Shown here one piece after another: positions 1 through 64,000 of a stretch of 64,000 nt of DNA; positions within the stretch are counted from its first letter, which is position 1; each line of letters starts with the position of its first letter. Location: the NCBI GenBank assembly GCA_030704615.1, contig CM060734.1, positions 2,356,001 to 2,420,000 on the forward strand. Reading direction: 5' to 3'. Both the position numbers and the translations under genes were made by a program. The notes beneath the pieces were generated by a model. It was not told the origin of the DNA, searched no databases, and was given only the letters and a program-made list of their open reading frames with translations. The DNA is from Takakia lepidozioides. Its lineage: Eukaryota > Plantae > Bryophyta.

Positions 1-512
1 CTCCAAGACACCACATTTCGTTCAGCCATTAGGTCAAACACTCCTTTTGCATCCTCAATGCACCCACATTTAGCATACATGTCCACCAGGGTAGATTTTC
101 AGAATGACATCTGGTAAAATTCCAGCTTTGATAATGTCCCCATGGACTTCCTTGCCCTTATCCAGCGCTGCCAGACTCGCACACACCTTGCCAAACAAAA
201 ACCTGGGGTGATCTGGTCGGGTTTCACCTCTTCCCTCATCATTTGCTCATAGGTCTCCAAAGCCTCCATCCCGCGCCCCTGTTGTGCATAAGCTGTGATC
301 ATCGCAGTCCAAGACACCATATCTCGTTCGGCCATATTGTCCAACACTCCTTTTTGCATCCTCGATGCTCCCCACATTTTGCATACATGTTCATCAGAGC
401 AGTGTCCAGAACAACATCTGGTATGATTCCAAGCTTCGACAATGTCAACATGGACCTCTTTGCCTTTTTGCAGCAAGGTTTGCCAGGATCACACACGCAT
501 TGCAAACACACA
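1..512 (-). pseudogene. PLS-class PPR gene fragment (runs off the window edge), frameshifted
   Basis: PPR motifs DMVSWTAMITAYAQQGRGMEALETYEQM and PDVVLDTALMNMYAKCG are spread over different frames. Confidence 0.85.
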
Positions 513-996
513 GTACATGAAGGAAGGAAGAAGAAGGAGATGGAGGTCGCGTTCGCCTAGCAGGGTGACTTGGAAATCTTGCTAAGTCCTCGGCCCCCTC
601 ACTGCGACTTACGGAGCTCACAACCCGAGCTCCCTATCAATTGTCCCGTTCGCAATTCGACGCATGTCATTGTAATTTCAAAATAGTGCCATATTGGTTA
701 CAATTTGATAAAAATGTCCCCGGGGGGTCCAACCAGCAGTCGTCAACACGACTGCAAATTTCATTAATATAAAAAATATGTTTTTTTTCAATTTTTGGAA
801 ATCAGCCTATAAATCGGCGTGAAACCCCGAGTTCACTTCTGCCACTTGTATACTCCATCTTTTATGCCAGCGTGGCATAAAAACGACTACGACGACTGGC
901 AAGTCGTCATTCACAACCTGGAGTCCCACGAGCAGTCGTTTCGGACAGAATCGCAACCGCGAGTCGGGTGCGAAAAAACACCTATTCCTTGTAGTG
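513..996. mobile_element. Orphan CACTA terminus (reverse complement CACTACAAGGAATAGG, ending at 996) inserted in a PPR E+ domain
   Basis: GTAGTG at 991-996 interrupts the PPR at ...SGKMK; (G)TCG/CGAC-rich subterminal motifs lie inside; no partner terminus seen. Confidence 0.65.
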
Positions 997-1579
997 TTTC
1001 ATCTTCCCAGACAATCTTCTCAACTCAGCATGGATTTCCGTAATTCTGGGATGCAACTTGTCATCTACAACGAAGGTGTGCACCTTGTTGCCAACCTCAA
1101 TGCAGCAGCGACCTGGCTCGTTTCCAACCCCTTTGACCTTCATCATTCTTCTCACTTTTGCAGTATCATCCCACCTGCCAGCTACAGCATAGATGTTTGA
1201 GAGCAACACATAAGTCCCAGCATCCTGTTCAGCCCACATGAGGATAGATGTTGTTGCACGTTCAGCCATCTCCACATTGCCATGGATTCTGCAAGCACCA
1301 AGCAAGGCCTTCCACACCACAACACCTGGATTTATGGGCATTTTATTAATCAGGTCCACTGCCTCATCCGGTTGTCCCGCACGTCCAAGAAGGTCCACCA
1401 TGCAGCCAAAGTGCTTTACTGTCGGAGTGACACCATGATCTTGACTCAGGGAATCAAAGTAGCGTCTTCCTTCATTCAGTAGGCCAGCGTGGCTGCATGT
1501 AGAGAGAACACTTATAAAGGTGATGTTGCATGGCTTCAAGCTGTTCTTTTGCATTCCTTCAAATAGTTGCACGACCTCC
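997..1579 (-). pseudogene. PPR S2/E/E+ region, 3' part of the gene split by the CACTA at 1580
   Basis: TFISVLSTCSHAGLLNEG, HFGCMVDLLGRAG, WKALLGACRIHGN, YVLLSNIYA, EPGRCCIEV. Confidence 0.9.
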
Positions 1580-2099
1580 CACTACTGCAAAAAGGGGGGG
1601 GTTTACGACGCCCACGGCCCGGCGCACGCGGCACCGTGCGACCCCACTTATTAGCGACGCCAAGAGGGTCGCTATTCAGGGGTCGGTATTATACCGACCC
1701 CTGAGGGGGCGCTATACTGAAATCCCAGCAAAATGAGGATCCCAAAATGACTAAGTCATTGGGACAGACCCCCCTGGCGTCGCTAATACCGCGGGGTTGA
1801 TTTCCCGTCGGTTTCTTCCTGCGACGCCCCTGCCGACGGTCCCCATCCGACGCCTCTGGGGTCGGATTAGGGTTTTTTCCCCCCAAACGACCTACGGGCC
1901 AACCAAATATATTTTTAACACTGTCTACCGTCGTCCTGGGCGTCGCTTTAAACGGGGAATTTGATTATTAAAGTTCTGATTTTGATTTTTAATTATTTAA
2001 TTGCAATTTAAAGTCTGATTTTGAGCAGGAAACCCGCCCTGAATGGACGGTATCCTACCGACTTCTCTACAGTCGCATTAACAAATAACTAAACAGCTG

Positions 2100-4900
2100 A
2101 CTACGACCCCTAAGCAGTCGCTACGCGCACCCCAATATATATTTGGGAGCTCGAACCGACACCCAGGGAGTCGCTGGTAGCACCCCACACAAACATGAAA
2201 AAAAAAAAAACAGAAAAAAAAACACACACACAACAACAGTCTCCCTAGGGGGCGCTGTTAAACAGCGTTGGGTAATTAGCGTAGGAACATGTACCGACCC
2301 CCAGGGAGGCACTGATAGCACCCCAAAAATATTTTGTAAAAATACTCACAGCGACCCCCCATGGGTCGCTGTTAAGCAGCGTCGGATTATTGTTAGGAAG
2401 TTGAAGCGACCCCCAGTAAGGCGCTGATAGCACCCCCAAAAATATGGACAAAAATGTCTAACAACGACGGCCTAGGGGTCGCTGTCAACAGCGTCGGGTT
2501 ATTGTTTAGGGACTTCAAGTGACCTCAGGGAAGGCGCTGATAATAGTAGCGACCCCCGGGGAGTCACTAATAGAACAATTTTTTATTAAATCGAATTTTA
2601 ATGAATTTTAAATAAGTATTATGATTTAAAATATCTAGGATTGCGGATTTGAGGGGAGTAATGATTTTATTTTTGGCTCTATTTTGTTCTTTGAATTCAG
2701 ACTTTGGACTACTACATCCATGCAAAAGATTGGACCAAAACAAAATAATAAAATAAAATAAAATAAAACAATAAAAAACAATAAAAAAACAATAAAAAAA
2801 ATCCTTGGGTCACTATTGCAGAACTCTCTATGAAGAGTGCATGAGGTTGAAGAGAACTTAATCTTGGAGTGCAAATGAGGGAAGAAAATATGGTTTTGGG
2901 TCTAGATGATTTTTTTTTGCTGCGCTGTCATTAAGCATATGGCTGGAGAATGGAACTTAAAAAAAATTATGTGCAGGCGAAACACAATTTTCCGTCTGTA
3001 CGACACGTAGTTGTGTTCATCACTTGAATGAGTATGCTTGCTTGCTTCCTACCAACCCTGAATGCAATGACGGGTACCTTAATTGATCTGAATGGAAACC
3101 CCTACCTTGAGCTTTATGCCTGATTTGTGGAGGGCTATCCCCCCCCCCCAAACAATCCCTGAAAATAGCAATAGCACCTTCATGCCATCTGCGTTGGATT
3201 GCCATAGCACTGAGAAGTGAAATGCAATTGTGTATACAGAGAAGCTGTTCCCCAACGCTGCAAACCGTGCACTAGAATTGAAGTTTGCCTGCGTGTGATC
3301 CCTATCAAATCCCAAACATGTCTGATCATAGTGACAGATTAAAATGATACAATATTGGTTCAATGGACGACTTCTGATGGACAATAGGTGTCGGCTCTTG
3401 CTACCACAAATATAGGAATAAACTGCTTTATACACATACAGTGGGTATCTGAAAATTTGGATGGCCTAACATGTACCTCAATCTCGTTCTTTGAAATGGG
3501 TGTAGGAATCTTGGGAGTTGTTCACACCAAATTCCACCTTCTGCACCACTTCATGACCCAGAAGTGAGGGCACGCACATTGTAGACGTTGTCATTAAGCA
3601 TATGGCTTGAGAATGGAATTAAAAAAAAATCATGTGCAGTCGATTGGATCCGACACCCTACACGTCGTTGCCAAACACCGTCGGGTTATCTTGAAACCCA
3701 AATAAAACTGGCAGCGACCGCCCGGGCGTCGATGGCACTACCCCAAGAAACATGGCGAAAGAAAAAACACCTATGATCCCCTCGTGGTCGCTGTTAAACA
3801 CCCCCAGTAAAATATTTGGGAACTACAACCGATGCCCAGGGAGTCGCTGGTAGCACCCCACACAAATATGGAAAAAAAAAACAAAAAAAAAACAAAACAA
3901 CAACAACCAAAGGGACGTTGTTAAATAGCGTTGGGTTAGCGTAGGGACATGTACCGACCCCCAGGGAGGCGCCAATAGCACCCCAAAAATATTTTACAAA
4001 AAAACTCACACCGACCCCCCATGGGTCGCTGTTAATCAGCGTCGGGTTATTGTTTAGGGACTTGAAGCGACCCCCAGGAAGGCGCTGATAGCACCCCAAA
4101 AAATACTTGCAAGAAAATCTGACAACGACCCCTAGGGGGTCGCAGGTAACCGGCGTCGGGTTATTTAATTATATGGACTTGTAGCAAACCCCCTGAAGGC
4201 GCTGATCGCACCCCAAAAATATTTTGCAAAAATACTCACAGCGACCCCCCATGGGTCGTTGTTAAGTAGCGTCGGGTTATTATTAGGAAGTTGAAGCGAC
4301 TCCCATGAAGGCGCTGATAGCACCCCCCAAAATATGGACAAAAAACTCTGACAGCGACGGCCTAGGGGTGGCTGTTAACAGCGTCGGGTTATTGTTTAGG
4401 GACTTGAAGCGACCTCAGGGAAGGCGCTGATAGTAGTAGCGACCCCCAGGGAGTCACTAATAGAACGATTAAATAAAATTTTAATGAATTTTAAATAAGT
4501 ATTATGATTTAGAATATCTAGGATTGCGGATTTGAGGGGCATAATGATTTTATTTTTGGCTCTATTTTGTTCTTTGAATTCATACTTTGGACTACTACAT
4601 CCATGCAAAAGATTGGACCAAAACAAAAATGGAAAAAAAAAGTTTTCTTGGGTCACTATTGTAGAACTCTCTATAAAGAGTGCATGAGGTTGAAAAGAAC
4701 TTAATTTTGGAGTGCAAATGAGGGAAGAAAATATGGTTTTGGGTCCAGATGATTTTTTTTTGCTGTGAAATTTTGCACGCACATTGCACACGCTGTCATT
4801 AAGCATATGGCTAGAGAATGGAACAAAAAAAAAAATCATGTGCAGGCGAAACACAGTTTTCCGTCTGTACGACACGTAGTTACGTTCATCACTTGAATGA
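2100..4900. repeat. Direct duplication of a roughly 0.9-1.1 kb subterminal block (about 2100-3029 and about 3760-4900)
   Basis: Both copies share near-identical sequence, e.g. ACATGTACCGACCCCCAGGGAGGC, GGATTGCGGATTTGAGGGG and CCGTCTGTACGACACGTAGTT. Confidence 0.9.
3079..3566 (-). pseudogene. DRM-type (domains-rearranged) cytosine DNA methyltransferase fragment inside the CACTA, two exons
   Basis: Exon 3566-3477 HFWVMKWCRRWNLV*TTPKIPTPISKNEIE; GT-AG intron 3476-3322; exon 3321-3079 TCLGFDRDHTQANFNSSARFAALGNSFSVYTIAFHFSVL...GMKVLLLFSGIVWGGGIALHKSGIKLKVGVSIQIN. Matches the DRM pattern WNLVW...GF..xHT...LGNSF(Q)VxT(V)A(Y)H.SVL...VLSLFxGIGGxxVALH. Confidence 0.85.
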
Positions 4901-4999
4901 CCCATTGAATGAACTTGGTTCAAGCTCATCTTTGGTCCACATGTGCTTAAGTATTGTCAAATCACCAATGTAAAGTCGCAAAAGATGAGCATCAAGAAG

Positions 5000-5250
5000 A
5001 AATATTCACATCAATCGGTTAATCAAATGTATCCAAAGTGCATCATGAGAATATCTACAATGCCCTTCTACGCGATCCCAGTCTCAAAGCAACCCTAGTT
5101 CTGTCACACACATCCCTACTCATGTTGTATCTGGAGGTCCCAAGCATCTTGCGAGAACTCGTAGGATGCAAATAGCTCGGTGCCAGCCCTAATAGTCGTA
5201 CTAGCACATGTCATCACAAACATGTGCATCCCCTCACAGTATGGGGATAA
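5000..5250 (-). pseudogene. C-terminal SET-domain fragment (type B) plus 3' flank, downstream of the transposase
   Basis: YCEGMHMFVMTCASTTIRAGTELFASYEF; DNA closely matches 26358-26600. Confidence 0.75.
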
Positions 5251-5460
5251 ATGGAGGCCGGTGAAATTGGAGTGCAAGTACTTCAAAACCATATTGACTA
5301 ACCAAAAAGACATCTATCACTATGATATACAACAATTTGCAACTGTTCTTGTCATATTGGCAAATTGTTGTACATCATGGTGGGAGACGTCCTCTTGGTT
5401 GGTCAATTTGGTTCAAAAGTAGTTGCCCTGTTCGCCTTGTAACAATGTGCCGCGTGGGTA

Positions 5461-8400
5461 CTACATCATGTCATCGGGAGGGACATCATCTTCCTCATCA
5501 AGCTCCAACTCCTGTCTATTGTCCTCATCGAAGTCACTATATTGACCCCTCTCAAGAGAGTCATGATCAAAAGCCGAATCATCATCCATATATTCATATG
5601 GCTCTTGCACGACCGGAGGGTCAATAGGAAGCGGCACAATAGGATCTTCCTCTTTTTGTACATCCTCATTGTCATTGTCATCGTCATCCTCGTCTTCCTC
5701 CTCCTCCTCCTCCTCCTCCTCCCGCGCAATATTTGCATCATGATCTCCTCCAACATTGTTCAAGGCAGTGTCTTCAATTGCCTCTATCCACGAAGCATCA
5801 TCTCCCGCATCCGCCTCGGCCATCTTGTCCACCTTGGTCGCTTCAACCACTTCGGCCTCATCACCACCCCAACGGTTTGATCCCTTGCCATGGTAAATGC
5901 GTCTCTCTCTTGGCCTAGCTTGCACAACCACCTTCCAATTGCCCGATCTAGTCTTGTCTTCGGAAAAAAAAAACTTGTTCTATGTCCTTCGGCCATGCAA
6001 ATGGTTCATTGGAGATGCGTGTAGAGGGCGTGATCCTGGAAGTGTTGACCCGCATGAAGCCACACTCGTCAGGCAAGAGGGTTGCATTTGGGCCTACAAT
6101 GTGGGGTTGGAACCACCTCCCCTTGAAAAGAATAGGGCGATGGTGATCATACTCGAGTTGCAAAATGGCATCAAGCTCCCCAATATATTCAAGCTTGCTT
6201 CTCTCGGGTCGAATGTCCCTTGTGCTTGACACGGAGTCTTGCCAATATGTTGCACACAAACCGGAGTCAAATGTGGTCTTCCGACGCATGTCAAGAGAAC
6301 GGATGCGGAAATGACAACCATGAATCCAAATTGAGGAGAATGAAATGGCATATTGAGATGGCCCACTCGCAAGCTCTTGCACTAAAGGCGGCACCACCTC
6401 GCCCGCGGCCATCGCAGCCTTAACTCCACTCCGGAGCCAATGGCAAAATGGTCTCAATGGTTGCATCTCCGTGGGCAAATCACGCGCCCCCGATGGGGCC
6501 GGGCTCCTGGATCCGCGCCGTCCTCGTGAGGCTCGCAATTCCCTCGTACGTGTGCGTCTCCAAATTGTACTTGCTTCCAACCGCCGTGCATTCTCATCCG
6601 CATGTCTTGCCTCCCACTCCACTATGCAAGGGGTGTTCTTCAATACAAAGTCATGAGCTTGCTCCACCTCGGTGTTCGATAGTTTCACCCTCCTTGATTT
6701 TTTGGGCAAAACCATGTCCTTGTTCCGCACATCATCATCTTCCTTCCACATTGGAGGGGCCTCTTTGTCCACCCTTCTCATGTACTCCGTACATAACACC
6801 ATAGCCTCTTGCAATGTGTACCCCTCCGCCATGCTACCCTTGGGATGTGCCTTTTGCCGCACGTGTGCCTTGACCTCCTTCATGTAATGCTCTAGAAAGT
6901 ACATCCACCGAGCATGGACCAGTCTGGCAATCTCCGCCTCTTCCACCAAGTGCACTACCAAATGCACTTGGATGTCAAAGAAATTAGGGGAAGATGCATC
7001 TCCAACATACACAAGACTGTGGCCGCCTCCTCCTTCATTCGTGGAAAATCCGCCTCGCCCATCTCTTTTGTGCAAAGCCAACGAAATAAATCAGCAAGTC
7101 GATAGACGGCTTTTCGAATGCCCTCATGGAGTGTCCCTCGTATTGCAATGGGAAGGATGTCTTGCAAAATGTTGTGGTAGTCATGAGACTTCAAACCATG
7201 AATAGTGGTGGCATCCTCAAATTTGTTGCGTAGAGATGCGCCATACCCGGTCGGGGTCCGGATAGCTTGTATTGTGGTCCGCACTTGCTTGTATTCCTCC
7301 TTTGTCCTAGTCCAAGTTGGCATCCTATACTTCCACTTGGGAGCATTGTTCACGTCCACACCATCAGCTTCAGGCCATAGTTGTGGCATACGGTTTTGGG
7401 CTTGGAGTTCTCGCCTCACACCAAGGGAATCACCGCCGCGTTTCTTCTTCCCCCCGGTTAAGTTTGCCATTACACGAATAAGTGATGAGCACACATTCTT
7501 CTCAATATGCATGGGATCAAGGAGGTGCCGGATTTTCAGATCCTGCGTATCATGAAATTTCCATATAATTTGTCATAAACCCTGAACTCGGTGCAATTTC
7601 ATATGAATATGTCATGACATTCAATGAAATATGTATGGTCCAATGCATTTTGGACTTGTACCTCCCAATAAGGCAACTCGTAGAAGATTGAGAGCCGGGA
7701 CATGCCACACCTCTTGAGCCGACGTTTTTTATCCAGCACCTCTTGCCACCGGGCTTTCCAAAATGACCCAGGGGGACGCACGGGTGGAGGTCTCCTCTCC
7801 ACGGTCCCATCAAATAATTTTTTGCCTCTCGTTCTCCATGGATGGTTGAGAGGAAGAAATTTCCGGTAGTTGGGATAGATCATTTTCACGACGTTCTTCG
7901 AATGCTTTGCATCAAGGTTATCCGGCCCACAACATGAACATGCTGCGTACCCCTTTGTGCTTAGTCCCGAACAAACTGAAAGCCTTGCACAAAACCATGA
8001 ATTTAGTTGGGATTTAACATTCGTCGCCTCGTATAATTTCAATGAACCGAGCAAAAACATGAATTGCTAAAGAAAAATCATGACGAGCACATACAAAACA
8101 TGATATACGATAGAATATATATGTTATAGGTAATATCAAATTAAAATGTACATGGATAGTCATGCATTGTCCATAGCAAAAGCCCTCGCAAGAGAAAAGA
8201 ACGTTGGCCAGTGGGTGCCGATGCGTCATAAGCTGGAACTCCATTCCATAATATATTGAGTTCGTCAACCAATGGACGCAGATACACATCCATATTCGCA
8301 ACTTGTTTTTTCCCCACAACACAAATTATTTGCAATATATATAAGATCGTTTCAAATTCAAACAGAACAAATGATATTCTTAGTTCCATATATACTCGAC

Positions 8401-9703
8401 ATTGTACTACCACGTACATCCTAAAGCAACAAAAAAGAGTTGTGTTATTCACTTGGCACAATGGCAGCCAACATGATATGACCCTTCTTGATAGCAAGAT
8501 AAGGAGGGATGTTGTAGTTAACCAGAGTCACAGGCCATGTTGAATGGCTACTTGACTGGACTGAATGTGGGTTTACACCATCCGCGGAGAAGCCGAGCCG
8601 AACATGTCTTGGATCGTCCTTCAAAAAAGGCCATTGTTCCTCGGTGTGTTTCCATGCCGGCGAATCGTGAGGGCCGCACATCTTTCCGGGAGGGCTCCAA
8701 TGCTCCGCATGCCACTTCATGAGTTGGGCAAATGATGGACTCCGAAATTGTGCTTTAAAGCGCGGGATGACTGGAAAATAATGCATTTTCTAACCTCCCC
8801 CACAAACACAACAAATATATCAATATTTACTTTCTGTCATTTGGATCCACATATTGTACGTAAGAGAGGGGTATATATTTGCAAAGGTTTGTATGTAGAT
8901 ATTTTGTAAAGTCTACATTAGTTGAAGGATTCATATAACCTATATGCATACCCTAATAATATCGGAATGATACAACCTCTTAAACCCTACACCCTAAAAT
9001 GATATATTAGTTGGTGGACACATGTATATATGTATATAAATATAAATGGCAGGAAAGAGAATATAAGAGAAATGTACCTTTCGTGGGATCTTCTTTCCTT
9101 GAACATCATCTCGGTATCTAGATTTTTTGCACTTGGGACACGTGGTAGCACGCGCATGCTCTCCATAGTACAAGGTGCGATCACAAGGACATGCATGGAT
9201 AATTTTGTAGCCCATTCCACTGTGTCTAGAACCTGTCTTGCCTCTTTTCGAGAACGTGGCATTTTATGCTCCAAATGGGGGGCGAGGATGTGGTCCGCAA
9301 TTGTGCGCATGATTGCGGACATGCCAATGTTGCTTATGTTGAACCGAGATTGCAAATTAAGCAACAACGGTATATTAGTGGAAAGTCGACTCACTTTTGC
9401 TCCTTTATACAAGGGTGTTTTTGCCTCGGCTTCCATTGGATTTGGGTCGACATCTTCATCCAATGTGGCCGGGCGAGCCATATCCTCCCCAATTTGTTGT
9501 CCCTCCCCCAAGTGGTTCATTAACAAATCCTCCATGGCTCTCACATCGTCGTCCATATTGTGTTCATTTTCCACCTCGTCACCGTCTTGGGCAATATGGT
9601 CGTCTGGGCCTTGTTCTCCGCGGCCAATACCAGTGTTGTTGTCCACCTCGGCCTACGTGCCCCTTGGAGTGTTCGCTGACCTCATTTGCTCTTGTACTTG
9701 GAT
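5461..9703 (-). pseudogene. CACTA TnpD/Tnp2-type transposase (Transposase_21, DUF4218 and DUF4216-like regions, acidic tail), multi-exon, with frameshifts and stops
   Basis: IHACPCD...CPKC; HYFPVIPRF...DSPAWKH...VRLGFSADGVNP...WPVTLVNYNIPP; DPMHIEKNV; GLKSHDYH; VHLVVHL...WMYFLEHYMK...GSMAEGY; NEPFAWPKDIEQVFF. Exons approximately 9703-9078, 8793-8453, 8318-8148, 7978-7662, 7548-5461. Confidence 0.93.
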
Positions 9704-9879
9704 CTATAAATACATTCACAATTCATTTAATATACAATGGTTGGGAATTGCTCCATTTGCATCCAAAAAATATATGTACATTGGCACATTCAGCCTAAAA
9801 CCTAAACCCTAATCACCAATCCCTACCGGTGCCAGAATAGGGGCCACGATATGTGTACATGACTAATCACCATCCCCTA

Positions 9880-10880
9880 CTACAAGTTTCCTTGGCGGCC
9901 GCGGAAGTGACGTTTGTAACGTTTGTCAAACTCGCTCCACTCCCGATGGACTCTCTCATCCCAAGCCTTATCAGAGAACTCATAAGAGGCGAACAACTTT
10001 GAACCGGCGGGAATCGTAGTACATGCACATGTCATAACAAAATTTGATATCGATTGTGCTAGCCTAACATCCCCGTCATGTCACTCATCCCACAATACAT
10101 TGGTCATTTTAGGGTTACCAATTGAACTATTGATGAACCCTGCAACATTCCCGAACACATCGGGATCTCCGTCACATATGACCCTTGTTCCAGGGTCCAA
10201 CACCCGATTGAAGACATCGAGGTCATTGACACAAAGACCATAAGGTCTCACCCAAGGGGCTACCCATCGCATTTGCGTCCAGTGGAACCACATGTAGTAT
10301 GGGCCAAAGTAGGGAAATAAGTCCACTGTCTGCCCTCTCCCTGGAGGAACCACAATATCCTCCATTGCAAATAGCCCATGACCCATGGAAGGGTTGGTGG
10401 CGGCTTTGACACAATATCGCTAACCCCAAAACTGAAATGGTTGGCTTTGAGGAATGGGGACCGGAGGCACTAGTGCACGCCAGAGGCTAGGCCTGAATGG
10501 TGTCTGCAACATCGTCCTATACACCTTGTCAGTAACCCTAGGATCATCGGGCCGTCGTACCTCAAGTACCGGTGGTGGCCTATACTTCCTAGGGGTCCGG
10601 GTGGGACGCCGTGAGACACCTATGGGGGCCTGGGATTGGGAAGGGGCAGCTGTCCGAATATGTTGGCGTGATTGGTGATGTGAACTAGGAGGTGGAGTGA
10701 TATGTGACTGATTGGGTGAGCAGCTAGAGGTGATTGTGCACGGGGTGGACTCGAAAGGAGATGTGACTCGTGGGCTGCTGTACTAGTGCAAACTGGATGT
10801 GATAGAGGTGATCCATGGACCGGTGCAGTACTAGTGCAAAGTGGAGGTGGTAGAGGTGACTCATAGATCGGTGGAGTGCA
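9880..10880 (-). pseudogene. Pro-rich linker plus SET-domain exon (type A) of the CACTA
   Basis: One frame with stops: RYCVKAATNPSMGHGLFAMEDIVV...PYFGP...GNVAGFINSS...NVLWDE*...VMTCACTTIPAGSKLFASYEF, i.e. SET motifs GxGLFA, (RF)INHS-like and ELxxxY-like. Confidence 0.75.
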
Positions 10881-11980
10881 GCCCACATGGGTTTATTTAT
10901 TTATTTATTTAGGGTGATGCATGCACCCTCTCTCTCTCCCTCACCACCTCTGTGCAGCAATTCGCAGCAACGGGGGGGGGGGGCAATTCGCAGCCACCCC
11001 AGCCCACATGGGCTGCGAATTGCTGCACAGAGGTGGTGAGAGAGAGAGAGGGTGCCTGCATCACCCTAAATAAATAAGCCACCCCAGCCCACATAGCATT
11101 TTTGTTTTCCGATTTTGGGTAATGCAGGTACCCTCTCTCTCTCCCTCACCATCTCTGCGCGGCCAGCCCCCTGTTGCTACGAATTGCTACACAGAGGTGG
11201 TGAGGGAGAGAGAGAGGGTGCCTGCATTACCCAAAATAAATAAATAAATGCCCATGTGGGCTGCGGTGCTTGCACGCACCAGCGCGGCCAGCCCCCCGTT
11301 GCTGGTCAAGGAGAGAGAGAGAGGGTGTCTGCATCAGCCAAAAAAAAAAAAAAAAAAACCCATGTGGGCTGGGGTGCCTGCGCGCACCAGCGCGGCCAGC
11401 CCCCCGTTGCTGTGAATTGCTTGACAGACAAGAGGGTGATAGAGAGAGGGTGCCTACCATCACCTAAATTTGAAAAAAAAAAAAAAAAACCCAAAGTGGG
11501 TTGGGGTGCCTGCGCGCACCAGCGCGGCCAGCCCCCCGTTGCTGTGAATTGCTTGACAGACAAGAGGGTGATAGAGAGAGGGTGCCTGCCATCACCTAAA
11601 TTTGAAAAAAAAAAAAAAAACCCAAAGTGGGCTGGGGTGCCTGCGCGCACCAATGCGGCCAGCCCCCCCTTGCTGCGAATTGCTTGACAGAGAGCATGCG
11701 TGATAGAAAGGGTGCTTGCCATCACCCAAATTTGAAAAACAAAAAGACCGAGTGGGCTGGTATGGCTGTTTGCACCAATGTGGCCAGCCCCCCGTTGTTG
11801 CGAATTGCTTGGCAGAGAGCATGCGTGATAGAGAGGGTGCCTGCCATCACCCAAATTTAAAAAAAAGTAAAGCCCAAGTGGGCTAGTGTGGCTGCGCGCA
11901 CCAATGCAGCCAGCTCCCCGTTGCTGCGAATTGCTTGACAGAGAGGTAGTGTGAGAGAATGAGAGGGTGCCATTACCCAA
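10881..11980. repeat. Roughly 120-bp tandem repeat array in mixed orientation
   Basis: Unit GGGTGCCTGCGCGCACCAGCGCGGCCAGCCCCCCGTTGCTGCGAATTGCTTGACAG...GAGAGAGGGTGCCTGC...poly(A); the reverse complement array is at 14057-14530. Confidence 0.9.
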
Positions 11981-12574
11981 ATTCGAAAACCTAACCAAGC
12001 TCGGGTGGGGTGGATGTAGGGTGCTTGCCGGGGAAGGACAGCCGGGGGTGAGCGAGCCAAGCTCGGGTGACCTACCCTGCAGCACATACACACACGAGCG
12101 AGTTAAACAGACCAACAGAGGTGGGGGAGCTGGAATCGGCGAGCTCGCCTTGTGAGGAAAAGGAAGACAGAGGGGAGGGTTTGAAGGTGCAAGGAAAGCA
12201 AGGTAAACGAAAGAGAAGGGATCCCTAGCTCACCTCCGGAAGACGCACAGCCGAGGGCGAGCAGCTCAACGTCGGAGCTTGGGAAATTCACAGCCGCAGC
12301 AAAAAGCAAGTGGCGCACGAAGCGCGCCTTCCTCCGAGCTCCCCCACGACAAGGTGACCTCCGCATCTCTCACCCTCTTGCTCAAATTCTACCTTGCAAG
12401 CTGAGTGAAGATGAGAGGGAGAGGGAGCTGGGCCGTGAGAGAGAGAAGGAGGTCGCTTGACGATTTTGAATTTTTTTTAATTAACGACGGTAATCAAACA
12501 AATCGAAATTAATAAAAGGTTAATCCCGTCGCTGTGTAGCTGCGACCCCCTGGGTGTCATTTTTAGTGCAGCTG

Positions 12575-13000
12575 CATGCACCCATTTCCCGTCGCTTTCT
12601 ATTAGCGACCCCCTGGAGGTCGCTTCTGGGGACTTAGAAGTTTTAGAGCCGGATATTGCTAGCTGGTAGTGCGGGCACCCATTTCCCGTCGCTTTCTAGA
12701 AGCGACCCCTGGAGGTCGCTTCTGGGGACTTGGTAGTTTTAGAGCCCGGATCGGGCCTAGTGTGGGCACCCATTTCCCGTCCTTGTCTATATGCGACCCC
12801 CTAGAGGTCGCTTCTGGGGCCTTAGTAGTTTTAGAGCCGGATGCTAGCTAGTGTGGGCACCCATTTCCAATCCCTTTCTATATGCGACCCCCTGGAGGTC
12901 GCTTTCTGGGACTTGGTGGTTTTAGTACTGCCGGATGTTGTGGGCACCCATTTCCCATCGTACCTGCGACCCCAGGTGGTCGCTTCCTGGGGGTTGGAGC
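12575..13000. repeat. Roughly 92-bp tandem repeats (about 5) carrying the GCGACCCC..GGAGGTCGC quasi-palindrome
   Basis: CCCATTTCC recurs at about 12580, 12678, 12768, 12860 and 12947. Confidence 0.85.
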
Positions 13001-13094
13001 TTTTTTGAAAGCATGATGTCATGTTTCATAGAATTCATATATCAATTGGATGTGCAATTTCAATAGTGAGGTTTTTGGATTTTTTTTATAGGTG

Positions 13095-14056
13095 ATGGTA
13101 CGCTCACGGGCTCGGCCAATCACGGAGGATGATTATCAAAATGTAGTTCCACCCGACGAGAACACCTCCAACAATGATGTCCGCATGCTTGATATACTTC
13201 CACCTCTTTCAAGACGCCGTCGACGTAGGGATGAGCAGTTGGCGGATGTACGTGGAGAGCCTCACGTGATTCATGCACAAGCCCTCAAGCATCCCGTTCC
13301 TCGTCCCAACTTGCCACCTCGAGGTCCTAGGCCTCTTAGTCCAGAGCCACGAGGCCCTGATCGAGCCACTTTGGACAACCCCCCTCGGTTGGAGTGTTGG
13401 TGCGAGCGGTGTTGGGCACGAGTGGCACCTGGAGGTGTTCCCGTGATGCGGCAGGATCATATTGTGGATGAACACTATCAGAAATGGGGGATTGCCGATG
13501 TGGCAAGGGTGAGCCTTCTATAACCCATTGTTGTAACATTTTTTGTGCTAATATATAAGGACGTACGTTTGTTGTAAGTACTCGGATGTTTAAAAATGAC
13601 TTGTAATTGATACTGTAATGGAAGTTACTGTGGTTAAATATATGAATAAACAACAAACTAATTGTATGAATTATATATTATGTGCAGCCACGAGTCATTG
13701 CCCTCCAAGCGCGCAAAAACAGTACATCACAGGTACGTGATGAGTTGGAGATGGACCATCCATTGTCGGATGTCACTTTGTTTTTCCCTCAGGTTGACAT
13801 AGATTGGGTCCGTGAGACGAGGGGCTTACCCTACGCCCTTCGATTGTTTGGTTGCCGACCGCGCAGCCGGCCACCGCTTGCACCGGCGCCTCGTCATGAT
13901 GTCGATATTCCACGTCCATCACCAATACGCTCTAGTTGTACTAGTCCAGCTCCACCTCCTCCACCTTCTGATCCTCATCCATCTGTATCTCCTCCTCGTC
14001 CAATTTCCACTAGTACACCGGCCCATGTAGAGTCACCTGCACCACCTCCACTTTGC
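13095..14056 (+). pseudogene. First exon (CxCxxC...H motif resembling the CACTA transposase-associated domain) and start of the Pro-rich/SET exon, now inverted
   Basis: ATG 13095; exon to 13508 (ECWCERCW...DHIVDEHYQKWG); GT-AG intron 13509-13687; exon 2 is homologous to 25443-25700. Confidence 0.7.
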
Positions 14057-14530
14057 GCAGCAAGGGGGGGCTTGGCCGCACTGGTGCACGCAGGCACCCC
14101 AGCTCACATGGGTTTTTTTTTTAGTTTTGATCGGTGATGCATGCACCCTCTCTCTCTCCCTCACCATCTCTGTCAAGCAATTCGCAGCAACGCGGGGCTG
14201 GCCGCGCTGGTGCGCGCAGGCACCCCAACCCACATGGGCTTTTTTTTTTAGTTATTTTCGGTGATGCAGGCACCCTCTCTCTCTCCCTCACCATCTCTGT
14301 CAAGCAATTCGCAGCAACGGGGGGCTGGCCGCGCTGGTGCGCGCAGGCACCCCGGCCCACATGGGTTTTTTTTTTAGTTATTTTTGGTGATGCAGGCACC
14401 CTCTCTCTCTCCCTCACCATCTCTGTCAAGCAATTCCCAGCAATGGGGGGCTGGCCGCGCTGATGCGCGAAGGCACCCCAGCCCACATGGGTTTTTTTAT
14501 TTTTATTTTGGGTAATGCAGGCACCCTCTC
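14057..14530. repeat. Roughly 120-bp tandem repeat array (about 4 units), inverted relative to 11230-11980
   Basis: Repeated CACCCTCTCTCTCTCCCTCACCATCTCTGTCAAGCAATTCGCAGCAACGGGGGGCTGGCCGCGCTGG. Confidence 0.9.
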
Positions 14531-14990
14531 CATCTGTCTCTCTCACGACCTACCTGATCACATTTGTAGGAACGGGGAGCTGGCCGCGGTGGTGCGCGCA
14601 ACGACTGACCTCCGTGTCTCACCCCCTCGCCCCACGGACGTTGGCTGCTTCTCTCTGGTCGCTGGCAGCTACCGTCCTCTTGCTCGGGTCTGGTACTCCC
14701 TGCCTCTGCCTCTGTGTTTTGTGATTCAGGGCTCGTGAGAGAAGACTCGTCACTAACGGCTACATTATTGTGTTTTCCTACTTTTTGTATTTCTACTTGT
14801 ATGTCCCATGGTCTGTATTTGGTGTAGCTTTTTAATTATTTATTGGTTTATTTGATGTTGATATATTGTAGTGTCTTTTCCAGTGTATAATTCTTTTTTG
14901 CTCTATAAAAATCTATGTAATACTCTACAGTCTTCATTATGCTTTTTAGGATATTTTCTTTGAATTCATATGTTGTAGTTCATTTCAGAC

Positions 14991-17015
14991 ATGGCCAAGG
15001 ATTCGGAGAAGACCCCTGCTGCAAAGAAAAGGAAAAAACCAGAAGCAAACCCGTAAAGAAATCTGGTTTGACCCCCTGGCCTTCCCCTCCTCCTGTGCTT
15101 GCTCCTTCATTTCATGAGCCAGAGAGTACCAGTGGTACCCCCCGAGCACTGTGTTGAAGATGATGCCCCCCTCTTGGGCCAAGGTGTTGTAGTTGAAGTG
15201 GCTCTTGTGCCGGATACTACTGGTACTATTGATGAGTCCACCACTGGGCCTGCAGTATCTAGCGCTACCCTCTCTCCTTCTTAGAAGCATTGTATACGGG
15301 TAATATAAAGATTTTTCAAGATGGTCCTAGGATGGGCCAATTGGACATTGCTCCCAGTGCTTCTCCAACCACCGAGGTTAGGAGGGTTATGACACATCAA
15401 CAAGATTTGCTGATCAATGCACAAGAGAGAGAGAGAGGGGTCCCATACGTGGGGAGGTAGCTAGGCCGCTTGACCCAAATGATGCTCCCGTTGAAAGATT
15501 GGGGAGTTCTTCATGGCATGATGCATCTCATGGTACCCAAGGTGCCTCTCCCGCTCATGTCCATGATACCTCCATTGGTGGCCAGTCCTCGGCCAGGAAG
15601 GGCCTCGCATTTGGCCAGCTCACTGCTGTGACTCTAGCTAGTGGCAGTTGGGGTCAAGCCTCTCCTGAAGAGCAAGCACAACTCATGGCATCTTTGGCGG
15701 CAATGGGCTTCCATTGCCATCAATGGGACAACTTTTGGCACCTGAACTCGAGGTGCCTGAGATGCCCGCGCTCAGGCCCAGGGATACAATCGCCTCGGAG
15801 CATCATGAGGCCAGTATCTCTCTCACCATTTTGTTGTATTGCCTACTGTATTCTTTTTGTTTTTGTGTTTTTATTTGGTTTGTGTACATGACTTGCAGAG
15901 ATTGGCCAAGGGCCTCACAAAACCATTGTAATTGCAGGCTCCATTTGTGGACCCGGTGCCATGCGCCCTTGAGAGACCTCTGGTCATTGCCGAGGGAGCC
16001 GTAGAGAGACGTAGAGAGAGAGAGATGGAGGAGGTTGAGGCTGTTGTGGGGAGAGGGAAAACAAAGATAGTGGAAAAGCCCCTTAGCAAGAAGAAGAAGA
16101 AGCCTTGCATTGAGGATACCCCTCTCATAGTCGGAGAGTTGGGGGAGGGTAGTGGGAAGGGAGATATTGGAGAGGCTTCAATAGAAGGAGAGCCTCGTAG
16201 CGCGGGAAGAGAGGGAAGAAGGGAGGGCTGGAGGTGCCTAAGAAGGTCCCACCTCTAGAGGCCAACAAGTATGGGTATCCAATTGGAGAGTTTTGGGAAG
16301 CGTTGAGGAGGCATGCCTTTCCAAAAGCGGCCCGATGGTTCTCTTTGCATGTAGATTGGGATCAACAACCATGGGAGCACCGTAGGGGATTTGTAGCCAA
16401 ATTGGAGAAGAAGTTTGGGGGTGGTTGGAGTGAGTCCCGCTTGATGGGGTTGATCGGAAAGAACCTCAAGGATAGGCAATATCGTGCAAGGAAGGAGATC
16501 CGGCCACGTTATGCAAAGAGAAAGGGCTAGATACCTGCACCCACAAGTTTGGTCCGGGAGGGCACAAGTCATTCGCGACCCGATTTGTAAGCATTTCATG
16601 GATGCATTCACTTTAATGTGTTGCTTTGTCTACATATGGCTCTCTCTTTGGTATATCTTGCATAAACTAATTAAGGTTGTTTGTGATTGTGTAGCATCGT
16701 AGGTTTGGGAGACACCCAAGCGTGGAGGAGGTAGAATTTGTCAAGAATGAAGGATACCCCACGCTTCTTGAGCGCATCAAGACCCATAGGGCCCTCTCCG
16801 CGAAGAGTACAAAAAAGCGAAGTATTACTAGTAGCACTACTAACCATAGGGTGACCGATGTCGAGGATGAGGGCCAGACTAGTGAGGATGAGGATGATGA
16901 TGAGGGCAAGCGACATGAGGATGAGGGCGAGGGCGAGAGTGATCGGGGTGATGATGATGGCTCGCAGGATGATATGTTGACCCTCGAGGACCTCGAAGTC
17001 CATGAGGGTATCTAG
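14991..17015 (+). pseudogene. CACTA second gene (TnpA/ORF2-like), multi-exon, degenerate
   Basis: ATG follows an acceptor; EFWEALRRHAFPKAARWFSLHVDW...LIGKNLKDRQYRARK; acidic C-terminus; a homolog is present in the CACTA at 59097+. Confidence 0.65.
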
Positions 17016-17499
17016 TACTATAGAAGATGCATATTATATAATGCTTGTACATGATAGGAGCCTTGTTATGTTTTATTGATTATTTCTAGCAGCAGTTGTT
17101 TGTCGTCTAATTTGCGATGTCTCTCGCGAGCTTGGCTTTGTTGTGGACATATAGGTTACACCTACAAAGAGGCTCTAGGAAGGTTCTCGGCCCCAAGAAA
17201 GGTACTACAATTTACAAGGCAACCGGCCAATGTGCGGGGGTAATATAAAGCAAATAAATAAAACAAGATGAAAACATCATTTGAGGGGCGACCCCCTGGG
17301 GGTCGCTTTAGGATTCACCCAGGCATGCCCCTTCCCGTCGCCTGGAAACACCGACCCCCCGTGGGTCGCTTTAGGGTGTGTCCTGCGCGTCGCTCATAAG
17401 CACCGACCCCCTGGGGGTCGGTTTAGGATTAACACAAGCAAATCTGTCCACCGACCCCCTGGTGGTCGCTTTCTCCTCCCCAATAACTGCCCGTGAACC

Positions 17500-18080
17500 G
17501 ACTCCATAGGGGTCGCTACTAGCAAAACCCCGGCCCATCCATACCGTCGCTACGTAACTTCGACCCCCTGGGGGTCGCACAGTGGGGATACCAGGACCCC
17601 CGCCATACCCGTCGCTACGTAACTCCGACCCCCCGGGGTCGCACAGTGGTGATACCACGACCCCCGCCATACCCGTCGCTACGTAACTCCGACCCCCTGG
17701 GGTCGCACAGTCACGATACAACGGCCCCCGCCATACCCGTCGCTATGTAACTCCGACCCCTTGGGGGTCGCACAGTGGCGATACCACGGCCCCCGCCATA
17801 CCCGTCGCTACGTATTACCAACCTCCGAGGGGTCGCATAGTGGCGATACCCGCTACCCCCGCCATACGCGTCGCTAGGTACCTACGACGGCTTTGGGGTC
17901 GCATAGTGGCGATACCTATGCCTACCCGCCAGACCCGTCGCTACGTAAATATGACGTCTGGGGGGTCGCCTCACCTCCCGCCGCCGATAGCTTACTCCGA
18001 CCCCCTTGGGGTCGCAGCATGGCTATACCCCCGGAACCACCATATCCGTCGCTAGGTAAGTCCGACCCCCGTGGGGTCGG
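17500..18080. repeat. Roughly 64-bp subterminal tandem repeats of the CACTA right arm
   Basis: CCATACCCGTCGCTACGTAACTCCGACCCCCTGGGGGTCGCACAGTG repeated about 7-8 times. Confidence 0.9.
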
Positions 18081-18382
18081 TCAGTATTCCGAACCTTTTA
18101 ACTGTTTTCTTTTTATTAAAAAAAATGTAACAGTGCGACCCCTTGGGGTTGCACGGGCAAAGCTCCACAGCGTCGGACAAGGGGTCGGTTAGAGGGGCCT
18201 GGTGTCGAGGCAATTCGGCGACCCCCTGGGGGTCGGTCTTAACTGCCCGATTTACCAACGCCTTTTTAGCGACGCCTCAAGGGTCGGTATTTGGGACTTG
18301 GCCGCAACGGCTTTAGACCCCCTTAACAACCTCAGGGAGGTCGGTCGGGTGTCGATAACCCCCCCCCCCAATTGCTGTAGTG

Positions 18383-19705
18383 TCCCTATGACAACCATCG
18401 CATTCCACGACACCACATCTCGTTCAGCCATATTGTCGAACACTCCCTTTGCATCCTCCATGCATCCACATTTGGCATACATGTCCACCAGGGCAGTGTT
18501 CAGGATCACATCTGGTACAATTCCAGCTCTGATGATGTCGCCATGCACTCTTCGCCCTTTTCCAGGGCTGCCAGGCTTGCACACGCACTGCAAACGCACA
18601 CCAACATGATGTGGTCGGGCTTCACCCCGTCGCACATCATTTGCTCGTAGGTCTCCAAAGCCTCCATCCCATGTCCCTGATGTGCATACCCTGCAAGCAT
18701 CGCACTCCACAACAGCACATCTCGTTCAACCATAGTGTTGAACACTCCCTTTGCATCCTCGATGCACCCACATTTTGCAAACATGTCCACCAGGGTCTTG
18801 TTTAGAATGACATCTGGTACAATTCCAGCTCTGAAGATGTTGCCATGCACCTCTTTCTCCTTTTCCAGAGCTGCCAGGGCAGTGTTCAGATTGACATTTG
18901 GTACCATTCCAGCTTTGATGATATCCCCATGCACCTCTTTGCCTTTCTCCAGGGCTGCCAGGCTTGCACAAGCATTGCAAATGCACACATTAAACATGAT
19001 GTGCTTCCCCCATCATTTGCTCATAGGTCTCCAAAGCCTCCATCCCATGTCCCTGATGTGCATACCCTGCAAGCATCGCACTCAACGACACCACATCTCG
19101 TTCAGCCATAGTGTCAAACACTCCCTTTGCATCCTGGATGCACCCACATTTTGCAAACATGTCCACCAGGGTATTGTTCAGAATGACATCTGGTACAATT
19201 CCAGCTCTAAAGATGTCGCCATGCACCTCTTTCCCCTTCTCCAGAGCTACCAGGGCAGTGTTCAGATTGACATTTGGTACCATTCCAGCTTTGATGATAT
19301 CCCCATGCACCTCTTTGCCCTTCTCCAGGGCTGCCAGGCTTGCACAAGCATTGCAAATGCACGCAAACATGATGTGCTTCCCCCATCATTTGCTCATAGG
19401 TCTCCAAAGCCTTCATCCCACGTCCCTGCTATGCATACCCTGCAAGCATCGCACTCCACGACACCACATCTCGTTCAGCCATAGTGTCGAACACTCCCTT
19501 TGCATCCTAGATGCACCCACATTTTGCAAACATGTCCACCAGGGTATTGTTCAGAATAACATCTGGTACAATTCCAGCTCTGAAGATGTCGCCATGGACC
19601 TCTTTCCCCTTTTCCAGAGCTGCCAGGGCAGTGTTCAGATTGACATTTGGTATAATTCCAGCTTTGATGATATCCCCATGCACCTCTTTGCCCTTCTCCA
19701 GGGCT
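18383..19705 (-). pseudogene. 5' part of the PLS PPR gene interrupted by the CACTA; roughly 373-bp unit tandemly repeated about 3 times
   Basis: P-L-S motifs ([36 protein letters not shown]); TCATTTGCTC[A/G]TAGGTCTCCAAAGCC at about 18637, 19013 and 19385. Confidence 0.9.
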
Positions 19706-19960
19706 TCCTTCTAGTGTCATCAGAGGCGGTCAAACTCCCCCCTTTACTCTTTACCAACTCCAGTCAAGGCACTTGACGGCTGACTTTCCACCTATGCTGG
19801 GTAGATCCACAATCGGCTCTTCGTAGTTTGATATGCAAAGAAGGAACTACCCTCAAGAGTACATCATATCCAATATTCTCTGGAAATGGTGGATGAACCA
19901 AGCAGCTATGCATATCCATGAATGAAGCAAGACATCGCACCTATACAGAAAAAGATCAGG

Positions 19961-20014
19961 TCACCAGTAATCCCCACAAGAACAAACCCCATCTTTGAAG
20001 TGGTGAAAGTGGCA
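19961..20014 (-). pseudogene. Terminal DYW motif, separated from its domain body
   Basis: CHFHHFKDGVCSCGDYW*. Confidence 0.9.
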
Positions 20015-20454
20015 GAGTGTGAATAATGGTGTAATTGGTATAGGGAGAGAGAGTAATGTGGGGAGGAGACGTTTTGATATAATTGTTTGTGGGATTTGAT
20101 GTGGTAGAATATTTATAACTGCAGTAGGTGAGATATGATGTGTAAAGGATGGGTAGATCACTGTGCAAATGTGAGTGAATTGAGTAGCAAAAGTGGGAGG
20201 GAAGACCCTCCCAGTATACCCGAATCACTTGTGGGAGAGAACTGAATCTTGGAGGATGAAATATAAATGAGATAGTACATGCACATTAGGGGGGCTGCTA
20301 TTTCATGAGCGGCATGAGCATGAGCATGAGCGCAAAAAAAAAAAACATGAGCGGACCATTGTGTGTCCATGGAAATAGGTGTCAGTCTGGACACCTGACC
20401 CCAAAAAGTTGTAGCCAACTCTGAAACTGTAGTATTTTCTATAGAAGTAACACA

Positions 20455-20560
20455 CATGTGTCAACCCCTGACAAAGATAGGTTCTGTCCTTTTGTGTTAA
20501 TCCACTCAGACTGGGCGCGGGGGTCAATGGCCACAAGGCTACGACAAACAACATCTTATG
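20455..20560 (+). mobile_element. 3' end fragment of the LINE family seen at 44781-45315
   Basis: GACTGGGCGCGGGGGTCAATGGCCACAAGGCTACGACAAACAACATCTTATGA matches 45260-45311. Confidence 0.8.
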
Positions 20561-20860
20561 AATTCATTTTGTCCATCACAAAGATAAGTAAGTGCATAAC
20601 ATGCTTCTCAAAGCTAATATGAGCTTGACCCACAAAAACTGATGGCAACAAACTTGATCCAAACATAAGTTTTGTTGAGGTCCAGTGCGGATTTGTGGGA
20701 CTGTCATGCCAACTCATCGCCATTTTGTTTGTCAAGGGTGGTGAATGCAATACTCTTCAGTGGATGCACAACTGCAGCTGCACATCTACAAAGAACAATG
20801 AAACCAAAGAAGATTAAACCAAGGAGCAAGATATGTTTTACTTGTGAACTAAGCCTTGCT

Positions 20861-22370
20861 GAGAGAGAGAAGACTCCGACCAAAGCTGGCGTAACTAAGA
20901 GCCACTTCACCTTGCGGCTACTGCCCCTGTCGGGGGTGGCCCTATAATAAACACAGGTGTCCGGTTGGACACCTAGCTGTAACCAAGGGTATATGTGCCA
21001 TGGTGCCAGATAAAAAAAGGGGGGGTTACCCCGGGGGGGGGGGGGGGGGCGACGGGGTATCTAGGACAGTGTTGTGGGATCGGATTCTAGTTTTCGTTTA
21101 TTGGTGATAATAGCTGTAAGAGAACGAAGGGCTATGAGGTGGATGGCTTGGAAACATTTGTGGATAAGGGAAATAGGGATTTGAAAGTTGTTATGCAGGT
21201 CATTGATGCTGGCATTGTGTATGCCACCTCTAGTACCTGCCGTGATAACGGTTAGAGGGCCGGTGCAACCATCCTCGTCGGCAAATAACGAAGATGAGTG
21301 GAGCATATTTTTGTCGTTTTTCCAGGATAGAGTCATGTGGGTAGCAGTCATGACAGAATGTGAATTCGATGAAGTGAATAGTGAGTGATGGGGATGATGT
21401 GATAGGATGTGGGGCATTCATGGGTAGACCCTGCACTATTAGAATGTCTGGGCAGAGTCTAGCTGGACAGGTCATGGTCGGGAAAGATATGAGCATGGGA
21501 GTAGCCACGGTGGGACAGTGTGATTGGGTGGGTGGCCTTGGTATGTGCCTGTGTTAAGGAGTGTGAACCATCTGGTTTCGGCACGGCTGCGCAGTACTTT
21601 GTGGATATGTCAGACGACTTGGTTATGGCGAGTGATATGGAGGCTGTATATAATGGGATGCATGCATTGGCTGAGTAAGTGTGGCCAGGTGTCACGTTCC
21701 CGATGAGTGTGTGAGCAGAGTGGACAAAATGGGGATGGGAAGAGGCGTGGCCAAAAAATGTGTTTGCGTTGGTGGCCTGCATATTGGGCATATCTGAATT
21801 GAAGGGTTTGGCGGATTTGTGCATCTGTGGTGGTTTTGGTATTCAAAAAATGGTTTGATAGTTTATGGTGTAGCACCGTGGATTGTGTCCACTTCTGAAT
21901 GTGGACCTTAGTATGGCTAATTGATGCAGCAACTTGCTTGTTGGCTTCCTGGGAGAGGGTGGCTAGGAGGTTGCGGACATGTTTAGGTGCGGGTGGGTCT
22001 GGGACGGGGTGTATGAACAAAAATGGGTGAGTATGGGCGATGTGAATAGGGTCATCAGAGGCGATTACACGGGGCTTGGAGGCGCCTGCCTGGGCAAGTA
22101 AGTCGGCAGCATCGTTGCCATGTATCCCAGTGTGCGAGCGGACTTTATGGAAGTGGATGGGGTGTGGTTTGGAGAGAGCTAGTTGAACAATGGCCGTGAT
22201 AAGGTTACAGTCAGGGTGGTGGTGGTGGGATGACGGGCGGGCGATGTGGTTCCTGATAAGGAAGAGTGAAGTAAGACTGTCAGTGAAAATATAGTAGGGG
22301 GGAGGGAAAGCGTCCATCCTTGAAATGGCCTCAGAGATTGCCATAAGTTCAGTACGTAATAATTGTGGCG
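20861..22370 (-). mobile_element. 5'-truncated non-LTR retrotransposon: RNase H, CCHC finger and restriction-like endonuclease (Dualen/RandI-like), with (TC)n tail
   Basis: ELMAI..YYIFTDSLTS..FHKVRSHTGIHGNDAADLLA (RNase H); CPLC...DTWPHLLSQC; RHNQVV; PDIL...FIEFTFCHD (PD-(D/E)xK-like). Confidence 0.8.
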
Positions 22371-22751
22371 GGGCCTTGATATCAGCTAAGTGTCAATGCC
22401 ACGAGGCAGGACAGCTGAAGCCACGAGGGTATATGGCGGGTAGTGGTTTACTTCACATTACCCAGCCAGGAGGCAGAAAAGGCTAAGTGTAGTAGCAGCG
22501 GAACACACTACCACGAGGAACAACAGTGGGTAGGGTAGCAGCCGTGGGCCGTGAACCACGATATCACACGGCCACAGTAGCATAGGCTTTACTAATAGAA
22601 GAAGTAGTGAGGGGCCATGGACCGTGTACCACTATGGCACACGACCACGAGTCACGACCACGACCACGGGCCACTTTTTTGGCAAACCCCTTAGGTTGCG
22701 TAGGCAGTTAGGCAACGGTCATTAACGACTGCAGGCTGTAACGGCTCTTTT

Positions 22752-23060
22752 GAGTGTCCCGTACAACAATTGCATGGCGAACAATCTTCAAGATGAACCT
22801 TATGGCAGTGTGGCAGTCACCACACACCCAAAGATTCTTGATGATGCAGAGAGGTGCCCCAGGCGCTTTGCTGATCAACCCAAAAGCAATGGCCAGCTTC
22901 TCACTGCGGTAGCAAAGAGACATTTTCTTTTGCTCCTCCTCCACATCATGCAATACAAAGCGAGTGTCAGGTACATACCCTGCCTCCTTCATTTTCCGAG
23001 ACAATCTTCTCAGCTCAACATGGATCTCCTCAATTTTCAGATGCAATTTGTCATCTACAC
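22752..23060 (-). pseudogene. E+/DYW deaminase domain body
   Basis: MKEAGYVPDT...CYRSEKLAIAFGLI...KNLWVCGDCH...IVVRDT; the zinc ligand His of HSE is mutated to Arg. Confidence 0.92.
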
Positions 23061-23399
23061 AAGGACTGCATGCAACTTAGAAGATATCAGTGATTAGTGT
23101 GTATCCAGTGGAATCAGAGTGATTTGATGTGTACTTATGCTATGATGTGATGACTCTGAAGTAAAGCCATGATATTCCAAGCATCTATGTGTAGAGTGAT
23201 TATGAGATGGAGAGAATGTGCATTGTGAGAGAACGTGAGATAGTGAGAATGTGCATCATCTCAGAATAGCTATTGTTTGTCTGAATACTGTTTGATTGTA
23301 TGAACAAAGAGGCTTCAGCCTTTTCGACTAAGATCTTTTAGGCGAATGAGAGTGCAAGTTGAGCTTGATTGGTAGGATCAAGCGACCTGCAGAGATGTG

Positions 23400-23718
23400 G
23401 ATTCTGTGTTCTCTCTGCATGTAGCCATGTTGGCCTAGTGGATGAAGGAAAACACTAATTTGATTCACTGAGTCAAGATCATGGTGTCACTCCAACAGTA
23501 CAACACTTCGTCTGTAGGGTAGACCTTCTTGGTCGTGCGGGGCGATTGGATGAGGCATAGGACTTCATTGACAAAATGCCAATTAAACTAGATGTTGTTG
23601 TGTGGAGGACCTTGCTTGGTGCATGCAGGATTCATGGCAATGTGGAGATGGCTGAACGTGCGGCAACATCTATTCTCAAGTGGGATGAACAGGACGCTGC
23701 GACTTATGTGTTGCTATC

Positions 23719-23761
<43 letters not shown>

Positions 23762-24900
23762 GACTCCGGCCGTAGCCAGCGTTACTAAGAGCCACTTCAC
23801 CTTTCGGCTACTGCCCCCTTTTGGGAGTGGGCCCTATAGTAGTAAGGGTGTCCCGTGGGACACCAGATAACCAAAGAGAGATAGAGGGGAGGGCTGCTAT
23901 GAACCCCCTGCGTTCCCAGGGGGGCCCTGGGGGACCCAGGGTGCGCTAGAGGGGCTAGCTTCGAGTTGGCGTTTGTTGGTGATGATGGTTGTGAGGGAGC
24001 GGAGTGTTGTAAGATGGATTGCTTTGAAACATTGATGGATTGAGAGAATGGGTATTTTGAAGTTGTCATGCAGATCATTAATACTGGCGTTGTGTATGCC
24101 GCCCCGGGTTCCAGCAGTGATGACTGTGAGCGGGCCAGTGTCTTCCAACCCTACCGGCGAATTGCAAGAATGAGTGGGGCGTATTTTTACCGTTTTTCCA
24201 AGATTGAGTCGTAAGGGTATCGATCATGGCAGAATGTAAACTCGATAAAGTGGATGGTGAGCTGCGGGGATGGTGAAGTAGGTGGCGAGGCTTGAATGGG
24301 CAGCCCTTGGATGGTGAGTATGTCCGGGCAGAGCCAGGCGGGGCATGAGCAAGGTACTCGGGTGCACGTGCATGGTAGGAGCCATGGTGGTACAATGTGG
24401 TGGCCTCCCTTGGAAAGTACCGGCGTTAATGAGGGTGAACCATCGGGTTTCGGCACGCTTTGTGAATAGTTTGTGGAGATGCCAGACTGCTTGGTTATGT
24501 TGGGTGATATGAAGACCATGGATGACCGGATACGTGCATTGGCTAAGGAGGTGCGGCCAGGTATCACGTGCATTATAAGTTGTGGAGCATAGTGGGCAGT
24601 AAGGTGATGGAAAGCGATGTTGCCAAAAAATGTGTTTGCGTTGGTAACCCATGTATTGGGCGTATCTGAATTTAAGTGTCTGGCGGATTTGTGCATCGGT
24701 GGTAGCTTTGGTTTGCTAGAAGTGGTTCGAGAGTTTGTGGTGTAATACCTCGGATTGGGTCCATTTTTGAATATGCACTTTGGTATGACGTTGCTATCAA
24801 ACATCTATGCCGCAGCTGGCAGGTGGGACGATACTGCAAAAGTGAGAAAAATGATGAATGCCAGGGGTTAGAAAGGAGCCAGGTCGTTGCTGCATGGAGA
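23400..24900 (+). pseudogene. PPR S2/E region on the opposite strand, interrupted by a LINE
   Basis: SACSHVGLVDEG..VDLLGRAG..WRTLLGACRIHGN..YVLLS, resuming as NIYAAAGRWDDTAKVRK at 24802. Confidence 0.88.
23722..24789 (-). mobile_element. Second, shorter copy of the RLE-type LINE with a 12-bp TSD
   Basis: TSD GTTGCTATCAAA at 23710-23721 and 24790-24801; (GA)n tail 23724-23762; CPLC..DTWPHLLSQC, PDILTIQG..FIEFTFCHD. Confidence 0.9.
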
Positions 24901-25237
24901 AATGCAATTAATAAAAAAGGACTAAAATATAGAGACTCATCTACATATACTTTCATAATTTTAAATAAATGCTATATCACCCCACTTCAACCCTCCCCCA
25001 ATGCCAATACCATGCTTGACAACCTCGCACTCCCAACAACTCAATCTACTACTCAACACAACCACAGGCAACTACCCCTCATTGACTCCGCCCCAATTAT
25101 CCGGATCCCATGGGGCAAAAAATCCCCCTTTTCAAAGACACCCACCCCTCAGACCACTTCTTTTAGGAAGGCACATCACACGCTCAGATCAACTTTGGGA
25201 GTATCATATCCCTAGAGACAAACAATGTGCTAAGGCA

Positions 25238-26522
25238 TCAGTCACACATTGTGGAGGAGCACTACGCCAGAGATGGGGTTGCGGATGCGGCAAGGGTGAG
25301 TCTCTAAGAACCCATTATACTAACATTGATACTTTAGGGTTGTTCTAGTGTTTTGTAAATGTGACACAATTTCAGTTAATTTAAATCTCTTGGGTAGGAA
25401 AACAATTTTTTTATTTATAAGGTCATGTAAATGTACGTGCAGCCACGAGTCTTGGCCCAGTCGTGCAACCTCATTGCATCACAAGCATATGAGATGGGCC
25501 TTGCTTCTGAGTTGGAGGTCCATGCCGGATGTGACCGTGTTTTTCCCTCAAGAGGAGGTAGATAGAATCCGTGAGACGAAGGGCTATGGATGGGCGTACA
25601 ACCAGTTTGGTAGCCGGGTCGGACCATCGCCACCATCATCGACATCTCGGCCTCTTGGCCTTGTACCTGATCCACCACCGGCCGACGTTCCTATATGTCC
25701 TCCGAGCTTGTACCTGCTCCACTGTCTCTTGTTCCATGTCCACCATCTGCTCAACCACCTCCACCTCCACGTGCATGTGCCCCCCGAACCCCTAGGAGGG
25801 GTCGGCTTCGCCCTAGGTTTCCTCCCCTTCGGCTTGGGCGGCCTGAGCCGGATCCTTGCCCCCAATGGGAAGCGCATAGGAATATGTTATTGAGGACCGT
25901 CCAGCCTCATTGTTGGGGGAATCATCTCGACCCTCCTACCCCCATCCGAGAGAATGTGGAGTTCGAGTATTGAGGGAGACGGTATGTTGTGAGAGCCGCT
26001 ATTGACCCTGCTATGGGTTGGGGTTTATTCACGATCAATGATATTGTGGTTCCTCTTGGGAGAGGCAGCATGGTGGACTTGTTTCCATACTATGGTCCAT
26101 ACTACACCTCCGGGGAGTTCCGTACATTACGCCTCGAAGCCCCATATATCCTACCCTACATTTTGTGTGTCAACGGATAGGATGTACGTAGACGGGGGCT
26201 GTCTCCCATTGAGATCAGATTTTGTGATGGTGACCCTGATATCTTTGGCAATTTTGCTGGGCTGGTCAACAGTTCTTTTGGTCATCCTATGAGAACCAAT
26301 GTAAACTGGGACGAGTGAAGCGACGTGCATGAGAGCTTTTGTGGTCATACGTCGGTATACTGTGAGGGGATGCACATGTTTGTGATGACATGTGCTAGTA
26401 GGACTATTAGGGTTGGCACCGAGCTATTTGCATCATACGAGTTCTCCCGGGATGATTGGGACCGCCGGTTACAGCATGTGTGGGATGTGTATGATAGAAA
26501 TAGGGTTGCTGCTTTGAGATAG
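25238..26522 (+). pseudogene. Second CACTA copy: end of exon 1, intron, Pro-rich plus SET exon (type B)
   Basis: 25695-26522 is one frame with 3 internal stops: RYVVRAAIDPAMGWGLFTINDIVV..PYYGP..GNFAGLVNSS..NVNWDE*..VMTCASRTIRVGTELFASYEF. Confidence 0.78.
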
Positions 26523-26855
26523 GGGTCGCGTAGAGGGGCATTGTAGATATTCTCATGATGTACTTTGTATACATTCGATTAATCGATTGATGCAAATATT
26601 TTTTCTTGTTGCTTGTGCGGGTTGCGACTTTGCAGGGCAATGTTTCGGCAATGTTGCAGGGCTCATCAATAGTTCCATTGGTGACATGAATCATCGTCGT
26701 CATTGCTTGAGCATTCCATATTTACTTTCATTCTTAAAAATAAATGAAATCTTGGGCCTAACCTTTTAAATGGCTGAAAGAAAAGAACCAACACCACTAA
26801 CATGTAATTTGAATGAAACATTGTACGTACTCAAATATTGTTTTGGTCTTCTTAG

Positions 26856-29620
26856 GTGCATGCACCAGAAGAGTATGCGTCGAGGCACCAGCCATCTCGT
26901 ACCGGCATTGAGGCAGAGAATGTTGACTATGGCCAGGAGGACCATGAGATGAATGAGGGTGTGCCCCACTTGACTATTCCTGAAGACGTTGCAAGGGATG
27001 TTCCCAATGTTGAGCATGGTTTGGACCTTGATGAGGTCAGAGCCATGGAGGATCTTTTAATGAACAATTTGGGTGTCGAGGCCGGACAACACGTTGGCGA
27101 TCATCACGATACGTCCACGGTGGATGGAGAAGATCCGGGTCCAAGTGCAATGGAGGATGAGGCCAATACACCGTTGTACAAAGGGGCAAAAGTGAGCAGG
27201 CTATCCACCATATTGTTGTTGCTTAATTTGCAAATCAGGTTTGGCATAAGCAATGTTGGTATGTCTGCAATCATGCGTACTATTGGAGACTACATCCTTG
27301 CCCCCCCATTTAGAGTAAAAAATGCCACGCTCGAGAAAAGAGGCAAGACAAGTCCTTGACTCAGTAGGAATGGATTACAAAATTATCCATGCATGTCCTT
27401 GTGACGAGACCTTGTACTATGGAGAGCATGCGCGTGCTACCACGTGTCCCTGGTGCAAAAGATCTAGATATCGAGATGATGTTCAAGGAAAGAAGATCCC
27501 ACGAAAGGTTAATTATCTAATTTCCATTGTATAACTTGGTAGGGTTTTGGGTTTTGAAGGTTCTAATATTGCCCGAATAATTTTTCATTTCATAAATGTC
27601 AGTACATATAGAAGAATAAGTATATGATGCATGGAATATGCATGGAATAGGCAAATCAAATATTCATTGACATTGTTATAGGTGATGTCAGTGTAATTTA
27701 GGGTTTAGGGTTCAAGGTAGCAGATTGTTCTCAATTCGTATGTTGTGCAATTCATATGTATGTATGTGTAATATGAGAATATATGGAAATATATATATGA
27801 AGTTGAATTTTTCATATTGCTTGTGGGTGGGGTTAGAATATGCATTATTTTCCAATCATCCCACGCTTGAAAACACAATTTCGGAGTACATCCTTCGCAC
27901 AACTCATGAAGTGGCATGCGACACATTGAAGCCCCCCGGGAAAGGTGTGTGGCCCCCATGATTCTCAAGCATGAAAACACACCGAGGAGAAATGGCCTTT
28001 TCTGAAGGAAGATCCTAGACATGTCCATCTCAGCTTGTCTATGGAGGGTGTCAATCCATTCTCAGTCCAGTCCAGTAGCCATTCAACTTGGCCTTTGACA
28101 CTGGTTAATTACAACATCCCTCCCTATCTTGCTATCAAGAAGGGCCATACTATGTTGGCTGTCATTGTGCCAGGTGAATAACACAACTTTACGATGTACG
28201 TGGTAGTACAATGTCGAATATATATGTAACTAAGATGATTTGTTTTGTTTGTATTTGAAACGATCTGATATGTATTGTAAATAACTTGTGTTGTAGGGAA
28301 AAAACAAGTGAAGAACATGGATGTGTACATGCGTCCATTGGCTGACGAACTGAAGCTTTTATGGATGGAGTTCCAGCTTATGATGCATCGGCACCCACTG
28401 GCCAACGTTCTTTTATCTTGCGAGGGCTTTTGCTATGGACACTGCATGACTATCCAGGTACAATTTAATTTGATATTATCTATAGTATTAATATTTCTTA
28501 TGTATACCATGTGTTTGTATGTACTCGTCATGATTTTTCTTTAGCAGTTCATGTTTACAAGGTGTATGCAAAGCATTCGAAGAATGTCGGGAAAATGATC
28601 TATCCCAACTACCGGAAATTTCTACCTCTCGACCATCCATGGAGACGAGAGGCAAGAAATTATTTGATGGAACCGTGGAGAGGAGACCTCCACCCTGCGT
28701 TCACCCGGGTCATTTGGGAAAGACCGGTGGAAAGAGATGGTGGATAAAAAACGTCGTAAAGCGAGGTGTGGCATGTCCTGGCTCTCAATCTTCTACGAGT
28801 TGCCTTATTGGGAGGTACAAGTCCGAAATGCATCCCTCCATACAGATGATTCCATTGAATGTCCTCAAATTTCTCATATGAAATTGCACCGAGTTTAGGG
28901 TTTATGACAAATTATATGGAAATTTCGTTATGCGCAGGATTTGAAAATCCGGCACCTCCTTGATCCCATGCATATTGAGAAGAATGTGTGCTCGTCACTT
29001 CTTCGTGTATTGGCAAACTTAACCGGGGGGGAAGAAAAAGTTGAGTGGTGATCACCTTGGTGTGAGGCAAGAGCTCCAAGCCCAAAACCGTATGCAACGA
29101 CTATGGCCTCAAGAAGATGGTGTGGACATGAACAATGTTCCCAAGTGGAAGTATAGGGCGCCAACTTGGACATGGACAAAGGAGGAATGGAAACAAGTCC
29201 GAACCACAATATGAGATATCCGGACCCCAACCGGGTATGGCGCATCTCTACGGAACAAATTTGAGGATGCCGCCACCACCCATGGTTTGAAGTCTCATGA
29301 CTACCACAACATTTTGCAAGACATCCTTCCCGTTGCAATACGAGGGACACTACATGAGGGCATTCGGAAAGCCGTCTATCAACTGGGGGACTTGTTGGAG
29401 ATCGTGAAGTAAACATTGAGGTGGGCATTGAAGAGGAGGATGACGAGGAGGGTTTGAAGACGAGGAAGAGAACGATAATGAAGAACATGATCCTTATCCT
29501 ATGGTTCAGCCGGTGCATGAGCCATATCATGGGTATATGGATGATGATTCGCCGTGTGATGAGGCTTCAGATAGGGAGGACATTAATGTTGATGATGATC
29601 GATGAATTGGGGTACATAGA
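26856..29620 (+). pseudogene. Second copy of the CACTA TnpD transposase, internally deleted, no TIRs visible
   Basis: Highly similar to the reverse complement of 7110-9550 with the same intron positions; jumps to the acidic tail at about 29385. Confidence 0.9.
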
Positions 29621-30241
29621 TATAGAATGGGATTGGGGTTTACGTGGAAAGTCGCCTCCGAGTTGAAACTTGAAACCAAAGCAACAGTAAACACCAACTG
29701 TGGATGTGTTGACATGGTTTTTCCTTTCAAACATCACAGAAATTTTGGAAGTGACAAGGAAGGGACCCACACGGAGCGGGCAAGCGAATATGCAGCGCAG
29801 CTTCAGCTGCGCATCTTCTCTGTGCTGCTGTCTTGTTTCTGGAGATTTCCACCACACTCCTCTCCTTTTTTTTGATGCGCTGAGGAAATTTCTTCAAGTT
29901 CGGTCCTCCTTTGTAAAATTTTGTAGCTGGGTTCTTCTGGATGCTCTTTCTTGCGGTACAGCGAGGTGGGTTTTCGAAGGAAAACTTGCTTGTCTTGGAT
30001 ACTCGCTCACATCAGAGACTGGAGGAGAGAAGATATGAGAGTCTATTGGGATAGAGTGGTCGAGAGGACGTTTGAAACGATAGATGGAAAGCGAAGGAAG
30101 CCCTGTTAAGTGAAGGGCCGAGGCATTTCTTGTGTTACTCGTCCTGAGACCTTTCAGTGACCTTTCCGTGGACGTTGCGATGAGCCTCCCAGAGGATGCT
30201 AAAGTGTCAGGATTACAAGCAGCAAGCTGATAGCACTGACA

Positions 30242-31140
30242 ATGAAACCTTTGAAGAAAAGTGTGGTCGGAGATTTTGTTCCCGAGTATTTGAATGCGAG
30301 TAAGCGGGCTTTGAATCTTTGCGATTCTATACTAAAGGCCCCGTCCTTTACACGGAAATACAAGCTGAACATGGCAGCAGCCATCGATGCATTGGGGGAG
30401 CAGTATGCGCACTTGGAGAACCGACAATTTGAGCAGGCGAGGAGAGCTGTGGAAACTTGCATCAGCCAGTCAATTGGCAAGGAAGAGCGCTTTGTGCAGA
30501 CCTGTGTGAAGCTCTTCTGGCTTCAGGGATGGGATTACCCCGATGTGATGGAGAAATTGCAAAAAATTCACTGTCATCTTGATTATACTAGGAGGAGAGC
30601 CATGATCTTAAATCTCGGAGCCTTTATTGGGCTTCCTGGAGCGCTGTTCTTTCTAAGCGCGACAGCTCCTAGATCCACATTGGTTCAGTCTTGCTACTCT
30701 CCGGCCTGTGCATGGCAACATTTGCTTATGCATACGTGTTTAGTAAATTACAGTGGGAGGTATTCGACATTGAGGAGCTTGAGAGACAAACAAAGATTCT
30801 TGTTCATGAACTTAACACAATGGAGAGATGTGTGACCAGTCTCGGCATAGCGGGTGAGAGTCTAACAACGGCCTTTCGGTTTGCATCTCAAGGAGAAAAT
30901 GTTAGAGAGATGAGGGTGGTGCTACCAGCTGTAAGAGCACGGTTGGCCCGGTTTCCTGACACCGTATTGAAACAACAGGCTACTCAGTTCGTTCAACGCC
31001 TGAACTGGGTCAATCAATCCCTTGAGATGTGGTTGGGGAGGTGAGGGTGGTATTACCAGCTGTGAGAGCAGGGCTGGTCCATCTTCCTGCCGCCGTGTTG
31101 AAACAACAGGCTGTTCACCTAAACTGGGTAAAACAAAATT
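30242..31140 (+). pseudogene. Divergent, frameshifted BPS1/ROH1 (DUF793)-like paralog
   Basis: VPEYLNASKRALNLCDSI resembles VDEYLEDSVKLLDVCNVL, and ILVHELNTM resembles ALLHELDSV, of the 33279-34352 protein; short tandem duplication 30910-31135. Confidence 0.55.
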
Positions 31141-33278
31141 CGGCTATGAGCGGACTAGTTGCATATCCTAATCTTCCAATCCTAATGGTACTTCCCTCCG
31201 CAGAGCCTTCCTTTCCAATAGAAGGGAGTGATCCTCGTACCCCTTGACGAAAGGGATGGTGAGATAGTTACATCTACCGTTGGCGGCTTTCAATCCCTGA
31301 GGAATGATGCAAAGTATTGCAGAATAGTGGAATCAACTGTTCTTTTCCAATTTCCTTGTCACTTCTCTCAGGCATCTTAAGACACCATCTTAAGACAGTG
31401 GAGAGGCCAGGGTTGCAGACACTACCTCTCTACGTCCTTCCTTCTTGGCCTACCTTGCATTTGCCAAGGTTCTTGGTGGCACTGTGTGTGTATACAGGTG
31501 ATTAAATATACTGCTCTTTGGACCCTGAAGACCAGTCGTTGTTCTAAGACTGGGAGCCATGCAGTCTAGTGCAGTCCTCTGACACTTGGATAGACAGTGT
31601 GGAGCATCACCTACATAGTGGAGTATTACACTATCGGGCTGGAAGGTATACCTTTGCAAGTCCTTGTCTTTTCTGAAAGAGAGCAAGTATGATCCAGAAC
31701 AAATTCAGAATCTGTGTGTTTACTTGCAGAATGACAAGACGATGCGTATAGCGATGAGTAACACAAGATCCGAAAAAATTCTCTTGTGGCAATAAATCCT
31801 GAACAGTACTTTCCTGCCTATTGGACTAGAATACCTTGTGCTGTGCATCACTTATTACTGATCACCAGTACTGGATAAGTAGGGGATCAATAATATACAC
31901 TTCCAACAGTCTAGTAAAGAGGAAACATTGTGGAACTTGTTGATAAGATCTGTTATGTTTACAGGTGAAGTTGAATACATTGACAGTACAGCCCTGCAGC
32001 ATGAGAAGTTGGATACCATTAAGTCCTCAGGTATACAGATCACTGAGCAACAATAAGAACTAACCACTATCTGCCTCATCTGCACCAAATGACCACACCT
32101 GCAATCTGCTGATGGACATAAGCCCATGACACAAGGTACATATGCGGAGAAAATTGACAACTCGGGTGCAACTGATTTTAGCTTCACATTCCTTCACTAT
32201 TTGGGTTGTGCTATCAGTCCATGCCAAGGAGCACACAGCAGGAGTCGATTTGATGGCCCTAGTTGCATCCCTGTGCATGTGGGGTCCTAGTGAGCAAACA
32301 CAAGCCAATCAACGAGGATTTTGCTTGTGGTGAAGCGTACTCTCAAAGTCCTGATCCAAACATTCAGAGGCCATGACTGGGCTCTGTTATGTGATCAAGG
32401 CTGCTTATTAGTATGTCTGCGAAATTCCATGTTGGATGGGGTACTCCTGATCCCACTTGTGTATCCTTCTACCATCCCACATCAAGGATCATGTGCACAT
32501 CTGTATGTTACCTTATCTCTATCAAATCCACTTAGTGTCCAGTAAGTGGCGCACAGACTACAGTCCCACAATGTGTCCTCAGATGATCTACAGATGTATT
32601 GAAAAAGTAGTTCCCTTTAAGTGCACTGTTATGAAAACATGATAACAGGACATGTACTTCACATACTCGAACCCAACTTACAATTTGTCTCGACTTTACA
32701 GGCAAAACATAGCCTTACCCAGTAGAGACTAGATCGACAATTTTTCAGGCGTATAAAATACATTAAATAGCACTTCCTCCAAGGTTGCATATATACACTT
32801 CCAACAGCAGGCCCTGTTCACAGCAGGGAGGCTGAAGCAACTAATAGTAACAGGAATCTTAGAATCATAATTTGGTGGGGAAGGCCTCAATCAGAGGGCT
32901 TTCCTCCCCACAAAGGTCTCACCGAGCAGCAAACAGCCATGGCATTGCATGCACGGGGGTGTACTGGAAACTTCCTCTTTGGACCAAATCTTGCATTCGT
33001 CCTCCTCTGGCTCCATGCTCTAGAGTCTTCCAAATCCTTGTCCACAGCAAGAATACCAAAACTGTGCAATTCTTTGATAGCAAGGGGGCTCTTGTGCGGC
33101 TACATACATCCTTACCTTCCTGTCTGTTTCTGCCTACTGGAGGGAAGAACTAACACCAGCCAGAAAACTATAATCCCCTCTGGTGTCTGAACCACTACAT
33201 ATATTACATATCTCCTCAGTTTCCCAGTATGCTAATACTCTGAAGTGGTGAGAAGCAAACCATGTATCCAGAACAAGT

Positions 33279-34352
33279 TCAACTTCTGGGACTGCTTAAG
33301 ACATCGAGCAAGGCCAGGCGACTAGCAACCAGCATCCTAAACAAATCATTGACATGTTGCTCCAGAGGCCTCAATCCCCTACCAAGATCCCCAGAGTGTT
33401 TCCTCAAATCCTCCAAGAACTGCGTCATCTCCTTCATCTGTTCCTTCGCCAAGGGGAAATTTCTCTCTGTCAGGTTCCGATCAAGAAGATCGTGCAAGCG
33501 ATTTGCCAAATTATACACGCTGTCCAGTTCGTGAAGAAGGGCAATGGATCCCCGGTGTTTTCTTTTGTCCGTCTCCTCTTTCACCCTTTGATGCAAGGCA
33601 AGGAGGGCAGGAGACCACAGATAGTGACTAGCCACATGAAGATTGGTCAGAGGCCGTCGTGGTTTACAAGCAAGAGCTGTAACGAGCAAGCCGCAGAGGA
33701 AAATAGTGGTTACCTTCGCCCCATAAATTGCATTTAGAAAGCCGTTCCCTTTTGTGGCCTCAATACCCTTGGGATTGGCCGACTTCTCACTCATGGTTCG
33801 CAACATAGAACTACAAGTCTCAAGCTTAGATTTAGGTTGCCCTTGCCTATACTCCGTGTCCTTCTTTTTGATCGCCTCCTTGAAATTGTTGAGAGCGTTC
33901 CTAGCCCGATAGTACTTCACCTCAGTTCCACTCTCATTGTTGTCGAGGGTATGCAGGGCATCCTCAATAAGCATCTGCTGGTGCTCCACTTCTGAAATGC
34001 CCTCCTTCAAGACGTTGCAAACATCCAAAAGCTTTACACTGTCTTCCAGATACTCATCTACCCACCTGTCATCTCTTTCAAGAAGGGGAAACTGGAGATT
34101 TGGAATGAGAGTTTCCACATTCGAATGCGTGGCAAGTACAACAGACATGGACTGAAGCAGCCAGTCGATGCTAAGAAAGCCTTTCTCCTCCCCTGCGAGT
34201 TTCAAGGCATCCAGACGCTCAGCGAGCTTGCTCTCGAACTCCTGCAAGTCTGGGTGTCGCTTTACCGAAGCATTTGCAGTGCGATGTAGAGAAAAATGCG
34301 GAAATGCGGCACCAAGTGTTGAAAACAAAGAGGACCCAGCATGTTGTGCCAT
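33279..34352 (-). CDS. BYPASS1/ROH1-like (DUF793) protein, 357 aa, single coding exon
   Basis: LQEFESKLAERL...FLSIDWL...WVDEYLEDSVKLLDVCN...AIYGAKVTTIFLCGLL...LFRMLVASRLALLDVLS. Confidence 0.85.
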   Translation of the reverse strand: MAQHAGSSLFSTLGAAFPHFSLHRTANASVKRHPDLQEFESKLAERLDALKLAGEEKGFLSIDWLLQSMSVVLATHSNVETLIPNLQFPLLERDDRWVDEYLEDSVKLLDVCNVLKEGISEVEHQQMLIEDALHTLDNNESGTEVKYYRARNALNNFKEAIKKKDTEYRQGQPKSKLETCSSMLRTMSEKSANPKGIEATKGNGFLNAIYGAKVTTIFLCGLLVTALACKPRRPLTNLHVASHYLWSPALLALHQRVKEETDKRKHRGSIALLHELDSVYNLANRLHDLLDRNLTERNFPLAKEQMKEMTQFLEDLRKHSGDLGRGLRPLEQHVNDLFRMLVASRLALLDVLSSPRS

Positions 34353-35985
34353 TTTCCTTCCAAACGGACCAGCCGCTTCAACCGCAGTATCCCTCCTGAT
34401 GATAGCCGAGAGTCCAGTAGGCTGGATTCAAGGCGTCTACTTCGCAACGGGAACCAACGGTGGTGACAGAAATCTCCCGAAGCTGGATGCTAGTGGTACA
34501 GCAGGATCAACACTGATTCGAGTCCCATTCAGCATCGATTCTACCAAATGGCATCAAAGCATAGAGTCTACCACAAGCTTCACACAAACCCAAACAAACC
34601 CAGATTACAAATCGCCCCACGAAACCGCTGTATAAAGACTTTGCGCATGCGCAGCACAAAATACATCGGGACGAAGGACGAGACGAAGATGCCTTAAGAA
34701 CCAACAATGGTCGGTGCAGCAAGCTGACGAGGTGAGTCCGGACGGACACCCGTTCACACCGGCGCCATTCCCAGTTTGCTGCCACACACTCATTTGGCGG
34801 CCGCTCATTTACGCAACTCCTTCTGTCTCTCTCGGATTGCAGACACGAGGCGGCTGCCTTGTGACATGGCTGCACATGTGTGTGGACTCTGCTGCCTCGA
34901 AATGGGGCGGCCCATGTGATGGTGGGTTCCAATCCTGCAAACTGGGCTGTGCTGCAACTCACAGACATCACGTTCACCAACAATACCTAACTTACCTCGG
35001 TAGCTGCACCACAAACTGGAACAGATTTCATGATTGTGGGCATCATGATTCATGCAATGTGAGCACTGAGGTTGACCCAGCTCTTCTCCGCTGTTGACTC
35101 GCCTTCGCGTGTTGTCAGCTTCTACACACTGACTCTCTCCGTGGTGGGCCTCATGAGTTGTCCACAGACTTTCCAGTCTCGCTCATGATGTGCGGTGCAG
35201 GGGCCCACCCACCACAACTACCACCTATTTCGTATTCTTGCATTCAAGGTTTGATGGAGAGCAGATGGGTTGTGGGCCTGGGGAGACTTTTTCAACTTAC
35301 TAGAGGAAATACCGATGGTCCTTGGAAAGGGGACATCCCGACAATTCGCTCGGACTCGCTCCGTGTCGAATGGGATAGGAATCTAGTTTAGGTGAAGGAT
35401 TCGCTGGATTTTTTCTCTATGTATCACAGCTTTTTCCGCAAGGTCTATGCCTACCTTTCCTGGCTTGACAAAATATGAAGAGTACCTAGGTGCTGAAGCA
35501 GCTGCTTTTTAGAGCACTCATCAAGTGGTAATTCTCCCCATGTGCAGGCCGGCAGATCTGACCAAGCTTGGACTACTACAACTACACAGGCCTTATTTAT
35601 ATTTATCTTCCTAGAGTTGTGGGAGTGGGTATCTGGCATAGGAGTTTGGCAAGCAAGCTGGATGTTCAGGGCGTTGAGTTGAGCAGCAAGAATGGAAATG
35701 CACACAGGCAGTAAGGCGAATCACTACCAAGGCCTGATCAGATTTTAATGTAAAGCATTTTGCTCAACTCATCCGAGCCATTCGGACTTACCCTTCCTTG
35801 TGTGGACCATCCATAACAAACCTGTTCACCAGGGATTGGGTGGCTGAAACAAAGAGATCTGCAACTCCTATGAGAGCAGTCTTGACAAAAAGATACCCCC
35901 ATGTCATTAGCTTACATTGCAGAGAATGGTTTTAATCAGCTGAGACATAATACTGCACCTGTGCAGCTAATGGAAGGGACTGACA

Positions 35986-36300
35986 GCTGCTTCTATGGCC
36001 ACCACCCATGCGGAAAGCTCGACATGGTGTACTAAGTTTTTCCTTGTTTAGTTGAGCTGATCTTCAACCTATTTGGGCCTTCATCTGATGGTGAAATGTT
36101 ATTCAGTGACCCTCAATCTCAATATTCTGTGGCTCCTTCCAGGGGCTGCTTCAATGGCCACCACCCATGCAGAAAGCTCGACATGGTGTACTATGTTTTT
36201 CCTTGTTTAGTTGAGCTGATCTTCAACCTATTTGGGCCTTCATCTGATGGTGAAATGTTATTCAGTGACCCTCAATCTCAATACTCTGTGGCTCCTTCCA
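35986..36300. repeat. 159-bp direct tandem duplication
   Basis: GCTGCTTC[T/A]ATGGCCACCACCCATGC starts at 35986 and 36145; near identical. Confidence 0.92.
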
Positions 36301-37150
36301 TCGAATATAGTTCGAGCCTGATGGTCCTATGATGGTGTGACACCAGCCAAGACTCAGGAGGGAGTTGAATGGCAGACTAAAACAAAGGAAATAAACAGAA
36401 GGAGATCTAAAGAAGGGGAAGGAGAAGGACACCAAGTGCAAATCTCCTCTATTTGTGCTTGATTGACATATCCATTCCTCCTCAAAATGCTACAGAAATG
36501 CTTCCACATTGGAACTCACTTGACTCGAAGTTGACTGTACAATATGAGAATGAGGAATAAAAATAGGCGAGGACTGAGATCATCCATCAAAGGGTCCATT
36601 CGTATTGGATGACAGAACTGCTGGAACTCCAGTTAAAGATTTAAGAGTCACATTCAGAGTGTACACCCAGTACAAACAAAAAGCTGGAATTCTGTATCCA
36701 TGATCAAGGGCAAGCTCAAGATAACACCATCGCAGCCATCCTCAGTATTTAGTCCCCGGTCTATTCCAAGTTGCAAATGGATGTCACATAAATTCTAAGA
36801 TTCTCAATTGCGACATGTGAGATATAGAACTTCAAGGGAGCTAGCTAAATTTTTGAACTTGAATCTTGAATCTTGCAAAATTCAACAATTGTTGGAATTA
36901 TGAGAATACAGCTCCCACCTTACACTAGATCTTGAGGTCCAGCAGCATACCTTGCATACCACAAGTTTAGAAATGCAGACCAACTTGGGCAATGACATTC
37001 AGCAACAAATTTCTGTGTTCTACGAATTCTGAGCTCACCACAAACTCACATCTCACTGTTTAAATGACAAGCCTCCTCCAGTGTAGTAAGGTTGGATCAC
37101 CTGTTGTAGGATATCTACAAGTTATTTAGATATGTTTATGGCATCAACAT

Positions 37151-38224
37151 TCAGTTGTTAGGATGAGGGGGACTAATCTTTGTGCCGTTGGCAGCCTCTG
37201 TGCCAGCCACAGCTGAAGATGAAGCATGGTCTCTTTTGACTGCCGGAGTTGACAGAGAAACTTGATGTGGGCCCTCTTTCTTTAAGGTTGTGGGCATTCC
37301 GGAAAGCTCCTGAGGAAAAGGAATAGAGAATGAGAGAACAGCCACCAGTTAGCTATAGCTACAAGTACTTGCTTGCTGCCACCACGCGGCTACAGGCTTG
37401 GAGCACCCAACTTCCCTCAAGAGATCAGATATGCATGCAGACCCATTTGCTTACTGTAGCCTTGAGACCTAACACCTGGGGACAGTTTAGGCAAAAGCTC
37501 TCGAAGAGACACATCCTTGACGCTTTATATGAACTATCGGGATTCCCCCAGAGATACTTATGAGTTTAACCATCGATTTGTTCCGTGGCAATGACAGAGC
37601 CGTACACTACGGACATAAACCCTAAAAAGCTTGGCCCTGAGGTGTAAGAGATCTGCAATGGAACTCCCAGAAATTCTCATGGCGATCGAACAAGATGGCC
37701 TTAAGGGGTGCATGATTCTAAAAGCAGGATGTAATATCAACACTGAAACTACCTTACAGAGTCGTGTTTCATTGCTGTGCGAGAGAGAGTGAGAGAGAGA
37801 GAGAGATATTTTGGTTGGCTGTTCGCAAGTGCTATAGACAGATTAGGTCTGAGTCCCGAAACCCTACTGTACCTTGAGCAGATGGAGCCGAAGCTGGTTG
37901 GGTTGCACGCACTCCCCGATGCAAGTCATCGCAAACTGCGAGTAGTGCATCAGTGCATCCGCCGCCGCTTGCTTCCTCTCCTCCACCTGCTCCAAATTGC
38001 AGGAAAAATCAAACCCTCCAAGTACAAAAAGCGTTTCCCATATATCCTAATCCAGGATCTCACTCCCGGCAGTGACACAGAAAAAACCACAGCAGGCGGA
38101 GCTCATATGCCTTGCACTCTAGAAATTCTCCCAGAATTGATCCCACAAAAACACTCAGAATACAAATGGCTTTCAATGAAGAAAACAACGATGGAGAAGA
38201 AAGGGGCACCTCATAATCGTCCAT
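37151..38224 (-). CDS. Small conserved plant protein of unknown function, 3 exons, 95 aa
   Basis: Exons 38224-38210 (MDDYE), 37986-37873 (VEERKQAAADALMHYSQFAMTCIGECVQPNQLRLHLLK), 37309-37151 (ELSGMPTTLKK...*); GT-AG introns, all phase 0; recalls the plant KQAAADVL..YSKFVMACIG..LRLHLMKEISG family. Confidence 0.8.
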
Positions 38225-39401
38225 GCAGACGAATCCCCCTGCACTCCTCGCTTGCCCTCTCTCCCTCCAATACTGCGTGCTACTTCAACATCTCTTCTTT
38301 CTAGAGCCCTCGCACGGGCACCTTATTCCTCCAACCACATTAGTACACAAAATCCTTGGTTCCCATGTTACGGGAACAACGATTGGGAGTGCCCATGCCT
38401 GAAATTGTGGATTGCTGGTGGGGCCACATTTTGCGTGGACGATGGCCCTTCACACTTTACACTGCTGCTCGTTTAATGACAAATTATTATATGGATAGAA
38501 ATCCTCTGGATAAAGAGGAGCTGGATCCATTCTGGTTCGTCTCTTTATCCAGAGGTCCTCGGACAGAATTGACCGCTTCGTTCTCTTTCCAGAAAAAGGA
38601 AATATAGATGAATGAATGATAAAGGTTAAAAGGCATCAAAATGAGTCAAGGAATATCCATTGCCTTCATTATAAAACGAGCCACTCCTTGCCGTCGGATT
38701 GTGACCGCCGTCGGATGCCGCATCGAACGGCCAATTATTTTCGAGGCACGTAGGACTTACCGGCATCGGGATCCGCGCTCCGACGGCGCCTTCAAGTAGG
38801 CCTTCCCAAAAAATTGCGTTTTCCGGGACCGTGCCTAGCCTCGGGCTTTCCGAACCTATAACCGGGCCAAGCAGCAGTAGACTAGTACGTGTGGAGCCTG
38901 CTTAGCACCATACTTAGTAATGTCCGGACCTGAACCGAACCGGAACCGAGCCTGAACCGAGCCTGGTACCGCGTTGCCCAGTAAAAGCCCAGCCGTTTTT
39001 GTAGTGGGAAGAAGGGATGAAAGGGAGAGGAAGAAGAGGGAGAGTGCCGCAATGGGAGCTCTGGTGTGAGAGTGCAGACAAGTTGAACGAGAAGAGAAGA
39101 GTGAAGGGGGAGGTGTTGGAAGTGTAGTGCGCTTATGGTGGTCTGTCGAGGAGTTACTGGGTTGTTTCGTCCTTGGAAAGAGGAGGAATGGTGGGCTATG
39201 GAGGATTGTAGCTTGGAGCTGATGGGTTGATGCCTTGTCTCGTATTTCTGAATCTGTGGGGCATCTCATTAGTTTCTCCAGGGTGCACTAAATGATTGGG
39301 TGTGCGTAGAAACCTTGAGGTCGAGGGGCAGTACATGAGAAAGGTGGAGGCAGCACAGTTTCCAGCTGTGGTATGGAGAGATGAGAAGGAGAGCATACTA
39401 A

Positions 39402-41165
39402 ATGGGAAATACTTGTATCGGAGCAGCAAATAAGAACGGCTTTTTCCAGGGTTTCGCAGGGCCCTATTCCCTTTCTTTTAGAGTGCCCGGCTTCACAAGG
39501 AATGGTCATTCGTCGCCTAATTCCCAGGTAGGAGGATATCACGACGAGGGGAACAATCCATACAGTGATCAGAGCTCACAAATGCGAAATCTTGACAGTA
39601 CTCAGCAAAGTCCTCCCATTACTAACCACATTCAGCCTATGGAATCCGTGGGTAACTACGAGCAGTTTAAGGAGGTGATTGAAGCCATGAAGAAAAGTGG
39701 GGAGGTGAAGATGACACTGGGGCAGAGCCTGACTGCATCAGTGCTACAGCCGCAGACGGAGAATCTCAAGGACTTCTACACTCTCGGAAGGAAGCTAGGG
39801 CAGGGCCAGTTTGGCACCACTTACCTGTGTATTGAGAAGTCTACTAATAATGAGTATGCTTGCAAATCCATTGCGAAAAGAAAGCTCATTTCGCAAGAAG
39901 ATGTAGATGATGTGCGGCGGGAGCTGCACATTATGCATCATTTGTCAGGGCATCCGAACATTGTGACAATAAAGGGTGCATTTGAGGACTCCACGTCGGT
40001 ACATCTAGTAATGGAGCTTTGTGCTGGGGGAGAGCTCTTTGATCGTATCATTCAGAGGGGCCACTACAGCGAGGCACAGGCTGCGCACTTGACACGAACT
40101 GTTGTGGGTGTGGTTGAGGCTTGCCATTCACTAGGCGTCATGCACCGGGACTTGAAACCCGAAAACTTTCTCTTATCCAATACGAACGAGGACGCAGCCC
40201 TTAAGGCTACTGATTTTGGGTTATCTGTTTTCTTTAAGCCTGGCGAAGTCTTTACCGATGTTGTGGGAAGTCCCTACTACGTTGCTCCAGAGGTGCTTCG
40301 CAAACACTATGGCCCTGAAGCTGATGTTTGGAGTGCAGGTGTCATCCTTTACATTCTTCTTAGTGGCGTTCCACCCTTTTGGGCTGAGACAGAACAAGGC
40401 ATTTTGGAGCAAGTGCTCAAGGGGGAGCTGGACTTTGTATCAGATCCCTGGCCACATATCTCGGAGAGTGCCAAGGACTTGATCCGGAGGATGCTCAACC
40501 CGCAACCTGCCAAGCGTCTGAAAGCTCATCAAGTCTTGAGCCATCCCTGGATTCGCGAGGATGGTGTGGCGTCAGACAAGCCCATTGACTCAGCTGTGCA
40601 GTCTCGACTGAAACAATTCTCAGCAATGAACAAACTCAAGAAGATTGCTATCCGAGTTATTGCAGAGAGTCTGTCCGAGGAGGAAATCGCAGGCTTGAAG
40701 GAGATGTTTAAGATGATGGATACGGACAATAGCGGTGCAATTAGTTTCGAGGAGTTAAAGGAGGGTCTAGAGACAGTAGGCTCCAACCTAGTGGAGGCAG
40801 ATGTGCGGACTCTCATGGATGCTGCTGATGTAGATCAGAATGGGACCATTGACTATGGGGAATTCTTGGCTGCTACGCTTCATTTAAATAAGATAGAGCG
40901 TGAGGAGAACTTGTTTGCTGCGTTTTCGTATCTAGACAAGGATAAGAGTGGTTACATTACCACCGACGAGCTGCAGCAAGTGTGCGTTGAGTTCCACATG
41001 GGTGACATAAGTGTGGAGGACCTCATTCAGGAAGTTGACCAGGACAATGATGGGCGCATAGACTACAATGAGTTTGTGACAATGATGCGAAAGGGCAATG
41101 GCGGTGTTGGGCGCACTGCCATGCGCAATAGCTTGAGCCTCTCTGATGTGTTGATGGTTGGCTAG
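39402..41165 (+). CDS. CPK: Calcium-dependent protein kinase (group I-like), intronless CDS, 587 aa
   Basis: MGNTC acylation motif, kinase motifs ([20 protein letters not shown]), junction [14 protein letters not shown], four EF-hands. Confidence 0.97.
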
Positions 41166-42584
41166 GCCTAGGGACCCAGTTTCTGTGCAAAGTATGGAGG
41201 TGTCTTTAGTCGCTCTTATCAATCTGAATAACCCCATCCATCATCTCTGCAGTCTTGAGCTGCAGGGTGGAATGCTTGCTCTCAAGAAGTATTGCAGTTG
41301 TATTCTATCAGGGTTCTCAGAGTGCAACAGGTGGTTTAGGTTTTTGAAGGGAGGGGGTAGCCGAGCTGCATTGTGAACCGAGCTGCATTTGTGGCAGAGG
41401 TGCTGTCTGAAAGCAGAAATGTAAATCTAAAGTTCCTAGTGGAAATTGCTGCAGGGAGAAAGCAAGGTAGAGGCCAGTAAACTGCCTCTTTACATGGCGT
41501 CCTGTTCTGGTAATCTGTACTGCACGTTTGTTTACTTGGACTGAAGGGAGGGCAAGGCTCAGAGTGCTGTGGTGGAATCCTTCAGTCAGTCTTTATGCCT
41601 TTTCTGAGAATGACTCGCTTCCTGTTTACCTACATGCTTATGTAGGTGTCTTGTGCAGAGCAATTTTTTTGCACAGTACTTGAGATCTTACTGGACTCCA
41701 ACATGAGGTCTGTAGGAGATGTATTATAGAAGACGACATTACCTGTTTTTTCGGTATGTTCCCTCCCAAGCTGGAGCTGGAGAAAAGTAGTTATACCTTG
41801 GGCCCTTCAACAGAACACAATTGACATTAATGGAACAGGATAACCATTAATGGGAGGATGAGGCGACTTCTCTCTCCATGCAAGCATTGTGACCTGAACC
41901 TGTTTGAACAATCTTGACATGATATGATCTGGAGTCTTGACTTTTTTAAGAGCAACCTGAAGCAACTCTTTGGAAAAGAAATTGTGCTCGCCAACTATTT
42001 GGTGTTTTGAGTTGGGCTTCGACCCTACCACATTCATTTTCAACTGTTTGAACCCATACACATTGATTGGTACAACACAAGGACCTTAGTGGACAAGTTG
42101 TAGTCCCAAGAGTTTAACTAGTACCCAAGCAGCACACAAGGTTAGTAAGAACACAGAAATCTCCAACTATTGAGAATAGCTAACTTACAACAACAGTGTG
42201 GCGTCTATATGATTTCTGCTATTAAACCTTTAGTCCCAAAACCTCATCACAATCACACAACCTCTTGCACACATGTCAACTCTCAACCAGGCAACAGTTG
42301 TGAGACTGAGTTGTCTCTCTGCGATTAGTGTGAGAAGGAATAGCTCACCTTTTGAAGTGATTTCTGCTATCAAACTCTTTGAACCCAAAACCTCTTCACA
42401 GAATCTACATACCCACAGAACACTAAAAATGGCAGATAAACTCAACAGGTCTCACTTTCACCAGAATACCATTTGGTAGAGTCAAACAGTGAACTCCTAA
42501 ACTTTTTTGAGAGAAGAACGCAAGGATGTATTTTTAACAACTATACTAGCTTCACCATCTCTCTATGGCAATCTCTTGCATTTA

Positions 42585-42880
42585 CTCTGTGTTTCCTTGT
42601 GTTCCGCTCAGACTGAGCACAGGGTCATGGCCACAAGGCTACGGCAAACATCTTATCAGTACATTCTCTGTGTTTCCTGTTTGCTGTTCAAAGGTAGCCT
42701 GAGTTTAAATTTCAGTCTAGTGCCGAGAGTGGGTAGACCCTTAAGGTCATCCAAGATGTCCTCCCCCTAGAGTCGATTAACTTAGGATATCTGGTGTTGG
42801 ACATATGTTGCAGCTGACCCCACCATCTGACCTTGAATTCATCTCTGTGTTTCCTGATCCCATCTCTGTTACCTGCACAA
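42585..42880. mobile_element. Rearranged LINE remnant just downstream of the PotD-like gene
   Basis: 42680-42770 is the reverse complement of 44800-44900; 42600-42663 is the LINE 3' end on +; KVRWWGQLQHM..RYPK on the minus strand. Confidence 0.7.
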
Positions 42881-42926
42881 CTTGATGAATGAAGTCCTCT
42901 CTCCCTCTCTCCGCCGTAACCGCGAA

Positions 42927-45900
42927 TCAAGATCTAATTCTTCTTGAACGGGCCCACTGTAAGCACCCTTGGAAAGCACCCTTGAGGAACTCTAAGAGCC
43001 CACTAGGCCAACCTTGCACCTCCACAGGCTCAGACAATAACCATTCGTAATCAGCCACAGCCTGTTCACTTAATGGCTCCAAAAACTCACTCTTAGCTAC
43101 AATGTCTTGGGGGGGCATTCCGTTGATAATATTGGTTTCTATCTTAGGCCCAACCTTCACTTCCTCTTTTCTGGTGATACTAATTGTTGCCAAATGACTT
43201 CCTGCTGCCTCTGCTTCCTCGAAGTGTTCTGATTGGTTAGGTTTGTCTAGACTAGCCCCATTGGCTTCACACTCAGGCTCTCTCGAAAGATAGAGAGGGG
43301 AAGCTCCTACAAACACATCTTGTTGGAATGTAATGGCTCGAGCTGGTTGAAGGCAAAAATCCAGCCATTGGAAAGTCAGAGGAGACGGGCCCCGGACACG
43401 ACCTCCAACTTTGTCACTTCTGAAGGAGGTGGTTGCCGGAATAGCCTGTCTCAGCCAATTGAAGAACACAAAAGTGGTCAGCCGCTTCCCTGTCTCGATT
43501 CAACAAGGACGAGAGAAGAACATGTCCGTTCATCATGTCCAAGTTCAATCTCAAGCACAGTATCAGCACTACGTCTCTCACACAAACAGTTGTCACATCT
43601 GTTCTCAGGCCTTCCTTAGGGCATAACAGGTCTTACCCAGAGGTCTGCCCAGAGGCTAGTGCCAGACTGAGGGGCAATGACAGCAACATGAGAGGAGCGC
43701 TTCGCAAAGAGAATAACATCACTTGACCATCCCACTGCTACCCACACATCCCCAGCAGCCATGGCCTTCAAGTACTGGACGTCGTCAAACAATCGAATCT
43801 GCAACCCAGACCAAACCTGTAGTTGAAGTATAACCTGTATGACCTATAACTCTGTGTCCTCCATTGGCTGTAAGATGGCTGTGGAAGCTCTGAATGAAAG
43901 ATTAACTTGCATGGGGTTATATTCCACATGTCGATTAACCAGTAACAGGCAATGCTTGACAAAGGTAACCCTAAATGAGTCAGGAGAGGTGTACTACATG
44001 ACACCAATCTCCAAGATGTCAAGGTCTAACCCTCCTTCACAGGCATGCCCTGCAATATAGCACAATGATGTCCAGAATCTGAAGCAGTCAGAAAGGGCGA
44101 AAGACTCATTGGATGTTCCTTGAAAACTATTTGGCGCTTATGACCGTGCTTCCTTTCTGGAAGTACTATGAGATATCTCTCTGCACTACCTCCCTAAAAG
44201 GATTCTCCAATGACATTAATCACGAGATAAGTGACTGCGAGAGTGAAGCACCTCCTCTAATGTAGAATGATTAACAGGATGTTTTAGGAACTCAAGATAG
44301 ATTGAACGAGTGTGCTATAGATCCTCTCACTTGGACATTGTCGGTGACAGTCATGAACTGCCAGTCCGTCCTCACTTCTCATAAGAAGCTCTCATGATCT
44401 CTGCCTCATCTCTTCCTCATCTAAGCCAGCTCCCCAGAACATAACAAAACAGCCTCCAAGAGAGAGGATAGTCCTATAACTCGTTCAAATGTATTTTATA
44501 CTATATTACTTAAAAAGTCCTGAAAAGTGAGACTGATGGAACTGGTGCCGAACACAACCTTTATCCAACCATCAATATGTCAATGGTATATAGAACTAAC
44601 CTCTCTGGAACAACTCACGGTGTTTAATGAGATGGAGAGAAACTGGACCAAAAAGTGCAACTGTTTACTATTTCTCAGATGCCAGGCTACTGCCAGCACA
44701 TTTAAGTAAAAATTGACAATCTGACAATGGACCTGCCATAGAAATTACACCTGTTCCCTTTCTCTATCCTTTCCCTGAACTTGTTTCCAGTCTGTGACAT
44801 GGGGGAGGACATCTTGGATGACCTCAAGGGTCTACCCACTCTCGGCACTAGACTGAAATTTAAACTCAGGGCAGGAAGCCTACCTTTGAACAGCAAACAG
44901 AAGCAGAGAGGAAAGGGAGAGTGCAATTGCCCGTTGTGTGGGCAATCTGAAGACAGAATTCATTTTCTGATACACTGTCCGGGGTTCTCTCACCAAAGAG
45001 ACGCTCTCTTCAAATCTATTAAGGGAATTGTGCCTGTACCCCTGTTTACCAACTTTGAAAGACGCGAGGCTGAGCCAAAAGCCCAGGCCCTCCTGAGGCC
45101 TAGTTTTTGGGCAACTCACACACAGCAGATTGATGCTTGTGTGAAGGGATGTCTAGAGGATATCTGGAAAACCCGGATTAATTCTTTATATGGAGGTAAG
45201 TCTTACTACCAACGTCAGCCCCTGACAGAGGTAGGTTCTGTCCCTTTTGTTCCCGCTCAAACTGGGCGCGGGGTCAATGGCCACAAGGCTACGGCAAACA
45301 ACGTCTTATGAGTACAATCTATCCTTTCCCTAGCTGGTCCAACAAGAATTTTGGAGAGAGATGCATTGACCATTCCTGAAAACCTTGGTTAAGACATGCC
45401 CCCAGGGGGAACTCATATACACCACCATCACATAAAAGTTAGCCCCAAATTGCCAAACTGTATATACATGTGCACCAAAATACTGATTGTAGGGTTCATC
45501 AAGTATTGCATGAACATCATCCCAGAAAGCATACAGCAATTCCAGCACTGCTTAGAAGTACAAAAAAAATAAAGAGAACAATCTACATTGAGTGAAGCTT
45601 TTTCTCTGTGAAGAGGAGACCTGTTTCTGCAAAGAAACGAAGCGCTCCTTTACAGCTTCTCTTCCACCTGGAACATCCCTGTTAAAGTCTTGTGTGTTAT
45701 ATGATGCCCCTATAGACTTCAGGACAGAACCCACAACTTCCCTGGGAGAGTTTACCATAGCAACCATCCCAGCTAGCTGTGGAATCCATAGGTCTGCCCA
45801 GTCCTGCACCAAAAAAACCGTTGTTGTTATAAGGAAGAGAGTATTCGTTATAGCAGAGATAGATACTCTCATTAGATAAAGTACCATCCAGGATATTAAC

Positions 45901-48827
45901 CAGTCTGTGGGTTTCACCCACTTGGGGATGAAATCCAACATGTACATTATGCTTGGGCTGGATAAAATGCAAATCAATACCTTTGAGAGAACAATTTGAG
46001 TCAACTCAGGCCCAAAACACTCACCGTAATGGGGGTAATTCCGTTTTTCTTGAATTTATCTGTTCGATAAGCAATCACCAAACTACCCCATCGGTAGGGA
46101 ACGCCCCACACTGGTCCATTGGGATCAACCATGCCTTTCTTGTTCCTCCGCAAAAAATTCTGAAGGCAAAAGGCCAAGTAGCAGTGAGTCTTGTAGCAAT
46201 CACTCAGATTGTATCCCTCTCAACCTCCACCACTCAATGTCACAAAAGAGGTTGAGACTCCGTCATAAGCTGTGAGAGAGCCAAAGCAGTTGAAACCCTT
46301 AGGGTCACCCCAACCGAGAAAGATGACTATCTAGCACACAAGACTACAGTACTTGAGAAGCTGCTGAACCTTACAGTCATCTCTCTATCCTCCACCCACA
46401 CTTCCAAAAGAGAGACAATCTCAACAAAGATAACAGCAAAACCTGTGATGCAACTGTACTTGGGTGGAAACAACTACTCTCACAACCCCAGAAGAAAAGT
46501 CATGCCTGCCATTTTGGGTGCAAACGCTGGAACCAATCAAATTGTTCGGGATTTTTTATGGGCTCTATGAGCCCCCCTTGCACTGCAGTGGTCAGCCATG
46601 AGTCCCCCACTGTCACAAGATCAGCTGCCATAGCCGACTGAGATGTGAGCTTTCGCTGTTCTAGCGCTGATGCTAGGTCAGCAAGAATTGCCTGTAGACT
46701 TCCCGGAAACTTTGCTACCAGCTTCACCCTTTTGCCTTGTGACTCCATGAATTCCTGCACCAATATACACTTAGAATGTACTCATACGATGTTGATTGCC
46801 GTAGCCTTGTCGCCATAGACCCCACGCCCAGTTTGGGCGGAACTAAAAGCATACGCTTAGAGAGGGACAGGTGTACTTCTAACCTTTGACTGTGAAGGTT
46901 GACTAAAGATAGTCCCATATACCCAAAAGAAATTTTGGGATTCTCTCAAAACTTGCTACTGAGTTTCCAATGTTCACAACAAGCCCATGACTACAAGGCT
47001 GATGAGTGTCGAGTTTAGAATGAAGACAGTCAGACCACAGGGGTGGGAGAGGGGATATGAGAGCACAAGCAATGTAAAGCTTGAATTATTGGATTAGGTG
47101 CAGGAACTCACAAGACTGCATGCGCAACAATCCTTTATTTCCGCAATGTAGAATGCCAGAGTATGGAGGTTTACCTTGAGCCAAATTGGGGGAACTGACC
47201 CTCGAAGGCCCACAATACGGAGTGGCACTGTTAAAGCATACGGCTGTGACCTCCATTCTTCATAGGCCTTCTTCAGCTCCTTCTCTGTTTCTGCGTCCAC
47301 TTCTCCCAGCGGTGTCTCCAATGCCACGTTCCCACTCTCTGGTCTCCTCTAAACGTTAGTGATCAATGAATTTACCCACAAAAACTCACCTAATGTGTCA
47401 TTTAGGCTCATAATCTGTGCTTGCGTTGTGGCCGGCATAGATGGCGGGACCACGCAGGGTGGAGAACAGAGAGGAGATTGGCCTGGAACATTAAGGGCAT
47501 TGCCTACCATCATGGAAGGCTCACCCTTGTAGGCATACTTACTATGCATAGATTATTCTGAACTTCCAAAAATTCTCCGCTACTCTTTGCAATGACCATG
47601 GAATGAAACCAGAGCCTGTCACACTGGGTAGCTGCAAGTGTAATGGGAGTTTTTGTATGCTTGCAAACATGGTATCTTTTTAATGCGAACACCCTCTACA
47701 CAGACAATCCAGAGAGGTCAGACCTCAGTACCGTTTTCCAGTACGATTGCACTGCCCACATCACCAGCCTCGTCCAAGCCTTCCAGCTCTTGCAGAGCTG
47801 AAAGTTCCTCATCACTATAGCCGTTGTCCCCAAGTTCTTCATTTTCATCCTCCTCTTCATCTTCATCTTCATCTTCGCCTTCCTCAACGTCATCAGTCTC
47901 CTCGATGTCATCAGTCTCCTGCGCTTGCCCCTTGTCACCCACAACCTCCAAACCAGTCAAATCCATCTTGGGGGAATCCACCTCGCCTGTTTGATCGCCC
48001 CCAAGATCTCCACGGTTCCCTTGTTCAGTTTGCAGACCCAATGGTTCTACGGCCTCCGATCCCTTCTGCCTTCTATCTTCCAATTCCACAGGAGACTCTG
48101 ATTCTTTTTTAGCAGTCACTACGTCTTTAGATGGAGACTGCAAATCAATTCCAGACACTACCGAAGATACAGATGCAAAACAAGGAAGGGATCTTCGTTT
48201 AATAATGTTTGGCGGGCCTGAAATCGATGCCGCAGCTGCACCCACCCCGATTCCGAGCGCAAGTATCGTAACAACGCCAATAAGTTGCAGTCTGGCCATA
48301 CCATTCACTATGAACTCGGTCAATCCACCCTCCAGACCTGCATTTCTTTCAACTTTCATATTGTGCCGAAAAGCTCCCCTTACTCTGAAATTGATACCAG
48401 AGATCCCCACTGAATTTGAAGATATTTCAGACTCGGCCTGATCTACAGTTACGGTTTCCTTCGTAGCTGAAGCCCAACACTCATTGTCATCACCACAGCT
48501 TATTGGAAGAGTACCGACAACGCTGGTTGAGCACCAAACCCGCCTGTGGCATGCCTCATTTCTCTTAAGACGATGTTGGAGTCGTCTTTTTTCTTTCACC
48601 CGCAGCCCTGGGGCCAAGCTACAACTAGGAGCATTAAACAGTTCACTGTCTATACCGTAGACGCCTGTTAATCTGTGAGATGAGACCACTGACACCTTGA
48701 TGCATTCGTTGCAATGATTTGAGCCATAAACCCCTGACACATTCTCCTTCCCGCACCAAAACGATGACCCAAGAGGTGGCCATTGTCCTGTTCTCAACAC
48801 AGAAGAAATAGCTTGCAAAGTGGCCAT
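42927..48827 (-). CDS. Plastid spermidine/putrescine-binding periplasmic (PotD)-like protein, ENF2-like, multi-exon
   Basis: YALTVPLRIVGLRGSVPPIW; ADLVTVGDSWL; VWGVPYRWGSLVIAY; DWADLWIPQLAG; GDVWVAVGWSSDV; SGTSLWADLW; SEFLEPLSE. Exons approximately 48827-47722, 47350-47175, 46757-46506, 46159-46025, 45804-45621, 43800-43636, 43550-42927. Confidence 0.88.
44795..45315 (+). mobile_element. 5'-truncated LINE 3' region (zf-RVT CCHC finger) in an intron
   Basis: RLKFKLRAGSLPL...CPLCGQSEDRIHFLIHCP; its 3' end is shared with 20455-20560, 42600-42663 and 46775-46845 (minus). Confidence 0.8.
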
Positions 48828-49254
48828 CGATTCTAACGCCTGTCAAGCACGGCCTCTTTAGAAACGCCCGAGCTTCCGCGTTTCACATTTTGGTATGGAA
48901 GAGAATCTTCGAATCATAACATTCCTTCTCCTAATCCCACCGAATCAGACTCCCCAACCCTCTCTACAAAACGATATGAAGAGGCACGAAAATCGTTCTA
49001 CTTGAACTCCAGAAGATAAACCTTCTTTTCAAATATGAACAGGGATCCAGACGCTCTGTTGTCCGAAAGATTTGTACAAGAGCTGTTTCACAAGCATACC
49101 AAGGAGGTCACACTAATAACCCCCCACAAGAGTCGTTAAACCCTGCGCCTGTAATCTGTGTGAAGAGGATGACCACACCAATGTCCATCCTAGAATCCCT
49201 TTCCCCTCTGTATATTTAATTTCAGAATCACTATCACCTTAATCCTATTTATTA

Positions 49255-51200
49255 AATGTCGAAGCGTTGGTGACGTCGACCTGGAGAACCACCCAATCCG
49301 GATGAAGATCAAGAGCTGCACGAATCCCCTGAACCACCGCCTCGCAACCTCCTAGAGTGGCGACCCCGAACTGGTGAGGAAAGAGGTATCCGGAGAAGGC
49401 ATCTAGAAACTGAAAACAAAGTGAGCGGCTGACAAGGCGGTAAAGAACCTCTCCAACTGCGATAGGGTTGTCCAGTACCTGAGGGTTTGCTCATAGCCAA
49501 CAATCTGGAGGCCCCAAGGAGACGGGCCACTGGGGCAGGGGTACGGCCAGCAGCAATAAAGGAGCAAATCTGAAATAGCTGAGAGAAGCCACTAGCAGAG
49601 TCCTGTGGAGATAAATAGTCGCGTAAGTGCTCATACAGGAGACCGGAAGGACCTACCGCTGCAAGATGGGGACTACGCGTGAAGGCTTGAGTGAAGACCT
49701 CCCGATCTAGATTGAGATCCTGGTCTGGCTCGAAGTCCTCGACAAAAAGCGGCAGAATATCCTGAGCTGATGGATGAAGGGCTTCGAGGGCAATGACAAT
49801 ATCCGCTGATGGAGGCGCTGGTGTGGAAGGTGAAGTTGCCTGTGGGCCGATGAGGGTGGCTGCGTGGAGGAAGCGGGAGGGGCGCGTGCCGCGAGGGCTA
49901 GTGCCCGTAATTGATGCTCATCTTGCAGATTCTCCCAATCTCCAGATAAAAAACGGCGAAGACGGATGCACGTCTCTTTGTGCCCTGACTGACCGCCACG
50001 AGGGGGAAAAACCAAACACCACCGAGGAAATAACAAGAAAAGATACCATGCTGGTATATCAGCAGGATCACGAGCCAACCTGTCTAAGGGCAGACGGAGT
50101 GCCAGTTGGACCTCATGACGCAGTGCCACCGGAATTCTTGTATAAAGACAAAGCCTTGGCAGTCCTAGCTGAAATGCGCCCAGTACATCTAGAGCTGAAA
50201 GCCAATGCCATGCAGAGGCAGGAGGTGGCGCGTGCAAGACACTGGGCTGAAATGGAGAAGTACCATTTGTGTGGGACTGATGAAGAGCCGCACACGTACG
50301 CTGGTGTCGCGCAAGCCCTCTGATGCGCGCAAAAAGACGACCGCAAGCTGGGCATGGGGTACGATCTGATGGGATAGGCGATTGCTGTTGGGGTAAGAGT
50401 GATGGGGTCGGCAATGCAGGCTGCACAACTGGAGAAGAAGGCACGTGGAGAGGCTCATGACCAAGAGGAGTTGGGCTGCCTTGAAGCCGCTGCCGAGAAT
50501 GGGATGGAGAACTTGGAGGAGAAGTGACTGACGTGGGACCTCGAACCCTACCTGAGAGGCGCAGTGGGGGAGGGCTCAACAGACACTATGGAAGTTCTTC
50601 GGTCGGTGGGGCGCCAATGGAAGAACCTGGAATCAGCGGTGGAGAAGACCGTTGTGAAGAGGACGACTCTTCTTGAACTTGGTGTCTGGAGCTTGGACTC
50701 TGGTGCGCATCAGGAACATGTGATCTAGGGGTAGGGGTACGTTGGCCTTGGGGTCTTCCAAGAGGAGTAGGTCTTCCAGCAGGAGCAGTTGCGGCTGTGT
50801 TCAGCACCTCTCGTTGCTCTCGGGAGCGAACTGACAGGGATGGTGGAGTAGGCAGTAAAGGGGTTGTGGTGAGGGCTGGAGCTGGCTGCCTGTACGGCGT
50901 CGGGGCTGAACGAGCTAGGGGACGAGCCGATCGAGGCCGCCTGACCGGCGTGGGGCCCTTTGTTGCACAGCGTCCGCTTGCTCGCTTTGCATTGCTACCG
51001 CTGTCGCTACTGCCAACACCTCCACTAACTTGGCGGCGTTGCAGGCCTTGCCGAGGCTTGGCGGCGACGTCGCTCATCGTACTTTTTCCAGAACTCGTTA
51101 CTAGGCCAGGTAAGCTAGGTCCAAAGCTCATGAATGGGGCTGACATATAGAAGTGCAAAGAGCTATGGAAAAAGTTGCATTGTAGCCCGGGAGGGTCCCT
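49255..51200 (-). mobile_element. CRE-clade-like non-LTR retrotransposon: 5' part with C2H2 finger and N-terminal RT, 3'-truncated
   Basis: CPACGRLFARIRGLARHQRTC; LEALHP; GPSGLLYEHL; LLAMSKP..PIAVGEV; QFGVATLGGCEAVV..LQVDVTNAF. Confidence 0.8.
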
Positions 51201-52613
51201 CCACTTTCTCTAAATTTAATAAACGCTCAGAATCCTCACTCTGTTTGATTGTAGCTCGATCACGATACCTTCATTCGGCTAAGGTAGTTTCTAAATAGGT
51301 TGTTAACGGGACAGGTCTACTTTAAAAACGGTATTAACGGGGAACGGTATTAACGGGGAAGGTACATCAGGAGAAAAGCACCTTTGCGTGGTCTCTCCCT
51401 TAAGGGAGGAGCCAATAAATATGTCGATCAAGCTGCCCACTCCCAGTGCGTCAACCGCACCGCGGGGTCGACCATCCTCGCCCGCGGTCGCGGCTCCCCA
51501 CGGCCCCCCCTCCCGCGATGGCACAAGGTTAACTTTCATGTTTTACCAGAAAAGTGACCCCCTACCAGGAAAATGGCTGTAATCTCTTATGTTTTTATAT
51601 TTGGAATTTTGACTGGTATTGTGATCATGATACTCTTTCTCATACCAGTATCTAGAACAAAGTACATCCACCATTATATAGACGAGACTGGTATGAAAGT
51701 TGTGTGCTACGTCTAAGTACCAAGACCAGACTGGTATGTAAAAAACTTGATACCAGTCCAACACTGGTCGGTACTATATAGAAATGATTTACCCTTCATG
51801 CAGATAAACGTAAGTATAAATCAGAATATTAATCCATATGAAGGATAAGGGCAAGTAAAAAGGGCCGAAATCTTTTTACCCTCACCCTGATTTATCCTCC
51901 AGGTAAATGGTTCAACTTCACAACACTGGAAAATATGGCCAGTGGTGACAGGCAATATTGTAAAGCACCCTATAGGGGTGCTGAAAATTGGTACACCGGT
52001 GCTATCTGTGACATCATGAGACTTAATACTGGAGACTACAGTTCGCTAGGCGAATCCTTGCAACATTGTTCTCAAAGTCACATTCTTCAGCTGCGCATCA
52101 TTTCATACTCAGCCAAACCTCAAAAGTTCAATTAAGGTAAAGCATGGCATCTGGGAGAGGTGTTTTGAAAATTTAGACTCTGCAAGTATAGGTTCACGAT
52201 CCCAATCTTTACATTAGAATTTCACATCACAAGGGACTCACTGTTCACTTCTACAATCTCCTTAGTCAAGGAAAGCAAATGAGACCTCACAACCTAGCAT
52301 GCTTAACTAGGGGTGCTTAGGTCTGTCCTTTAGAGCACAAATACACTACTGAAGCATCTGAACCAGACAATCCCTTCTCAAAACAGGCCAATCAAGCAAC
52401 CTTAATCTACTCAACCCAACTTCCTGAAGGGTGTGTATAACAAATTTGAATCGTCACAAAGTCATGCTAGTTGCATCTCAATGCCTTACATTGAATATGC
52501 TGCATGACAATCATCCCCAGGACAATCATCCCCAGATTGCACTAAAACACGTGCTGGCTTACTTTATGGACAGGATACATATGGTCTGGCAACTGCAACA
52601 AGAAAGCCTGCAG

Positions 52614-55600
52614 CTAGTCATCTTTAATGTTTTGGGGCTCACTCAGCACAAACTTTGGCAGATCATACTTTGCACCTGTCAATCACATGAACCAGGTGTA
52701 ACTCAGAAGATGATATAGGGACATTTAAAGCATTTGCCAGAATGAAATATATTTTTGGGATGGACTAGAAACAGGGAGGGCAGGAAAAAATCACTTCTGC
52801 ATGCCGCAAAAAGGGGCTTAGAAGGACAATTCATAAATCAGAGACTGAACCACTAATTTCAAGGGGAAGAAGGAACCTCTTTCATCATAGCAGGTGGACA
52901 AGTCTTCTGATGTGACAATCACGCCAGCACTATCTACAATCAGCTGTGCCAGACTGATTTCAGCTTCTGCGGCTGCTCGAAGGGCGTCCCAAATCTCTGT
53001 CCAGCCAAAAAGGGGTACCATTATGTTCACCAGGTGTGCAATCTTTATCTTGAAAACATACATCAGCCATAGGTAACAATAAGGACAAGAGGGCAACAAA
53101 GGCCGAGTTTTACGGTTGAAAGCTGAGACTCACCTTTCTGGCCACCATAATGAGGAGCAGTGTCCCAAAATTCATCACGCATCTGCTTCAATTGTGCATG
53201 AGTGACGGACTCCGGATGCTTCCATGGCTTTGGCTTCTTCACCTTCTTTTGATGCCCTGCTACCCCACAGCCATATTTCCATCAGTTATCTTCTCACTTT
53301 CATTTCCTGCACTTCATTTTAGGGTTTCTGCCAGTCCAGAGCAAATATGTATGTATGTTCACACGCATATACCTGCAAATCAACCTACATATAGTCAGCC
53401 AATCTAAACACTGCTCAGATTGATTCCACTTCCATTTGGGACCCATGGTCCGATAGTGCAGAGCATTGTACATCTCTGCAACCATGACTAGCATTTGATA
53501 ATAACTTCAGGCTTCAGCTGGACAGATATGCACTTGAGGGGGTTATAGAAGCAAGTATGTGCAAGTGGAGACACAATTCCGCCCTTGAGACAGTGGTGCT
53601 ATGGGATCTCCTTCCTGATTGGAGTATGGACCTTTCAACTGTCAATTGGAAAAATGAACATCATAAAATGCTAACAAGATACAGCTGCTCAATATAAACT
53701 ATGGGGCTGATGCATAGGGACAATATGGACATTCTGCCTCCACAACTTGCCATCTAGGTGTTCTACATAAATGATATTGCAGCACAGCAACAGTAGCTAT
53801 AGATAACCAGTTCACTTCATTATAATTAAACACCAACACTGGCGATGTGACTGTTGCAAGTCAAGCAGTACCATCCCTGAAGGGCCCAGGGCTGTTCCCT
53901 CTAGACTGTGCAAGTGACCCTCACTGGAACATCCTAGGCAATGGTGTGATTTTCAGGCTGCTGCCATGTCCTTGTGAGCTTTAGATTGAGGTGGGCGATG
54001 ACCACAGTTGCAATCGCAACTTGGCTTGATCAAAATCTCTAGCGATGGAAAATGTTGGCCAACTAAGAAACCTCCCGTTTCTTACTCAAAAATTTGACGA
54101 CAGAAAACAAAATTCCACTTGATCAGCTTTGTCGTACAAAGCAAAGAACCAACACCAGCTTTTGATGGTTTTCAAGCACAGCAGGGTAGAGGAAAGACTG
54201 ATATAAATGTCTAGCTGAGTATAAGAGTCAGTAGCTGTGAGGGTTATGCAGGTTGCCTTATGGTGATCAATGACAAGACGTTTTCTCACAATCCCCACAA
54301 GTTCCCCAACTCAAGAGACAGAAGTTCCCCACATTTCCCAGGAGCTTTGTGTCTCAAGAAAAGAGGTAACTGCAAATCAGAGTAACAAACAACATCAAAC
54401 AATTGATAAAGTAACTGTCCTAGAGATAGAGGTGAAGTCAGCGTGTATGCTCTACCTTAAGACAAAGTGTGTTGATCTCAGTGATTCCCTATAGCTGTTG
54501 CTGTCAGATACCTTCACATGGTCTCAAGGTCCTACACTATTTAGGCAATGCGAATGCACATATTCTTTTGTTTTAATACTGGTAAACTTACAGCAGCCGC
54601 CTGATATGAGAGGATTTAGCATAATCACCCTCAAATCCACACAAAAAGTGGGCATTGAGAACGAGAACCCAGGCCATAATCTCCCTCTTTGCCTTCATCC
54701 TTCACAAAGTTGATGATCACTCAAGGGGAATAGAGCAGGGAAGGTGGGAAAGAATTGGCAAACTGTGAAAAGTGGAGATCCATGTGGAACGGTGGATTGT
54801 TATCAGTCAGATGATGGCTGACGACTTTGCAAGGTAGAACATCTATGGAACCTGTTGAGAGGGAGCTAGCCAACCTATTGTATTGATGTGAAATTGAGAA
54901 GACAAGGTGTGCTAGTCTGTTTGTACTTACATGAATGTACGTGCGTTCGGAAGGTTTCTTGAAGGGTGAACAGGCCTGTATAGAATTCGGCCATGCCAAC
55001 ATGCCGCCCATGAGACCTTCATAATGACCTCCCCTAGTCCCTCTTTCACTTATTCTCCCACATTGTTCTACCTATTGCTAACTCCATCACTCCCTTCAAG
55101 TCTTTTCCCCAGCCACTTTCTCCTATGACCAATCTCTGCATCTATACCGAAAGCTGATGACCAAAGCTCATGTACATGTAGGTGAACTTGAACACATGCA
55201 CATTATGCTGATAGAATTCCACTTCAGTTATTCATGCTTCTGTTGTTTTCCATCCAATGCAATTTTATGGTGCTCACACCAACTCAGCTAGACAAAAAAG
55301 ATGGAGGATGAAGGGGCTACAGAGAAAGAGGGAAAAACGTTGAGGGGGGGGTAGGCTCTGTTTATCATAAACCCCACCCTCAGTTCAAGGTACAACAATG
55401 TTGAAAAGAAGGGATCCAGAAGAGTCGTTCACAACATTGAGAAGTACAAGGGGCGGCACAAAGGCTCACTCCATGAAAAACTAATCACCCTATTCTCGAT
55501 ACTTTGGTTGTCAAGACCGACTCTTTCAACCGACATCCATCCATTCTTATCTCAATAAGATCATCGTCTTACAGTAACCAATACTCGACCTAATATTAAG

Positions 55601-57513
55601 TTCCTGCAATTAGGGCTCCTAGTAAAAGCAGAAAAACTTGTCGTCGAATTTCAGACCAAAAGACTTACTCAATTCTCGACAACAAATCATCTCCTCCAGC
55701 AAAGATATCTTGCCCAATGCATCCACCAGAAGGGGGTTTAAGCTATGCCTAGCAGTGAGTTTATTTAAAGATAAATAACAGTGTATAGTTCACATCAGAA
55801 GTCTGAGGCGAGAAGATCTTTCTGAAGTATCTCGACCAGCACTGCAGAAGGAAAGCAGAACATCATCCAAAAATAATGTCTACAGATTGGAACATTTCAG
55901 AGTGTTCCAGCACAATGAAATACCTTTGCAGAGAACTACAGGTGAGGAGTGATAACCAGAATGCTAGGGTACCCATTCCCCTCTCCAGCTGAACAGTAAA
56001 GATAGGTAATCTATTAAGCAGGTAAAAATTCTTCGTGACACTAACCCATTTTAACTTGATAGTCTTCCAAACTATGAGCTCCACAAACTGCAGTTCAGCA
56101 AATTCTAAGTGTACGTACGCAAACAGGTAGATATCCACAAGATTCCTATGAATAACACATTCACGATTTTGTGGGAAGTACTTGCATTAAGAGAAGAGTG
56201 AGCACAGATTGATTCATCCCTTACCTCATCCAAGCATAGAGACTCTTGGATTCAAATGTGACTAACACTTTAACGACAGAAAATGAAACTTAAGCCTGCG
56301 CGCATGACTGATATAAATTGTTAAGAACCTAGGGCAGAAGATGTAATCTGGTTGGCACCTTAAATCACATACCCATCACATTCCCAAAGATGGGCCATGG
56401 CAAAATAGAGGTAGAGGGAGCAAAAACAAGGGACCACATCTAACTCTTCACTTTTTCTAGATCCCAAAAACGCCAAATTGCAAATCAGAAGCTGAAGCAC
56501 ACCTTGCAACCCCCTGCCAAAATGGCTGGTGCATCAAATAGATTACATCAAATCTTAGCCCTCACCCTTGCACTTTGAAACTTTACAGTGTACATACTAC
56601 TAGCCCATAAGGCCATCATACGTCTATGAAAGAAAAGGGTGGACTCTTGAAGAAGCAGGTGTGAATTATGGTATTCTCTTCACCCCAAAGGACTACTGTC
56701 TTCTGGACGAGTTCTAACAGGCGTATCCAGGCAAAATGGTTGCCCAAACCCACGTCTATGAGAATATGTTAAAACGGATGTCAGTAAGGTGGCTCAGATA
56801 GAACAGATATACTCCCCAGACAAGTTTTTATTCCTAAAGTCACATAACTAAGCCCCTTACATCCCGGGTAGCCTTTATGATCAGGTAGTCAGGCTCCAAT
56901 TCCCGGAACAGAAGTCGTACACTAGATAGCTTTGATCACTGAGCATTGAGAACTAAACCTCGGTGACATTCAAAGCCATGATTGCAAGGAGGAAATCCAG
57001 GTTTACTGTGCAGAACATCTGAGCTTCACATTCCTTCACAGATGACTACATTATGTGAATGCAAATTCTAAGTACTTCAAAGGCCTTCTCAAATCTCCGG
57101 TTTCATACAGAATGAATATGGCTAGAACAACTGAATGATTAGGTTTTCACTGTCCAGAGAACCGGAACATATTGTGGGGGGGCGGACATGGTACCAGGGC
57201 TTGCCGTAATGCCATGGCCACAGAGCCCTAAGGCAGTAAGGGCAGAGGTACAGGCAAACTATAGGAATTGAGGTCCGGGACGCTTCTTCTCCCAGTCCCA
57301 AAAGCTAAATCACGCAGTAATGCTACACGTACGACGGATTAGAACTCCACAGAGCTACACCACCACCCGCCACCGTCTTGTCAGGAACCCCACGTGTGAC
57401 AAAAGTCTCACCGTACACCCTCGAATTCTGAATACCGTGCAGCGCATCAAAGAGCAATACGAGAGAGAACATTTACCATCAACACCCTTGGCCGACGATC
57501 CAACACACCCCAT
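52614..57513 (-). CDS. Ubiquitin-binding DC-UbP/UBTD-like small protein, 4 exons
   Basis: Exons 57513-57477 (MGCVGSS), 53256-53134 (KPKPWKH...QMRDEFWDTAPHYGGQK), 52996-52877 (EIWDALRAA...TCYDER), 52675-52614 (GAKYDLPKFVLSEP..*); GT-AG, phases consistent. Confidence 0.9.
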
Positions 57514-58479
57514 AGTCAAAAGGCCTCACCGGCCGCTGATTTTACATGGCGCGCCACAGACTTCACACAGCCCTTGATGCTTCCCTTCCAGTAGTCCCCT
57601 AATAAAAAAATCACTCTCGTGATGCTTTCATGCCATCCGGTTTCCGACAGAGCTCGAGGGATAAAGAGACCCTAGGTGAAGAAATGGGAGAGGGAGGAAC
57701 CGGGTACCTGGTGTTCTTACACTGCACAGACCCAACAGGTAACTCGAGAACCTCCTAAGCAGAGAGAGAGAGATGCACAGAGGGATGAAGAATGAGGGCA
57801 CACCCGATGTCGATTGGAGATCGAAGGCAGATATGGGTACACAGACAAACTGCGGAATCTGAGGAGAGACAAGTCGATAACCCAGAACAGTAAAAGCAAC
57901 AACGAATCCGACTGTGGCTTGATTTCTTTTTCCCAAATGGCGCACCGTGGGCTAAAAGTAACATTGAAGCTGACTTCCAGGCAGGGCTGTCGCTGCGGCT
58001 AACTATGAGGTCCACCCACACTAACGGTTGGTGCACCTCTGGCTGTTTTGGGCTTTGCCATAACTTTGCCCTGCACTCTCAACCATAACCCACCCACAAC
58101 TTGCTCAAGAACCCCACTAGTCAAATTTCAATAGTCTCGATTAATCTCCGAAGAATCTTTACCTCCGGCAAACTTACAATCTTGTGTTCACTCTTAGCTT
58201 ATGACGCAGTTCAGCAGGTAGTCCGGTGGTTGTTTGTTTGTGGGCACCTTGCCTGTGCATAACCTAGGTGTCAGGGTTCAAAGTGTCCACCAGCTTCTAA
58301 CGAAGGCAGTAATTATCCTTCGGGATGAAGAGACACTGTAATTTAGGCTTCATAGGGGGAGGAGTTCTCTTTCTTTCTTAGTTTATGCCCTTCATATGTA
58401 AGCTCCCCCCCTTGTGCCATAGCATGACGTAGTTCTACTTTTAATGTTGCTAATGATAGGGAGGCCATGGATTTGAAGT

Positions 58480-58663
58480 TCAGAAGAGACCTGGATACTT
58501 GGAGCTGATGAGGTGCAAGACGACAACCTTTCTCAACTGCATCCACAATTGCTTTACCTCCCGGGTGTACAGCCCAGTTGATGGACTGGAAGTTGAGGTC
58601 GGTCCCCTTTAGAAGATCCGTCACAAAATCCTCGGCTCGACTACCCACTAGCTGGGGAACATT
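58480..58663 (-). pseudogene. Type III polyketide synthase (chalcone synthase-like) C-terminal fragment
   Basis: VPQLVG...WAVHPGGKAIVDAVE...LQVSR includes the catalytic-His motif HPGG; the following YGNMSS motif is absent. Confidence 0.8.
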
Positions 58664-59096
58664 TGTCGTGCACCTAAGCATCGTGCCACAACATACATCA
58701 CTGTCCACCATACATTCTAAGCACACAATCCTAGAAAGCTATGCCACAATCGCCCCCCTAGCTGGTGATTACGTCCCTCTAACACCAGATAGCTGACAAG
58801 TATCCATCTCAATAAGATCATCATTTGGTCTTCAATCGCACATGTCCCAATTTTTTAAAGTATATGGATCAAGAGGCCGGGTGCAACGAGAGCCCCATCG
58901 TTAATCGCCTACTCGCAATCCATGATCTTCAATTGAGTATCCATGGCGTTGAGCTCCTACAAGCTAGACCTTGGATCACTTGGCAACTCCACCATTGTCA
59001 TGCCCACTACCTATGTTCAAGGCATCGTGGACACAACCATTCTCCACTAGGAACCTCCTCAAGTGGCAGTGTCTAGCATCCCATGTGCCACCCCCT
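58664..59096 (-). mobile_element. 3' end of an LTR retrotransposon: PHD-finger C-terminal half, PPT and short 85-bp LTR
   Basis: RGWHMGC*TLPLEEVPSGEWLCPRC at 59096-59022; PPT AGGGGGGCG at 58759-58751; LTR TGTGG...CGACA at 58748-58664. Confidence 0.75.
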
Positions 59097-61175
59097 CACT
59101 ACAGGAAAAGGGGGGGCCTTTGCGACGCCCGGGCCACGCCGCAGCGTCAAGAAAACGCGCATTTCGGGCACGCGGCAGGTGCCGAATTTGCGACGCCCAG
59201 TCGTCGCCCGGCAGTCGCATGGGCTTCGCCAAAAAGACGTCGCAAAAATGCGACGTATGGGGGTTGCGAGCCCGCCCCAACTCCCGCAACTGCCGGACGT
59301 CGCTTTTCAGGCCGTCCGCGCCGATATCAGGGGTCTCCTTTGAGCGACGTCTCGCCGTCGCGGCCCTCCAGCCGACGGCGTTGGTGGGGGCGACGGCGCG
59401 GCGTGGCATCCCTTTTTTTTTCTAACCTGCCCGGGAGTCCCATCCTAAAACCCAAAAACATGTGGCGTAAGCCGGATGGTACGCCAAGCGACGCCAGTGC
59501 GTTGCTGCAAATGACTATTGGGCGTGGCAAAAAAAAAACAGCAGGAGCAGGAGTCGGGCTCCGCCACGCCCGAGCGTGGGTTTTCGCGACGCTCTGGCGT
59601 CGCTTTTTTTTTATTTAATCCAAAAAATAAAAGACGTGGCGCAGGCAGGGTGGCGGGCTCCGTGACGCCAGGGCATCGCGGCTTGCGACCCCCGGACCAA
59701 AAAAACATGTCGCAGGGGGTGTTGGGCATTGCCGCCTACAAATGGGATTTGCGACGCCCGCCCAAAAAACACGTCGCCAATTGCAACGTCCTGCAGTCGC
59801 GAGGGCAGCCTGGTGGCGGGGGGGGGGGGTTTGGGGGTTGATTTTGGGGGTGAATTGGGGGTGGTTTTTGTTTTTTGTCTGGTTTTGTTTTTGGGGATGG
59901 GAGACCTTACAGCTTCTATTTCTCTGATTTAGCAGGTACACAATTGAGCAAGCATGAATCGAGGGTGAGGACGGTGCGACACATGAATAAGATGGAAAGA
60001 TGGAAAGATGGAAATATATTTACAGGAAATGAGCTGAAAAGCTCACAAGGGTTCAGTAGGCTGACCCTGGGACCTACATGGACTAGGACTAGTCATCCTC
60101 ATCCTCATCCTCAGTGGAGGACTCAGAGCTATCCGATGAGCCTGATGACTCCGCGCTCTTTGCCAGAGCACCTAAATGAGGCGGCGTTCCCCTAAGTCCC
60201 ACAGAACTCTCATCCAATCCCTGGCCATGACCCCCGACCTTATCCATATTAGTGCCCTATAGTGCACTCATCCCCTCCGTGTTGGCCATGTTCTTCATGA
60301 GGGATTGCCAACCATGCTCATTGGCGTAGTTGTACTCTACCGGAGATGGCTTCCTCTCAAACACGCGTTGCTACACATGCCACACAAATTAAAGTTAGTT
60401 CTTCGCGATGATGGAGCCAGAAAGAAGACATAACAAAATCCATAGGGAAGTACGACTTACAAATCGCAAGATAAAACCCTTAGATCCGTCGGCGCCCACT
60501 TGTGTGTGGATTCATGCTTGTCAAGGCGGACTGTTGTTGCTTCGCGTGCCCGGTCAAATTTGGCCTTGTTTGCGGCATCATTCTCTCCCACAATGAGTGC
60601 ATCCCACGATACCTATGCCCCCCCCAACAATTAGTGAATTACACACATACGTTGCATCGAATCCACCTCATTAATGCACATGCGACAAATGGAAGGTGAA
60701 ATGATTCAGGATTTGCCAACCTGTGTAATTCCATAAGGTGGTTTGGGTATGGCCCCCTTTTCCATTGCCCTCCAAATGATCTGTTTGGCAAGATACCTCC
60801 TATCCTTCAAGTTTCGCCCCACCATCTCCATCACCCTTGTGTCACTCCAATTGCCCGGAAACCGGCGGTCTAACTCACGGGCATACGCCCGCTTCGCGCC
60901 AAAGTACTAATCAGCCCACTCGATGTGCAAAGGGAACCACCTCATTGCGAGTTCGAAGGCTGGCTTTTTCATAGCCTCCCAGAACGCACCGCAGGGGTTA
61001 CCATGGCGATTCACCTCCACCGGTGGCACCACGATCTTTACCAACTCCACGTCCTATATCGCCAAGGCCATGTTCTTCTTCCCACCCTCTCCCTTCTTTG
61101 TATCCTCCTTCCCTTGCTCCTTTGTTACCCCACTGCCCTCCCCCGCATGCACACTCACCTCTTCCTCTCCATGGG

Positions 61176-61206
<31 letters not shown>

Positions 61207-61935
61207 TTCCTTCCCCTTCTCCACGACCATCTCCTTCCCCTTCCCCGCTACTCCCTCTCTCTCCTTCTCCCTCTTCCTTCTCTCTCTCTCCCCGGCAGCC
61301 CCTTCATTGATGGTAAAAGGGATCTCGGGAGGTCGAGGCCTCTTCTTTTTACCTTTGGTGTTCGGGTCCTTCATGAACACCACGTGCTCTCCCTCATTGG
61401 CAACCCCACCGGACTGCACCAATGAGGCCAGTCATGTTGCTGCCTCCTGAAGACAAATAACCCCTCCAAATTCAAAAAAAGAAACAAACAACAAAGAAAA
61501 TCATGCATGCAAAGGAAATGATAAAACATGGAACAAGGTGCGACAGTTGTACCTTTGCAAGCTTGTCCGATTCGCCCCCGGTGTCACCCGATGTGGCAGG
61601 AGTCCCCGTTGCCAGATGTGCCCGCATTATCCCCTCTCGGAGCGCCACTGGAAGTAGATTCCAGATGTGGAGCATAGCTGGCGGCGGCGCCCCGTAGTCC
61701 AGGCCCTTCATTGCTGACCGCTCAGGTTCAGGGGGCGGCATCGGTGATCAGCTAGGCCGCTCCAAACCGGCCCATACCTCCTCCTCCCCCCCCCCCCAAA
61801 TGTGTATCAGGGTAGAAGCCCTCACTGGCTTGACTTCTTCGAGGCGCTTCGCTATCTCGGCCACTTCATTGGCCCTCCTCGTCTCCTCCTCCCTCATCGA
61901 CAACATTGGGCTAGCAATGGAGGCTTTCAAAGGCC
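59097..61935. mobile_element. Third CACTA element (one terminus plus ORF2 homolog on the minus strand)
   Basis: CACTACAGGAAAAGGGGGGG at 59097; GCGACG subterminal repeats to about 59810; AFWEAMKKPAFELAMRWFPLHIEW...GRNLKDRRY homologous to 16234-16530. Confidence 0.85.
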
Positions 61936-61939
61936 CTTG

Positions 61940-64000
61940 AACTTGATGTTGGGCCTTATATTGGACAAGGAGCTGATGAGAAGGGTGTGGGATGCAACTC
62001 TCCTACAAGCGGCCCAACCCACCTTAGCAAATGTGTTTTTGCTGGCAGAGCGGATAGAGCTCAACATGGTGGAGGAACGAGTGGTCATGGTGGGATTTGC
62101 TAAGGAGACACCACGGGGTAGTGGTGCTCCTATCCAGCCACTGCCCCAACGTGCTCAAGGCAACAAGGGGGCTCAGGTGAAGCCCAGGGTATGACAGAGA
62201 GGACCTCAGATGCAAGGGTCTCTCCCTTCATTTGCAGGCCAACAACGGGCGGATGTGGTGTGCTGAATATGTGGAGGACCCCATGTCAAGAAGGATTGCC
62301 CAGAGGGAGGCAATGGGTTGGCATAGCCTGCACAGCTGCAGTGTGGGCATTGTGGCAAATATGGGCCAGTGTTATGGTTTGTATCCTGAATTACGCCCAG
62401 GCCAGTTCCAAGGGAACAATGGTGGCCGGGGGCGAGGTGGAGCAGCCCAGAGAGAACGAGGTGGTCAGGCACAATATGCAGATCAAGGGCAAGCTCAGCT
62501 TGGGTGGACGTCGTAGCCTTTGTACCACTAGTCCCACTGCTGCTCGTGGAAGCTGCCCTTGCCCCTCTAGTGCCTCTAGTGATGGAGACATAGTCGGGGG
62601 ACCAGTACATCTTCCACTCCTCGATCTCAACATCATGCCCCCGCCTAAACTCATAGTAATCATCCATGGGCGGCCCCTCAAGGTGCTGAAATAGCCCCTT
62701 CCATGCCATAAAAGGCGTAAACAGTTGTGGATTGCGCATTTGCTGCAAGTCACACCAATTATCAAACTCTTGGATAAAATCATCCAACTCAATGGTGCCC
62801 ACAGCCCCAAAGTACCTTCGTGGCCCCTTGGTAGCTCCATACATCTCCTCCATTGTGTCCCACAACAATGGCAAGGAAACAACTTGCACCGCCGGTGTGA
62901 GTCCTCCTGATTCACAATCCGAATCAGAACCTTCCGTAGAAGACACAAGAGGTGAAGGTGGCCTAAACTGCACACCTCGTCTCGTGTACCTACTAGTATC
63001 GCTAGTGCTCGTACTGGTACCTTCCCCAGCAACTAGTGGCACCTCCGTGTTGACAAACTGACACTCAACCGGTCATAAACCTGTCTCTAACCCCCTCTCC
63101 ACAAGGTAATCGGGTAGAGAACCTGATGCGGCTTATGGTTTGGAATACTAGGCTCCTAACATAGCCTGCACCTGTACCTGCACCTGCATCCACCGCAGGC
63201 ACTCCTATAGTTGGCTGGTCATCACCTCCAACCTCACCACAGGAGAAACAAAGATGGTTTGACTGGTCATCAACCCAGCCTCACCATCGACAACATGCTC
63301 TAGGGTTGGATCGGCGATCAAGCTCGAGTCAACCACCTATAAAATCAAGCGCCCACACAAAGCTAACATGGCGCACAATCAAGCATGCAGGTGTGGAGGG
63401 GATCCAAACATAAGAATGAAAACAACAACTCCCCCACATCAAAAACAACTCCACAGTGTCGCTCCTGCAACCCAGCCCAAACCTGGACTGACTCTTGCCT
63501 CCAACTACGGAAAGGTCTCGGCCTACAAAGAAGGTGAAAAGCTACGAGGAAGGGAAACTAAAGCAATGCATATCCCCAGCACGCTCTCATCCCAACACCC
63601 TCTTTTTTCCTCTCTTCTCTCTCACTTGCATGACCATGAGAGCATCCTGTAGACACTCTTGAGACCGCCCTCCATGAGCTCATGAAACTTGGCCTCCAAG
63701 GCCCCATGCAAGCCTCCACAGGGTCCGCCAGTACCTCATTACGTCCACCAGCCATTCCTCAGAATGGAACCACCTCAGGAAACCATGCCATTTGTTGAAG
63801 GTTCAAAAATGGAGCAAATAGAGGTACATATAGGCCCCAACAACATTCTGTCCAAAGGAATTACCTGCAGGCTGGTCTCCCCCATAGTGAAGAATTGGGC
63901 TGAAAACCCCAAAAGATTACCTGCAGGGAGGTAACCCCCTTTGTTAAAACGCAACAGGGAGGCAATTCCAACTTTTTTGCCAGATCAGCTAGCTCAAAAC
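61940..64000. mobile_element. LTR retrotransposon gag region (N-terminal part on minus, zinc-knuckle part on plus), nested in or next to the CACTA
   Basis: Minus: ELDDFIQEFDNWCD...KGLFQHLEGPPMDDY (63042-62515); plus: C*ICGGPHVKKDC and CGHCGK knuckles (62260-62370). Confidence 0.7.

Follow-up and report, generated by a model that had tools for sequence, protein, structure and literature searches.

A decayed CACTA transposon of Takakia lepidozioides with an apparently conserved SET-domain accessory gene and a captured DRM-like fragment

Introduction

Can a plant DNA transposon carry, beside its transposase, genes of the classes that hosts use to write chromatin marks? The question is raised by a locus of the bryophyte Takakia lepidozioides, which an initial annotation, made by a model from the sequence alone, described as a CACTA transposon bearing SET domains and a DRM-type DNA methyltransferase. 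Here we analyze this locus in a 64,000-nucleotide stretch of contig CM060734.1 (positions 2,356,001 to 2,420,000; hereafter the window), using domain and profile searches, structure prediction and comparison with related loci. We hold with good confidence the combined reading in which the anatomy of the element is as outlined below, SET is a conserved accessory gene and the DRM-like segment is a captured fragment; what the SET protein might do is a more tentative matter, taken up in the Discussion.

Results

Boundaries and anatomy of the element

A single autonomous CACTA (En/Spm-type) transposon of 16.8 kb, now dead and rearranged, occupies the interval 1580-18382 and lies inside a PPR gene (Table 1). 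Its terminal inverted repeats (TIRs) match imperfectly and both begin with CACTA, the hallmark of the superfamily, and the element is bordered on both sides by the 3-bp target site duplication (TSD) expected of CACTA/En-Spm elements. Both flanks consist of PPR sequence in like orientation, and the element was therefore inserted in a PPR gene. The transposase is of the tnp2 type that marks the superfamily, with DUF4218 and with Transposase_21 matches in three minus-strand ORF pieces (8445-8786, 8141-8497 and 7599-8060; E 1.4e-24, 1e-13 and 6.6e-12 across pieces); Pfam searches gave no match to Transposase_24 or Transpos_assoc within the window. Subterminal arrays of the CACTA/En-Spm kind are likewise present, with 113-, 91- and 64-bp units and a palindrome, GACCCCCWGGGGGTC, that has 12 matches against 0.01 expected, all of them within the element. 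The 3'-side repeat region contains an internal duplication (2243-3031 versus 4130-4900, 83% alike), and the 91-bp repeats probably form an internal promoter or binding region. The divergently oriented ORF remnants on the 5' side, a candidate third gene, had no match in a Pfam search and resemble, collinearly but only weakly, divergent ORFs in a related metagenome locus (L002). TIRs, TSD and transposase domains thus bear out the single element originally annotated, and the remark that every copy here is decayed also stands, with the transposase in pieces and stops in both SET copies.

Table 1. Features of the 16.8-kb element (copy 1), its flanks and the related copy 2; positions refer to the window.
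Feature	Position	Strand	Remarks
Left flank, PLS-class PPR gene, C-terminal part	982..1572	-	PPR, E and E+ motifs
Left TSD	1577..1579		TCC; identical TCC at 18383-18385
Left TIR	1580..1615	+	CACTACTGCAA, then G-run
Subterminal repeat region, 3' side of transposase	1620..4900		113-bp arrays at 2243-2542 and 3872-4433
DRM-like gene fragment, probably captured	3082..3557	-	~107 codons, two exons
DRM fragment, exon B	3082-3321	-	GNSF motif and damaged motif I
DRM fragment, intron	3322-3476	-	GT..AG
DRM fragment, exon A	3477-3557	-	in-frame TGA
Second SET fragment	4988..5313	-	C-terminal motif ...GTELFASYEF; copy-2 subtype; displaced downstream of transposase
Decayed CACTA transposase	5948..9646	-	several ORF pieces; N-terminal region 8987-9646
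DUF4218 part of transposase	within 5948-7081	-	Pfam, E 1.3e-23
Transposase_21 part of transposase	7599-8786	-	Pfam
SET gene exon 2, 3' part	9880..10870	-	proline-rich linker and SET domain (about 10440-9961)
Tandem array in SET gene linker	10879..12013		125-132-bp units, expanded, both orientations
91-bp repeats	12578..12925		with the element's palindrome motif; inside inverted segment
SET gene exon 1	13092..13507	+	CxCxxC...H motif (PPRLECWCERCW...HYQKWG); GT donor follows at 13508
SET gene exon 2, 5' part	13687..14056	+	behind AG acceptor at 13686; homologous to copy 2 25528-25617
126-bp array	14056..14600		reverse complement of 11157-12013; end mark of inverted segment
ORF remnants, candidate third gene	15499..17015	+	divergently oriented
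5'-side subterminal repeats	17290..18234		64-bp array at 17539-17948; palindrome GACCCCCWGGGGGTC
Right TIR	18348..18382	-	reverse complement CACTACAGCAA, then G-run
Right flank, PPR repeats	18392-19708		orientation same as left flank
Copy 2	25239..29397	+	both ends truncated; all parts on +
Copy 2 SET exon-1 tail	25239-25304	+	
Copy 2 SET exon-2 start	25528-25617	+	
Copy 2 SET domain	25980-26522	+	stops at 26178 and 26316
Copy 2 additional SET mid-fragment	26563-26685	+	
Copy 2 transposase	27012-29397	+	directly downstream of SET

Internal rearrangement

Exon 1 and the start of exon 2 of the SET gene are collinear with the SET domain in copy 2, whereas in copy 1 they lie on the opposite strand because of an internal inversion of ~2.6 kb (about 12013-14600), and the 5' part of exon 2 runs into the inverted 14056-14600 array. 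The rearrangement of copy 1 goes beyond one inversion, with an additional inverted array piece at 10879-11157, opposite in orientation to 11157-12013.

Such disorder might also arise if rearrangement had fused at least two family members, or some deletion derivative, into the 16.8-kb unit, in which case the list of cargo would be a mixed one. Along with the inverted arrays and the internal position of the palindrome repeats (12544-12900), the SET fragment at 4988-5313 fits this account, belonging to the copy-2 subtype (dS ~0.5 to copy 2, as against ~1.5 for the SET of copy 1); so do the contigs of DNA run X1, which jump from 5183 to 5882, and a contig of run X7, a run guessed to be RNA, which links 5242 to 10336. 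However, there is one matching TIR pair with an identical 3-bp TSD, the flanks derive from a single PPR gene, only one transposase is present, and an inversion that carried the promoter region along accounts for the internal palindrome repeats. We consider a fusion doubtful, if deserving of a hearing, and treat the unit as one element.

The SET gene and its family

The SET-domain exon initially annotated at 9880-10880 was recovered as a SET-like frame whose identity was established through homologues, and the second fragment annotated at 5000-5250 as a C-terminal SET motif, its DNA 88% identical to copy 2. The SET domain of copy 1 can be read in a single minus-strand frame that is interrupted by two in-frame stops (TAG, 10420-10422; TGA, 10081-10083), and the near-invariant Glu of the GxEL motif (ELxxxY) is changed to Lys; to this damage are added the array expansion in the linker and the inversion that parts exon 1 from the SET domain. 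Both SET copies in the window are pseudogenes. They have a TGA at the same codon, which could mean that their ancestor was already inactive; the segment downstream of this TGA still gives pN 0.31 versus pS 0.86.

The copy 1 ORF had no Pfam match (E up to 1) and no PDB sequence match of its own; the Pfam SET check proposed with the initial annotation gave matches in homologues but none in the window. There are 39 homologues among 1.84 billion representatives, with the common signature WGRRW...GLGLFA...IDGDP...NIAGYINSS...ELxxxY, and Pfam SET (PF00856) was matched, with weak scores (best E 1.3e-8), by 19 of the 24 scanned members of their alignment (A1). The A1 family profile retrieved SET chains from the PDB from E 2e-4, with Legionella LegAS4 as the best match; given that value for the best hit, no close host-type SET relative was found. 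A language-model search returned SET in 27 of 30 matches. Fold evidence comes from a homologue, P0041:130-321, rather than from the window copy, which is broken by stops: its AF2 model (pLDDT 89.7, pTM 0.84) was compared with the PDB in Foldseek, and the best 50 matches are all SET methyltransferases (probability 1.00), including SETD8, MLL1/3, DIM-5, G9a and LegAS4. Annotated Sphagnum and Calypogeia proteins join a Cys/His exon to the SET exon over an intron of about 90-110 nt, and in copy 1 this exon 1 motif is found again, together with the GT and AG splice sites. The modelled fold and the profile matches argue that the segment is a genuine, if very divergent, SET domain.

The family has Ser in place of the His of NHxC throughout (INSS) and lacks the post-SET region and its zinc cluster; since the SAM pocket has N-S where NH is canonical and post-SET is missing, activity is not assured. 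The SET protein might accordingly be catalytically inactive and regulate the transposase, or be a binding module for, say, a host silencing factor or histone tails, and the weak Pfam scores are in keeping with this. On the other hand, conservation is complete or reaches at least 90% at GxG, YxG, the Asn of NHxC and the last Tyr of ELxxxY, LegAS4 is an active enzyme despite having INFS at the position that the profile alignment pairs with INSS, and minimal SET enzymes without post-SET exist. We judge a conserved but inactive domain unlikely.

SET as a feature of the transposon lineage

The claim that SET is a family feature rather than a single capture gains from wider sampling. In copy 2 the SET domain again lies immediately upstream of the transposase, as had been annotated, and SET directly precedes a collinear, same-strand CACTA transposase, with a few hundred bases between the two, in all seven related loci that have downstream DNA: Riccia sorocarpa (L001), Sphagnum jensenii (L006), Calypogeia fissa (L007), S. 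magellanicum (L008) and three metagenome contigs (L002, L005, L009). The transposases of these loci are just 30-50% identical to that of the window. Sphagnum has many copies of the family, and the largest cluster at 90% identity comprises 360 members. SET yields dN/dS values of 0.25 and 0.32, or about 0.25 between copies 1 and 2, similar to the transposase, which gives 0.17-0.42 in most pieces (1.2 and 1.4 in two short pieces), all estimated over 45-124 codons with saturated dS and from alignments picked by protein similarity. Sequencing runs guessed to be RNA, a kind not on record, contain only contigs that are 80-90% alike. Because of the synteny in 7/7 loci and the dN/dS of about 0.25, SET appears to be an old, conserved accessory gene held under purifying selection in a bryophyte CACTA lineage.

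That SET and DRM are both recent, neutral captures of host fragments in the manner of Pack-CACTA transduplication, and do nothing for the element, is highly improbable: it suits the DRM fragment fully and the stops in all SET copies of the window, but as regards SET, where the domain is complete and has no close host relative and dN/dS is low, it is ruled out by the synteny across such divergent loci.

The DRM-like fragment

A DRM-like sequence is indeed present where one had been annotated (3079-3566). Exon B matches residues 180-259 of DRM2 (chain 7l4h) with E 2.5e-14, and the rearranged motif order of DRM enzymes, GNSF followed by the motif I loop, is found in this one exon, with an insertion in the glycine loop of motif I. 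The fragment covers DRM2 residues of about 155-259 only, and a DRM catalytic domain alone has ~350 residues. No full catalytic domain that has the motif IV Pro-Cys and an uninterrupted reading frame was found, nor were the catalytic PC motif, the ENV motif or UBA domains present in the fragment; DRM similarity was found neither in copy 2 nor in nine related loci, nor elsewhere in the window. The segment is best read as a genomic piece, two exons and their intron, that one copy captured from a host-type DRM gene and now carries in its subterminal region; no enzyme could be made from it, and it is unrelated to the design of the SET-CACTA family. A DRM-type DNA methyltransferase as cargo is therefore not upheld, the segment having ~107 codons, a host-style intron, a premature stop, no motif IV region and a single copy; the initial annotation had itself set such cargo apart from segments missing from other members and captured recently and neutrally from host genes, and the DRM segment is of the latter sort.

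The fragment lies in a repeat-rich subterminal region between duplicated arrays, and a small-RNA source placed there would target the host gene of an RdDM methyltransferase, silencing the silencer through RNA. Its occurrence in one copy only and its absence from relatives, together with the frequency of random gene-fragment capture in CACTA elements, make this very improbable, and we retain simple capture.

Discussion

The element is a member of a CACTA clade of bryophytes in which the main transcription unit is, in our reading, three-part: exon 1 encodes the small CxCxxC...H motif, exon 2, after a short intron, a variable linker and the C-terminal SET domain, and the transposase exons start 100-500 bp past SET on the same strand. 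The SET protein would be a SAM-dependent lysine methyltransferase, directed by its N-terminal Cys/His motif to ends bound by transposase or to the chromatin of the element itself; its mark, placed there on a partner protein or on histones, would favour expression or transposition. We advance this enzymatic and chromatin role as tentative, and the control or evasion of silencing suggested by the initial annotation would likewise be a putative role. The fuller proposal is a doubtful one: that this moss and liverwort clade of canonical land-plant CACTA elements encodes an active lysine methyltransferase, that alternative splicing supplies the Cys/His exon to the transposase as well, and that the enzyme, by marking either a protein of silencing or transposition or the chromatin of its own element, lets the element escape host silencing.

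A SET gene under selection beside the transposase, in many copies and in both mosses and liverworts, suggests that a chromatin-marking enzyme of a host class is encoded by some plant DNA transposons; if the SET methyltransferase is active, plants would have in it an epigenetic writer of transposon origin. DRM should not be counted as cargo, and short captured fragments in the subterminal regions of CACTA elements can mimic a toolkit.

Comparison with known systems

With plant DRM2 (PDB 7l4h, 4onj) the window fragment has the GNSF to motif I order of residues 180-259 in common; it differs in its ~107 codons, the stop in exon A and its lack of the catalytic PC/ENV motifs and of UBA. Legionella LegAS4/RomA (PDB 5czy, 8sr6), the best profile match, aligns over the whole SET core (E 2e-4, 18-19% identity), is also among the fold matches and has INFS, compared with INSS in the bryophyte family, in place of NHSC. 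These proteins are, however, bacterial secreted effectors with ankyrin repeats, and given this and the low identity the likeness is a resemblance in a motif variant and no evidence of a common recent origin.

Transposons with SET genes have precedents in other groups. In the description of HarbingerS, Phytophthora MuDR families and Helitrons, the transposase is accompanied by a putative SET histone lysine methyltransferase (Kojima and Jurka 2014, Repbase Reports, as related in PMC12730594); these elements are of different superfamilies and come from different hosts, oomycetes among them, and are likened to the bryophyte element through that description only. Another precedent is Plavaka, of the EnSpm/CACTA superfamily, whose conserved accessory gene PAG2 in the red alga Bostrychia moritziana contains a SET domain (bioRxiv 10.1101/2025.02.11.637652). 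In PAG2, SET is joined to an N6/N4 DNA methylase domain (PF01555), whereas here it follows a small Cys/His exon, and Plavaka transposases form a different branch from the land-plant Transposase_21 type of the bryophyte element. The initial annotation's statement that no CACTA with such cargo had been described thus gives way for the superfamily at large, where the SET of Plavaka is known, and stands for canonical land-plant CACTA elements, for which we found no description of SET genes in the literature.

VANDAL VANC and Spm TnpA are alike in concept, as transposon-encoded proteins that influence the epigenetic state of the transposon's own copies. They are not SET-class enzymes, and the function of the bryophyte SET protein is one that we infer; to our knowledge, the plant transposon proteins known to act in this way are non-enzymes. 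The flowering-plant En/Spm element (TnpD transposase, TnpA) is a parallel in architecture, with CACTA termini, a 3-bp TSD, Transposase_21/DUF4218, subterminal arrays with short palindromic motifs and, apparently, more than one product from one 5' region; where it has a DNA-binding protein of the TnpA (Transposase_24) type, the bryophyte element has a SET protein upstream of the transposase.

SET domain and its homologues

The initial annotation had described copy 1 as a CACTA element with SET segments and a DRM-like fragment, a description borne out by terminal inverted repeats, a TCC target-site duplication (TSD), a transposase, a homologue-based SET assignment and a DRM2 match. The SET domain of copy 1 reads, in a single frame, PFQFWG*RYCVK...GHGLFAMEDI...CDGDPDVFGNVAGFINSS...TNVLWDE*HDG...TTIPAGSKLFASYEF. 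Window SET exons and pieces were searched individually, and the window's own SET ORFs, including one of 101 residues, matched no Pfam or PDB sequence, so the domain was identified through homologues only. SET clusters made up 27 of the 30 matches of a language-model search, and phmmer retrieved, from 1.84 billion representatives, 39 relatives at 30-61% identity (mostly 35-45%), mostly of 90-460 residues with the SET domain C-terminal and with the common motifs WGRRW, GLGLFA, LFPYxGPxY, IDGDP, NIAGYINSS and ELxxxY. Pfam SET was matched by 19 of 24 scanned alignment members, and the family profile matched LegAS4 in the PDB (E 2e-4), with INSS aligned to LegAS4 INFS. An AlphaFold2 model of a homologous protein (P0041, residues 130-321; 61 sequences) gave a pLDDT of 89.7 and a pTM of 0.84, and its best 50 PDB matches were SET methyltransferases in every case (50/50). 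Judged from homologous sequences and a predicted structure, the SET domain is real.

Features of the two CACTA copies and their surroundings in the window
Feature	Position	Strand	Content
PPR gene pieces	1-520, 23406-24899
Left flank ORF	982-1572	-	PPR, E and E+ motifs
Copy 1	1580-18382		CACTA element
Main DRM piece	3079-3435	-	ORF
Upstream DRM piece	3477-3557		RRWNLV*TTPKIPTPISKNEIE
Second SET fragment	4988-5313
DUF4218 match	5948-7081	-	ORF piece, Pfam
Transposase_21 matches	8445-8786, 8141-8497, 7599-8060	-	ORF pieces, Pfam
SET frame, copy 1	~10440-9961	-
Tandem units in SET coding linker	10879-12013, 14056-14600	both	125-132-bp units
Exon-1 ORF	13092-13523	+	PPRLECWCERCW...HYQKWG
Candidate third-ORF remnants	15499-17015	+
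Right flank	18392-19708	-	PPR repeats
Direct repeat, ~1 kb	20861-21915, 23751-24787		71% identity
Copy 2	25239-29397	+	truncated element
Same-codon TGA (after W-D-E)	10081-10083	-	copy 1 SET
Same-codon TGA (after W-D-E)	26316-26318	+	copy 2 SET
Extra SET middle piece	26563-26685	+	GNVAGLINSS

Association of SET and transposase

Copy 2 carries, in order, an exon-1 tail, the exon-2 start, SET and the transposase. SET followed by the transposase on one strand was also found in Riccia sorocarpa (L001), Sphagnum jensenii (L006), Calypogeia fissa (L007) and S. magellanicum (L008), and the same order recurs in three metagenome contigs (L002, L005 and L009), the first two of which contain both Transposase_21 and DUF4218. 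This order is conserved in every related locus with downstream DNA, with a gap from SET end to transposase of ~100-630 bp (<500 bp in most loci) and transposases 30-50% identical to that of the window. A profile search yielded 83 family members; where a source is named, it is a Sphagnum species, Calypogeia or Riccia, and the 90%-identity clusters hold up to 360 sequences. A related-locus search with alignment A2 returned just two short metagenome loci, without flanks.

The S. jensenii and C. fissa loci (L006 8552-11007 and L007 8570-11087) share 71% DNA identity across 2.5 kb spanning SET and the transposase, with 61% identity between the two SET proteins. For a moss-liverwort pair this similarity is rather high; peatland bryophytes could conceivably have exchanged the element horizontally.

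A third ORF, without Pfam match and in divergent orientation to the SET-transposase unit, is present on the minus strand of L002 (1111-2379), L006 (3542-4126) and L007 (4912-5559), and ORF remnants lie at the matching position in the window. The plus-strand window ORFs at 16234-17015 showed no significant similarity to the divergent ORFs of L002 (pairwise E 0.85), the one match between window ORFs and these being of low complexity (E 0.001).

Gene model and rearrangement of copy 1

Annotated S. jensenii and Calypogeia proteins begin with an N-terminal ...PPRQLCxCTxCxGQ...QHIxRFGRH segment followed by the SET domain, and are encoded by two exons ~90-110 nt apart. The same exon-1 motif occurs in a window ORF, with a GT at 13508 and an AG just before 13687 as splice sites. 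This motif matches P0013 weakly (E 0.047); its assignment draws mainly on the pattern common with the Sphagnum and Calypogeia proteins. The motif is absent from the first ORF of the transposase, which is compatible with the transposase using the first exon of the SET gene.

In copy 1, exon 1 and the exon-2 start lie on the plus strand, and SET and the transposase on the minus strand. Since, moreover, the arrays at 11157-12013 and 14056-14600 are mutual reverse complements (BLAST), the segment ~12013-14600 is inverted, and one breakpoint falls within the expanded array of the SET linker, which copy 2 lacks. The additional inverted piece at 10879-11157 indicates that the rearrangement was not one clean event. 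A repeat finder set to inverted pairs of at least 200 bp returned no long pair at the identity threshold used.

Element ends and insertion site

Copy 1 begins with CACTACTGCAA and closes with CACTACAGCAA in reverse complement, each followed by a G-run, and TCC stands on both sides of the element. Tandem arrays of 113, 91 and 64 bp occupy both subterminal regions. The palindrome GACCCCCWGGGGGTC occurs 12 times with at most one mismatch (0.01 expected), always within the element; none of the nine related loci contains it.

Both flanks carry PPR motifs, so that copy 1 interrupts one of several clustered PLS-class PPR genes; these motifs of PLS-class PPR genes rule out a satellite as the nature of the flanking repeats. 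In silico excision of copy 1 with one TSD copy did not exactly restore a single continuous PPR frame, the flank frames being off by one with ~8 codons apparently missing. More PPR gene pieces close by suggest a tandem PPR cluster, and a direct repeat lies between the two CACTA copies.

DRM fragment

The main DRM piece matches DRM2 residues 180-259 (E 2.5e-14) and is separated by a 155-nt GT..AG intron from an upstream piece, which presumably corresponds to the DRM2 segment preceding those residues. Exon A contains a TGA, an insertion interrupts the motif I glycine loop, and the catalytic motifs are missing. A duplicated subterminal array lies on either side of the fragment, which neither copy 2 nor any of the nine related loci contains. 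On this sequence evidence, the DRM piece is genomic DNA captured from a host-type gene rather than an enzyme gene of the family; its intron favours a host gene as the source.

Selection and SET sublineages

Comparison of copies 1 and 2 by the Nei-Gojobori method gave a dN/dS of 0.25 for the SET N-part (101 codons; dS saturated at 1.5) and 0.32 for the displaced SET C-terminal fragment. Transposase pieces mostly ranged from 0.17 to 0.42, with two short pieces at 1.2 and 1.4. The dS of the Transposase_21 pieces (0.04-0.5) is far below that of SET, which suggests that the two copies hold SET modules of different sublineages. The second SET fragment of copy 1 was assigned to the copy-2 sublineage because its DNA is 88% identical to the copy 2 SET C-terminus.

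Summed depth in contigs of a DNA sequencing run (X1) was, at 4901-5300, ~15 times that at 9700-10900, contig depth not being equivalent to copy number, and one contig of a second run (X7, its kind guessed to be RNA) connects 10336 to 5242. The segment 4901-5300 may be common in deletion or non-autonomous derivatives.

Both SET copies, otherwise diverged (dS ~1.5), are interrupted by a TGA at one shared codon, downstream of which pN is well below pS. This stop could have been inherited, or a CGA codon could have decayed in parallel through its CpG; a short intron was rejected, the sole GT..AG span there being ~21 nt. After the SET C-terminus of copy 2, an extra, out-of-order SET middle piece indicates local duplication.

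As the initial annotation had stated, the copies are decayed: the transposase gene of copy 1 is broken up by stops and frameshifts, and the window copies are dead. Its proposal of SET and DRM as joint cargo holds for SET, which synteny and dN/dS favour as a lineage feature under selection, and is not supported for DRM, given its stop, lack of catalytic motifs and absence elsewhere. The comparisons support a SET gene that belongs to the CACTA lineage and is under selection, with a putative enzymatic activity and role.

Comparison with known systems

Our literature search, of limited coverage and with Repbase Reports excluded, found no description of SET genes in canonical land-plant CACTA elements. 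Transposon SET genes are known in HarbingerS, Phytophthora MuDR and Helitrons (Kojima and Jurka 2014, as cited in PMC12730594), and within the EnSpm/CACTA superfamily, Plavaka of a red alga carries a SET and DNA-methylase accessory gene (bioRxiv 10.1101/2025.02.11.637652).
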